Assembly: GCF_006345805.1 (NCBI RefSeq)
Contig: NC_043000.1
Location: 110,050,001-110,114,000 of the forward strand
From: Octopus sinensis
Taxonomy: Eukaryota
Reading direction: 5' to 3'
DNA: 64,000 nt
Positions 1 through 64,000 of this stretch are shown here, piece by piece. The translations under genes were made by a program, and so were the position numbers. The number at the start of each line of letters is the position of its first letter. Position 1 is the first letter of the stretch. The notes beneath the pieces were generated by a model. It did no database searches. It saw only the letters and a list, made by a program, of their open reading frames with translations, and had not been told where the DNA came from.

Positions 1-1614
1 AAAAAAGGGACAAGAAAATACAAGGATGGGTCATTCATAGTTTCTTTCTTCAGTTGAGTTCCAGATTATCTTTGCAAATTTCAGCTGGTTATATACTTGA
101 GATTGCTCCAGTCTGGCCAGCTCCAAGGAAAAACTAAGCTAAGAGCACTAGATTCCTTGGAAAAAAAGCAGCAAATGTATACGAAAACAATATATATATA
201 TATGATGTACTTCTTTCAGTTGCTGTCTATCAAATCCACTCAAGGCTTTGGTCGACCCACAGCTATGATAGAAGACACTTGCTCAAGGTGCCACACAGTG
301 GGACTGAACTCAAAGCCACATGGCTGGAATGCTAACTTCTTGCCACATGGCTATGCCTGTGCCTGTATATGGTGCGCGTGTGCATGCATGCATGGATATA
401 TGTCTGTGTGTTTGTATCCCCTCGTCTTGACATCTAGTGGTAGTTGTAAAAAAGCGAATGCACTGTCATATAAGCAGTGTCCTTCCTTTACAATCTTCTG
501 GAAAAACATATCTGTCCATGGGAAACTATTACTTCACTTTGAAGCAACAGAAAATTGGCGACAATAAGGGCATTAGTCAGAGAAGATCTACAACAAATTC
601 TGTCTGAGCTATGCAAGTATAGAAAAGTGGATGTTAAAACAATGATGAATTTGGAGAATTGTGTGATTGGGTTAATTTCTAAAGAACTCAAAATCCTACC
701 AAGACGAATGAAATTGTAACAGAAGACACGAGTCAATTATGGAACTAAAGAGATACCTCTGCCCTTAAAGGCCCTTTAAAGTTTTGAGGTGGAAAAGAAT
801 TTTGAGATTTCAGGAGATATGTATGAACTTCTTACCGTAACAATATTTTGGGGGGAGGGGATGGGTACTGTCCCCCCCCCCACCAGCAATCTTACTAGAA
901 AAGAGAAGAGAAAAAAAGGAAATAATGCGTCTTAAGTTGAAACATTGACTTTTGACAATTCTTGTTTCAACCGAGGGTATTACTAACACCCAGCAGAGGA
1001 GATTTTGATGAAAACAGAAACTGTAACCGAAACATTAAGAGTCTAAGTGACACGTGTCTACGCAAAGTGTGGCCGGACAACATGGAGAGAGAGAGAGATG
1101 ACTTGTTTTTTTGTTTCCTTTACAAAAGTGAACAGCTAAAAATGCAGTGAACCAATGTGAAAGAGCGTCTATGTGGTCGTTTGCTTTAAATAAATAAACA
1201 GCAATGCTCTCTTAACCCTCTACTTGTCCGAAACAATTTCATAAGTTTGTCGTAAAGGTCCATGCTTGTTTTCAGACTTCTGGTCAGCTCCTGTTTCATG
1301 TCCACAGAAATATGAAGCTTTCCTCTCAGAAGTCCCGAGTTACTCCGTAGTTGAGAGAAAAAAATGGGAATGTGTATCAAGAATGATACATGGACAACGG
1401 GGAAAGATATATCCTGTGTGTCAGGAGACACGAGAGGCAAAGGTTTAAGCACACCCTACCGCCTTAAAAGGAAAAAAATGGACATGTTGGATTAAATAGC
1501 TCGAGGTATACTTATGTCCGAATAAAAAACGGAATACCAAGTGGATAACAATGGGACTGAACAACAACCAGTTCGGCCAGAGAGGAAAATTTATTAAAAA
1601 TAATATTCAGTAAC

Positions 1615-1972
1615 GCAGGAGTGGCTGTGTGGTAAGTAGCTTGCTAACCAACCACATGTTCCGGGTTCAGTCCCACTGCGTGGCATCTTCGGCAAATGTC
1701 TTCTGCTATAGCTCCGGGCTGACCAATGCCTTGTGAGTGGATTTGGTAGACGGAAACTGAAAGAAGCCTGTCGTATATATATATATATAGTGTGTTTGCT
1801 TGACAACCGATGCTGGTGTGTTTACGCCCCCGTCACTTAGCGGTTCGGCAAAATAGACCGATAGAATAAGTACTGGGCTTACAAAGAATAAGTCCCGGGG
1901 TCGATTTGCTCGACTAAAGGCGGTGCCCCAGCATGGCCGCAGTCAAATGACTGAAACAAGTAAAAGAGTAAA
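1615..1972 (+). mobile_element. tRNA-derived SINE, family A (near full length)
   Basis: Head gtggctgtgtggtaag...ccgggttcagtccc with A/B-box-like motifs, central (TA)n, tail catggccgcagtcaaatgactgaaacaagtaaaagag; many copies in the window. Confidence 0.85.
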
Positions 1973-2030
1973 ATGCGATAATATTTTATGCTTTGCATTA
2001 AAAGGATTATATTCGAAATAATTGACGGAG

Positions 2031-3317
2031 TTTTTATGAAAGAGACAGTTTAAAGACAACTTTCCAACCTCAGTAGTCACATAATAAATAAAATAAAACT
2101 GGAATTAGTCTGAAGTGTTTTATATGTTAGAATTCACTCCAAGAAACATGTCTCAAAGTCAGCTTTCTTGTTTATTTGTTTCTGCCTCTGTTGCTGTCTC
2201 TCTTCCAGTCTTGGGGACTCTGAATATAAAAGCCATAAGCGCTGTCTTTTTTCTGTTACTAAATGGTGAAAACAATAGCCAAAGTCCGTCATTGTAATGT
2301 TTTTAACCCCAGTGTTACATAAAAAAGAAAAATAATAATAATTCCATACTTTTAAATTGAATTACCTTCAAATGCTTCGCTTTAAGCAAACAGAACCGCG
2401 ACATGCATAATGAATGAGCGTTACTTAGTAACGAAGCCGGTGAATAATGTAAACAATTAACTGTTTAAACATTTCCGCTAACACCGAGGCATCGCTGTGT
2501 AACGAACAAGTCTTGATTCTTCCCGTCTTCCACAGAAACGTTTTCTTTCCACGTTAATTTGTTTGAGTTTACCAAAAATTTCTCTACTTAGAACTATTCA
2601 AGTTTTGTTGGTTTTTTTCCAAGTCGCTCACTACTGGTGCACCTGAGCACTGTATACAATAATTTCATTATTATTATAACTGAACTGACATGTGCAAACT
2701 ATTGGTTTCAAATTTTGGTACAGGGTCTGCTTGTTTTGTTACTTTTTGGTCATCTCCCCCAACTAAAATATTGTTTAACCGTCAATTTAAAAAAAGAAAG
2801 ATTAATAAACATGGAAAGTGAGAAAATTAAACGTTGAATCTGATGATATTTTTTATAATAAATCATACAAATCTGAAAAAGTTAATAAACATGAAAACTG
2901 AAAAAAATTAAACATCTTACTGAATCTAATAACATTTTTATAACAAATCATTCCATTCCTATTAAGAAGGCCAAAAGTCAACATTGTGTTGAAGTATTGA
3001 ATCAAAAGGATTAAACTCTTTTAATCCAATCTCTTGTCGCCACTCGATTTTTTAGTGGGGAGATAACCCAGTTTTTAATGGGGGTGAGATAAACAAAAAG
3101 TACCTTTATTTTGTCGACCCTGAAAGAATGAAAAGCAAAGTAGACCTTGGTGGAATTTGAATTCAGGAAGTCAAATCGGACGAAATGCATTTTTTATGAA
3201 AGAGAAAGTTTAGAGACAACTTTCCAACGTCAGTAGTCACACAATAAATAAAATAAAATTGGAATTAGTTTGAAGTGTTTTATATGTTAGAATTCACTCC
3301 AAGAAACATGTCTCAAA
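2031..3317 (+). repeat. 127-bp direct repeat (2031-2157 and 3191-3317)
   Basis: About 6 mismatches in 127 bp, 1160-bp offset. Confidence 0.9.
2636..2677 (+). mobile_element. CR1-type LINE extreme 3' end
   Basis: ggtgcacctgagcactgtatacaataatttcattattatta matches the tails of the two longer copies. Confidence 0.8.
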
Positions 3318-3822
3318 AAAGAAATTACCACTCGGAATCCTGGCTCCATTTAATATTTCCATAAATGATGGTATTTGATGGCATATAAGAAACACTTTTG
3401 TTTTGTGAAATATGTCTCAAGTCACCTTAGGTCCTATATGTGAAATAAAGCCTCTCATAAACTAACTTTGTCCCTGGTCTTGCTTCTTGAAATTCTTATG
3501 AGTCTACTATACCCGTGCATCTTTTATGCTATCAAATGCGGTCATCAAAATGTGAATGGAATTATACAGGAAGAACAAAAAATATCTTACCTGGTTACAA
3601 TACCTCAGATTTATTGAGAAGAAATGAGAGAGTAATGTTTATGGTTTCCCCATAGAAAAATTAACGTCCAATTTCATTTCCGGTTTCCACAATTTTCAGA
3701 GACATTTCATATACATTGCTCACCTGAATGCTAAAACATAACCAATAATTTCCTTAACATATCATTCTATGTTCAATACGTGGCACTCTTTACGGTGATG
3801 ATCACATTGCTATTGAATAAAT

Positions 3823-4250
3823 CCGACGTCTGGCAGCTGACTTGGCAGACACCCATAAAATTATCAACCATCGTACAAACAATAACTCTGAGCACCATTT
3901 CAAACTCCACCCATCTAACACCCGTGGACATATTTACAAAGTAAGAAAACAGCACAGCTCCCATGACTTCAGGGAACATTTTTTCACGCTGAGAGTTGCT
4001 GAAGCATGGAACAAACTGCCGGCATCAGTTGTTAGTTGTCGGAGCACTGCATCCTTCAAAACTTCCATGCTTCCTGAGATTCGCCAACACTACACTTGAT
4101 TTTCTCCCCTCCATACACACACAAGCATGTATCTGACTCATACATTGTTCGCTTTCCAGATATTTCTACATTACTGCATGTACTTTATATGCACTTTCTG
4201 ACAAGTTGTGGTGCATCTGAGCACTGTATACAATAATTTCATTATTATTA
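3823..4250 (+). mobile_element. 5'-truncated CR1-type LINE (ORF2 C-terminus, 3' UTR, (ATT)n tail)
   Basis: RRLAADLADTHKII...TRGHIYKVRK...FFTLRVAEAWNKLPASVV...FK matches the CR1-clade TRGH/FFS.RV...WN.LP pattern. Confidence 0.9.
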
Positions 4251-4451
4251 TTTTTTTTTTATGCTACAAAGTGATACACTGGATAATACTATGCTGTGAT
4301 GTTGCCTCACTGTGGCATACTCCCTCATCTCATGTTTGATGGTGAGTTTTGGTGTGTCATTAATAAGGCATGTTTTATCATGTTTGTTTAATAATCTGCT
4401 TTGATATAGAAATGTAGATAACAAGAGTTGATAAGAGAAGATGCACAAGTA

Positions 4452-4800
4452 GGCGTAGGAGTGGCTGTGTGGTAAGTAGCTTGCGTGGCACCTATAGTCT
4501 TCTACTATAGCCTCGGGTCAACCAAAGCCTTGTGAGTGGATTTGGTATACGGAAACTGAAAGAAGCCAGTCACATATATGTACATATATATATGTATGTC
4601 TGTGTCTGTGTTTGTCCCCCCAACATTGCTTGACAACCGATGCTGGTGTGTTTACGTCTCCGTAACTTAGCGGTTCGACAAAAGAGACCGATAGAATAAG
4701 TACTAGGCTTACAAAGAATAAGTCCTGGGGTTGGCTTGCTCGACTAATGGCGGTGCTCCAGCATGGCCACAGTCAAATGACTGAAACAAGTAAAAGAGTA
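4452..4800 (+). mobile_element. SINE family A, internally deleted head
   Basis: Similar to 1615-1972. Confidence 0.83.
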
Positions 4801-5423
4801 ATTGTAAGTTGTAGTATCTCAGCAAAAAGATATCCTCAGTCAATTCAATCAGCTGAAATCATGGTCATCATCATTTTTATGTCCAACGTTTCATTGCTGG
4901 TATGAATCGGACGAGAATTGCTGAGGCAACATTCTATGGCCAGATGACCTTCCTGGCACTGACCATTATTCTATAATTGTTGAATTTAGAGTGAAGTCAA
5001 TAAACTTGGTCATTCATTACTGCAAGAGAAAATTCCTGTGAAATGATGAATGACTGGTGAATGTTTTTCCATTGAATCACTTCAGTCACTCTTACTGTTT
5101 CTCAACTCCCAGTATTTACATCGCAGAACATGTAATTCCACTGGAATTCCCTCTTCTCCAGCATCCTCCCTGCACATCAGTTTGTGCCACAGACTCTGTT
5201 CCAAGCACTTCTGTTCACCATTCCATAGAAATCAGTAGAAATTCTTGACAACTCTCACTCACAATATTTGTCTTTAAATTCCAGAAGCTCAGCAAATATA
5301 TATCACCATCACCACAATCTAATTTCTGTTTCAGCAAGGCTTCTACAGCTGAATGCCCTTCCTAATGCCAACCATTTTACAGAATGTTGTGGTTGCTTTT
5401 TACATGGGACTAGCAGGGTCGGC

Positions 5424-5652
5424 TTAACCCTTTAATATTCAGAGTACTCTATCAAATTTAATGCTTTTTGATTCACACTGTTTTGAAGTAATCATGCATT
5501 ATCTTGTAGCTTTAAGATTTTAATGATGTGGTTGCTTATTTTTATAATGAGATTGTAGGGTAGGTGTGAGAGGCTGAATATGGCCAGTCTGAACATAAAA
5601 CAAGGTAGAATATTTGAGCCGGAAATGGCCGGTTTAAATACTAAAGGGTTAA
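5424..5652. mobile_element. piggyBac-type MITE
   Basis: TTAA|CCCTTTAATATT ... AATACTAAAGGG|TTAA; TTAA duplication with CCC/GGG termini. Confidence 0.8.
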
Positions 5653-6544
5653 GGTACCGGCAACTTTGGTAGTCACCTGGAACACCATGTCTACATTGTC
5701 AGTTTTTCTCCTTGTGAAAGTTTTAAAGTGCCAGTAACCCAAGGGCTCACCCTGGGTACCAACATTAGTGAGGCCACACACACAAAAACTGTAGTGAGAT
5801 GGACTTTATGAAATTACCAAATATTATTCTAAGAAATATTGTAGGAAGGAATCCAAAGAATGGATTTTAACCATGTAACACAGTTAATCAGTAAAAATCC
5901 TTTGTACTCTAGGCACAAGGACAGCAATTCAGGGGAGGGGGATAGTCAATTACATTGACCCCAGTACATAACTGGTACTCATTTTATCAACTCTGAAAGG
6001 ATGAAAGGCAAAGTCAACCTCAGCAGGAAACAGTTTATCAGTAATAGTAAACAGTAAGATACATTTTTGAGATGGATTACTCTGATAATTTGTATATTCT
6101 TTACCAAAATGTTCCTGCACTCAAAAGGGAATAATACTTGCTGCTCTTGTCTTGGAGAACAACTTTAACCCTATAGACTCTGCGAGTAAAAACATATCAA
6201 GCTTAAAATGATGTCAGTGGACTATCAGACACTGATGTTTCCATTTAATTTCACCTCTTCAGTTAAAGACACCAGCTCAGGACTTTGGAGCTAGGAAAGA
6301 ACTTTTGTTCTTATGCAGATACAGAAACCTACAAGCAAAACACTTGCTGATGTTTGCCAAACTGGAATTAATTCAGTAGAAATAAACAAAGCAGCAAGCA
6401 TTCAAATAATGATGTGTACATTTATTTTTAACATATTTCTGTGTGCTCTGACATGAAAATATTTTTGTCTCTGAGAACAACTTCCCCTTTAGACTTGGTG
6501 TCTGACGACATTTAGAGATTGAGTGTTACACAAAAAGTTTATGG

Positions 6545-6990
6545 GGGGGTGGAATCATCATCATCAGTTTCCCATGCTGGCAAGGGTTGGACGGTTTGAT
6601 CAGAGCTGGCAAGCTGTATCAGGCTCCAGTTGGATTTGGTATGGTTTCTACGGCTGGATGCTTCTATATGGCACCAACATGAATGCTTTTTATGTGGCAC
6701 TAGCCCAAGACTCTCGCAGGCTGATCCTTTTCATGGGGAGGGGAGGCTTAACACTTCTGTGGAGGATGGGTCGAGTACAGCAAGGTGCCAGTTATCTCGA
6801 TTCTTTGTCATCTCATCTAAAAGGTTCAGCGTCCTAAGGTGATGTTTCAGTACTTTGTCCCATGTCTTCCTGGGTCTCCCTCTTCCACATGTTCTATCTA
6901 CTTTGAAAGATTGGCACTGTCAGCATCCATCCACATCACATGACCAGACCAGCAGAGTCTTCTCTCTTGCACACTGCATCTAATTCCTTT
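6545..6990 (-). mobile_element. Degenerate RTE LINE 3' fragment
   Basis: Minus strand reads GIRCSVQERRLCWSGHVMWM...[15 protein letters not shown], followed by the family 3' end (ccaacccttgccagcatggga...gatgatga). Confidence 0.82.
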
Positions 6991-7126
6991 TCTAGAGAGA
7001 GAAAATGTTGAAGACAAAATCCAGCAGAGAATGGCCTTTACATTCAAGTGTGAAGCAATGTATACATTATTACTTTGATCCTCTGTTTCATGGGCTTATA
7101 GTGAACTATAATAATAATCCTTTCTG

Positions 7127-7330
7127 ATATAGGCACAAAGCCTGAAATTTGAGGGGAGGAGGAAAGTTGATTACATTGACCCCAGTGCATAACTGGTACT
7201 TATTTAATCAACCCTGAAAGGATGAGAGGCAAAGTCGACCTCGGTGGAATTTGAACTCAGAACATGGAGACAGACAAAATGCTTAGCAGCATTTTGTCCA
7301 GCATGCTAACAATTCTGCCAGTTTGCTGCC
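7127..7330 (-). mobile_element. SINE family B
   Basis: Reverse complement of family B; abuts the TTAA MITE at 7331. Confidence 0.82.
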
Positions 7331-7534
7331 TTAACCCTTTCGTTACCATATTCCTGTTAAGATGCTCTGTGTTTCTTTCAATTACTTTAAATAGAACAAA
7401 GAATTTAGTAAAATAAATTTAGTGTTAGGAACATAAATTGTGACTAAGGTTTGATGGAAGAATTTAATTCAAGACTTATGTAAACAAGACATTTGTACTC
7501 AGAGCCAGAGCAGGTTTGGTAACGAAAGGGTTAA
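7331..7534. mobile_element. piggyBac-type MITE
   Basis: TTAA|CCCTTTCGTTACCA ... TGGTAACGAAAGGG|TTAA; perfect 14-bp TIR. Confidence 0.85.
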
Positions 7535-7885
7535 TAATAATAAAGATAAATCAAATTATCCAAATTTTTATCTTCCACAATCATCTGCCTTATGTCTTAT
7601 TCTGTTTTTCTTGGTTCAAACTTTGAGGACCTAATCACACATATGCTTCCCTATGCTGGGTGTGAACTCAAAGTTTTGATTTCTAAGAGGTGTAAAAAAA
7701 ACATTCAGTTTAAAATGCTACTGAAGGAAGCATGTTGTAAGAGGTAACTAAGAGAGTTAGTGACAGGAAAAGTATCTTGCAGCAAAAGGACTGAGAGCCT
7801 TGCTTAAGAAATCAATGTTCATCATCTGATTTTACATATTCTCTGCAGTTCCTTATCCAAGGGTTCCATACACTTGATTACTTAC

Positions 7886-7899
7886 CTAAACTTCTGTAT
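7886..7899 (-). other. Candidate 14-nt microexon of an unidentified transcript
   Basis: gataacctcttttctgttcag|ATACAGAAGTTTAG|gtaagta; near-perfect acceptor and donor. Confidence 0.45.
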
Positions 7900-8271
7900 C
7901 TGAACAGAAAAGAGGTTATCAACAGGATCGTTTTTATGTTTACACGGTCTTTTGTGTTTTTCCATGCTGGCATGGGTTGGACGAGTCATCAGTGCAAATT
8001 TTCCATCGAATCTCTTTCTACTGCCAGTCCTTTCTTGTTTTCCTGTAAATTATCTTTTATTTTACTGGTCCTTAAAGTACATTTGTTTTACAGGGGAATG
8101 CAACAGCATCATCATCTTTGTGTAAATGATATTAATAAGGGCATCCAGAAGCCACAATCACACATGTCCACACAACATAATAGGTGCAGATGTGGCTGTG
8201 AGGTGAAGAAGTTTGCTTCACAACATGCTTTGGTTGAAGCAGAACATAAATGAAGAATGAGGACATATTAC

Positions 8272-8291
8272 TTTGCCTTGTCCCGTTCCAT
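8272..8291 (-). other. Candidate 20-nt microexon of an unidentified transcript
   Basis: ttttaatttaccttctacag|ATGGAACGGGACAAGGCAAA|gtaata. Confidence 0.35.
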
Positions 8292-8949
8292 CTGTAGAAG
8301 GTAAATTAAAATGTACGAGAGAATTTCTGACGTCACCTAGGTTTACTTCTTGTGTAAAAGCAGGTCATGTACGTGTGGTGTGACTTAATAACTATAAGGT
8401 ACCTGATTGCTTCTCTAAGGCATTTGGTACCTTGGGCCAGGTGTAGCAAACTCTATGTGCACTCAACACACAGATGTGTCTAGCACTAAGTCTGGTGATC
8501 AAAGAGAAGTCAAGGTTCTGTGGCTATTCAATATACAGTCCAGAGATTGTTGGCTCCCCCTGGAGTCTTGAATTCAGTCTCACTGCATTGGCACCTTGGG
8601 CGAGTGTGAACTACAGCTGTCAGGCTAGATTTGGTGGACCGCGTGTGTGTGTGTTTGTGTATTTAGGTCTCTTTGCCTTCACATCTTGTAACTGTTATAA
8701 ATGAATGCTATTCATTTCCAATATTCTGCAAAAACATGTCTGGTCGCAGGGAAATATCCCGTTGCTTGGAAACGGGTGAGAGTCAGTGGCAGGAAAGACA
8801 TCCAGTTGTAGAAAATGTGTCTTAACAAATTTCCTTCAACTTATGCAAGCATAGAAAAATGACATAACAACAAAGATGACGTGTGAATGATTCAAATATT
8901 ACAAAGCCATTAGCAAGGATTCAGCTTACGGCATTAGTAGAGAACATCT

Positions 8950-9177
8950 TATTTCTTTACTACCCACAAGGGGCTAAACATAGAGGGGACAAACAAGGAC
9001 AAAGTGATTAAGTCGATTATATCGACCCCAGTGCATAACTGGTACTTAATTTATTGACCCCGAAAGGATGACGGGCAAAGTCAACCTCGGTGGAATTTGA
9101 ACTCAGAATGTACAGACAGACGAAATACCACTTAGCATTTCACCCGGCGTGCTAATGTTTCTGCCAGATCGCCGCCT
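8950..9177 (-). mobile_element. SINE family B, alternative-tail variant
   Basis: Family B head and core with tail ...ccttgtgggtagtaaagaaata; same variant at 63551-63772. Confidence 0.85.
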
Positions 9178-9430
9178 TTGTATATAACATCTGGATAGAG
9201 TTTATTGAAGCAGATTTTCTACAGCTGGATGCCCTTCCTGTCACCAACAATTGCCGGTTTCCAATCACGGTATTATTTCTCCATGGCCAGACATGTTTTT
9301 TGCAGAATAATGGAAATGGATGACATTCATTTACAACATTCATGCAACGTCAAGACAAGGAGACACAAGCACACACATGCGATGGGCTTCTTTCAAATTC
9401 TGTTTACCACACAAACAATGCCACAAATCT

Positions 9431-9977
9431 TACCCAGGATATTAACTGTCTGGAAGCTGTTCAGCGACGTGCAACCAAGAGAATACCCTCCATCAGGCAT
9501 TTGCCATATTCTGAACGCCTTACTTCCCTGGGCATGGATACATTGAAACTGATGTCTGGCAGCTGACTTGGCAGACACCCATAAAATTATTAACAATCTT
9601 ACAAACAATAACTCTGAGTACCTTTTCAAACTCCACCTGTCTAACACCCGTGGACATGTTTACAAAGTCAGAAATCAGCACAGCTCCCATGACTTTAAGA
9701 AACATTTTTTCACGCCAAGAGTTGCTGGAGCATGTAACAATCTGCGGGCATCAGTTGTTAGTTGTCGGAGCACTGCATCCTTCAAAACCTCCATGCTTCC
9801 TGAGATTTGTCAACACTACACCTGATTTTCTCCCCTTCACACACACAAGCAAGCATGTATCTGACTCATACACTGTTCACTTCCCAGGCATTTGTATATT
9901 ACTGCATATGCTTTATACACACTTTTGACAAGTTGTGGGGCACCTGAGCACTGTATATAATAATTTCATTATTATTA
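9431..9977 (+). mobile_element. 5'-truncated CR1-type LINE, second copy with frameshift
   Basis: QDINCLEAVQRRATKRIPSIRHLPYSERL plus the same C-terminus and tail as 3823-4250. Confidence 0.9.
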
Positions 9978-10719
9978 CAGGAGCAGGGCTGACCAGCAAG
10001 TTACACAAAAGTAACAGTGCTCTCTATTGATCTGGCCCCCACCCTCAATATTGCCTTGAAGTGGAAGAAGGGTCTGTGTCAGATGAAGGGGAAAACTGGA
10101 ACAGCATTAAAGAAAAAAAAAAACAAGAATAGAAAAAGTAGAAAAAGGAAAATGAATCAAGAATTTACAGAGGGTTGATGAAAGAATATTTATAAAAGTA
10201 AAACTTAATTTTCACAATGTTATTTAAAAGACTTCCAGTCAAACATAACAAGAAAATTTTGTGTGTTTGTGTGTGGGGGGAGGGGTAGGAGGAGAGAATG
10301 GTGTTGGGTTGGATTTGTCACTTTTTTTTAAAAACAAAAATAAATTCTCAGAATAAAACAGAATTCTTGGGGAGAAAACAAGTGTTTTTACCAATATTTT
10401 TTGTGATAATATTGTTTATATAAATTTTATATATATGCATACATAAATATGAATTAGTGTATAACCAATAAACGTTTATAAATAATTTTAGACTGAGAAA
10501 GAACAATAAAGTCATCAAGCCATCTTGTGTGGGGCAAATATGGTATCATTAAATCCCCACTGACTTGGCACTGTTTTCTTGTGCAAATTAAGTATAGCAA
10601 GCAAAAGTTGCTCATCTCACCAGTAATCAAGAGGTAAATGGTTCTTTGTTCTTTTTCAACCTCAAATTAGCATTTACAAGTGTTTAGTGTTTAATATTAA
10701 AATCTTATGTTCATTTATT

Positions 10720-10890
10720 ACATATATATATATATACATACACATACATATATATAAATATACACACATGCATATATATATATACATTCATATATACACA
10801 TACACACACACACATATATATATATATACATACATATATACACATACACATATATATATACATACATATATACACATAGATATATATATG
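10720..10890. repeat. Compound (TA)n/(CA)n microsatellite
   Basis: Direct reading; one of many such tracts (also about 26026, 26168, 31706, 57495). Confidence 0.95.
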
Positions 10891-10952
10891 TTTGGCAATG
10901 CAAACAAAAAAAGGTAGAACTGAATGGATGAGTATATACTTTTTATCAATAT

Positions 10953-11258
10953 CTAGCGTAAATAACAGAGTGACTCAGAGTTTTGTGTTAGCCCTTATCA
11001 AACTAGTTACTACTCAAGGGGTTACAAAATTTATATACCAGTGACAATGGTATTTCCCTGGATAGTTCTGGAATAAATTATAAAAACATATCAAACGGCA
11101 ACACAGGAAAATTATGAATTATCCACATGGCATTCCAGAACTATCCAGGGGGAAAACCATTATTACCGGTACATAAATTTATAGCTTCTCCATTTGTGAC
11201 TAGTTTGACAAGTGTCAATGCATGAAATAGATCTGGAGTCACTCTGTTGCTTCTGCTA
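10953..11258. repeat. Foldback (inverted-repeat) element
   Basis: aacagagtgactc / gagtcactctgtt outer match; ccctggatagttctggaat / attccagaactatccaggg inner match. Confidence 0.8.
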
Positions 11259-11274
11259 AATGTGAATATATATA

Positions 11275-11557
11275 AAAACAATTTCAGCGTGGAAGGTGTT
11301 TATAAGCCATTTAAAAACACAAAATCCGTTAGATTCAGTTCAACATTTAAATTTAATTTGCCAAAACTTTTGTCACTTTGAGACCACTACCGGTTCACTG
11401 ACAAAATTCTGTGCTGCATCTCAATTTTGTCACTGAACAGGTCACGGTCTCAAAGCGATGAAAATATTTTGGCAAATTGAATTTAAATGTTGAAGTGAAT
11501 CTAACGGATTTTATGTTTTAAATGGGTTATAAACACCTTTCATGCTGCAATTGTTTT
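11275..11557. repeat. Foldback element, about 130-bp arms with a short loop
   Basis: aaaacaatttcagcgtggaaggtgtttataagccatt... pairs with ...aatgggttataaacacctttcatgctgcaattgtttt; centre gacaaaatt...aattttgtc. Confidence 0.85.
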
Positions 11558-11989
11558 CATTGCAGCACACGATCTCAGATCAGGTCATTTACTATGCAAG
11601 TACATCCCTGTAATTCTGAATATATATATATATATATGTATATACATGTGTACTATGTATTATATTTGTTTGGTTGTGATTAAATGACTGTGAAGTTTTA
11701 TTATGTAATATGAATATATCAATGTCTGTATACATTATGTTTAATTTGTCACACAAATCATGGAATGCGTATAAATGAAACAGCAGCTACTCCATTCCTT
11801 CCTTATATATTTGATGGTATGTAAACAGAAAAATGCTCATTGCAGCATCATGTTAGAAATGTGTCAGTCTTGTCTGATGCAAATAGGTTTATTGTTTTGG
11901 TAAGCCAGACAGGATTACACATCCCAGACCTAAAGAATTTGCAGACTCAACATTATTATGGCCAACAGTCGTCTCAATCTTGTACTCAC

Positions 11990-12059
11990 CTGTTAATGAC
12001 AACAGTCAACCATACAGGTGATTGCAGAAAATCCTTTTGAATTCCATTAACATGTAATC
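11990..12059 (-). other. Candidate 70-nt exon (GLHVNGIQKDFLQSPVWLTVVIN)
   Basis: atgtttgacag acceptor, AACAG|gtgagta donor, one open frame in unique sequence. Confidence 0.3.
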
Positions 12060-12665
12060 CTGTCAAACATATTTGAGATATATATGACCAGCCATTGAGT
12101 TACTTTGTAACACAATGGCTGAGAGTTGCGTGCACTGGCATTTAAATCCAGTTTCTCAGTTCAGTTTTCCTGCTTACCAAACATACTTTCTATATCACCT
12201 TTCTATAAAGTGATTCAAACTGGTAGTATATCTTGAAAAAAAACACAAATTCTTTCTTTTATCCATGATAAAAAAATTCCAAAGCATTACTAAGTCCACT
12301 CTGCTGAGTGGTTGGTGTTAGGAAGGGCATCCAACTGTAAAAATCCTGCCAAAACAGACACAGAAGCATGGTGCAGTCTTCTGCCAGGCCAGATTCTGTC
12401 AAGCTGTCCCACCCATGCCAGCTTGGAAGGCAGACGTTAAACAATGATGGTAATGATCTATATACATACCTATATGCCCTTCATTAATAATATATCACCT
12501 TTATTTCTATAGTACTGATTGTATCACTATAAGTCCTTTGTACTATTTTACTTGCTATCCCCTTCATTATAGACCTTTGTATCATTATTATACAATAACT
12601 CATAATAATTATTTCAGATTCTGATATATATATATATAGACATATATATATATATAAAATATAAA

Positions 12666-12990
12666 TTAGAGATAAAACCACTATTATGCAACTCATACCA
12701 AATTGAATTTTTCCCTGTAAGTTTGGAGTTCTACTCCCTAATATATATATATTACAACCTGGCTTCCGCTATTTTATTGTATAACCTCTTGTATGGTACC
12801 AGTGCCTCTGTTAATTATCATCCTCATATTAAACGTTTGTGTGGAATATTTCTGGATTTAAGTGACTGTTCGATTGTTAGCAAGTGCTTTTCTGTCAACT
12901 GGAGTGAGATTATTTTTGAAGGTGTAGTTTCTAACTTTGAATAAGTCTGTATGCTGTTTCAGATTGACACTTCTTGGGAGAGAGGAAGGA
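12666..12990 (-). mobile_element. Penelope-like retroelement remnant (tentative)
   Basis: Minus strand reads FKNNLTPVDRKALANNRTVT, like the NLT..ER.AL..L.....IVIK segment preceding Penelope RT; adjacent to the recurrent agagataaaaccactattatgcaac end. Confidence 0.4.
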
Positions 12991-13021
12991 GAGAGAGAGA
13001 GAACATTCATTTCTTTCTTAT

Positions 13022-13380
13022 CAACATCAAAATAAATATCAAATAGAAATTGTAGTTGTGATCCCTGTGCCGGTGGCACGTAAAAAGCACCATCCGAACG
13101 TGGCCGATGACAGCGCCGCCTTGACTGGCTTCCGTGCCAGTGGCACGTAAAAAGCACCAACTGATCGTGGCCACTGCCAGCCTCCCCTGGCACCTGTGCT
13201 GGTGGCACGTAAAAGCACCCACTACACTCACGGAGTGGTTGGCGTTAGGAAGGGCATCAAGCTGTAGAAACACTGCCAGATCAGACGGGAGCCTGGTGCA
13301 GCCTCCTGGTTTCCCAGACCCCGGTCAAACCGTCCAACCCATGCTAGCATGGAAAGCTGATGTTAAACGATGATGATGAT
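13022..13380 (+). mobile_element. RTE LINE 3' UTR copy (3 hairpin cores)
   Basis: Closely matches 39893-40378 including gtgccggtggcacgtaaaaagcacc units and (GAT)n tail. Confidence 0.88.
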
Positions 13381-16139
13381 GAGGAGGTTCAAGGTAGTGA
13401 TGATTAATCTAACTGAAAAATGCTATGGTTTCTTTCTTTCAGGCAAAGAATGATGGTGTTGTTACACTCACAATTGCAAGAATGTGGTTTCAATTCCTGG
13501 ACTGGGTGGTTTGTCGTGTTCTTGAGCAAATAATTACATTTCATGCTGTTCCACTCCATTCAGCTGTAAATACATTGAAATGGTATCTTATTCCAAGGGA
13601 ATGATGTGAATTCAGACACTTATATGCCATGGAAATCGAGTAACCAGCCCCGAATTCTAGGACTCATGACATTAATATCCAAGGCTTCATGACAACAAAA
13701 GAATAAATTCCAAAAAGTCTGTTCTCTACTTTCCAAAGCATGAGTTTTTCCAAACTCACCAAATTCACAATATAATGTTTGCTGAGACAAACATCATCAG
13801 TTTCCTTAAACTCTGCTTATTATTATTATTATTATTATTTAAATGTAATAAACAATCGCAATATATATATATCATCATTTTAATGTCTAATTTTCCATGA
13901 TTCAAATGGGACAGATTTTCTATCACCATCCAAAACCTGTTTGCAAGCAAAATTATTTTTTTCTCTAATTTGGAGTTTTTCATGGAAGATTGCAAAGAAA
14001 TGACATCATTTGCATAATGGTGACGTTTGTTGACAAGTAGCATGTAATATCAAGTTAAGGAGACACATGCACACAACAGCACATGTATACCCTGCAGAAG
14101 ATAATATGTGAAAATGTCACTAAATGTCACAGAACCCAAAACCATGTGCTTGTAAAGCAAACTTCTTAACTACACAGCCGTTGCCACAGCAGTAACTCGA
14201 GGGCCTAGAATTTCATACCCAAGTCACTTGAGTTTAACAAATGCCTTCGCACAAAACTCTAAGCTCTCAAGTCACTCTTGTAACAATGGCAGCCAGTGAA
14301 TGATTTGATTTACTTTATGTGTTGAGCTCTCTCTTTCTTTTTCTGCCATTTGTAAGACTAAACGTATTTGTGTACGTGCACGCAGGCAGTTACGCATGTG
14401 TATACACACACACGTCTCTTATATAAAAAGATAACCATCCTGGGCCGGCGTTGCGTATCTTCTATTGTAGCCTTGGGTTGAGCAAGATCTTGTGAATAAA
14501 ATTTGGTTGAAGGAAGCTGCGTAGAAGCTCATCAGAGGGGCTGAACCACCTCTTGGATGGAAGAATTGTTGCCAAATTTAGCATCATGACATTGGTTCCT
14601 TTATCAGAGTCCATTCTTTTGCAATCATTGGGATCAGGTCACCTGCGACCAGCTTCGAAGTATTGTATTGGGTTCTTTGATAAATTAACTTATTTTCCCT
14701 TCCATTTAATTTAATCCTTTCCAATATTATTTGAATCAAGACAAAACATATTTTTATTATAGTGTTTTATGGAGGCTTTTTTTTTAAAACTCTATTCTTC
14801 CTCTCAAACTTTTGTTCATCAATTTTTGAAATTTGAATAAACTTTAGTTTTTTCAGAGTGCCATATAGAAATAGAAAAAAAAAACCATATGACTTTATGT
14901 GACAGCCCAATAAATTTTAAGCAAAAAACTGAAATATTTGTTTCATAAATAAATTGAAAATTTCTTCTGCTGTGTTCACTTGTCCAAGCAAAACAAACAA
15001 ACTGGTAGCAAAAAGCCTACACCTATTTCTTTACTACCCACAAGGGGCTACTGTTGTACATTAATTAATTAATAGAAACTTTTGTCTATTTCTCCTTCAA
15101 CATATCTTTTACTCATTTCAGTCACTGGATGTCTATGGCCATGCTGGAGCACTGCCATGAAGGATTCTTCATCATCATCTTTTAATGTCCGCTTTCCATG
15201 CTGGCATGGGTCGGACGGTTTGACTGAGGGCCGGCGAGCCAGAAGGCTGCACCAGTCTCCAATCTGATCTGGCAAAGTTTCTACAGCTGGATGCCCTTTG
15301 AGTTGAACAAATTGTCTCTGCTACTTTTTTTCTTCTTTAAAGCCTGGTATTTATTCTACTGGACTCTACTGCCGAACTGCTAAGTCACAGGGATGTAAAC
15401 AAACTAACACTAGCTGTCAAGTGGTGGAGGGGCAAACATACACAAAAGAGACTTCAACAGAATTTCTGACCATTGCATTGGTCAGCCCAGGGTTAAAGCT
15501 GACACCTGCTTAAGATGTGGGACTGACCCTGAAACCATGTGGCTGCAAAGCGAGCTTGATGACCACCCGACCCTGTCTGCACTGACCTCGTATATTTTAA
15601 CGAGATTGTTAAAACAATTTAAACAGCCTTCATTGATTATGGGACTTAATTCTATCAGCTTGATCTTTGCTGGAGAGTTGCTTTGCTTTTATCGAAGCAA
15701 AAAAGGCGCCAGGAAAGGTTTTGGTTAAACGGAATTCAGGTCTTTCTGGATGTTGTCCAGCCAGAGTCTCTTGCTGGTGGTGTTGCTGTTGTTGAGCATG
15801 GAGCACAGTAAGGGGGAGGGGTGAAGAGAGATGGAGAAAAAAAAAGATGTGAAGCAGGGAAAGAGAGCAGAGGAGGAGAGAGAAAATAAGGAAATGGTAG
15901 ACAACAATGAGAAAGAAGAATAAAAGAAATGAAAGGAGGGAGGAAATAAGGAAGACATGACAGCAAAGACATTTGATGAAAGTTAATAAAAAAGAAAAAG
16001 TCACATGAAAATTACAAAACATAAAATCTTATTTGACATTCTTTGGCAACGTTTGCCAGGGCTTTGCTGGGGCAATGCCCCCGTATGATGACTAAGTGTA
16101 AAAAACCAAAAACAAAATAAAAAAAAACAAATAATAATA

Positions 16140-16350
16140 ATTGTTTCAAATTTTGGCACTAGGCCAGCAAATTTAGGGGTGGCTAAGTCGATTGTATCGA
16201 CCCCAGTCTTCAACTGGTGCTTATTTTATCAATCAAGAACGGTAAAGTGAACCTTGGTAGAATTTGAACCCAGAATTGTAAAGGCAGACAAAATGCTTCC
16301 CAAACATTTTGCCCAGCATTGCTAATAATTCTGACAGCTCACTGCCTTCA
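16140..16350 (-). mobile_element. SINE family B
   Basis: Family B core and (AAT)n flanks. Confidence 0.78.
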
Positions 16351-16628
16351 ATAATAATAATAATAATAATAAAGTTTCTTTAGCCAAATGAAAATTCTTC
16401 CCGGGTTGTTGTCCTTTATTCATTTTGTGATGTTTCAAACCTTCGTGGGGGTGAAACGCAGGAGTCAGAGTTTTTGCGGCGGTTGTGTTTTTCGTTTGCT
16501 TTGTTTTGTTTGTTCGCTATTTTCAGTTTTCTTACTTCTTTTCAATTTCCACATGAAATTCAGTTCAAAGAAAGAAACAAATTTGTTAAAATTCTAAAAG
16601 TTGATGCTTGTTTTATGAAAACAAAAGC

Positions 16629-17860
16629 GGGATCTTTTCTATTTTGAGGCCAGTTTTTTCAAATTTTTCCTACTGAACCAAACAATTTGAAACTTCGTAT
16701 ACTGGTAACGTTGTTTAATAATTAGAATTTTAACCAATGATATTCCGTCATTCGGCTTTATTTTATTTACTCCGTCTCGACCACCAATTTCGTGACGTAT
16801 TTAACATCTTAAATGTAAACAAGCTATAGTCAGCCACCTTCTAATAACAAAAGTTTGTCTTTGAAGTTACCGTCTAGGGGAAGCATTGATGTACATGTGT
16901 GTGTGTGTGTGTGTTTGATGGGGTGTGGGAGACAGTATGTTGTGTAAGTGAAGTGCTTCTGTTAGTGTGTGTGAAGAGACAGAGAGAGTAATGTGTGAAA
17001 GAGAGAGATAACTGAAATTTTTTACTCGGTGTATGTGTATATGTATGTCTGCATGTATGTGTGTGTGTATGTATGTGTAAGTATGTGTGTGTATGTATGT
17101 GTGTGTGTGTATGTATGTATGGCCGATTCATCGTAATTACGATGAATCGGCCATACATACATAGATACATACACACACACACATACACTCATTCATACAT
17201 ACACCGAGTAAAAAATTTCAGTTATCTCTCTCTTTCACACATTACTCTCTCTGTCTCTTCACACACACTAACAGAAGCACTTCACTTACACAACATACTG
17301 TCTCCCACACCCCATCAAACACACACACACACACACACATGTACATCAATGCTTCCCCTAGACGGTAACTTCAAAGACAAACTTCCCTCGTCATAAAATC
17401 GCTTCCTCTTGGTCTCTTTCGCTCTCATTACTTATGTAAAAAAATAAAAGTTTTTTACGGAAATTGACGGAAAACTTGTGCTACGACAAGCGAAACTTCG
17501 CCGAAATTTAATATTAAAAAAGCAAAGAGCTGGCAGAAACGTTAGCACGCCGGGCGAAATGCGTAGCCGTATTTCGTCTGCCGTGTTTGTTTACAGTTTT
17601 CCGAACGTTAGTACGTCACAAAAGCGCTTTCTACGTCACACTAATAGAATGCAGTCAAGTTTTACACATGAAAACAAACAATCTGATTGGTTAAAATTCG
17701 CAGTTTTAATCTACGATTAAAGTCATAAAATAGATTTTTCTCAAATAAACTAGTTCCAACCTGTGTCTTGTTTTGCTAGACTCTATCAGCATACGAAGTT
17801 TCAGATTATTTAGTTAAGTAGAAAGATCTGTGGTCCTGGCTTCAGAATAGAAAAGATCCC
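16629..17860. repeat. Older diverged inverted repeat enclosing the palindrome (arms about 16629-16822 and 17585-17860)
   Basis: gggatcttttctatt(t/c)tga(g/a)gccag, tgaaacttcgtat(a/g)ctg, gaattttaaccaat and gtgacgta...tgtaaacaa occur in mirrored order on opposite strands. Confidence 0.75.
16851..17384. repeat. 534-bp palindrome with no spacer
   Basis: Arms identical in unique sequence and differing only in microsatellite parts; centre gattcatcgtaa|ttacgatgaatc between 17136 and 17137. Confidence 0.95.
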
Positions 17861-18338
17861 AAAAGAGAAAAAAAAAAAAAAATCAACATAGGAAAAAAAA
17901 AAAATCAACAAACACAGGAAGAAAAAAGGAAAACAGTAATTTCTTCAGAAAAATTTTATGTATATATATATATACCCATACACACGTCAGTAGGCATATA
18001 TGTGTGTGTGTATATGTATATAATCAGTGTATTTTAACTATTTCTGCAATCTTACCATTGCGGATGTATTAATGTTTTCTTATGAAAACAGGTTTTTGTG
18101 AAGATATAAAAAAAAAAAGAAAAATAAATAAACAAATCATACAAATTCACAAAAAAAAATGCCAGATCAGTTTCATTAAAATAAAATTTTGTTAAAAACT
18201 GGATGGGTGGGGGATTAAAGAAGTTTTTTAAAAAACTCATTCATTCAAAAATTAAAGATAAATCTCTCATCCCATCTCATTAACATTTTAAAATAAACTT
18301 TGAAAAGGAAACAATTTTTATCCTGGACAAGTCATCTG

Positions 18339-18434
18339 TTAATTGAAATTGGTAGCTATTTGTTGGTGGAAGCAGTCAATAGCTTTTGTTTGCTGTTTCA
18401 GAAGAGAAATCTTTATTTTGGCTACAAAGCTTAG
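18339..18434 (-). CDS. Candidate alternative terminal exon (LSFVAKIKISLLKQQTKAIDCFHQQIATNFN*)
   Basis: Acceptor ttgcctttctttatctacag at 18435-18436; phase-0 frame open for 31 codons; followed by non-repetitive U-rich UTR-like sequence to about 17870. Confidence 0.3.
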   Translation of the reverse strand, partial: LSFVAKIKISLLKQQTKAIDCFHQQIATNFN

Positions 18435-19304
18435 CTGTAGATAAAGAAAGGCAAGTTTGGAGGAATTCAAAGGCATTATTTCAGGCTCAAACAGGTGCAA
18501 AGATGTGGTCTTTGGTGACAACATTTCTAACCAGATTCTCTCACACTGCCATACATTTGTAAGGGCGAAATGTATTTAATTGGATGTGACCCCTAAGTGA
18601 CATACTGACCCTGTAAGAGTTAAAGGTAGACGTTGAGCCTGACATAATTATAAGTGGAATGTACAGGGACAAAACTCAGGGCCTCTGAAGTGGGGGATTC
18701 AGCCAGCACATTGGTCTGGGGCCCAAGACTATCTTCTGAGAGCCTCCCTAAAATAAACAAATGTCAATCACCAGCATCATTTACTGTCCCCTTTCCATGC
18801 TGACATGGCTTAGAGGCCATTTGATGAGGCAGTTTCTCTACCGCCGGGTACCTTTCCTGTTGCCAACGTTGACCTCTTTCCAAGCAAAGTAATTGTCAGA
18901 CATTTATTCAAAGACTGGAAATGAGCAACTTCACTTGAATGATGATGATGATCAGTTACGAACATCACATGATGTCTAAACAAGACTACAAATACACAAT
19001 GGGCTTCTTTCAGTTTCTGCCAACCAAATCCACTCACAAGGCTTTGATTGGCAAGAGGCTTTATTAGACGACACCAGCCCAAGGTGCCACACAGTGAGAC
19101 TGAACCCAAAACCAATGTGGTCGGGAAGCGAGTTCCTTCACCACACAGCCACGCCTGCTCTCATCCCATGATCCAAAACTAGTTTGGCTCCACCTTGCCA
19201 AATGGAGGCCCTGGTCACACTAAAAACTGCTGCCACAACTAGTATGGTGCTTTATCAGTCCTGCCATTTCTCTGCAGAACAGAGCAAGCAATAACCATAA
19301 CAAC

Positions 19305-19755
19305 TATTGTTAATATAGGTACAAGCCCCAAGATTGGAGAGGTGGGGGAAGGGTTTGGATGACTGAATCAACCCCAGTAATTGACTGTTATTTTTATATC
19401 ATTGACCCTAGGTGGGATGAAAGGCAAAGTTGATCTTGGCTGGATTTGAACTCACAACGTAAAGAACTGAAAGAAATCGTACAAAGTATTTGGTTCAACT
19501 CTAAACATTCTGCCTACAGACACATGAGTGCAGTTTTGTGGGGAGGGGCCAGTCAGTTACATTGGCCCCTAGAATTGACTAATGATTTATTTCTTCATTG
19601 CCCCAGTACTTGATCGGTAACTTATTTCATTGACCCAGAACAATGAAAGGCAAAGTTGATTGCAGTGGGGTTTGAACTGAGAATGTGAAGGGCCGTAGCT
19701 AAACACCACAAGGTATTTTATCCAACATTCTAACATTTCTGCCAATCCACCACAC
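19305..19755 (-). mobile_element. Two tandem degenerate SINE B copies
   Basis: Two gatgaaaggcaaagttga...tttgaact cores. Confidence 0.72.
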
Positions 19756-19839
19756 TAATAATAATAATGATAATTAATAATAGTAATAAAAATAATAATA
19801 ATAATAATAATTAATAATAACAATAATGACTAAGTGTTG

Positions 19840-20106
19840 TTACATCTGTTTTGTCGCGTTCAGCTGAAGATGACCCTGAGAAGCTTTTGTGAGTATAAAT
19901 GGTCCTGAAGGAATTATGATATTGTTGGAGGTGTTCACTTTGAGGTTTTTGGTGCCGCTAGGTGCAACTGTTGGTGCCGATATTGTGTTTATCTTTGTGG
20001 TTGGTGAGCTGACTGACTGAGACGTTGCCATGATGCTGGGAAATGTCTGTGACTGAAGTGTTGAAGGAATGGCCGTGCTCTGAAGTTGGACTGCTTGCAT
20101 TCTTAC
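19840..20106 (-). CDS. ZMYND8: ZMYND8 probable last coding exon ([14 protein letters not shown]...[10 protein letters not shown])
   Basis: ctcctttatatttcag acceptor, 267 nt open to TAA at 19842-19840. Confidence 0.75.
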   Translation of the reverse strand, partial: VRMQAVQLQSTAIPSTLQSQTFPSIMATSQSVSSPTTKINTISAPTVAPSGTKNLKVNTSNNIIIPSGPFILTKASQGHLQLNATKQM

Positions 20107-23100
20107 CTGAAATATAAAGGAGAAAAAAATGTGTGTGCGTGTATACATATATATATTTCATGGCCATTGCTGCATTTTTAATAATAAAGTTTTAATCATA
20201 TGTTAGATGTAATAATAAACCTGCAAAAAGTTATTTGGAGATAATTGTGTCTAAACACCTGGATACTTCTGTGAAACTCTGGTACAAAAATAACTACAGG
20301 TACTACACAAATATATACACACACACACACATATATAAAATGCTATACAACACAATTTAACAAGTTCATAATGAGTATTTTGGTGTTTTACAAGAAACAT
20401 TTAACCAGGCTCCCTGCAGCTTACTCACATACACACACACACACACACAAAGTGCATTTAGTAACTGTTGTTATATCCATACAATAGTTTCATGCTTCTG
20501 TCTATGAATCTGAACACTGTGATCTTTAGTGGTCTTCTGCAGTAGATGAGCAAGGTGTGTGTGTGTGTGTGTGAGTGTCACAAACATAAGCATACATACA
20601 TGTTAATTAGTAAACATTTGTAAATGACTTAGAAGTGAAAAAATACAGAACTAGTGACAGAAATCAAATCATCTGTTGTTTATCTACCAGGTAAATGTGA
20701 AGTTGTGGAGGTGCAATGGCCCAGTGGTTAGGGCAGCAGACTCATGGTCATAGGATCATGGTTTCGATTCCCAGACCGGGCGTTGTGAGTGTTTATTGAG
20801 TGGAAACGCCTAAAGCTCCATGAGGCTCCAGCAGGAGGGAGTAGCGAACCCTGCTGTACTCTTTCACCACAGCATTCACTCACTCTTTTTTTACTGTTTC
20901 TGTTGTACCTGTATTTCGAAGGGGCCAGCCTTGTCACACTCTGTGTCATGCTGAATCTCCCCGCTGAGAACTACGTTAAGGGTACACGTGTCTGTGGATT
21001 ACTCAGCCACTCGCACGCTAATTTCACGAGCAGGCTGTTCCGTTGATTGGATCAGCTGGGACCCTCGTCGTTGTAACCAATGGAGCGTCACAAAATGTGA
21101 AGTTGTTAGCAAGTTGGGCTGATAATAGTAAAGTACAATTTACGTCTTATTTACTTGGTTTTTATCTGATCAACAAATTTTGTTAGTAAGGGATAATGCA
21201 AAGCATATCGATGGAATTCATTGTTATTTTACACTGTGAAATTCTTGTCTACAAATATTTACTGCTAACTATATATACCATTATCTTATACACACATAGA
21301 CAAAGAGAGAGAGAGAGAGAGACAAAGCATTGAGAGAAAATGGTGCTAGACAAAGCATTGACAATACGGCTATGATGACGACGAAAATGATGACAATGAC
21401 GATGAAAATGATGACAATGGTAATGTTACTGACTGGTGCTTGTCCGGAAGTGGCAGCGTAAGTTTGAATTTGTTGTGGTGATTGCATATATTGAAGCTGT
21501 AGCTGGTGGCTGGGTGATAAGATGGGATTTCTGGTGAGTAACTGAAAGTAGAATGGCAAGGATCAGCATTATAGATATTCAGACACAAATCAAAAGCAAT
21601 TACAGCAACACTGGTATGCTTGTTTCTTTCTATGTGAAGGCTTGGTTGTCTCTAAGACCATTTTCATTTCAAATTGTCTCTATTTACATTTACTTTACCC
21701 TATCTGGTGGCAGGTGGGTTTTTTATTTACCTCTAAGAATGTCACAAAAATTGCCTCAGATCCTGTTCACCAAGTTGTCTCTGTTTTACATGCTTTAATA
21801 CACTAAAAACATTTTTTTTTTCCTGAATATATGATGCTGAAATTGGTGACGCATCACATAAGGTATGTTTTGGTCAGAGATCAAACTGATTGTAAAGTTA
21901 GTCTAGGTGTAAACATTAAAAGCATTTATCTGTGCAAAATGAGGTCAAAAGTCTGAGAAATTAGAATCTTTCACTTGTTATAAATTTTGAGTCTTGTATG
22001 AGAACTTTCGTATATAACTACATAGACTTTGTCACGATATTTATTTTAATGGTATATATACTGATAAAAGATCAAAGACGTTCCAGCAATGACCATCTTG
22101 ACTTTTTCAGGCATACATCATTCAATATGTCCTTTCTTTTGTAAGGCTATCAAAAGGGGTGGGGTTCGACTGCTATTTCAGCAGGAGGCCCTGACTCAGT
22201 GCGTGTATCAATACTGTGTTGTATTAGAGAGCAAAAGGTCAAGGGAGATCACTGTGATTGTTCTTCAGACCCAGATCAGTCCTGACCGAGCAGATCCAGG
22301 ATCCAAAAGTACTCCAACCTTTTTCCAGGCATAGTGTATCTAGGATGACATTACCCTACGTGTCCTTCTTCCTTTTATAAGACAAAGAGTTTATAATTGG
22401 AATCTGTATTGAATAAATCCTTATTAAATGCTAAAGTGTGCTTGAAGAATGCTCATAACAAGATGTCATGGTTATGGAATGGGTCAATGTATAATAACAG
22501 GTTGCATTGTGTTCAATAAACTAGTGCCGCTTGTTCCAAGTATTCACGGATCAGTGTTATAGGGTTCAGTGGTGTACTACAAGAGGTTACTATAAGTGTT
22601 GATGATATACTATGCAGTACGTCACTCATACAATATTTATGTTTGCTTAACGTAGCTCATACTTCACACTTTGTCTTTGTCACGCTCAGGCTGAAAGAAA
22701 ACTTGGATTATAACCAACAGATGAAATTGGGGGGGGGGGGGGCGAAGGGGGAGATTTAGCGAGATTTATTCATTAAAAAAAAAAGAAAAAAATTACAGAA
22801 ATGGAGACAGTATCAGAAGGCATCAAGAGGAATATAAAGGTAATTGTAATAGGGTACCAAGAAGAACTGTTGTAAAAGGTTTGCCTCTTTGGCACAGCCA
22901 GAATAATCAGGAAAGTATTAAGATAATAGAAAAGAACAGATAGCATGGTATTGCAGGTAGTAAGCCTACTACATATGCAAGCCTCCAGCAGTTCCAACAA
23001 AACTTGAGTTATAATAAAGATGGTGGTGGTGGTGGTGGTTTCTGATATAGGTGCAAGGCTACAATTTAATTGATTTCTTTTGGTGGAACCATTGCTTCAG

Positions 23101-24398
23101 TTCCATCAACTCCTCCACCTAACTGGTCCTTTTAAGTATTTGGGTTGATTCAATGAACGAAAACTTTCCCCACCCAAATTTTCACCTTGCACCTTATGTT
23201 AGTAGTAGCAGTGGTAGTAGCAGCGGCAGCAGTAATACCAATAATAATCAGAGCATTTAGAAAGAAAATCAAAGACAACAAAGAAGCTTCTACAAGGTTT
23301 GCTCAACTGGATATCAGGCTGAAATTCCTGAAATTATATTCTTCTGTATTAGAAAATAAAGATAACGAAGATAACATGAGACAATGTATCAGATCATGAT
23401 GAAGAAAAAAGACAAAAGAAAGCAACATGGTCTCAGAACACCCTTGAATCATAAGCTTAAGTAAATCAGGGTTAGCCTAGGATTAAAAATCAACTCCAAG
23501 AAAACCTTTCAATTCCACTGTTTACAATAGTAAGCCATTGTATTTTTTTAGCATAGTTTTGTCTGCTTTTTCCATGCTAGCAAGGGTTGGACAAGTCTTT
23601 CTTCACTCAGATGACTTTTTTCATACCAAACCTCACTTGTGTTTTTATTTCCAAGTAAGATACGTTATTCTTTGTACGTTGAGTTACTGAGCTGTGAGGC
23701 TTGTTGCTAATGGGAGACAAGAACAGATGTCACCATTGCATAAACAGTATTAATGTGAAGACTTGTGATCACACACATAAATGCCCTGTAATTATGTGAA
23801 TTCCCAAAACTAATTAGACATATTTTGATACTTTACATTTAAAATAATTAGAAAAAAACCAAGCTGCTTTTCGTTTGTATATCCAAACATCTTCCACAGC
23901 ATCAAGTCCAAAATATTGTAAAATGCCAGTGCTGCTGGACTGGCTCCTGTGCAGGTGGCACATAAAAAGCACCATTTGAGTGTGGCCGTTGCCAGTACCA
24001 CCAAACTGGCCCTCGTGCTGGTGGCATGTAAAAGCACCCACTACACTCTCAGAGTGGTTGACGTTAGGAAGGGTATCCAGCTGTAGAAACTCTGCCAGAT
24101 CACATTGGAGTCTGGTTCGCCAGACCTCAGTCAAATCGTTCAACCCATGCTAGCATGGAAAGCAAACGTTAAATGGTGATGATGATGATGATGATTATCA
24201 AGGGCCAGCCACTGACACAAACAAAACTGTTGGATATCAAATTTCTATATGGGATGTTAATACTATTCAACAACAGCTTAAGGCTGATGGCCAGAAACAG
24301 GTGACGTAGTTCCATATGCATACAACAACGACCAGAAACAGATGGTAAGACTATAATGCACAAATAAATGTACAAAGCCCATTATTTATGTCTTTGCT

Positions 24399-24429
<31 letters not shown>

Positions 24430-26025
24430 CAGAGCAAGCATGGGTGTGTGGTTAAGAAGTTCACTTTGGAAACACACGCTCTGGAGGTTTGACCCCACAT
24501 CATAGCTAAAGTTGGCTGGCAGCTTCTACTACAGTAAGAGGCTGACCAATACCTTGTGAATGAAACTTGGCAAGTGGAAATGGCAAAAAATGACCACACA
24601 CACACACACACAGAAATTGTGTGTGTATGTGCAGAAGTGTAACTTTGAATTCCCTTGTCTTGACATTTATGCAGTAATTGGAAGCGAAGATTCACCATTC
24701 ATATCAACCATGTCATTTTGTTTCGAGTCCTCCAAGAAAGCATCTCCAAGCTGATTGCTGTTTAATAGACCAAGAGAAATATTAACCCGCTTACAAACAG
24801 GTGAGGGTTGGCATCAACAAATGTATTTGGCTGTGGAAATTCTGCTTCAATGAAAACCTGCCAGACGAACCAAGCCTGCAAAAGTGGACATTATGATGAT
24901 GATGATGAACATACAACAGGCTTCTGTACAGTTTTCAAACTACCAAGTTACCCTCATAAGGTATTAATCACCCCAGCACTATAGCAGAAGACATCTGCTC
25001 AAGCTTGGAGGCAGTAACAGGTAACCAAAACCCTTGGCGATATACTGTACTTGTGTAGACCTGTGAGACTAGTTGTGGCCGATGCTGGTGTCAGGTCAGA
25101 GGCACATAAAAAGTACGCACTTCACTTGCAGAGTTGTTGGTGTTAGGAAGGGAATCAAGCCACAGAAACCTTGCCAAATCAGATTGGAACCTGGTGCAGC
25201 TCCGTGGCTTACAAGTTTTCAATCAAACCATCCAACCCATGCCAGACTGGAAAGTGGATGTTAAACAACGAACGAACCATGCAGTGGAATTGAGCCAAAA
25301 ATAATGTAACCATGAACCAAAGTTCTAATCCACACATCTATGCCTCACCTATCATCATGCTTGTATCTTGTTTAGCTCCAGTGGGATAAGAGCCATTAGA
25401 TAGAGTCTTAGAGCTAAGGAGGAGCTAATGGAATTTGAACTGCAAATGTCTTAAATCAGTACCTGAGGGCTTACTGATTCTGCCACACAGCTTTCACAAT
25501 AAAGAAGAACTTAGCATTTTTACCTGTGTTGAAGGTGCCGGTAACACTTGTATAGAACCTGTAACTGGTTGTGGCAGAGATGTTGGAAGGAACTGTATCT
25601 GTGTGGTGCCTGGCACCGGATTGGAAGCAGGCTGTAAGTTGATCATTTTAGAGCGATTATCTTCTTTTTTAATGATTTGCTGCAACATACCAGACACTCT
25701 TCCAGTTGGTTTGCCCGACACTGTTGTCTACAAGATAACAAAACAAATAATTAGATAATTAATGAAGAAGTTTAATTATCCTTTTATATGTGTTTAGGTA
25801 AAGATTTCCACAAAACTTATATGCTTGTTAATAAAGAGATTGACCATGTTTTACAAAGGCCTTAATCATTCATGCACACGCGCACACCGCGACCGCCACC
25901 ATCTGCTTTCCAAGCCAGCATGGTCACTGAAGTCTCCTGCATTCAGCTCCGGTCAAACCATCCAACCCATGCCAGCATAGAAAGTGGACATTAAATATGA
26001 TGATGAGAATGATAAAGATAATAAT

Positions 26026-26075
<50 letters not shown>

Positions 26076-26166
26076 TTATTTATATTTCCTGAGCGCCATA
26101 CTAATACAATTGTTTGTTTGTTTCCCACCTGCCTTCGTCTTTTGTCTATTTTCATAAAGCTTCCCG

Positions 26167-26208
<42 letters not shown>

Positions 26209-27206
26209 TGACATAAAAAGCACCCAGTACACTCTTCTAAGTGGTTGGCATTAGAAAAAGGATCCAGCTGTAGATATTTCTCTGGAGTTGTTCTTCCATG
26301 GTTTCACAAGGCCCATGGAAGGATTTAAACATAGCAGGGTTCCTCTTTGTTGCAAGAATTCAGACCAGGTCTTGTGTCCAACAATAACTCCCTCCCTTGT
26401 ATCCACCAGTCTTGGAGGAAGTCCTGATAACATTACAAAAACTACATTCCATTCTTGATATTTAAAAAAATTAAAAATCCTCATTTAACCCTAATTCTCT
26501 CATCATGATTCTATCAAGCCTATTGATTATTGTAGAGGTGTACTTGCACAGCAAGTGTCCTGATCTGAGATCAAATGAGGAAAGTCAAGTGATTTGCAGA
26601 GTGGAAGACATAAGTAAACTGTTCAGAAACATACAAAAACTGATAACTTTTGATAGTCCTTGAGTGTTTCTAAATGGTTAGCTTATGTCTTTTAAGACAC
26701 TGCAATTGTTAGAGATTATTTTTGCTAACAAAGAATTAGACAAGTGTTTACTCACATTCAGCGTCTCAACAGATCGAATCTCTGGCAGTTGTTGCGCTGC
26801 AGCTGTTACAGGTTGTTGTCGCATGGTGGAGATGACAATCGGCGCAGTTGTGCTCGTCGTGTTGGGTAAGGCATCATTGAGGACAATCATATTCTGTGGG
26901 TTTCCCGTCATCAATGTACCAGAAAGCGTGGTTGTTGGTGTTGTTGTTGTCGATAACGCTGCTGCTGCTGCCGATACTGTGGCCGTTGTGGCCGATGCAG
27001 ATGGAGTGGAAGGCAATGTATGGGTCGCTGTGGGCTGCACCGTTGAACTGGTTGTCTGAGACAGTTGTTGCGTACAGCTGTTCATGTGCTGAGGCCAGTG
27101 GTTGGCCTGGCATTGGTAATCACAGTAACTGGTGTTCCAGCAGCAATACAGCAGGGCTTCTTTACTGCAGTTGGCACACTAAACACAAAGAACAAAGAAC
27201 ACTATA

Positions 27207-27245
<39 letters not shown>

Positions 27246-30200
27246 TGCCTGATGCAGTACCAGGCAGTGGCTCTCATGGCTTCTGATCTTAACTGATTGG
27301 AAGTGTTATCATGTACATTGTTTTGTCTTGGTATAAAAAATGGGCTACAGCAAATATTCTGCTCAATACCACAGATTTGCTTGTCAGTTGTTTGACCATA
27401 ACCAGTTCAGCATGTCCCTTAGCGGCTGATGATATGTGCATCTCTGATCACGAGCAGAAGTAGTGGGGGAGCATCATAGCTGTGTGTTGAGAGGGATTCT
27501 TTGGGGTTTGAATAATTCACCTCTGGAAACATGGGTGTTTCGTTCAACATCCTTAAACAACCCTTATTCAGGGACCTTTCGAGTGGGATGGGTTACTCGA
27601 CCTGAAGAAAATTCTAATTGGGCCCCACCTGCAAGATCATGTGCTGTTTATCTTGATATGAGATCACCATGTTGTGCACATATGGTTGTGATGCATGTGC
27701 CTAGTGTACCCTTATCAGACGGGTAGTCATGATGGGTATATTGGGCTTCGTATATTTTACCCCAGTGTCACTTTGATGGCATGCACTGCTCTCTCACTCA
27801 ATAATAATAATAATAATAATAATCCTTTCTACAACAGGTACAAGACTTGAAATTTGGTTAGGAGGAGGACAGACGATTACATCAACTGTAGTACTCAACT
27901 GGTGCTTATTTCATCGACCCCGAAAGGATGAAAAGCAAAGTCGGCCTCAGCTGAATTTGAACTCAGAATGCGAAGACAGATGAAATACCGCTAAGCTTTT
28001 TGCCCAGTACGCTAACAATTCTGTTAGCTCACCTTAATAATAATAGCAACAACAACAATATTGATGATGATCATCATCATTTCCACTAAAGGCACAAGGC
28101 TTGAAATTTGTGGGGAGGAGAGTAGTCGATTACATTGGCCCCAGTGTTTCACTGGTACTTATTTTATCAACCCCGAAAGGTTGAAAGGCAAAAGCTGACC
28201 TCAGCAGAATTAGAACTCAGAATTCTTTTTTCTGGTTCTTTGCATTCAATGCATTTTGTCCAATGTGCTAATGATTCTGCCAGCGCAGTCTTAATAATAA
28301 TAATAATGATGATAAGGAGGAGGAGGAGGGTGCAGGCATGTGTTTGCATTTAAAAGAGTGCATTGGGATGTTAGCTGGGGATGCATTCAAAGAAACTCAA
28401 GCCTTTTTGAGCCTTTTCCATGATGTACTTGCAGCCAGCTTCATGCCTGAATGACTTCATTGTCTGTTGATACAAGAAACAGTTTTGTCCTGGCGTGTGA
28501 CTGGCTGTGAGTACACATCAATGAAATTGCCCTAAAAGGACCGAAAGGCTCTGTCATTCTTACTGGCTGCTGCTGCTGGGCCAGTTTTTTGTATCTCTCC
28601 AATATTTATTGCTTTTAATGCAGCAAATCCATAAACGATGTTATCTCAGGACAAATAACACAGTAATTGGCCTATCAATGGTGTATACACGTCAAGAATG
28701 ATACACAGACGGCTATTTTAATTAATGTTTTACTTGCCTAGATTAATCAGGATGCTGAGAATTAAATGTTATGACAGATACAGCACAATAACACCAATGA
28801 CAGGAGGTAATTTAGCAATTCTTTGACTGGTTGTCTAGCACCATATGGACTCGACCATCTGTTGCTTTCATGCAGTGAAAACGTATAAAAGAAGTGAATG
28901 GGACAAAAGCAAGGCTAAGCATACCCATTGTTTCTTCTTTGTTTCCTCAATGGATTTCATCTTTTCAATATCACATTGTTCTCTGATCGAGGAAGCAAAA
29001 CGTTCTTTCTCATTTTCCCAACTTGCTCGTATCTCTGCCACAGTCAGATCTGAGGAAACAAAAACAGATTCACTCAACAATTACATTTAGAAAACACACA
29101 CACATAATAATAATAATAATAATAATAGTAATGATTTCTCATATACATAAATACATAATATCCATCTATCTATATATATATATGCACAATTAGTACATGG
29201 AATTAATGCTAGACATTAAAACTGGAATAAATTAATTTCTACTTACTTAGGTTATGTTTAATTTCTGCAATTTCCTGTTCATGGATCCATCGAAGTTTCT
29301 CAAGCTCCTGATGGTAGTGTTTCATAATGATCTAAAGAAATAAGAAGAATTAAATAACAAGGAATCTTTACTTCATGACAAGGTGTATGAAGGATGAAAA
29401 AAGGATTTTGTCAAAATGCTGGTAATGGTAATGGAGTAAAAAATACCTGTCAAACTAGGTAGCTGTGTTAATCTGAGCAGTGGTTGGATCGTTGTTGCCA
29501 TCATTATTCTTTAATGTCCATTTTCCATACTGGCATCTGTTGGATGGTTTGACCAGAGTTGAGAAGATCAGGAGCTTTACCAGGTTCCATTGTCTGTTTT
29601 AGCATGGTTTCTACAGCTGGATGCCAACCACTTTACAGAAGGTACTAAGGGGTTTTTTATGTGGCACCATCACCAGTGCTTTTTACATGAATTAAATTTT
29701 TAATCATCTCAGGTTGAGATAAAATTTCGTTTTTGTATTTGCAAGGTTTTTGATGTGAACAGGATTCATTGCAACAGATTTTGCTGATTGTTAGGAGGGT
29801 CATTATGCTAACTAAAAGTGGGCATGTCATTGATGAGGTCACAAAAGGTGGTAAAAGGGCTTTGACAAACCTGATTCAGTGATTAATAGAACAATTAATA
29901 AAAGAATCAGTTAATTAGTTATTTGGTAAAAATTATTAACCAATTGACTAACAATAATAAAAGTGAAACAGAATCAGTGTGTGTGTGTGTGTGTGTTTAT
30001 TATAGGCAAAATGACCCTCCCAAGATACAAGGAAATACAGATACAATGTACTTCCAAGTGAAGATAAATAGAAGAGCCCAACTTTAAAATGAGAATATCT
30101 GTTTTTGGACACAGCATGCTATGGGAAAGTCCATTTGAATGGTTTTCCTATTGCCTTCTTTAGTTAGACCAGAATCTCAGGACTAATGACACAAGTGAAA

Positions 30201-31701
30201 GGAATAACTAGATACAGGAACTGAAAGCAACTTGGAGACTTGTAAAACGTATCTTTTGTTTTATGGGACAAACTACATCAGCAGAATAAAACTGAAATAT
30301 CAATTACAGCATGGGAGATACATATTCACGATTTAAACACACAAAGACTATTAAGTTCACTTACACATTTATTATTTGTTGTCCAAATTTCCATTGCATC
30401 AGCTGCAACCTGGTTACTGATGTGGTTTCACTACAACACTGTGACCAGGCCACAGAAAGAGTGACAAGAATTCTGACATCAAATGATGAGTGTCTGAATA
30501 AAGTTAACAGTCTTTGTGTTTTTTTGAATGGCTGATCTGTGCCTGCCAATGTTGTGATTGTTTTAGTTTGAACATGAGAGTCTCAAGATCAAATTCCTTA
30601 CCAGGCTCCAAACTTAAGAGGAAACTAAGATTCAGGAAACAAGAATTAAATTATAGTAAGGAAAAAAAAAATGTCAGCCAAGCAACATTCACCACACAGG
30701 GCAAAGAAAGACAAACTGTCTGAGTTCAGTTTCTTTTTATTTACTCTATTTGATAGAATATAAAACACTTTTTTCCCCACAAAAAATGTCTTTGTCCTAA
30801 TTGTAAATTTTGACCAATATTACTTTAATACAGTAAGAAACCTTTTTTTCTCTGGAATATGTGCTGCTGGAATTGGGGTGGATTTAATATGTCCAGGCAT
30901 CAAACTAGGTAACTGATAAATGAAAGCAGATTTCCTTAGAGTGTGAAATAGGAACAATTTAGAGAGATTAACATTTAGCTTAAATTCTTGAAAATGAATG
31001 ATTCACAGAACTGACCAATCAAATGTTTATTGAACTGTATTAAGACAATATTCAGATTTGATATGTATGAAATTGGAGCAAAATACTGTGAAAGTAAAAA
31101 TATCTGTTAATGTGTTTGGTTTTTATTTTGTTTAGGTTAAAGTGCAATAATTAGCTCCATAAAACAAGTTATCCCACCTTAGTCAACAAATTCTCAAAAT
31201 TGTTTTATTTAAATATCATCAAATACAAGTTCACAAAAATTATTGATTCCTTTTAACAAGATATAAAGTAAATTTTTACAGATAAGTGGATATGGTTAAT
31301 TGAACTGTTGTCAATAGATTACCAGTATTTATCTTATTGGTCCTGGGGATTTCTATCCACAATGCAGAGGAATTCAACTAAATATTGTAAAGTATTTATT
31401 TAGTCAGGCAATCTTCTGCCTCTTCCAACCCACAGCCTACCACCTTTATTGAATGCATGATTCACGTAAATAAATGTTCAATGCAGCTGAACAATCTTAC
31501 CTGATGACTATGTTTAGTCAACATGTCAGCATACATTTCTTCAAATGATTCTCGAATGCTCTTTGATAGCTAAAGGAATTAGAGAGAAACAAAATATTGA
31601 AAATTTCAGAGAAAAAAATGAATAAGTTTTAAAGAACTTTACAAACATTAATTTTATACAAGAATAATTTTTAAACATAAATAGTGGTTTTGTCTCTAAT
31701 A

Positions 31702-31759
<58 letters not shown>

Positions 31760-31997
31760 CATATGTGGGCACAGGATGTCATGAAACAGGTGCAACAAAA
31801 AAAATACAAAGTACGAGTGCACAGAATATGAACTATTTTTTCGAACAATGAAAGACACAAATGGAAAACAAGACAAACAACATAAAGAACGACCGTTATC
31901 AGTTGTTGGCTGTTTTTCTACTCTTGTATTTCGAGCATTTAACAATATTCATATTTTTTATTGTACATGTTTCATGACGTCCTGTGCCCAAATATGC

Positions 31998-32056
<59 letters not shown>

Positions 32057-35000
32057 ATATGACTGAACACCATGCAACCTCTTCCAAGTAAGTTTTATAT
32101 ATATATATACATACAGAGAGAGAGGGAGAGAGAATTTTTGTAACCCATTTGTTGATAAATGAAATTCCCAACCTTAAAACCTTCTGGAAAAAAGATGCTG
32201 AAAATTAGATTCGTCCCTGTTTATATTTTCGCTCAAGATTGTGAGGACAAAATACAAACTATATACAACATTAGTCGCTTATGTTGAATATTGATGAAAC
32301 CTCCATACTAAGAAGGTTTCTTATTCCAAAATTCCCAAAGTTATAACATTTAATACTATACATGACATATATATTGAGTAAAACTTGTGAAACTGTCTCA
32401 TATACAGACTGATACATTTGATAAGTTATTTTTCCAACAGAATAACCTCAAACATCTCTGATCATTCTGTTTGTTTTCAATTATTGTGCAAGCTGGCACA
32501 AACGTTAGCACGCCGGGCGAAATGCTTAGCCGTATTTCGTCTGTCTTTACGTTTTGAGTTCAAATTCCACCAAGGTTGACTTTGCCTTTCATCCTTTCAG
32601 GGTCGATAAATTAAGTACCAGTTACGCACTGGGGTTGATCTAATCGACTGGCCCCCTCCCTCTTGTGCCTAGAGTAGAAAAGAATTATTGTGCATAATAC
32701 TTTGGTCTTGCTACTCTACAGAATCCTTCCCCAAACAACACGTGAAATACATTTCATAAACCAAAAAGGTAGGGCAACCTTCTGCAATTCTCTTGAGTGC
32801 AATGGCCCCAATTTATTTAGTTGAGCAATCAGTACGTCTGGGGTTTGTTGCAAATCAAGAAATTCATGTTTTAACAGTCAACTGAAAAAGCTTAACCCTT
32901 TTAACACGAAATCACTTGTGATCCCCCCAGGGTCTGTGGTATGAAACTTCTTATTTTCCAAGGGGGTGTAGTTCACCAGAAATGAATTAAATACATACAA
33001 GAAAAAATAAATTCTCTCAAAAAACCTCACCTGTTTTGTGTATTTCTCAACCATTTGGTTGATTTCGATTGGTCGGCTAGCATCACTCCTCATGGCAGCT
33101 GAGTTTTCTCCAGGTTTATTCTTTAAGAGTCCAAGAAGAAGAGTTGCATCCGTCACAATGGAAGGAAGAGCCAGATTCGAACTTTCACTAGAAAAAAGAA
33201 AAAACAACAACAAAAGGAATAAAATAACAGATTTAAATATTTAAATGCAGAATTGCAAAATAAAATGGTTGGTACTGATTTGGCTTCAAGAGAAACTCAA
33301 TCCTTTCATGAAGTCCAAAGCTTCCAAAAGGCAACGTAAAACCATTCTACCCTTTACTGTGGGGTGTCTGTTGTTCCAGTTATTGGACCCTGCTCATGAT
33401 GGGGGACCAGCTTGAAGAGTTTTGGCAAAGAAATCAGCTCCAGAACTTATTTCTTAAGATTGCCACTTATGCAATCAGTGTCTTGTCCAATTGAACACTA
33501 AATTACAGGGATATAAATAGACCAACACTGGTTCTCAAGAGTAAAGAAGCCATGAATTTGTAGTGAGGAAATAAAAAGACCGTCATACCACTGGTATTTT
33601 ATAAATTACTCAGGTATCAATAATAGTAGACTAGCATCTCCCAGTACGGGTATGTCAGTTGTGTAATACAGGTACACAAGCCTTTACAGGTGTATAATAC
33701 AGCTTATCAACCATAACAAATACCAGTGATTTCAAATTTTGGCACAAGGCTTGCAATTTCGGGGGAGTTGGGTAAGTCAATTACATCAACCCCAGTGCTC
33801 AACAGGCCCTTATTTTATCGACCCCTGAAAGCATAAAAAGCAATGTCAACCTCAGTTGAGTTTGAACTCAGAATGTAAAGTGTTGGATGAAATGTCACTT
33901 AGCATTCTGTCTGACATACTAACAATGCTGCCTCACAGTACAGTATAATAATGAGTCCCAGACAGTTCAATACACAGGTCATAACAATTGGAGAGTAAAG
34001 TTCACTGGTTACAACAAGACTTCATTTCAATACACTGACCATAACAAGTATACAGGACAGTGCATCAATTAGGACAAGCGGATGGTTGAATATGGGGGCA
34101 GTAACAAGCATACAGTACAATGCACCAATCATATAATAAAGTGAAAGAGCACAACAGGGTTAAGGGAACACAAAACAACATACTCTGTGGTAGATTTGCT
34201 GTCACCGTTCTTATTTCCTGCAGAAGTCGATGTATTTGTCTTGGCAGCGGTTTTCCTGCCAGTGTTGCGTACACTGCTGCCTGCGTTAGAATTCAATCCA
34301 GGATCAGAGACCTGTAGGTCAACAGAACCCTTATCTGTTGTCTGTTGATTCATCGTTGGTACAGAAACCTGTTTCTGCATTTTGGCAAGGGGTCGGAATG
34401 CCGACATCTGAGAATCACTAAGGTTTCGGAGGCTGGTATTTTTCTTTGGTGGTGAAGACAATATTAACGATAATTGATTGTTTCCTGTCACCGATAAGGT
34501 GTTGTTAGGTGTGGAGCCTGGCTTATCTGAAACAAAGTTAGGGTTTATATAGAAATAGATTTAACGAATTTATATAACATGATCAGGTTACACAATTTAT
34601 GAAAGCTTTTGCATAATGACATAATAGCTGATTAATTAGGGGCAACAGATAATTGAATGTTTAACTGTTCATATCCTGTCCAACCTCTCTATTGTTTTAT
34701 GTATATGACCAAGAGACTTAACACTCAAACAGTCCAGTCCACTTAGCTCACGGGGGGAGTACAGCATGCCAGAGCAATACATCAACATAATCAATAACAA
34801 CACTATAAAACTGATCAATACTGCCAAGTCACCAATCAAAATTTGCAACAGTTTATTACTAGTACTTATGAGACTGTCACCTTAAGAACAAGAGAAATGG
34901 GAAATGTGATGTGGCTATGGACATTTCGTAGGTTAGACAGTGACATAGCGAGAGAGAAAGAGAGAGACAGTGTGTGTGCTGTCTGGGGTAGCCCTAGAGC

Positions 35001-38000
35001 TCTCCCAACTTTGGGTCCCAAAGCCTGTACAGGCTTATACAGCAGACTCAAATTAGCAGTTTCACACACCATTATCTTCAGTTTATGGCGTTAATGTTTA
35101 CAGACTTAAAATTTGACCTACCTTTCCTTTGGTTGCTCGAATTTTCATTGTTTTTCATCAAGATACTGTCAAACCCAGCATTGGGTTTCAAAATTCTTCC
35201 AGCTTTTAGGTAACCGTGATTGACATTTGTGGTGTCTTGGATAGGTTTTGGTGCCAAATTCACATAAGATTTCATGTGTGATATCAAATTCTTATCAATT
35301 GGTGATTCTACTTCTTGTTTTATTTGGTGTAGTTGAACCATTTTTCTTTTTGGCATTAAAGGCATATGAGAAGGTGCACGAGATTCAGAACTTTCTAATT
35401 CAAGACCAGGTTCCGTTTTGATATTCTTTAACCGGTTATCGATTCCATTTGCAAACACTTTGTCCTCAATTTCTCCAACACTTTCCATACACACTTTCAC
35501 AGGACTCTTGTCAGAAGACAAGTCAGAATCGCTGCTGGGAAAGAAAACACCTGGACACGCCCGCTTTTTAGGTAATATTGATGAACTGTATGATCTTTTA
35601 AATGGTTTTGTTGGGGCTTTATTAGGGATCGGTTTTGTTGTGAGTGCTGTGGTTGTTTTTGTTGTTGTGATGCTGGCAGTTGGTGTGGCATTAAATGGAC
35701 ATGATGTTGTGATTGTGGTGGTGGTTCCAACGGCAGCAGAGATTGCTGCCGTCGTGGATGATGGGTGAGACGAGATTGATGTAAATGATTGGGAGGTGGA
35801 AAATGCTGATGATGATGATGAAGAAGAAGAAGAAGAAGGCATGGAAGATGACAATGAACTACTGACTGTCGTAGACTGCAAAGTTTGAGTGGGTTGGGTG
35901 GAAGCTGCGGTGGAGGTCAGCTGTAACATTTTCATCATTGCACCACGACGTGTTGTGATGATGCTGCTGTATTTGTTTTTCACAGCAGAAGCAGTCTTTG
36001 TAATCACAGATACCTTTTCAGACATCTTGCTATCTGAAGATGTGCTTTTACTACTACTACTACTACTTGAAGATTTACTTGAACTTAGTGAACTGTTGTT
36101 CTTTTTAGAATTTGCTTCGGAACTTTCCGGACTTTTAGTTCTTTTTGGAGAAGGATGCAGCTTTAAAGATTTAAGTTTTGAAGATTTCCCATTTTTGATA
36201 TATGGACTGTTGCTGTCGTAGAGTGAACGGAATGGATAAAACTCAAAAGTTCCAAACTTTTGCCTAAAATAAACAAAAAGAATATAATTAAGTAAAATAA
36301 TGAAATTTTTGTCAAATGTGGACAGTTTTTCGTTTTATAATTTAATTTTCATTCAATTTTCTTTGCATAAATCTATCAATACTTAATCCTTTTGAAAAGG
36401 CTAATTCTCAAAGACCCACCAGACTCTGACAGCTTTAACACACCCACAATACGGCATGAAATTGGAGGAAATCTCTTCATATTCTCGGCCAACATATATT
36501 CCTGTTATCTTTCTCCACTAATTATTATTCTGATAATTATTCCAATAATCACTCCAATATTCACATAATTACTTCAACAGTATCAAACACAGAATTATTT
36601 CGTTAATTTCCTTATCAGATCTCACACACTACACACACACACACACACACATTCTTTTCTTCTTTTACTTGTTTCGGTCATTTTGACTGCGGCCATGCTG
36701 GAGCACTGCCTTTTAGTTGAAGAAATCGACTCCTGAACTTATTCTATTGGTCTCTTTTGCCAAACTGCTAAGTTACAAGAACATAAACACACCAACATCA
36801 GTTGTCAAGTGATGGTGGCAGGGACAAAAAAACATAAATACTTACACACACGTGTGTGTGTGTGTATGTATAAGATGGGCTTCTTTCAGTTTCCATCTAC
36901 CAAATCCTCTCACAAGGCCTTGGTCGGCCTGAGGCTATAGTAAAAGACACTTGCCCTTGGTGCCACGCAGTGGGACTGAACCTGGAACCATGTGGTTGGA
37001 AAGCAAGCTTCTTACCACACAGCCACACCTGCACGTATATGTATATATTCCATACAATTAAGCACATGTTTATCTAAATGCTTAAGTTTCACAAGCTTTA
37101 TATTTTCAATGCTTGACTCCAACAAAAAACAAAATAGCAAAAGGCTTTAAAAGTAAAATTATCAAAACAAAAACAAGAATAAACAAAAAAAAAAGCAAAA
37201 ACAATCACAAGAGTGGCAAGTGTCTTCTATTATAGCCCTGGGCCGATCCAAGCCTCGTGAGAGGATTTGATAGACAGAAACCGAAAGAAGTTTGTCATAT
37301 AAATGTGTGTATGTTTTTGTGTGTCTGCGTTTGTTACCCCATCATCGCTTGACGACTGATGTTGGTGTGGTTATGTCCCTGTAACTTAGTGCTTCAGCAA
37401 AAGTGACCGATAGAATAAGTACTAGGCTGACAAAGAATAAGTCCTGGGGTCGATTTGTTTGACTTAAAGGCGGTGCTCCAGCATGGCCGCAGTCAAATGA
37501 CTGAAACAAGTAAAAGAACAAAAGAATAAACCCATACCTGTATTTTTCAATGTATGTCTTCAGTTCAGTCATAGAATGGTCAAAACCACTTCTTTTGGAC
37601 TTCATCACTGTTGGGCACTCTTTGGAATACAAATACACTTGAGAGACAGGAACCCAAGATCTAAAAGAACAAGAGAACAAGAGAATTTATAAAGAATGGC
37701 AGAAACTAAAGACTGAAGGACCAATAAGGTGAAACTGTAGCTTAAAACCCATTAAGTCCCAGAGTTCTCAAATTTCTGAATATTACTTTTAAATTTGTAC
37801 AGATGATTGAGAATAGGTTAAAATGAAAAAAAAATAACTATTAAAACTCCTTTACTTCAAGTAGAAATGGAAATACTCGGTGTCCTATAAATAGGACACT
37901 GAGACAATGTGATTATAGCTTATTTAATGTTCTCATTTAGGGTCCTATTTATAGGACAGTGGGACTTAACGGGTTAAGCAATATTGTTAAGTACATCAGC

Positions 38001-39006
38001 TGCTTCTAAAGAGGGACCCAGTTCCATAGACAAGGGCAAGATATGCTACAGATTATCTGAGACTTCATGACCTCAAATGATTGAGTTCGTTATATGGAAT
38101 GCTTGTAACAAGCTTCACAACATCTGGCAATCAGGTATGTCAAAGACCTTCAGGGTATGTGTAGAAGGGTAACAGATGTTTTGGGACCATTTACTTGGCA
38201 TTGCTGAGTTGGTGCTGACTTATTGATGTCAAATTTTTAAGTCTATGAGTCCCAAGAAGAGTTTGAAGGACTTTAAAATGACCCTGAAAGCAAGAATTGT
38301 TTATTGGTTCTCTTGAAATATAGTTATGTCTTCTATGAAACATAGGAACTAAGAGACGGCCCTCTAACCCATCCAGGAAGGCAGTAATTAACAATGTTAA
38401 ATGACTTGGATTGTGATGACTTGTCCAACTCATATCAGCTTGGAAAGTAGATGTAAAATAATAACGAGGAGGAGGAGACATATTTACATAACAGAGGTGC
38501 ATGACCGAGTATTTAGGGGGTTGGACTTGTGATTGAAAGATTGTGGTTTCAATTCCTGAACCAGGCGATGTATTTTTTTTTTTGAGCAAAACACTTCATT
38601 TAATGTTGCTCCATTCTACTCAGTCAAAATGAGTCATCCTGCAAGAGACCAGCATCCCATCAAGGGAGGAACATAAACACCAGAGAAACTGAGAAATCAC
38701 CCTATGCTCTTTACAGAGTAAAGTGGACAAACCCTATTTACATAATTTGTATATAATATTTTCTGACATAGTAATAACAAATTTGCCCTCAGAGGGAACA
38801 AAAAACACTGCGAAACAAACGAAATCTTATTAAAATTAAGTGAAATGAAATATAGCCTTACCGATCATGGGCACCAAAAAACCGTACATCCACCATGCCA
38901 TTTTTTTCCCGCAATGCCTGTTTGGGAAAAAAAAAGGGGATCAAATACTGTAGAATATATGTACATTGTGACAAGCATGATCATAGATTATATATATATA
39001 AATATG

Positions 39007-39039
<33 letters not shown>

Positions 39040-42000
39040 CATGCTAGCATGGAAGGCGGACGTTAAATGATGATGATATATATATATAAGCACTATGATA
39101 ATTCTGGCAGTGTGTGTGTGTGTATCAAGATAGGAAAGTTTCAAAAAGAACTGAATATATAGTCTGAGATGTTTGATTGATAGAAATGATCAGAAACTAG
39201 AAGTAGTTGATAGTTTCCGCTACCTGGGTGACCAAGTTAGTAGTGGAGGTGGATGCTCAGAGAGTGTCACCACTAGAATACGAATAGCCTGGGCAAAGTT
39301 TAGAAAGCTCCTACCCCTACTGGCGACAAAGGGTCTCTCACTCAGAGTGAAAGGTAGATTGTATGATGCATGTGTGCGAACTGCCATGCTTCACGGTAGT
39401 GAAACATGGGCCGTGACTGCAGAGGACATGCGTAGACTTGAAAGAAATGAAGCTAGCATGATCCGCTGGATGTATAATGTCAGTGTGCATGCACGACAGA
39501 GTGTAAGCACCCTGAGAGAAATGCTGGACATAAGAAGCATCAGATGTGGTGTGCAAGAGCGACGCTTGCGATGGTATGGTCATGTACTGCGGATGGATGA
39601 GGAGAGATGTGTGAAGAAGTGCCGCTCCCAAACAGTTGAAGGAATCAGGGGGAGAGGTAGACCCAGGAAGACATGGGATGAGGTAGTCAAGCATGACCTC
39701 AGAGCGTTGGGCCTCACTGAGGCAATGGCGAAGGACCGAGATCTCTGGAGATGTGCTGTGACTGCAAAGACCTGGGCTGCTTCCGGCACCAGTTCTGCAT
39801 AGCTCCTGCCCATTCAAAGTACCTTGGATCCCAGAACATCTCGCTGTGCTTGAGGAGACCTGTTAAGTCAAGTGCATGTGCATGTACATGAACATCAAAA
39901 CAAATATCAATGGAAATAGTAGTTGTGATACCTGTGCTGGTGGCACATAAAAAGCACCATCCGAACGTGGCCGTTGCCAGCGCGGCCTCGACTGGCTTCT
40001 GTGCCGATGGCACATAAAAAGCACCGTTCGAACGTGGCCGTTGCCAGCGCCGCTTCGACTGGCTTCTGTGCCGGTGGCACATAAAAAGCATCATCCGAAT
40101 GTGGCCGATGCTAGCGCCGCCTTGGCTGACTTCCGTACTGGTGGCACGTTAAAAGCACCAACCGATCGTGGCCGATGCCAGACTCCCCTGGCACGTAAAA
40201 AGCACCCACTACACTCGCGGAGTGGTTGGCATTAGGAAGGGCATCCAGCTGTAGAAACACTGCCAGATCAGACTGGAGCCTGGTGCAGTCCCTGGCTTCC
40301 CAGACCCTGGTCGAACCGTCCAACCCATGCTAGCGTGGAAAACAGACGTTAAACGATGATGATGATGATAAAGTGTTATGGATACAATCTATCTGTGGGG
40401 ACACATACATACACAAGTACACACAAACACATATATATATGAGAGGGAGCTTATTGTTAAGTGTGTCAATGCTATCATACCATATTCCCATAAAGGTTTG
40501 TAAACAGAAACAAGAAGAAATGAGGTTTAAAATACTCACCTTTGCAGGCCAAAATGGATACCCTTTTAACTTTGCCCAAACAATCTGGTGTGGATGGCTC
40601 TAATTAAAAGAGGAAACAAAAAACAGATACAATTAGAATGGAAAATTGTATAGAATTTGCCCCCTACCCCACTCCACATTCCTATTTCTCGCCCCCTTTC
40701 ACTTCTACTCATCTCACACTTGAGGGAACACCTGGGCGCCTTGTTACCACTATCTCTTTGCAGCTCCAACTGAACTTGTTTGGTCTTCCCTCTTCTCCCA
40801 TACCTTAATCCCTCATCTCCTAGCATAAAGCACGACCCCACCCACACACACACCCAGCTGGGCGTTTGTAGTCTTGTGAGCTGCATGGTAACTTCAACAG
40901 CATTGGTAGCATGGAAAAACCAGCACTTAGGGTACATTCTGTAAAATGGTTGGCATTAGGAAAGGCACTAAACTGTAGAAAGTGTGCCAAAGCTTACATT
41001 GGAGCTCAATGCAGCCTTATGACTCACTGGATCATGTCAAAAACCATCCAACCCATGTAACCATGGAAAACAGATGTCAAATGGTGATGGTGTGATAATG
41101 ATGTTATCTTCTGGAGACCTACTTTACAACTCACTACCCACCCACATGAGGGAGATCATCTCAGAGATTTCTCAGAAATCAACAAAGCTTTTCACTGTGT
41201 CTGACATGAAAATCTCAATTAAATATCTTTTCCTCTATGAGCTCCATTCGTGTCTCGACTCTTGAATCACTGAGTCCATGTAGGATCACATAACTGCAAC
41301 ATGTAGTGAGAGGGGTCTCTATGACTCGCATTCCATTTGCTCTGCTGTGCATCCAAGCATCATCTACAGGTAAAGTGGACTCCTAACACCAAATTTACAC
41401 CCCTCCACTCCACTCTAATACTGCTTACTGGATCCAGAACTGCATGACCTGATGTGCCCTTCGTTCATCAAAGTTGTAGGGTGTGGTGTGAAGAAGATTT
41501 GGTTCCTACAAAGCTACACAAAAGACTCTCTCTCAGAAGAAATGAATTACTTACACAGGGTTCACAAAACCATTCATCATTTGATTGTTCACAGGATCGA
41601 GCATAGCAGTCAGGGCAGATTTCAATCTCTGCCACCTGCAACAAAAGACAGGGAATAGAATTTAACACAGACAACGGAACTGTTCATGTCGTAGCAGCAA
41701 CAACAGCAGGGTTTCTTCTGTAGGCTTCAGATCATTAAAACAGAGGGAAACAGGGTTGGAGTAAAGATTGTTTGCCAACATAACATGGTAGTCCTGGTTT
41801 AGGACGAATGTTGCTGTAATTTAGCCCCAGCAGACATCGTCTCCATCTGGCAATAAGACACGATCTGTGACCTTATATTTTCGAACAAGGGAACATAGCA
41901 CCCCCACTCAGCTCAAAACAAAATATAAAGACACAGATCATGTCGTATAGGCAGCTGGAGACGATGTCTGCTGAGGCTAAATTACAGCAACATTCGTCCT

Positions 42001-42208
42001 AAACTAGGACTGGCATGTAATGTTGGCAAACAATCTTTACTCCAAAGTACTGTTGCTGAATATCTCTCATTGTGGGATTTATAAATAGTAATTTTCTAAG
42101 GAAACAGAGTTTTTGTGAAGTCTATATCTTACTCAATAAAAGACATAAAGGCAATGAAATGGATTGAGTGGAAATTGGAAGAAGGTTGTGGATATGCTTT
42201 ATTAAAAG

Positions 42209-42240
<32 letters not shown>

Positions 42241-45200
42241 CCTTTCTACTATAAGCACAAGGCCAGAAATTTCGGGGAGGGGATAGCTGATTATATAGGC
42301 CTCGGTGTGTAACTGGTACTTAATTTATTGACCCTGAAATGACGAGCGGCAAACTTGACCTTGGTGGAATTTGAACTCAGACCGTCAAGGCAGACAAAAT
42401 GCCATTAAGCATTTCACCCAGCATGCTAACGATTCTGCCAGCTTACCATCTTAATAATGATAATAATAATGATTTCAAATTTTGCCAGAAGGGCAGCAGT
42501 TTTGGGGGAGGGGATGAGTTTACATCAACCCCAGTGTTCAACAGGTCCTTATTTATTGACCCCAAAAGGATGAAAGGCAGAGTCAACCTCGGCAGAATTT
42601 GAACTCAGAACGTAGCAACGGGTGAAATAGTGCTAAGCATTTTGTCTAGCACACTAACGATTTTGCCCATTCGCTGCTTTAATAATAATAATAATAATAA
42701 TACTTTCTGACACAAAACCAGCAATTTTAGGAGGATGGGCAAGTTGATGACATCAACCCCAGAACGTGACAGGTATTTATTTTATTGACCCTGAAAGGAT
42801 GGAAGGCAAAGTTGACTTCAGCAAGATTTGAACTCAGAACATAAAAGAGCTGGAAAAACTGCTGCTGGATATTTTGTCGGATGCAGTAATTTCTATTTTG
42901 CACAAAATAACAGCATTTGAGCAAATGCATTTGATTAAATTGACTCGAGTATCTAACTCCAAGGTATGTATACCCAGCAAAAGAAAAATCCCAAACAAAG
43001 AAAATGAATGATTCCCTTTTTCTTTCTGACAACATTGCTCTTAAGTGAATGATGCAAAATTGAGAGCAGAACTCATTAAAAACTAAATTAAGAGAAAAGT
43101 GTAAAACAAACTAACAAAGAACCACAGGACTTACCTCATGTTTGCAAATCTTTATGATCATCTTAGCACTTGCAGTTAGTTTATGGTGAGCTGTTGACAG
43201 ACAAATTACACAATAAAAATCATTTTCTCATTGATGTTCAAGGTTAACAGACACACACACACACCATCATTTTAACATCCACTTTTCCCTGCTGGCATGT
43301 GTCGGAAGGAATTTTGTTGAAGTGGATTTTCTGTAACCAAATGCCCTTTCTGTTGCCAATATGCATGTGTGTACATGCACACACACACACAATGAGCTTC
43401 TTTCAGTTTCCACCTATCAAATCCACTCACAAGGTTTCGGTTGGCCCAAGACTACACCAGAAGACACTTTCCCAAGGTGGCATGCAGTAGGATTGATCCT
43501 GAGACCAAATGGTTGGGAAGCAAGCTTTTTAGCGCACAGCCATGCTTGGTTTCAAAGGCATAGGCATGGCTGGGTGGACACGGAGTTAGATTTGCTATCA
43601 CACAATCTTGAATTCTATCTCATTGCATGACACCTTAGACACAAATGTCATCTACTGCAGTTTCAGTCCAACCAATGTCTGGCGAGTGGAAACTGTATGG
43701 AATCTTGCTATTTTTATGTGTGCCTTACATTCTGCACTTTGCACGGAAAAAACATTCAGCTACAAATGGTGGTATTTTTGACATTTTCTCTCAACAAATC
43801 ATCCACTGGTTCTCCACTTTCAAAGTCCAATGGAATAAAAAACTTCTGACTTGAGAAATAGTTAAGGGTTAGCTACTGGAAGGGCATCAAACAAAAACAA
43901 TACCACAATTGTAGGAATTGAATCTGTGCCTTGGCCATTTAAGATATAAGCACAATTATAGGAAAAGCGTCAAAATACAAGAGAATACATTACATTTCAA
44001 TAGAAGCTAGCTTGTTCTGCTGCTAATGTCTAAGTTTCATATCAACCAAGACACCAATTGAAGACAATTTTAAAGGATGTTGTTTCAAAGACTGATTCAT
44101 GAAGATGTCTGTATTGAGATACACAAAAAAATTTTAACAGCCATCTGTGTATCTGGCATAATGTATACACACCATCAATAAGCCAGTTGCTGTTGTTTTA
44201 TTAAATTAAAATAACCTCAATTGCATATACTGCAGCAAAAAAAAAAAAAAAAAGAAAAGTTTGTAACATTGTTACAGTGCAGCACTAAATTGTGACATTA
44301 ATACCAGCAGCTTATACTATTACCCAAAAAAGAATCGGTCTACTTACTTCCATTGAATATGATACAGTTATGTAAGATCCACTTGACATCAGCTAAAAAA
44401 GCTTCAGTGGAGCCATATTTGTTATTTTTGATATTCTAGAAGAATTAAAGAAGAAAAAGAGAAATAAAATTGGAATTAGCATGGTTTTTTTTTTGGAGAA
44501 TAATGATCCCTTCTAAATTTTAAACATCATGTAATTTATTTTAAAATTCTAAATTTATTTTAATTTATGAAAAGAGAATAATAAATATTAACAGAACTGA
44601 AGAGAATAGATGCTCTTGCTGCTGGCGTTTACCGTCAGGTGCCTTCCCTAATCAAAGGTATACCAGACACTATCCTTAATCAAAGGTATTATCAGCTGGT
44701 CAAAGAAAGATATCCCAAATGCCATGTGTAGTCAAAGCATTCCCGCTGATGAAAGATTCTGCAAGTGCCATTTCTAATCAAAGATATTCCAGCTGTAACC
44801 ATTTCGGTTTACTTTCTCAAAAACAGGTAAGTTTTATTTTTTCATCGTTCAGTCAGCAGGAGCCATGGCTCTTTTCAGGGCCTTCAAGACCAATCTTATT
44901 TTCAAGTCTGATACTTATTCCATTGGTCATCATCATCATCATCATCATCATTTAGCGTCTGCTTTCCATGCTAGCATGGGTTGGACAGTTCAACTGGGGT
45001 CTGGCACTGTTTCTACGGCTGGATACCCTTCCTAATGCCAACCACTCCGTGAGTGTAGTGGGTGCTTTTTACGTGCCACCGGCACAGCTGCCGGACGGGG
45101 CTGGCAAACGGCCACGGTCGGATGGTGCTTTTTACGTGCCACCAGATCGGGGGCCAGGCGAGGCTGGCAACGGCCACGATCGGATGGTGCTTTATACGTG

Positions 45201-46695
45201 CCATCGATTTTTGCCAAACCACTAAGTGACAGGGAAGTAAACAAAAGACATACACACACACGTATATATAGGCACAAGATGGGTTTCCATACAGTTTCCG
45301 TCTACCAAATTCATTCACAAGTCACTGGTTGGTTTCAGCTAAAAAAAAAGGACACTTGAACAATGTAACATGCAGTGGGATTGAAACAGAAACCACTTGG
45401 TTGCAAAGTGGGTTTCTGAACCACACAACCATCCCTGTGCCTATACACACACACGCACATATATATATGTATATATTCTTTGCTTCAGTTATTTGACTGC
45501 AACCATGCTGGAGCACTGCATTTAGTGGAACAAGTTGACTCCAGGACTTATTCTCTGTAAGCCTAGTACTTATCCTATCAGTCTCTTTTGCCGAACCGCT
45601 AAGTTACGAGGAAGTAAACACACCAACATCGGTTGTCAAGCGATGGTGGGAGGACAAACACAGACATACAAACATATTCAACGAGCTTCTTTCAGTTTCC
45701 ATCTACCAAATCCACTCACAAGGCTTTGGTTGGCCCAAGACTATAGTGGAAGACACTTGCCTAAAGTGCTACACAGTGGGCTGAGAAGCAAGCTTTTTAC
45801 CACGCAGACACACACACACACACACACATATACATACAGGGATGGTAAATGATGATGATAATCATCATCACACACACATCTAATTACAGATTTTTCTGAA
45901 ATGCTGTTCCCCAAAGAAGAAAAATGGCCTTGAGAGCTATGGTGTGGGTGGAGGTGGGGAACTCCTAATGGGTCACTCATCCTACTAAAAATAATACCTA
46001 AATTTCCCTCAAAGCATCCCCTGCAGAGTTAAAAAAACCCCAGATATGATGGTCATGGCTGGAACATTTTTGATTACTGGCTAAGTGAGAGGGAGCTGAT
46101 CTGGGCCTAAACAACAACCACCAAAAATATCAATTCTTTAGCAGCAAAAAAGATGTCCCTAAAATATTAACTGAATGATTAACAAAACAAAAAAAAAAAA
46201 ACCCCAAAAAACCCCAAAAAAACTTTTGCCATAAACCTGAAAGAAGAACCATGAAACTAACCTTTTCAACTGTGTTCAGATCCATTGGATGGTAAATAAA
46301 ATCATGGTAATTGGGTACCGCACATAAATCTACTGGTTGACGGAATGGAGAACTCTGGAAAATGGAACAGAAAAAAGAAACAACATCAATAATAATAATA
46401 ATTACTACGAAAGGCCTGAAACTTGGGAGAAGGAGGCCTAGTCAATTAGGTCAACCCCAGGGTTTCACTGGTATTAATTTATCAACTCTGAAAGGACGAA
46501 AGGCAAAGAGGACCTTGTCGGGATTTGAATTCAAAACGAAAGGATGGATGAAAGGTCACAAAGCATTTTCCCTGGCGTGCTAACAATTCTGTCAGCTCTC
46601 CACATTAATAAACAACAATAATAATAACAATAATAATAATAATAATAATAATAATGATGATGACGATAATAATAATAATAATAATAATAACGATG

Positions 46696-46736
<41 letters not shown>

Positions 46737-47714
46737 CCTTTGTACTAAAGGCACAAGGCCTAAAGTGTTGAGGAAGGGAGCTAGTCGGTCACATCAACTC
46801 CAATTCTTCATTGGTACTTATTTCATTGACCTCAGTGGAATTTGAACTCAGAACATAAAACCAGATGAAATGCCAAGAAGCATTTTGTCTGGCAGGCTAA
46901 CAATTCAGCCAGCTCTAATAATGATAATAATAATAATAATAATAATGAGGATGTCAAAGAAGAAAATAGCAATAATTCTTCTGTGATGAAAATCATGATT
47001 TTTAATATTCTTACATGGTCAAATATTTTTAGGAGGATGTCTAAACTCGACTCCAGCATTTAACCGGTATTGCTATTTATTTTATTAACTCTGGAAGAGT
47101 TAATGAATTAACAATTAAACTCATTAAAATTCGGATACACAAGAAAGTAATATAAACAAAAATGGTAAAACATTTTATCCAGAGCTCTACTTGAACTCCA
47201 AACTGGCACAATGCTACAGTCTGAGCAGGTGGGGAAATGGACCCCAGCACATGACTGGTACTTACCCAATTGATCCTCGAATAATTCTCTCTCAGACCAA
47301 ATCTAAGAGAGAGATTGGTGCAGTAAAGTGAGACTATATGGTAGTTCCTTGATAGATGTATCTGCTGCGAGGACAACCATGTTATATCACACAGTCAGGA
47401 GTATTTATCAATGGTTTGTAATAGTCATGGGGTCTAAATCCACCCCTGGTTACAACTGACCAATTTTAATTAAGGAAACGTTTATTAATTAGGTGGTACC
47501 ACTACTGATAGCAGCAGCAGAGAGTGGGAGGGAGAGAGAAAAGCAGAAACTCACTGATTGGTGTTTCATTCTGTTCAGAGCATACTTCAGAAGAACACAA
47601 AACTGTTCATGAGATATCATAGACATTGCCTTGGATCTTGTGTTAATGCATTCAGCTCTCATAATTTTCTGTAAAGAAGAGATATGGGAAAGTTTGGACA
47701 TAAATTAGATAAAA

Positions 47715-47797
<83 letters not shown>

Positions 47798-49650
47798 CAC
47801 ACACAACAGAGGGAAAATTAAGTTGGCCATAACACACTTTAATGCACCAACTGTGTAGTTCTTTGGCATATTTTTAGGCATCATCATTTTTACATCTGCT
47901 TTTCCTTGCTTGCATGAGTCTGGGGATTCCTTCTTTTCAAATCAGCATTTCACTATTTGCTGTGTTCCTTTACCATCTCCTTCATGAAGTTCCCCCTCCT
48001 GAGATCAGTTTCCTCCCACTTGTCCCTTTTGTCTTCTTCAGACTTTTCTCTTTCACCGTTTCATTCAACATGGAACTCTTGACATTTCTTTACCCAAGTA
48101 CATTACAAGTCCATACCATCTTTTTCACATTCTACACCTAATTCCTCTTATAAACCCAGTTCTTCTCTTATCTCATCTGTGCCATGTCATTCATCCACAT
48201 TAATATTTACACAATCAGACGAGCACGCACGTTTCGCATCATTCCAATCTTCACACATTCGCTGCATTCAGAGCTGCTATTATCATGCATCACTGCACTT
48301 CATATACAAGCATTGTACAATCTCCTTGTTGTCAGCTGAGGTAATAGCTCCCTAAACTTGATCCACCCTATTCTTGCCTATTATGCTTTCAGAACCCCTT
48401 TCTCTAATACAGACCACTCTGTCCACACATAAACATATATTTCTCATATAAGATAATGTACGTATTTATATACAAAAGAGGTGATCTTTAACAGGACACC
48501 TTACATGCTGCAAAGGGCAATTAAAGCACAAACCACAAATAAGAGTAATTTCAAAGGGAAATATTTTTATAGTTACCCTTAGACCCTTTTTAGAGAAAAA
48601 CCACTATTATGCAATTCAAACAATGATAGACATAAACCAAATCATAAAGAAAAAAATAAAATATATTATAAAACATTTGCTTTATATCTATCATTGTTTG
48701 AATTGCATAATAGTGGTTTTTCTCTAATTTATATATATTTATATTGTGAAATTTGATTTAATACTAAATCGAATTTTTCCCTGTAAGTTTGGAGTTATAC
48801 TCCCTAATATTACTTATTATATATATTGGTGTTAGGAAGGATATCCATCCATAGAAACTATGCCAAAACAGACAGCTGGAGTCTGGACAGCTCTCTGTCA
48901 AACCATCCAACCCATGCCAGCATGGAAAGTGGACCTTAAACGATAATGATGAAGATGATATACATTTACATCTTCAAGAAAAATTGTGTAACCAACAATG
49001 ACCATTTGAGCTAATTAACCCTATGTCAGAAACATGTTGGCAGAACGACTGAAAGGTTGTTTCAAGTGGACGCTAAAACAATGACGACGACTCAGGGTTT
49101 TATTCAAAGCAATCAGCAGACAATGCTGAAGTGACTCACTGGGAGGTAGCCAGACACATTAAGTTTCAAGTAGATACAGACTGAATCACTGGCTTTATAC
49201 AAACACTATATATTTATATATATATATATATATATCTGTAAATGTAATATGTGACAATTATTCGGTTATTACATTTACAGATAAATTCCTCTATTTACAT
49301 AATATCGAGGTCTCTTTCATTCTTTTGTTGTCTTACCATATATATCAATATATATATATACATATATATCACCGTGACTGACCAGGCTATCAGATGTTGC
49401 TAACATTGCTGGTCACAATGCGCTTCGCATTGTTTTAGCCTTCAAATGACGTTACCCTGGTGGCTAAGCGAGCAGGCCAACAGAAGAAAGAGTGAGAAGA
49501 AAGTTGTGGCGAAAGAGTACAGCAGGGATCGCCACCCGCCGCTGCTGGAACTTCGTGGAGCTTTAGGAGTTTTTGCTCAATAAACACTTCCAATGCCCGG
49601 TCTGGGAATCGAAACCGTGATCCTATGACCGCGAGTCCGCTGCCCTAACC

Positions 49651-49690
<40 letters not shown>

Positions 49691-52600
49691 GTATGTGTCA
49701 AATATTTCCATTTACCTCACATTCAGGACAGACCCAGACTTCAGGGAATGGCTCATCAAGTCCAAGACATTTGATATGGTATACTCGAGGACATAATTCA
49801 CAACAAACAACTTCCCCATCTCGATGACACAGCCAGCAAAAATAATCATTCTTGTTATTCTGCAAAAAAACAAAACAAAAAACAAATACATATCAATAAA
49901 AAATGTGCAAATAATAACAAAAATGAAATGAAGAAAAACAGCAGAGAACAAAAATGACTAAGGCATGCTTTTAGCATTTATTCACAAGTTTTTCTATGTT
50001 CTTTAGATTTCCAGGAATATAATGTCACATCACTCATGTTAATGAAGCTATCTTCATCAAATATCACTCGGTGCTGTCCAAATTCTGTAATATGCAAGAC
50101 AAAAAATTTCTTCTGGGATTGCCAGTCTGCCATATTCACAATCACAATGATTTTATTCTTGTACTGATGCGTGGCACGACGAATCAACATTCTTCAATGT
50201 ATTGATATTGTTCCACCATTGAAGGCAGTAAAAAGGAATAAACAGCAGACGACTGGATTAACTTAATACAATGGCTGTGTGCTAAGAAGCTTGCTTTCCA
50301 ACCACAGGGTTTTGGTTTCAGTTTTCTAGAATAGATCCAGGCTGATCAAATCCTTGTGACTGGATTTGGTACACAGACACTGTGAAAGACCCCTTTCGGT
50401 CATGAATGAACCCTCCCAGGCACAAGTCAGGGCAAGGTTGTTTTATGGAAGGTCAGCAGTCGCTCATGTATACCAGCCTCCCCTCTCTATGCCACCAATG
50501 TTATCCAAGGGAAAGGCTAAGGGGCCGATACAGTTTGGCACCAGTGATTTGCAACTCATTTCTACAGCTGAGTGAACAGGAACAATGTGAAAAATAAAGT
50601 GTTTGCTCAAGAACACAACACAGCCTGGAATCGAACTTACAACCTCACGATTGTAAAACCATTGAGCTATGTGTGTGCCTGTGTGAGTAAACATGTGAGT
50701 GTATGTTTGTGTCTCCTTGTCATGACATCATGTGATAGTTGCAAACAAGTGCTATTGTCACACAACCCATGTCATTAATTTCCAATCTTCTGTGAAAACA
50801 TGTCTGGTCATAGGGGGGAATATTACTTAACTTGGAAACAGCTGAAGTTTGGCAACAGGAAGGGTATCAAGCCATAGAAAATTTGTAGCAACAAATTCTG
50901 TCTGGCCCATGCAAGCATGGAAAACCAAGATACGCTTTCCATGCTGGGATGGGTTAGGGTTTGACAGGACCTGGCTGGGTAGAAGACTGCGGATGTTAAA
51001 CCAAAAATAATAATTCAGAGTTCAAATTCAATTATTTTCTATTGTCCTGTTAAGAGCAGCTCTGTCACGTAGCCTCTGGTAAGCAAGTATTTCAAAGTCA
51101 ATAAAGATGGCCTTCTTCAGGGTGCGTGTAGAAAGCATTCTTCTCCATGAATCACAAATCTGGACTATGAAGAAGAAGCTGTAAGGTCACTCTGATGGTG
51201 AGTGCCTCAGGCTTCTCACAAGGGCTCAAAATATCTCATAGTGTGAGCAGAAGACTGAAGAAAAGATTTATGGACATATCCCACCCATCATCAGCATCAT
51301 CATTTAACGTCCGTTTTCCATGCTGGCATGGGTTGGATGGTTTGACTGAGGTCTGGAGAGCCAGCGGCTGCACCAGGCTCCAATCTGATCAGGCAATGTT
51401 TCTACAACTGGGATGCCATTCCGAACACCAACCACTCTGAGAATGTAGTGGGTGCTTATTACGTGCCACAGGCACAGGAGCCAGTCAGGTGGGCCTGACA
51501 TCGATCACATTTGGATAGTGCTTTTTACGTGCCACCAGAACAGGAGCCAGTCAGGTGGTCCTGGCATCAGCCACGTTCGGATGGTGCTTTTTATGTGCCA
51601 CCGGCATGGGGGCCAGTTAGGCGGTCCTGGTGTCAATCACGTTGCAGGGTAAGGACTTTGCTGGCCACTACTATCGTGCTGAACACCAGGAATTATATTT
51701 TAGAGAGTTCCACACCCTATTAAAGGATGAACACCACTACATAGTGTTGATTTTATTGGCAGAGACATACAACATAAAACGGAGGAGCTTGCAAAGTTAA
51801 CTGCAGACAGTTGAAAAAGTAGGGCAGGAATTAATAAATCAAGTATTAATTATATATAGGGATTGAATGGAATGGTTAATGAGTGTGTCCTTGTGTGTCA
51901 ATCCTCATCCTCTTCCTCAAAGGTTGGATGGGTTTCTACAGCCGGATGCCCTTCCTGATGCCAATCCCTTTACAGAGTGTACTGTGTGCCTTTTTTGTAG
52001 GGCATCAGCACTAGTGGGATCACAAGGTAAAAGAAAACAAAAATATTTGAACATTTAGAGGAATTATTGAATTTAATGAAAATGTTTTGCAACATTTATT
52101 AGGTTGTTGGAGGCATTACCAAAGACTTAGTCTTTACGTGGAATCATGAAGACCGAATGATTTAACATGCACACAACAAAGACAGAATATTCACAGCTCG
52201 AAGCACAGATCAAATTCTTCGATTCATCTGCCGAGATGGACAAGGCTACCACAACAACAACAACAACAACAAGGATAGCAGCAGCAACAAAATTTAACAG
52301 ACATTTACCAATCCAGTTCCATCGTTTCTACCAATTTTCTGTTTCTTTGGTGGCACTTGTACAATATAGAGATCATCAATCTTGTGCCGAGTTCTTTTAA
52401 AAGACTGTGGAGTTCCTGGAAAAATATAATTGAGAGATTCATTTTAAAGGGAACCATTTCTTTACTGAGAAATGGGTTAACAGTCCAGTTAGTAGTTGGC
52501 CAAAAGGATTATTAATCTAAAAGATTACATCTGATGGCATAAAACATATTTGAGCTTGTTAGATACTCTCCAATTTCAGTAGCACATATTCAGGGAAAAC

Positions 52601-55600
52601 AGTGTGAGGGAGAAAATTAGCTTATGGGAGGCTCAACTTCACATATAGGACCTGGAGTGATTTTTTAAAACAATTTTTTGAAAGGAAAAAAATGGGTTTT
52701 ATATGTCATCAAATACATGTTTTACCGACTGATGTTGTCTTTGTGTAGCAAGAGACATTAAACGATAAGTTGGAAAAGTTTGTTTACACACACACACACA
52801 CCTTTAATTGATAAATTACAAGGTAAAAAAAAACAAAAAACCCTGCCCTGCTCTGCCACAACATCTGAGACTACACAAACATCCCTCACTACTTCCTCAA
52901 TTACTTTTTCACCAGAACTGCTTGCAACACCCTGGAATTTCCAAAATTTTAAATTCAGCATTAACTTAATAAAGTTTATGTAGCCATTACATCAATCAAT
53001 CTACCAGTCTATCTCTCTCACCACACACACACAATATATATAACTGCCAGATTGAATGGTACTGTCGAAACCATAATGATATCCATTAGGCAGCTGATGA
53101 TGGATATATATGGTTGATGTACTTGTTAACTGTGAATCTTCCTCATGGTTCTAAGTTGTTCTTCATTGAAATTCTAGTTCTCATAGAGTTGAACTTATTA
53201 AATGGTTCTTCACTTATGGTTGTTCTGTTGTATATATTATACCATACACTGATATTGTGATTGTTCTTCAAAGGGATTCTAATTCTGGTAAAGGTAATAT
53301 TTGTTTAAGGGCTTCTAGTTTATGGAGCTTTTATTACATATTCTTTTATATGTTTCAGCCTTGAGGCTGTGGCCATGCTGGGGCAGTGAAGTCGAAATCA
53401 AACTCGGTGACTGGCATCCATTGCTAGTGGAGCGTTAAGAGTACCATACAAGTGAGATTGTTGCCAGAGCAACAAGCTAGCCTTCGTGCCGATGGCACGT
53501 TAAACACACCATTCGAGTGTGATCGTTACCGCGTCGCCTTACTAGCATTTGTGCTGGTGGCATGTGAAACATTCGAGCGAGGTTGTTGCCAGTGCCGCTG
53601 GACTGGCTCCTGTGCAGGTGGCACATAAAAAGCACCATTTGGGCTTGGTCGTTGCCAGGACCACCAAACTAACCCTCGTGCCGGTGGCACATAAAAGCAC
53701 TCATTACAGTCTCAGAGTGGTTGGCATTATGAAGGGCATCCAGCTGTAGAAATTCACCCAGATCAAGATTGGAGTCTGATTCGCCAGACCTCAGTCAAAT
53801 CGTCCAACCCATGCTCGCATGGAAAGCGGATGTTAAATGATGATGATATAACTTTATTTGCAGGTTAACTAAGCTACAAATGGTTCGCCTGAAACAATTG
53901 GTAGACTTCTTAAACCACAAATAAGGAATATTTATTCACCAATGAGGTGTTGCACAATCATTCTCACTGTTCAATATTACTGTGCATATATAACACACAC
54001 ACACTATCACCCTTTTATATTCTTTGTGCTTGTTTCCCTCCAATGCATTTTGTACATTAAAGAGAGTTCAAATGGCTGTTACTAATCCATTATTTCTTTG
54101 TATCTCTCTCTCACTCTATATATATCTTTATATCTCTTCCTAGCCAGCAACCCTACTTCTACCAGTCTCTATTTCCTAATACGACTCTGCCTTTTTATGG
54201 CTCCTCCTATCTCTCTATTGTCCTCTCTTTCATTATACTTCTCTATCTAACCTTCTGCCATGTTTGCTTTTGTATCTCTTTCTAGCTAGCAACCTCTACT
54301 TCCTGTAGGTACCTGTTACCGTCTATTTTTCTTAGCCTTTAATTGTCTGTCTGTCTGTCTCTATTTCCAACACAACCTTCCCTTCTGGTCAACCACCTTC
54401 AAAAAATTTATGCCACTTAACAAACAATACATGCATCCCACCACACACACACAGTGAAAGGGACACAGAGATAAGGGGAGATAAACACAAAGAAAGGGCT
54501 ACACTTCTTAGAATAAGATGAAAGTTTGTAAGGAAACGAAATATAGAGAAAGGAAAAAAGCAGAAGGATAAAGAGACAGACACAAAGTCAGAGAAGCTAG
54601 TGACATTATATATCTGTAATGAAATGTGGCTGAACACACACATGGGAAAATAACAGGAGAAAAGAATAGAAATGAAGCTAAACTGAAAGAAGGATAAAAA
54701 ACACAGACACACACACAAACATTGATATGCATATGCAAACACGGAGATCGATATGCATATGCAAATACACACACACACATACTAACTAGCATGCAGAAAC
54801 ATAGAGAGAGGGAGGGAAGGGGAGAGAGTCAAGATAAACAGAGAAACAAAAGACTGTTGTTTCTTTGATGTTGAACAACTTTTTGTTGTTGTTGTTAAGC
54901 GTAATGTCAAATCTGTGCAAATGGAGAGCTTTGATCTGATATACTTGACCTGCTAGAAATTGCAGTGGAATCTCCTTCAATCCACTGTATGTATGTATAT
55001 ATATATATATGGTGCAGGTGGTATGTTGTGAGTTAAGAAGATTACTTCCCAACCAAGTGGTCTCAAGTTCAGTCCCACTATGAGGCACCTTAGGCAAGTG
55101 TCTTCTGAAAGCTTTGTGAGTGGATTTGGTAAATGGAAACTAGAAAAAACATATATGTATGTATGTATGCATATATATATATATAAATATATATATTATA
55201 TATAAATGCTATTTTCATGTAAGTTTAAAGCTCATGGCAATCACCATGCAATGACTAAGGAAAATAGTCTAATAAAGGGGCATATAAGCCCTTGACAGAG
55301 AAAAGAAGGTTGCCTTCTAATGGTCTAATAAAGGGGTATATATGCCTCTTTATTAGACTATTTTCCTTAGTCATTGCATGGTGAACACCATAAGCTTTAA
55401 GCTTACATAAAAATACCATTATCATTATTTACAGAATTGTAAAGCAAGGCACTGTAATAACAAACGATTCGCACTGAAAAAAAAAAATATATATATATAT
55501 ATATATACATACATTAAAGTATTAATTTGAAAGAGATAAGTTCCAAGGTCAGTAATAGTCCTTATCAAAGCCGACACATATCCAGCCATTATAAGCATGC

Positions 55601-57255
55601 AAACATATAACATATATATACATATAATAGCATAATTCCGTGCCCAAATCAGAGTTGGATAAGTAATTGCAATTACTTATCCGATTTGGATTTGGGTACA
55701 AAATTACACTATTATATGTATATATATGTTTTTGTATGTTGTGTGTTTGCACGCTTATAAAGTGTTTAGATATGTGTCGGTTTTGATGAGGAGTATCATT
55801 GACCTTGGGACTTGTCTCTTTCAAATTAATACTTTAATCTAATCGCTCAATGAATTGAGCATCTGCTGTTGTTTCTTGAAAAGAGTTCACCTCTATAAAT
55901 TTTCATTACCTATATATATAGTTGAAATTTACAGAAAAAACAAAAGACAAAGACAAGTGTATAAACAACAAGCAGGTGTATTAGATGCTCTCCCTCTCTC
56001 TAACTCTACATATTTATTTTTATATATATATATATGCATACATGTGTGTGTGTGTGGTACTCTTGTCCAGACATAACATGACGTTGTAAATGAGCATCAC
56101 TGTCACACAAGCAGTGTTGTTCGTTTGTAATCTTCCACAGAAAAAGATGTCTGATGATGGGGAAATATTACCTTGCATAGAAACAAGTGAGGGTCAGTGA
56201 CAGGAAGGGTACCCAGGCATCAAAAATCCACCTCAACAAATTCCCTCTATAGAAGGATGGAAAAGTAGGTGTCAAATGATTCATCATTTAATGCCTGTTT
56301 TCCAAGCTGGCCAGGCTGGAGAGCCACACCAGGTTCCAGTCGTGGGTTTTGGCATGGTTGCTACAGCTGGATGCCCTTCCTAATGTCAACCACTTTACAG
56401 AATGTACTAGGTGCTTGATGATGATGATGATGATCTGGATGGGTGCTTTTTGCATGCCACCAGCATCTGCACTTATACACACATTATATATTAGAAGTGG
56501 CCAAACTGTCAAACAAAAAGAACCACATGTATCTTATTTCCAACATTCAAGAGCCCCAAAATATATTTTTCAAATTATATTCATAAATGGTAAGATATAC
56601 AGCTGCATAATTTAACACACTAAAGTACATTGGTGATTCATCTCTGCTCTTTAAACACTTTATCTGATCCTTCATTTCCACAATTAACATTTTAAAACCC
56701 AGCTGCCAGGATGTTCAAGCAGATATGTACAATTATACTTAACCAATATTTGGCATCCCCTGCAGCTCTATGGATGTTGTGAACCTATTGACTTATTTTT
56801 CCTTTGTGGTGTATCCATGAGCGGAGACATGGTAAGTGTATTTGGGGGTAAGGAACTTGCTTCTAGAAGCAGCCTATCACAGCAGAAATGGTTGAGTAAC
56901 TGTCTTTGCAATACTATCAACCTATGACAATAGATGTCAATGAAAAGGAACATAAACCAAGCAACACCGTCCACCCACCCCCATGCATGTAAATGACCTC
57001 CTACACTTATCACATGAACCCATATGTGTCAACATACAAAATTTCCCCCTGCCCCCTGCAAACACTTACCAGATCTGGAAGAGCAAGTGTCACTGGAAGG
57101 ACTTGAACATCTTTCTGATTTGATTTCCGTCTTACCAAATGGCAATCCTGATATGCTGCCGGTTGAGGCCCGAGTACGGATGGTACTTGCACCAGTTGTG
57201 ACTGGTGTCGTAGCCGTACTGCCAGACATCTTGGCACTGGTATCACTTCCTGAAT
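19840..57255 (-). CDS. ZMYND8: ZMYND8 / protein kinase C-binding protein 1 (PHD-Bromo-PWWP-MYND chromatin reader), multi-exon gene span
   Basis: Manually spliced exons with canonical GT-AG sites and matching phases give PHD ([28 protein letters not shown]), Bromo ([10 protein letters not shown]...[19 protein letters not shown]), PWWP ([14 protein letters not shown]...VRFFGAHDR) and MYND ([37 protein letters not shown]), in ZMYND8 order. The 5' end is uncertain. Confidence 0.94.
20707..21092 (+). mobile_element. tRNA-derived SINE, family C, full length with 14-bp TSD
   Basis: Head ggtgcaatggcccagtggttagggcagcagactc...gtttcgattccc (A and B boxes); TSD aaatgtgaagttgt at 20693-20706 and 21093-21106. 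Confidence 0.9.
21434..21541 (-). CDS. ZMYND8: ZMYND8 C-terminal exon ([36 protein letters not shown])
   Basis: ccattctactttcag acceptor; donor CCA|gtcagt chosen to keep phase 0; Q/P/S-rich. Confidence 0.75.
23925..24195 (+). mobile_element. RTE LINE 3' UTR copy, variant-spacer subfamily
   Basis: Same cores and 3' end (ggaagggtatccagctgtagaaac...gatgatgat). Confidence 0.85.
25524..25727 (-). CDS. ZMYND8: ZMYND8 C-terminal exon ([23 protein letters not shown]...LPAPSTQ)
   Basis: tgttatcttgtag / gtaaaa, 204 nt phase 0-0; assigned by splice logic and composition, not recognised homology. Confidence 0.82.
26756..27178 (-). CDS. ZMYND8: ZMYND8 exon, MYND zinc finger plus T/A-rich tail
   Basis: ctttgtgtttag / gtgagt, 423 nt phase 0-0; [35 protein letters not shown]. 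Confidence 0.96.
27243..27800 (+). mobile_element. Unclassified interspersed element embedded in (AAT)n
   Basis: About 560 bp non-coding block bounded by (AAT)n on both sides, 3' end ctctctcactc(aat)n. Confidence 0.5.
27820..28290 (-). mobile_element. Two tandem SINE B copies
   Basis: Two family B cores separated by (AAT/AAC)n. Confidence 0.8.
28925..29049 (-). CDS. ZMYND8: ZMYND8 exon, coiled coil ([18 protein letters not shown]...IEETKKKQW)
   Basis: tttttgtttcctcag / gtatgc, 125 nt phase 1-0; ETKKKQW precedes MYND in ZMYND8/11. Confidence 0.95.
29247..29331 (-). CDS. ZMYND8: ZMYND8 exon, coiled coil ([28 protein letters not shown])
   Basis: tttctttag / gtaagt, 85 nt phase 0-1; resembles vertebrate IEKLQWLHQQELSEMKHNL. 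Confidence 0.94.
31501..31569 (-). CDS. ZMYND8: ZMYND8 exon ([23 protein letters not shown])
   Basis: aattcctttag / gtaaga, 69 nt phase 0-0; helical segment preceding the coiled coil. Confidence 0.9.
31757..32000. repeat. TA-flanked inverted-repeat element (MITE-like)
   Basis: atatgtgggcacaggatgtcatgaaac / gtttcatgacgtcctgtgcccaaatat, embedded in (TA)n. Confidence 0.75.
32491..32682 (+). mobile_element. tRNA-derived SINE, family B, with 12-bp target-site duplication
   Basis: Head agctggcacaaacgttagcacgccgggcgaaatgc...gagttcaaattcc, core gcctttcatcctttcagggtcgataaattaagtaccag; TSD aattattgtgca at 32479-32490 and 32683-32694. Confidence 0.88.
33031..33187 (-). CDS. ZMYND8: ZMYND8 exon ([13 protein letters not shown]...[11 protein letters not shown])
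   Basis: tctttttttctag / gtgagg, 157 nt phase 2-0. Confidence 0.91.
33725..33935 (-). mobile_element. SINE family B
   Basis: Family B core. Confidence 0.78.
34184..34526 (-). CDS. ZMYND8: ZMYND8 exon, low-complexity linker ([18 protein letters not shown]...KNGDSKSTT)
   Basis: ctttgtttcag / gtatgt, 343 nt phase 1-2, matches both neighbours. Confidence 0.9.
35122..36263 (-). CDS. ZMYND8: ZMYND8 large exon, end of PWWP ([15 protein letters not shown]) plus S/T/K-rich disordered linker
   Basis: tttgtttattttag acceptor, AAAG|gtaggt donor, 1142 nt open, phase 2-1; includes ORF 35078..36025. Confidence 0.92.
36655..37033 (-). mobile_element. SINE family A
   Basis: Reverse complement of the family A consensus. 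Confidence 0.83.
37212..37518 (+). mobile_element. SINE family A, 5'-truncated, inverted relative to 36655-37033
   Basis: Family A body and tail ending about 20 nt from the donor of exon 37538-37660. Confidence 0.83.
37538..37660 (-). CDS. ZMYND8: ZMYND8 exon, PWWP C-terminal ([41 protein letters not shown])
   Basis: gttcttttag / gtatgg, 123 nt phase 2-2. Confidence 0.95.
37745..37977. mobile_element. piggyBac-like MITE with internal palindromes
   Basis: aacccattaagtccca ... tgggacttaacgggttaa; internal gtcctataaataggac and gtcctatttataggac. Confidence 0.6.
38862..38917 (-). CDS. ZMYND8: ZMYND8 exon, PWWP ([19 protein letters not shown])
   Basis: ttttcccaaacag / gtaagg, 56 nt phase 0-2. 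Confidence 0.95.
39173..40378 (+). mobile_element. 5'-truncated RTE-clade LINE: ORF2 C-terminal 209 aa, 3' UTR with tandem hairpin array and (GAT)n tail
   Basis: ORF has [35 protein letters not shown] and GRGRPRKTW motifs typical of the RTE RT C-terminal region; ends cgttaaacgatgatgatgat. Antisense within a ZMYND8 intron. Confidence 0.92.
40540..40599 (-). CDS. ZMYND8: ZMYND8 exon, PWWP core ([20 protein letters not shown])
   Basis: cttttaattag / gtgagt, 60 nt phase 0-0. Confidence 0.96.
41555..41635 (-). CDS. ZMYND8: ZMYND8 exon, Zn-binding Bromo-PWWP linker ([27 protein letters not shown])
   Basis: cttttgttgcag / gtaagt, 81 nt phase 0-0. Confidence 0.95.
41756..42045. repeat. 290-bp foldback element, about 118-bp arms
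   Basis: ttggagtaaagattgtttgccaacat...gatctgtg pairs with cacagatc...atgttggcaaacaatctttactccaa. Confidence 0.88.
42238..42895 (-). mobile_element. Three head-to-tail SINE B copies separated by (AAT)n
   Basis: Cores at about 42330, 42560 and 42790. Confidence 0.83.
43135..43190 (-). CDS. ZMYND8: ZMYND8 exon, bromodomain C helix ([19 protein letters not shown])
   Basis: gtctgtcaacag / gtaagt, 56 nt phase 1-0. Confidence 0.94.
44348..44435 (-). CDS. ZMYND8: ZMYND8 exon, bromodomain ([29 protein letters not shown])
   Basis: ttaattcttctag / gtaagt, 88 nt phase 0-1. Confidence 0.96.
44925..45205 (-). mobile_element. RTE LINE 3' UTR copy
   Basis: Reverse complement of the family 3' end with (ATC)n and ggtgctttttacgtgccac cores. 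Confidence 0.85.
45480..45810 (-). mobile_element. SINE family A
   Basis: Reverse complement of family A tail and body. Confidence 0.8.
46262..46354 (-). CDS. ZMYND8: ZMYND8 exon, bromodomain ZA loop ([31 protein letters not shown])
   Basis: ccattttccag / gttagt, 93 nt phase 0-0, HPMDL motif. Confidence 0.95.
46400..46915 (-). mobile_element. Two SINE B copies around a long (AAT)n tract
   Basis: Family B cores; (AAT)n at about 46620-46736. Confidence 0.78.
47555..47668 (-). CDS. ZMYND8: ZMYND8 exon, PHD-Bromo linker ([38 protein letters not shown])
   Basis: ttctttacag / gtgagt, 114 nt phase 0-0; resembles vertebrate ZMYND8 AECIETQSKAM segment. Confidence 0.95.
47720..47793. repeat. (AG)n microsatellite
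   Basis: Pure GA run; forms a (CT)n polypyrimidine tract about 50 nt upstream of the 47668 acceptor on the ZMYND8 strand. Confidence 0.97.
47880..48420 (-). mobile_element. Heavily decayed RTE LINE fragment
   Basis: Minus-strand remnants of ESI..RI..GW.KFRELL and RLYNAC..SAVMH motifs plus (GAT)n-type tail; many stops. Confidence 0.55.
48591..48726. repeat. Inverted pair of the agagaNaaaaccactattatgcaa repeat end
   Basis: tagagaaaaaccactattatgcaattcaaacaatgataga / tctatcattgtttgaattgcataatagtggttttttctcta; same motif at 12666 and 31680. Confidence 0.8.
49369..49630 (-). mobile_element. SINE with family C head and a different 3' part, between (TA)n tracts
   Basis: Reverse complement of ggttagggcagcggactcgcggtcataggatcacggtttcgattcccagaccgggc, then diverges after about 150 nt. 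Confidence 0.8.
49716..49859 (-). CDS. ZMYND8: ZMYND8 exon, PHD finger ([48 protein letters not shown])
   Basis: tttttttgcag acceptor, GAG|gtaaat donor, 144 nt phase 0-0, C4HC3 ligand pattern. Confidence 0.96.
51095..51260 (+). mobile_element. RTE-like LINE ORF2 remnant of a different subfamily
   Basis: Reads [40 protein letters not shown], like the RTE ESVLLYGSETWTL...LDG...RLL...NIS segment. Confidence 0.6.
51285..51640 (-). mobile_element. RTE LINE 3' UTR copy
   Basis: Reverse complement of the family 3' end, three cores. Confidence 0.85.
53385..53848 (+). mobile_element. RTE LINE 3' UTR copy, long variant array
   Basis: About four cores with the 23925-type spacers, ends atgatgat. Confidence 0.83.
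55205..55420. repeat. Foldback element, about 82-bp arms
   Basis: caccatgcaatgactaaggaaaatagtctaataaag / ctttattagactattttccttagtcattgcatggtg. Confidence 0.85.
55513..55838. repeat. Inverted repeat, about 70-88-bp arms with about 150-bp spacer
   Basis: attaaagtattaatttgaaagaga...ccgacacatatc / gatatgtgtcgg...tctctttcaaattaatactttaat. Confidence 0.8.
56785..56862 (-). CDS. Candidate linking exon ([24 protein letters not shown]...)
   Basis: Acceptor gctgcttctag keeps phase 1 from the 57070 exon and the peptide looks protein-like, but the available donors (gtcaat, gttcac) are weak and neither is phase 0. Confidence 0.3.
   Translation of the reverse strand, partial: KQVPYPQIHLPCLRSWIHHKGKISQ
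57070..57255 (-). CDS. ZMYND8: ZMYND8 N-terminal exon ([17 protein letters not shown]...[19 protein letters not shown])
   Basis: Acceptor tttctttgctacag, donor G|gtaagt, open S/T-rich frame; possible start ATG at 57229-57227 (gccaagATG). Ends in phase 1, so it cannot join the phase-0 PHD exon directly. Confidence 0.7.
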
Positions 57256-57485
57256 CTGTAGCAAAGAAATAATGAATAAAGAAATTAAAATTATACAACG
57301 AGTGTGTGTGTGTGTGTGTGTATAGTATTAACAAAATATAGAAAAAAACATATATGGTGTTTTATGTACGTTAACCTGTCCCATACACTGATGTCCCATG
57401 CCCTACTCCACTGGATTTAGGAGTGGAGTGTATGACCTACTACTGAGCCCAAACTTTGGTCACATGTTGAGCTTCGCAACACATG

Positions 57486-57541
<56 letters not shown>

Positions 57542-57844
57542 TTCATATAAGTGAGGCAATTATTTTTGTATGGTCATAGAAGTAAAGAATGAAGAATGGG
57601 TTACAATGGAAGTTTATTGCAATTGGATCAAGATGAATGGAAGGAAACTTTGTAACCCTTTAATGTCAAATTTCTAAGTAAATTACAAATGAGGGTTAGC
57701 AGCAGGAAAAACACCCTGCCGTGCAAAAATGATTTAATAATGTATTTGTCTAATCCATGCCAGCATGGAAAAATGGATGTAAAAACAAACGAACAAATTA
57801 TTTTTGTCCATCATCTGCAATCACTCTACTGACCATATTGTCCT

Positions 57845-58015
57845 GAACATCATCATCATCATTTAACATCCATTTTCCGTGCTAGCACGGGTTGGACAGT
57901 TCGACCGGGGTCTGGTAAGCCATGGAGGCTGCACCAGGCTCCAGTCTGGTTTGGCAGTGTTTCTACAGCTGGATGCCCTTCATAACGTCAATCGCTCCGT
58001 GAGTGTAGTGGGTGT
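57845..58015 (-). mobile_element. Short RTE-family 3' end
   Basis: catcatcatcatttaacatccattttccgtgctagcacgggttggacagttcgacc... Confidence 0.8.
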
Positions 58016-59569
58016 TACTACAAAAAGAGAAAATTGAGGAAAAGCACTCCTTAGTCCGACTGGGTAGAAAACAATTTGACCAGCATTGGTGCTGCAATAA
58101 AATGCATCCATTACCCTCTGTGAAGTGGCCTATGACAGGAAAGGATCATAAGTGTAGAAAATGACACTAAAAGTATGATGTACAAGTGACACAGAGTCCT
58201 GCAGCACAACAAGGAGGGCAAAAACTCTGATTAAGGACTGACCCAAACTCTGGTAACCTGTTCATTCCATACCATATGGAAGGCAGATGTAAAATGGTAA
58301 GATGACAATGATGAAGTTATCAGGGTAAGTTGAAAGATAAGGTTAGTTATTTCAAAATGCTTCTTTTTAATGGAAAAGCTCATTGCATGTCAAACTCGGA
58401 CATCATGTGACATGGTACGTGAGAGGGGAAGGAAAAAAAAAATAGAAGGAAAAAGGAAACTATAGAAGTGAATGAGTGACGTCTACACACACACACACAC
58501 ATGAAATTCAGCCAATGACTTTGTTTTACAAACCTCATAAACAAAGAAATAACTAAATGACTAAGTACACACACATACACACAAAGAAAATTAAAGAGGC
58601 AGAGAGAGACACACACACACACACACACATAGAGTTAAAGAAATGATGTTAACCTCTGTTGACAATTCCCTATCAGGTGAGGGTTATTTTATAGCAAAGG
58701 TATTCCTGAGGAACCCCGTGTCCACAATGAACTGTTTAATAGACAATAATTAATCAATGAAGCAAAGAGCTTGGATAAAGAATCAAATCAGTCAATATTT
58801 ACTTAATCAGGAGTAAATATTGGTTGTGGATTAGCAGAATGGTTAGAGAATGCAGGAATAAAACACTTTTCTCTATTTACAACAAATCTTATTGTTCCGA
58901 GTTCAAATTCTGTCTTCTACTACTATAGCCCTGGTCTGATCAATGCCTTTGGAGTGTATTTGGTAGATAGAAACTGTGTGGAAGCCTGCCATGCATGCGT
59001 GTATCCATCCCAACTACCACTGCTTAACAACCAGTGTTTGTTTCTTCACGTCCTCATGACTTAGTGGTTCGGCGAAAGGGGCTAACATAATAAGTATCAG
59101 GCTATAAAATAAAACAAGTACTGGGGTTGATTTTCTTGTTAAACCCTTCAAGGAAGTGCCCCAGCATGGTCGCAGCCAAGTGACTGAAGCAAGTAAAGAA
59201 CATATCTAATTTCCCTGCACTCGCAGCTCTTGACATGTTTGAGAAAGGTATCATCACGGTGACGTCATCTCATTCTTCGCTTTTATAGGTTTGCGGCCTT
59301 GAATCACAATTTAAGCGAATGGCATTTGAGGTGAACAAAGCTGGTCTTTTTAAATAAATATTGACAGGAGTTGATGATGACAAACAATATGGCCGAGGAA
59401 GACATATTTCTGAGACTTCATACAGCTGACAAAAGAGTCAAGGCCCTGTTGACAGGGTTGACAGACTTAACCTGCCCAAGACCACCTTGGGTTCTATGAT
59501 ACAAACGTCTGGTTTTAAGGTGGTCTAAATTAAAACCTGACATCACCTCAATTTATGTTCAATCCTTTC

Positions 59570-59775
59570 TAATCTATGCACAAGGCCTGAAATGTTGTGA
59601 GATGGCATTCGTTGATTACATCAAACCTAGTATTCAACTGGTATTTATTTTATCGACCCTCAAAAGGATGAAAGACAAAGCCGACCTCAACAGAATTTGA
59701 ACTCAGAATATAAAGTTGGTGGAAATGCTGCTAAGCATTTTGCCAGGTGTGCTAACGATTTTGCTAGCTTGCCAC
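59570..59775 (-). mobile_element. SINE family B
   Basis: Family B core. Confidence 0.78.
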
Positions 59776-59876
59776 CTGGAACACCAGTTTACATCATTTT
59801 ATGAAATTCTTTATTATTTTAAAATTCAATAGAAACAAAGTCAGTGTATTTTGACCGAAATATGGTAAGAGAAGGT

Positions 59877-60094
59877 TTAACCCTTTCATTACCAACCCGA
59901 CTCTGGCTCTGAGTACAAATGTTTTGTTTTCATAAGTTCTGAATTAAAATCTTCCACCAAACCTTAGTCACAATTTATGTTGCTAACACTAGCTGAATTA
60001 TAACTAAGTTATTTTACTAAATTCTTTGTTATAGTTAAAGTAATTGAAAGAAACACAGAACATCTCAAAATAAATACAGTAACGAAAGGTTTAA
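59877..60094. mobile_element. piggyBac-type MITE, same family as 7331-7534, opposite orientation
   Basis: TTAA|CCCTTTCATTACCA ... GTAACGAAAGGT|TTAA; interior is the reverse complement of 7331-7534. Confidence 0.82.
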
Positions 60095-60139
60095 AGAATC
60101 ACTACTTGATGTCTTTTCACCAGAGCTATATGACTCTCT

Positions 60140-60523
60140 TTACTCTTTTACTTGTTTCAGTCATTTGACTGCGGCCATGCTGGAGCACCACCTTTAATTG
60201 AGCAACTCGACCCCGGGACTTATTCTTTGTAAGCCCAGTACTTATTCTATCGGTCTCATTTTGCCGAACCGCTAAGTGACGGGGACATAAACACACCAGC
60301 ATCGGTTGTCAAGCAATGCTAGGGGGACAAACACAAACACATACATATATATATATACATATATACGATGGACTTCTTTCAGTTTCTGTCTACCAAATCC
60401 ATTCACAAGGCTTTGGTCGGCCCGAGGATATAGTAGAAGACACTTGCCCAAGGTGCCACGCAGTGGGACTGAACTCGGAACCATGTGGTTGGTAAACAAG
60501 CTACTTACCACACAGCCACTCCT
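60140..60523 (-). mobile_element. SINE family A, full length
   Basis: Complete reverse complement from tcttttacttgtttcagtcatttgactgc to cttaccacacagccactcct. Confidence 0.87.
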
Positions 60524-61275
60524 GACTGTATGCAACAAATGTATCTGAAGAGATGTGATGTGAGGTAACTGCATAACAGAGAAATGTTTTGTCTGTCTGC
60601 ATGCTGGGTTTAGATTCAGTGAGAGAGAACTGGTCTCTTATTCATACTTTGAGATATCTGTGTCTCTCTCTTTCTCTCTCTCTCCGTACACCATGACACT
60701 TGCTTACAACAATGCTTAAACAGAAAAACAAATGATGAGCCAGTGAACTTTTAAGTTAAACAACCAGCTTTGGGTCAACGAAGCCAGGTTTATTAAAACT
60801 TTCAAAGTTATTTAGGTCAGTTGTGTTAACAGATTCAGCTTCAATTAGAATGAACAAATGGAACAAAAATCAACTTTTCAAGGGTGTTGCCATGGGTTAG
60901 AATGATCAAAAGAGTTGCTTTCTGCCTGTGTAGAAATTGGGTTACTACTGCCATACATCGAAATAGAATGAGTTTCCAAATGAACCATTTTACAAATTAA
61001 TCTCTCACACGATGACGATTCAGATAGAATCGGGTACTTGAATAGATATGCACCAGGTAGGATTGGATAAACCTGTGGTCACCACCTATGGTCAATAAAT
61101 ATCAAATAGGATACTCCAGTTGTGTACACAGAGAAAACCAACCCTATGAGTATTAAGCGCCTAGGGGCTGAGCCAAAGCACACATTACGTTGATTGCATG
61201 CTGATGGTATACTCCAGTGTGCCCAACATGTTGGAAATCCTCATGGTGTATTATAATCAATTCGATTATTATCGT

Positions 61276-61328
<53 letters not shown>

Positions 61329-61904
61329 CCATAGATGCATATCTATGTCTACTTGGGGAAAAGAAATTACTGAGTTGAGGCCTAGGACTCATAGGAGCCA
61401 TTAGTCAGTTTCCATGACATATAAGGGACCGAGATGACAATATTTGCCCAGAACAGGGTGCCAGTCCATTGCAGGTTGGCTCGTTTATGGCTGAGTAGAC
61501 TGAAGCAATGTGATATGAAGTGTTTTGCTTGAGAACACAATGCTCCACTTGGCCTGGGAATTGAAAGCACGATCTCATGATTGTGAGAAGAACACTGTAA
61601 CCACCAGGCCACGTGACTTCAGCTTGGAAGAAAATGAATGTAAAAATGACAATGACAACGGTGCTAGATTATTAGAGTCTGCAAGACTGGTGGAAAATCT
61701 CAAAATTATCCCCAGACCAGTGACTTTGCCCAAATGATTGAGGTAGAGCGCCAGGAAAACATAAGATGAGTTGGTGAAGAACAACCTTCAGATTTTGGTC
61801 TTCACAGAGGCAATGACAAGTGACTAAAACCTTTGGAGATAACGAAAGTGAGATCATAGCCATGGCTGATGTCAGTGTCGCATAACTCGCCCATTTAAAA
61901 GCAC

Positions 61905-62172
61905 CCTTCAATTGTCGGGCAATATGTTGTGCTTGAGAAGACCTGTTGAGTCAAGAGAAATCGTAGTCGTGGCCAATGCCCCTGCCGGTGGCACATAAGA
62001 AGCAGCCACTACACTATCAGAGTGGTTGGTGTTAGGAAGGGCATCCAGCAGTAGAAACCATGCCAGATCAGACTGGAGCCTGATGCAGCCTCCTGGCTTG
62101 TCAGTCTTCAGTCAAACCATCCAACCCATGACAGCATAGAAAGCGGACATTAAACGATGATGATGATGATGA
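61905..62172 (+). mobile_element. RTE-family 3' end with a single core (possible non-autonomous derivative)
   Basis: gtgcttgagaagacctgttgagtcaag joined almost directly to the last core and (GAT)n tail. Confidence 0.78.
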
Positions 62173-62834
62173 CAAATCTTCACCATAATGAGAAAGGATT
62201 TTAGTTTGTTTTTTCCTTCCATTTTTTCCATTTCATTTCATCACCTGTTTTATATATGAAACTACAATCCATTTTGTAACCATGTAATTCTGGGCTCAGT
62301 CCCACTATGTGGGACCTTGAGCAAGTGTTTTCAGCTTCAGACCCAGATCAACCATTACCTTGTCAGTGGATTCGGTAGACAGAAACTATGAGCAACCACA
62401 TGATGTGTGCATGTGTGTGTGTACCAAGCTGAAACATGTACCAAAACAAGAGAAAAAAAATTAAAAACAGCTTAAGGGTCAAAACAATACAGAAAATATG
62501 ATAGTCACACTGGAACAGATTTTATCGAATTTAGAATGGTACACTTATCGTCAGGAATAGTATCCTACTGCTTTGCACTATCGGACATCCCCCGATTGCC
62601 CCACTCATTCCTACCCTGACACCTCACCACTCCAATTATTATCATCACTTTCTAACCTTAATGAATCACTCCTATCCTCTCTTCTAAAATTTGAGCAGCC
62701 TTGTTGCTCCTCTACAGCAAGAAACCTATTCTGCTCTGACCCTTTTCTCTCACTTAACCCCTCTCTACTCCTCATCTCCCAGCATAAAAGATTTCCCCCA
62801 TTCAGGTTCATAGTCTATCAAGCTGCAGAAGGCA

Positions 62835-63150
62835 TGTGACTAAGTGGTTAGGATATTCAGCTCGAGATTGTAAGATCAGGAGTTCAATACCTGGCAGTGT
62901 ATGGTGTGTCCTTGGGCAAGACACTTTATTTCATGTTGCTCCAGTCCACTCAGCTGGCAAAAATAGTTGTACCTGTATTTCAAAGGGCCAGCTTTTCCAC
63001 ATTTGGTGTCACAGTGAGTATCGCTGACAACTACATTAAGGGCATGCATATCTGTGGTGTACTCAGCCACTTACATGTTAATTTCACAAGCAGGTTGTTC
63101 CGTTGATCGGATCAACTGGAAATCTTGTAATCGCAACCAACGGAGTTCCA
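62835..63150 (+). mobile_element. SINE with tRNA-like head and family C 3' part
   Basis: taagtggttagg...ggagttcaatacc head; tail ttgtacctgtatttcaaagggccagc...gatcggatcaactgga matches 20900-21085. Confidence 0.78.
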
Positions 63151-63404
63151 GTTTTTCTAGCAACTGCATGGTGGCCTCACTAGTGTTGATGGCATGGTAA
63201 AAGCCCCCAGTACACCACTGTGAAGTGGCTGACATTAGGATTAGCTGTCACTTCTCACTTGCAAACCATTTCATATATTGGCAGAGTAAAAGAGGAGTTA
63301 TATATTTTTGTTATGGAATTGCTAGCAATGTGTCTCAAGCAGATCCAAAGATGTGGTTTCCAGAGTAATATGGCAGCACCAATAACAACAACAACAATAA
63401 TTCT

Positions 63405-63772
63405 TACTACTATAGGCAAAAGGCATGAAATTTAGTGGAGGGGGTCTAGTTGATTACATCAAACCCAGTGCGTAACTGGTACTTCATTTTATGGACTCCG
63501 AAAGGGTGAAAGATAAAATAGGTCTTGGTGGAATCTGAACTTAGAATACCTATTTCTTTACTACCCACAAGGAGCTAAACACAGAGAGGACAAACAAATT
63601 GATTAAGTCGATTATACTGACCCCAGTGAGTAACTGGTACTTATTTAATCAACTCCGAAAGGATGAAAGACAAAGCCGACCTCGGCGGAATTTGAACTCA
63701 GAACGTAACAACAGACGAAATACGGCTATGCATTTCACCCAGCGTGCTAACATTTCTGCCAGCTTGCTGCCT
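63405..63772 (-). mobile_element. Two adjacent SINE B copies
   Basis: Partial copy 63405-63545 and a complete variant-tail copy 63551-63772. Confidence 0.8.
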
Positions 63773-63848
63773 TTAAAACACCCCAACCACTGTACAGGCG
63801 CAGGCGTGGGTGTGTGGTAAAAAGCTTGCTTCTCAACCACATGGTGTG

Positions 63849-64000
63849 GAGAAAGCTTTTGACAGGGTCCCCTGCTCCCTTATCTGATGGTCAATGCAGA
63901 AGCTAGGAATAGACAAGTGGTTCGTGAGAGCTGTACAAACTATGTACAGTGATGCTGTTAGTAAGGTGAAAGTTGGCAACGACTATAGCAAGGAATTAAG
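63849..64000 (+). mobile_element. RTE-type reverse transcriptase fragment running off the window edge
   Basis: Reads EKAFDRVPCSLI*WSMQKLGIDKWFVRAVQTMYSDAVSKVKVG; one in-frame stop. Confidence 0.85.

What the first reader, a model, noticed from the sequence alone, without database searches (positions are those of the whole stretch)
16851..17384. Zero-spacer 534-bp palindrome with identical unique arms but diverged microsatellites
About 180 bp of unique sequence is identical between the arms and the centre (ggccgattcatcgtaa|ttacgatgaatcggcc) has no loop, yet the embedded GT/GTAT tracts differ clearly between arms. Spacerless palindromes of this size are normally unstable (cruciform extrusion and cleavage). 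Persistence suggests recent formation, arm-to-arm gene conversion or a hairpin-ended replication or transposition intermediate. It lies just past the ZMYND8 3' end, so read-through would give an about 250-bp hairpin RNA, a potential Dicer or ADAR substrate.
Basis: partly seen in the sequence, partly recalled or inferred. Interest (0 to 1): 0.75.

Follow-up and report, generated by a model that had tools for sequence, protein, structure and literature searches.

The report
Inverted duplication of a transposon remnant
The 534-base palindrome is real, but its arms are not unique DNA: they are a recent back-to-back inverted duplication of a broken copy of a small octopus transposon (a MITE) lying downstream of ZMYND8, which makes it an ordinary kind of rearrangement.

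Summary
The palindrome is at exactly 16851-17384, with its centre at 17136|17137 and no spacer. The arms are 286 and 248 nt. All 213 non-microsatellite positions are identical between the arms. The arms differ only by one CA unit and by a GT/GTAT tract of 73 versus 33 nt.

The arms are transposon-derived. A translated arm hit an Octopus vulgaris "hypothetical protein". Its 20-kb locus (L002, not orthologous to the window) carries three canonical copies of a MITE of about 310-400 bp. These copies have 80-90-nt terminal inverted repeats, one clear 8-bp target duplication, and a single arm-equivalent each.

In the window, family homology runs from the right arm straight through the palindrome edge (17384|17385) to a decayed right terminal repeat ending at 17502. 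The left arm's homology stops dead at 16851. The left terminal repeat is missing. Both arms share 16 nt of non-family sequence at the centre and at least 5 private changes.

The palindrome is therefore a recent local inverted duplication of a truncated old MITE copy, followed by microsatellite slippage. The mechanism (template switching or fold-back repair) is inferred, not shown.

It lies about 2.5 kb downstream of the last ORF-supported exon of a minus-strand ZMYND8-like gene. Transcription, small RNAs, genome-wide copy number and read support could not be tested. Interest is low.

The parts
16851..17384 (.). The whole spacerless quasi-palindrome (534 bp), centre at 17136|17137.
   Evidence: Fold z-scores -49 (RNA) and -44 (DNA).
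17137..17384 (+). Right arm (248 nt), the parental sequence. It consists of 16 nt of non-family flank (17137-17152), an (ATAC/AC)n tract, and 188 nt of MITE body.
   Evidence: Family homology continues past 17384 without a break. Positions 17385-17433 are about 96% identical to O. vulgaris copy 2.
16851..17136 (-). Left arm (286 nt), the derived inverted copy of 17137-17384.
   Evidence: Homology to the family and to the right arm stops abruptly at 16851. The flank 16800-16850 matches nothing in the family. The arm shares at least 5 private changes with the right arm.
17110..17163 (.). Perfect 54-bp central palindrome (27 nt per arm). It includes the non-family 16-mer GGCCGATTCATCGTAA and its complement.
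   Evidence: The 16-mer has no significant similarity to the family (score 7, shuffle mean 7.4).
17037..17109 (+). Left-arm GT/GTAT microsatellite, 73 nt. This is the heterologous segment.
17164..17196 (+). Right-arm AC/ATAC microsatellite, 33 nt, the partner of 17037-17109. It corresponds to the roughly 21-nt (ATAC)n tract of canonical copies.
17164..17502 (+). Remnant of the parental MITE copy: microsatellite, body and decayed right terminal inverted repeat. The repeat spans 17427-17502, carries a 21-nt internal deletion, and ends ..CTTCGCC. The left terminal repeat is absent.
   Evidence: BLAST of O. vulgaris copy 3 (positions 79-404) against window 17183-17504 gives 78.7% identity. The left terminal repeat (TIR-L) finds nothing anywhere in the window.
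17503..17510 (+). GAAATTTA, the would-be 8-bp target-site duplication at the MITE's right end. No partner lies nearby, because the left end is lost.
   Evidence: It is read by analogy with the perfect 8-bp duplication GTATTATT of O. vulgaris copy 2.
17528..17580 (+). 5' head fragment of a tRNA-like SINE family with at least 8 other copies in the window. Here it is cut off at its 3' side.
16629..16823 (+). Left arm of an older, diverged inverted repeat (about 75-80% identical, with indels) that encloses the whole structure. It begins GGGATCTTTTCTATT.
   Evidence: (E = 1.8e-10).
17586..17860 (-). Right arm of the older inverted repeat.
19843..20106 (-). Last ORF-supported exon of the ZMYND8-like gene. 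The acceptor is ..tttcag| and the stop codon TAA is at 19840-19842.
   Evidence: Whether this is truly the last exon is inferred.
27074..27178 (-). MYND zinc-finger exon of the ZMYND8-like gene.
   Evidence: Pfam PF24324 MYND_ZMYND11_ZMYD8, E = 7.9e-10. Coordinates.

Best explanation
The palindrome is a locus-specific, evolutionarily recent inverted duplication of part of an old, already damaged transposon copy.

Proposed order of events:
1. A non-autonomous DNA transposon (a MITE of about 310-400 bp in its O. vulgaris copies, with 80-90-nt terminal inverted repeats and an 8-bp target duplication in one clean copy) inserted inside the loop of an older inverted repeat downstream of ZMYND8.
2. 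This copy lost its left terminal repeat, so non-family sequence (..TTACGATGAATCGGCC) came to abut its internal (ATAC)n microsatellite.
3. A 248-nt stretch (16 nt of that flank, the microsatellite and 188 nt of MITE body; 17137-17384) was copied in reverse complement immediately to its left with no spacer. This gave the layout A-B'-B-C with no target-site duplication.
4. The two microsatellite copies then drifted apart by slippage and error-prone repair, while the non-repetitive parts have not yet picked up a substitution.

Steps 2 and 3 may have been one event. The most likely mechanism (inferred, not shown) is a replication template switch, or fold-back priming at a break next to the microsatellite followed by end joining.

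The element has no demonstrated function. If it is transcribed as part of a long ZMYND8 3'UTR or by read-through, it would fold into an interrupted hairpin of about 250 bp, which is a plausible ADAR substrate.

It persists because it is young, and because only the central 54 bp are strictly symmetric. The 73-versus-33-nt heterology would block branch migration of a cruciform.
For: Shown directly:
- The arms derive from a repeat family. Translated arm 17199-17393 hit P0002, an O. vulgaris 'hypothetical predicted protein'. Its locus L002 (OX597841.1, 2997581-3017883) shares only repeats with the window, and its one Pfam-annotated neighbour gene is caspase-like.
- L002 holds three copies with different flanks, each with terminal inverted repeats and one arm-equivalent. 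Copy 2 has a perfect 8-bp duplication, GTATTATT.
- The two boundaries are asymmetric. Family homology crosses 17384|17385 and runs to the terminal-repeat tip at 17502, but stops at 16851 on the left.
- The left terminal repeat is absent from the window.
- The 16 nt beside the centre are non-family sequence, yet they occur in both arms. This requires duplication rather than two independent insertions.
- Both arms share at least 5 private substitutions or indels against all L002 copies, and differ from each other only in microsatellites.
- The arms are 89-93% identical to other copies but 100% identical to each other.
- There is no target-site duplication at 16850/17385.
- There is no other copy of the arm or the centre in the 64-kb window.

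From the literature:
- Template switching creates perfect inverted repeats in a single event (PMC7954356; 10.1101/2023.04.19.537475).
- Cruciform extrusion depends on palindrome length and central symmetry (PMC1851657).
Against: - No ancestral or orthologous single-arm allele was available, so the duplication mechanism and any junction microhomology are inferred.
- Genome-wide counts of the palindromic form could not be made. Two metagenome scans found nothing. The protein-based routes gave only one O. vulgaris locus.
- Template-switch events described in primates are short-range, with the template within tens to hundreds of nucleotides of the mutation cluster (PMC7954356). The 248-286-nt copy here lies at the upper end of that range.
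- About 3 substitution-like differences fall in the microsatellite against 0 in 213 other positions. This needs either microsatellite hypermutability or consensus errors in the assembly.
- Read-level support for the assembly was not checked.
Confidence: 0.62

Rival explanations
1. The palindromic form is a multi-copy element in its own right: a foldback-type derivative subfamily of this MITE, or a segmentally amplified unit. On this reading the window merely holds one ordinary copy.
For: The arms are TE-derived. This window holds six other short full-length palindromes that occur only once in it, at 41756-42045, 55205-55420, 55510-55841, 48590-48727, 11311-11522 and 31685-32072. Several of them have TTA..TAA ends. 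O. vulgaris is reported to hold many TIR and MITE families (PMC13282606).
Against: There is no target-site duplication and no TA/TTAA-type end at 16851/17384. The right palindrome edge lies inside continuous family sequence rather than at an element end. All three O. vulgaris copies seen are canonical single-arm elements. No second copy occurs in the 64-kb window.
Confidence: 0.12
2. The palindrome is an assembly artefact. A fold-back or chimeric long read, or a consensus error in a repeat-rich and microsatellite-rich region, created an inverted copy that does not exist in the animal.
For: The window has no gaps, which suggests a long-read assembly. Microsatellite tracts are where long-read consensus is weakest, and the only differences between the arms lie there. 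Read data could not be examined.
Against: A simple fold-back read gives A-B-B'-A', not a 534-bp insert with different, continuous flanks on both sides. An artefact built from one molecule would not differ by 40 nt between the arms while being error-free over 213 other positions. The right arm is continuous with bona fide family sequence, and the left flank belongs to an older inverted repeat whose partner lies beyond the right flank. The surroundings are therefore collinear.
Confidence: 0.1
3. Two separate copies of the MITE inserted head-to-head. Copies 2 and 3 of L002 are such a pair, inverted and 1.1 kb apart. The two copies were later brought together by deletion and homogenised by gene conversion.
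For: Inverted pairs of this family at short range do exist (L002 9903-10265 on the plus strand and 11409-11812 on the minus strand). Gene conversion between palindrome arms is well known elsewhere, for example in the human Y-chromosome palindromes (own knowledge).
Against: Both arms carry the same 16 nt of non-family sequence at the centre, which independent insertions would not share. No family sequence lies beyond 16851. No terminal repeat of either copy sits at the centre.
Confidence: 0.04
4. The palindrome is a functional hairpin-RNA locus: an endo-siRNA or miRNA precursor, or a regulated ADAR target, kept because of what it does in the ZMYND8 3' region. This does not exclude the duplication origin.
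For: On the minus strand, which is the sense strand of ZMYND8, the sequence folds into a near-continuous hairpin of -427 kcal/mol. The TG/CA core gives sub-threshold Rfam hits to mir-297, mir-466 and MIR9555. Cephalopods edit RNA extensively (own knowledge: Liscovitch-Brauer et al. 2017).
Against: All Rfam hits are far below the gathering scores (57-60 bits against 90-119), and they only reflect a generic TG/CA hairpin. Four AATAAA signals lie between the stop codon and the palindrome. Dicer processing of long dsRNA was elusive in molluscs (PMC12479628). With 0 substitutions and no comparative data, there is no sign of selection.
Confidence: 0.05

Closest known systems
Inverted repeats made by template switching or fold-back repair (four-point template-switch model; quasi-palindrome-to-palindrome conversion)
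   Same: A single event gives a perfect inverted copy next to its template. There is no target-site duplication, the flanks differ, and the event is specific to one locus (PMC7954356; 10.1101/2023.04.19.537475).
   Different: The described primate events are short-range, within tens to hundreds of nucleotides (PMC7954356). Here 248-286 nt were copied with no spacer, at the upper end of that range. The ancestral allele is not available, so the switch points cannot be read.
MITE-derived hairpins (complete MITEs whose terminal inverted repeats fold back; the known source of some miRNA and siRNA precursors, e.g. Made1/mir-548 - own knowledge)
   Same: The hairpin is built from non-autonomous DNA-transposon sequence and lies near a gene.
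   Different: In those cases the stem is formed by the element's own terminal repeats. Here one terminal repeat is lost, and the stem is a secondary inverted duplication of the internal body plus 16 nt of flank.
Human palindromic AT-rich repeats (PATRR11, PATRR17, PATRR22)
   Same: Near-perfect, spacerless palindromes of several hundred bp (about 190-600 bp). Size and symmetry are polymorphic, and asymmetry near the centre stabilises them (PMC1851657).
   Different: This palindrome is not AT-rich. It is 36-41% G+C, like the window's 38%. Its arms are TE-derived and GT/CA-skewed. No evidence of breakage or translocation is available.
Drosophila-type hpRNA loci and the mouse mir-297/466 TG/CA-repeat hairpins
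   Same: A long inverted repeat would give a long dsRNA hairpin. The core resembles the TG/CA-repeat miRNA hairpins.
   Different: No transcription or small-RNA evidence exists. The Rfam scores are well below threshold.

Membership tests
MITE / foldback transposon (the 534-bp palindrome itself as a mobile unit) | Terminal inverted repeats at the ends of the unit | tested here: met
   Trivially met, because the whole unit is an inverted repeat.
MITE / foldback transposon (the 534-bp palindrome itself as a mobile unit) | Target-site duplication flanking the unit | tested here: not met
   The flanks are ..CTAATAACAA | CCCTCGTCAT... There is no direct repeat and no palindromic TA/TTAA end. The right edge lies inside continuous family sequence.
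MITE / foldback transposon (the 534-bp palindrome itself as a mobile unit) | Several copies with different flanks | tested here: inconclusive
   There is one copy in the 64-kb window, and none of the palindromic form in the 20-kb O. vulgaris locus. The whole genome was not searchable.
The MITE family seen in O. vulgaris L002 (membership of the right arm plus flank, 17164-17502) | Sequence homology over body and terminal repeat | tested here: met
   79-93% identity to three copies. The alignment runs from the microsatellite to the TIR-R tip.
The MITE family seen in O. vulgaris L002 (membership of the right arm plus flank, 17164-17502) | Both terminal inverted repeats present | tested here: not met
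   TIR-L is absent from the window, so this is a truncated copy.
The MITE family seen in O. vulgaris L002 (membership of the right arm plus flank, 17164-17502) | 8-bp target-site duplication | tested here: inconclusive
   Copy 2 has a perfect GTATTATT. Copy 3 is decayed (7 of 9). Copy 1 has a 43-55-bp direct repeat instead. In the window only the right site, GAAATTTA, remains. The superfamily (hAT, Merlin, MULE or P-like) is undetermined.
PATRR-like palindromic AT-rich repeat | Near-perfect palindrome of several hundred bp without a spacer | tested here: met
PATRR-like palindromic AT-rich repeat | Strongly AT-rich, especially at the centre | tested here: not met
   G+C is 36-41% across the arms against 38% for the window.
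PATRR-like palindromic AT-rich repeat | Hot spot of breakage or translocation | not testable with these tools
   Needs population or somatic rearrangement data.
miRNA precursor families (mir-297, mir-466, MIR9555) | Score at or above the Rfam gathering threshold | tested here: not met
   60.2 against 119, 57.2 against 90, and 47.3 against 85 bits. Nothing reached gathering threshold in the whole window.
hpRNA / endo-siRNA locus | Long inverted repeat able to form a long dsRNA hairpin | tested here: met
   -427 kcal/mol, z = -49.
hpRNA / endo-siRNA locus | Transcribed, and yields phased 21-22-nt small RNAs | not testable with these tools
Template-switch / fold-back inverted duplication | A-B'-B-C layout: the copy is adjacent to its template in reverse complement, the flanks are unique, and there is no target-site duplication | tested here: met
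Template-switch / fold-back inverted duplication | Ancestral allele with one arm, and microhomology at the switch points | not testable with these tools
   No orthologous or ancestral sequence was obtainable.

The most novel reading that the evidence does not exclude
The inverted duplication turned a dead MITE remnant into a hairpin of about 250 bp that is co-transcribed with a long ZMYND8 3'UTR. It would then act as a hyper-editing (ADAR) or dsRNA-sensing target that modulates a chromatin-reader gene in the octopus. It would be a freshly born, TE-seeded regulatory hairpin caught before any substitution.
Probability: 0.05. Interest if true: 0.5.

Novelty: new member of a known kind. Interest (0 to 1): 0.2.

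Why it matters
It matters only modestly.
- It is a clean, datable example of how a transposon remnant next to a microsatellite can be converted in one step into a long, near-perfect hairpin-forming sequence beside a gene. Such sequences are raw material for dsRNA, ADAR substrates or fragile sites in a repeat-rich cephalopod genome.
- It gives two practical warnings. Arms that look unique in a 64-kb window can still be TE-derived. At least one annotated O. vulgaris "hypothetical protein" (P0002) is simply an ORF read through a copy of this MITE.

Tried and rejected
Searches that found nothing useful:
- Exact-ORF look-ups of the two ORFs that cross the palindrome, and of a 315-aa ZMYND8 exon, found nothing on record.
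- A homologue search with the 315-aa exon gave only a 40%-identical ORF on an ENA metagenome contig. That contig (L001) is a distant cephalopod's orthologous ZMYND8 region. It is too diverged and does not reach the palindrome.
- P0002 used as a query, in both the homologue search and the representative library, found only itself plus one low-complexity hit. No further family copies could be fetched.

Ideas tested and dropped:
- Tested whether the 16 nt at the centre derive from the MITE's terminal repeat or its internal A/T palindrome. The resemblance seen by eye is not significant, so I dropped it.
- Tested whether the flanks 16745-16850 and 17385-17527 are diverged partners of the arms. They are not.
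- Looked for a target-site duplication at the inner and outer boundaries. There is none at the inner boundary. At the outer inverted repeat there is only a weak AAAAG, offset by one base.
- The apparent inverted repeats at 36682-37497 and 8656-9375 are only inverted pairs of multi-copy SINEs.

Tools that do not apply here:
- The bacterial-type promoter/terminator scan and ARAGORN are uninformative for an animal genome.

Full report
**1. Observation**

The sequence at 16851-17384 is a spacerless palindrome, exactly as described. The quoted centre, GGCCGATTCATCGTAA|TTACGATGAATCGGCC, lies at 17121-17152 and occurs once in the window. No shuffle produced a match.

Aligning the left arm (286 nt) with the reverse complement of the right arm (248 nt) gives the following blocks:
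- Two perfect outer blocks: 16851-16895 <-> 17340-17384 (45 nt) and 16896-17036 <-> 17197-17337 (141 nt). They are separated only by one extra CA unit in the right arm.
- A perfect 54-bp core at 17110-17163.
- Between them, a GT/GTAT tract of 73 nt (left) against 33 nt (right), with 4 indels and about 3 substitutions.

As single strands the region folds at -427 kcal/mol (RNA, minus strand, z = -49) and -282 kcal/mol (DNA, z = -44).

**2. Context**

The gene upstream is a ZMYND8-like gene on the minus strand. Pfam finds these domains in successive exons:
- PHD, 49776-49850
- bromodomain, 46277-46345
- PWWP, 40537-40599
- ZMYND8 coiled-coil, 28925-29047
- ZMYND11/ZMYND8 MYND finger, 27074-27178

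The last exon supported by an ORF and a splice acceptor is about 19843-20106, with its stop codon at 19840-19842. The palindrome therefore begins about 2.46 kb downstream on the transcribed strand.

Four AATAAA signals on the minus strand lie between the stop codon and the palindrome, and two more lie just after it. Whether the palindrome is in a long 3'UTR or in intergenic DNA cannot be decided here.

Rfam finds nothing at gathering threshold in the whole window. A permissive scan gives only sub-threshold hits of the TG/CA core to the mir-297, mir-466 and MIR9555 hairpins.

**3. Surroundings**

The palindrome sits inside an older, diverged inverted repeat. Region 16629-16823 pairs with 17586-17860 at about 75-80% identity with indels.

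Between the palindrome and the right outer arm lie 143 nt (17385-17527) and the 5' head of a tRNA-like SINE (17528-17580). That SINE family has at least 8 other copies in the window.

The window also holds six other short full-length palindromes that are single-copy within it. Several have TTA..TAA ends, as expected of MITEs. The palindrome studied here differs from them in three ways: it has no such ends, it has no target-site duplication, and its arms are 100% identical.

**4. The turning point**

Within the window the arm has no other copy. However, the translation of the right arm (17199-17393) hit a 100-aa "Hypothetical predicted protein [Octopus vulgaris]", P0002.

The locus that encodes it is L002 (GCA_951406725.2, OX597841.1, 2997581-3017883). 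It is not orthologous to the window. It shares only SINE, LINE and arm-family repeats with the window, and its one Pfam-annotated neighbour gene is caspase-like.

L002 contains three copies of one element, at about 1721-2029, 9903-10265 and 11409-11812. The canonical structure, read, is:
- a left terminal inverted repeat of about 80-90 nt (GGCGATCTTTCGTCTCTAGTAGACC...GAAGTAAT);
- a short (ATAC)n tract;
- a body that equals the window's arm (CCGAGTAAAAAATTTCAG ... GACGGTAACTTCAAAAGAACTT), continuing with CCCTCGTCATAAAATCGC...CGCTCTC;
- the right terminal repeat.

The three copies have different flanks. Copy 2 has a perfect 8-bp target-site duplication (GTATTATT). Each copy contains one arm-equivalent only. 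None is palindromic in the way the window's element is.

**5. Reading the window against the family**

- Homology between the right arm and the family does not stop at the palindrome edge. It runs through 17384|17385, where the next 50 nt are about 96% identical to copy 2. It continues to a decayed right terminal repeat whose tip is at 17502.
- The left arm's homology, both to the family and to the right arm, ends abruptly at 16851.
- The left terminal repeat is found nowhere in the window.
- The 8 nt after the right tip (GAAATTTA) have no partner nearby.
- The 16 nt between the centre and the microsatellite are not family sequence (score 7 against a shuffle mean of 7.4). Yet they occur in both arms.
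- Both arms share at least 5 private substitutions or indels relative to all three O. vulgaris copies, and differ from each other only in microsatellites.
- The arm is 89-93% identical to the O. vulgaris copies. Those copies are 92-97% identical to one another. The two arms are 100% identical to each other.

**6. Interpretation**

The right arm and its flank are a left-truncated copy of an old MITE. The left arm is a secondary, inverted, spacerless copy of 248 nt of it. That copy includes 16 nt of non-family flank, which excludes two independent insertions.

With 0 differences in 213 non-microsatellite positions, the 95% upper bound on arm-to-arm divergence is about 1.4%. This is several-fold less than the divergence among family copies. 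The duplication is therefore much younger than the family, and gene conversion need not be invoked.

If mutation were uniform, the chance that all 3 substitution-like differences fall within the roughly 50 aligned microsatellite columns is about 0.01. This fits microsatellite hypermutability, or consensus noise in the assembly.

The mechanism is inferred. The layout (a copy adjacent to its template in reverse complement, unique flanks, no target duplication) is that of a template switch or of fold-back priming at a break (PMC7954356; 10.1101/2023.04.19.537475). A break beside the (ATAC)n tract could also account for the loss of the left terminal repeat.

Neither palindrome boundary is a transposon terminus, so a transposase hairpin intermediate is not indicated.

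Persistence is unsurprising. The element is young, and only 27 bp per arm next to the centre are strictly symmetric before a 40-nt heterology. In PATRRs, cruciform extrusion and instability depend on length and central symmetry (PMC1851657).

**7. Rivals**

- A multi-copy palindromic subfamily cannot be excluded without a whole-genome search. It is disfavoured by the absent target duplication, by the right edge lying inside family sequence, and by 3 of 3 canonical copies elsewhere.
- An assembly artefact is disfavoured because both flanks are distinct and collinear, and because the arms differ by 40 nt in one tract while being error-free elsewhere. Reads were not examined.
- A functional hairpin RNA is untested. 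A mollusc small-RNA survey found little evidence for Dicer processing of long dsRNA and suggested editing instead (PMC12479628).

**8. Copy number (rough inference only)**

Leaving out the two ascertained copies, 2 further copies were seen in about 84 kb of Octopus sequence (the window plus L002). This hints at a mid- to high-copy family. However, copies may cluster, and the sample is tiny.

**9. Verdict**

The striking "unique" arms are a rearranged transposon remnant. This is a new instance of a known kind of event, and its interest is low.

Noticed in passing
window 16629-16823 and 17586-17860: An older inverted repeat (about 75-80% identical, with indels) encloses the palindrome, the MITE remnant and a SINE fragment. 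It begins GGGATCTTTTCTATT. A weak AAAAG direct repeat lies at both outer ends, offset by one base. It is possibly an old foldback or MITE whose centre received later insertions.
   Followed up: partly
window 41756-42045; 55205-55420; 55510-55841; 48590-48727; 11311-11522; 31685-32072: Six other short full-length palindromes of 138-388 bp. Spacers are 0 to about 145 nt, ungapped arm segments are 85-96% complementary, and each is single-copy within the window. Several end TTA..TAA or TTAA..TTAA, as expected of Tc1/mariner-type or piggyBac-type MITEs.
   Followed up: partly
window 17528-17580; also 32491, 63764, 9170, 42443, 59769, 28030, 46916, 7334: A tRNA-like SINE family (head GCTGGCAGAAACGTTAGCACGCCGGGCGAAATGC..., then GAGTTCAAATTCC...) with about 10 copies in 64 kb. 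The copy beside the palindrome is only a 53-nt 5' head, which is unusual for a retroposon and suggests a later deletion.
   Followed up: partly
window 13250-13382 and at least 15 other sites; 36682-37497: A second high-copy short repeat family. The apparent 800-bp inverted repeat at 36682-37497 is just two inverted copies of a further multi-copy repeat.
   Followed up: partly
window 39173-39802 (+): A 209-aa ORF inside a ZMYND8 intron, with no Pfam hit. The surrounding 1.2 kb (39194-40369) is 76% identical to L002 15913-17121, so it is a dispersed repeat. By eye it looks like a LINE reverse-transcriptase C-terminal fragment.
   Followed up: partly
L002 1668-1710 and 2023-2065: O. vulgaris MITE copy 1 is flanked by a 43-55-bp direct repeat (95% identical) instead of an 8-bp target duplication. 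This is either an unusually long duplication or a local tandem rearrangement.
   Followed up: no
L002 10001-10303 (P0002): The annotated O. vulgaris 'hypothetical predicted protein' P0002 is an ORF read straight through MITE copy 2, covering the (CA)n tract, the body and the right terminal repeat. It is almost certainly an annotation artefact. Its only significant relative in 1.84 billion representative proteins is itself.
   Followed up: yes
L001 (ENA ERZ21867824, ctg104790l): A contig in a metagenome assembly carries an orthologous ZMYND8 region of a distant cephalopod. It has collinear patches of 81-89% identity and shares no SINEs with the window. This is host DNA inside a 'metagenome'.
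   Followed up: partly
window 17082-17204: The TG/CA-repeat core of the palindrome gives sub-threshold Rfam hits to the mouse TG/CA-repeat miRNA families mir-297 and mir-466 and to MIR9555. The resemblance is generic hairpin similarity, not homology.
   Followed up: yes
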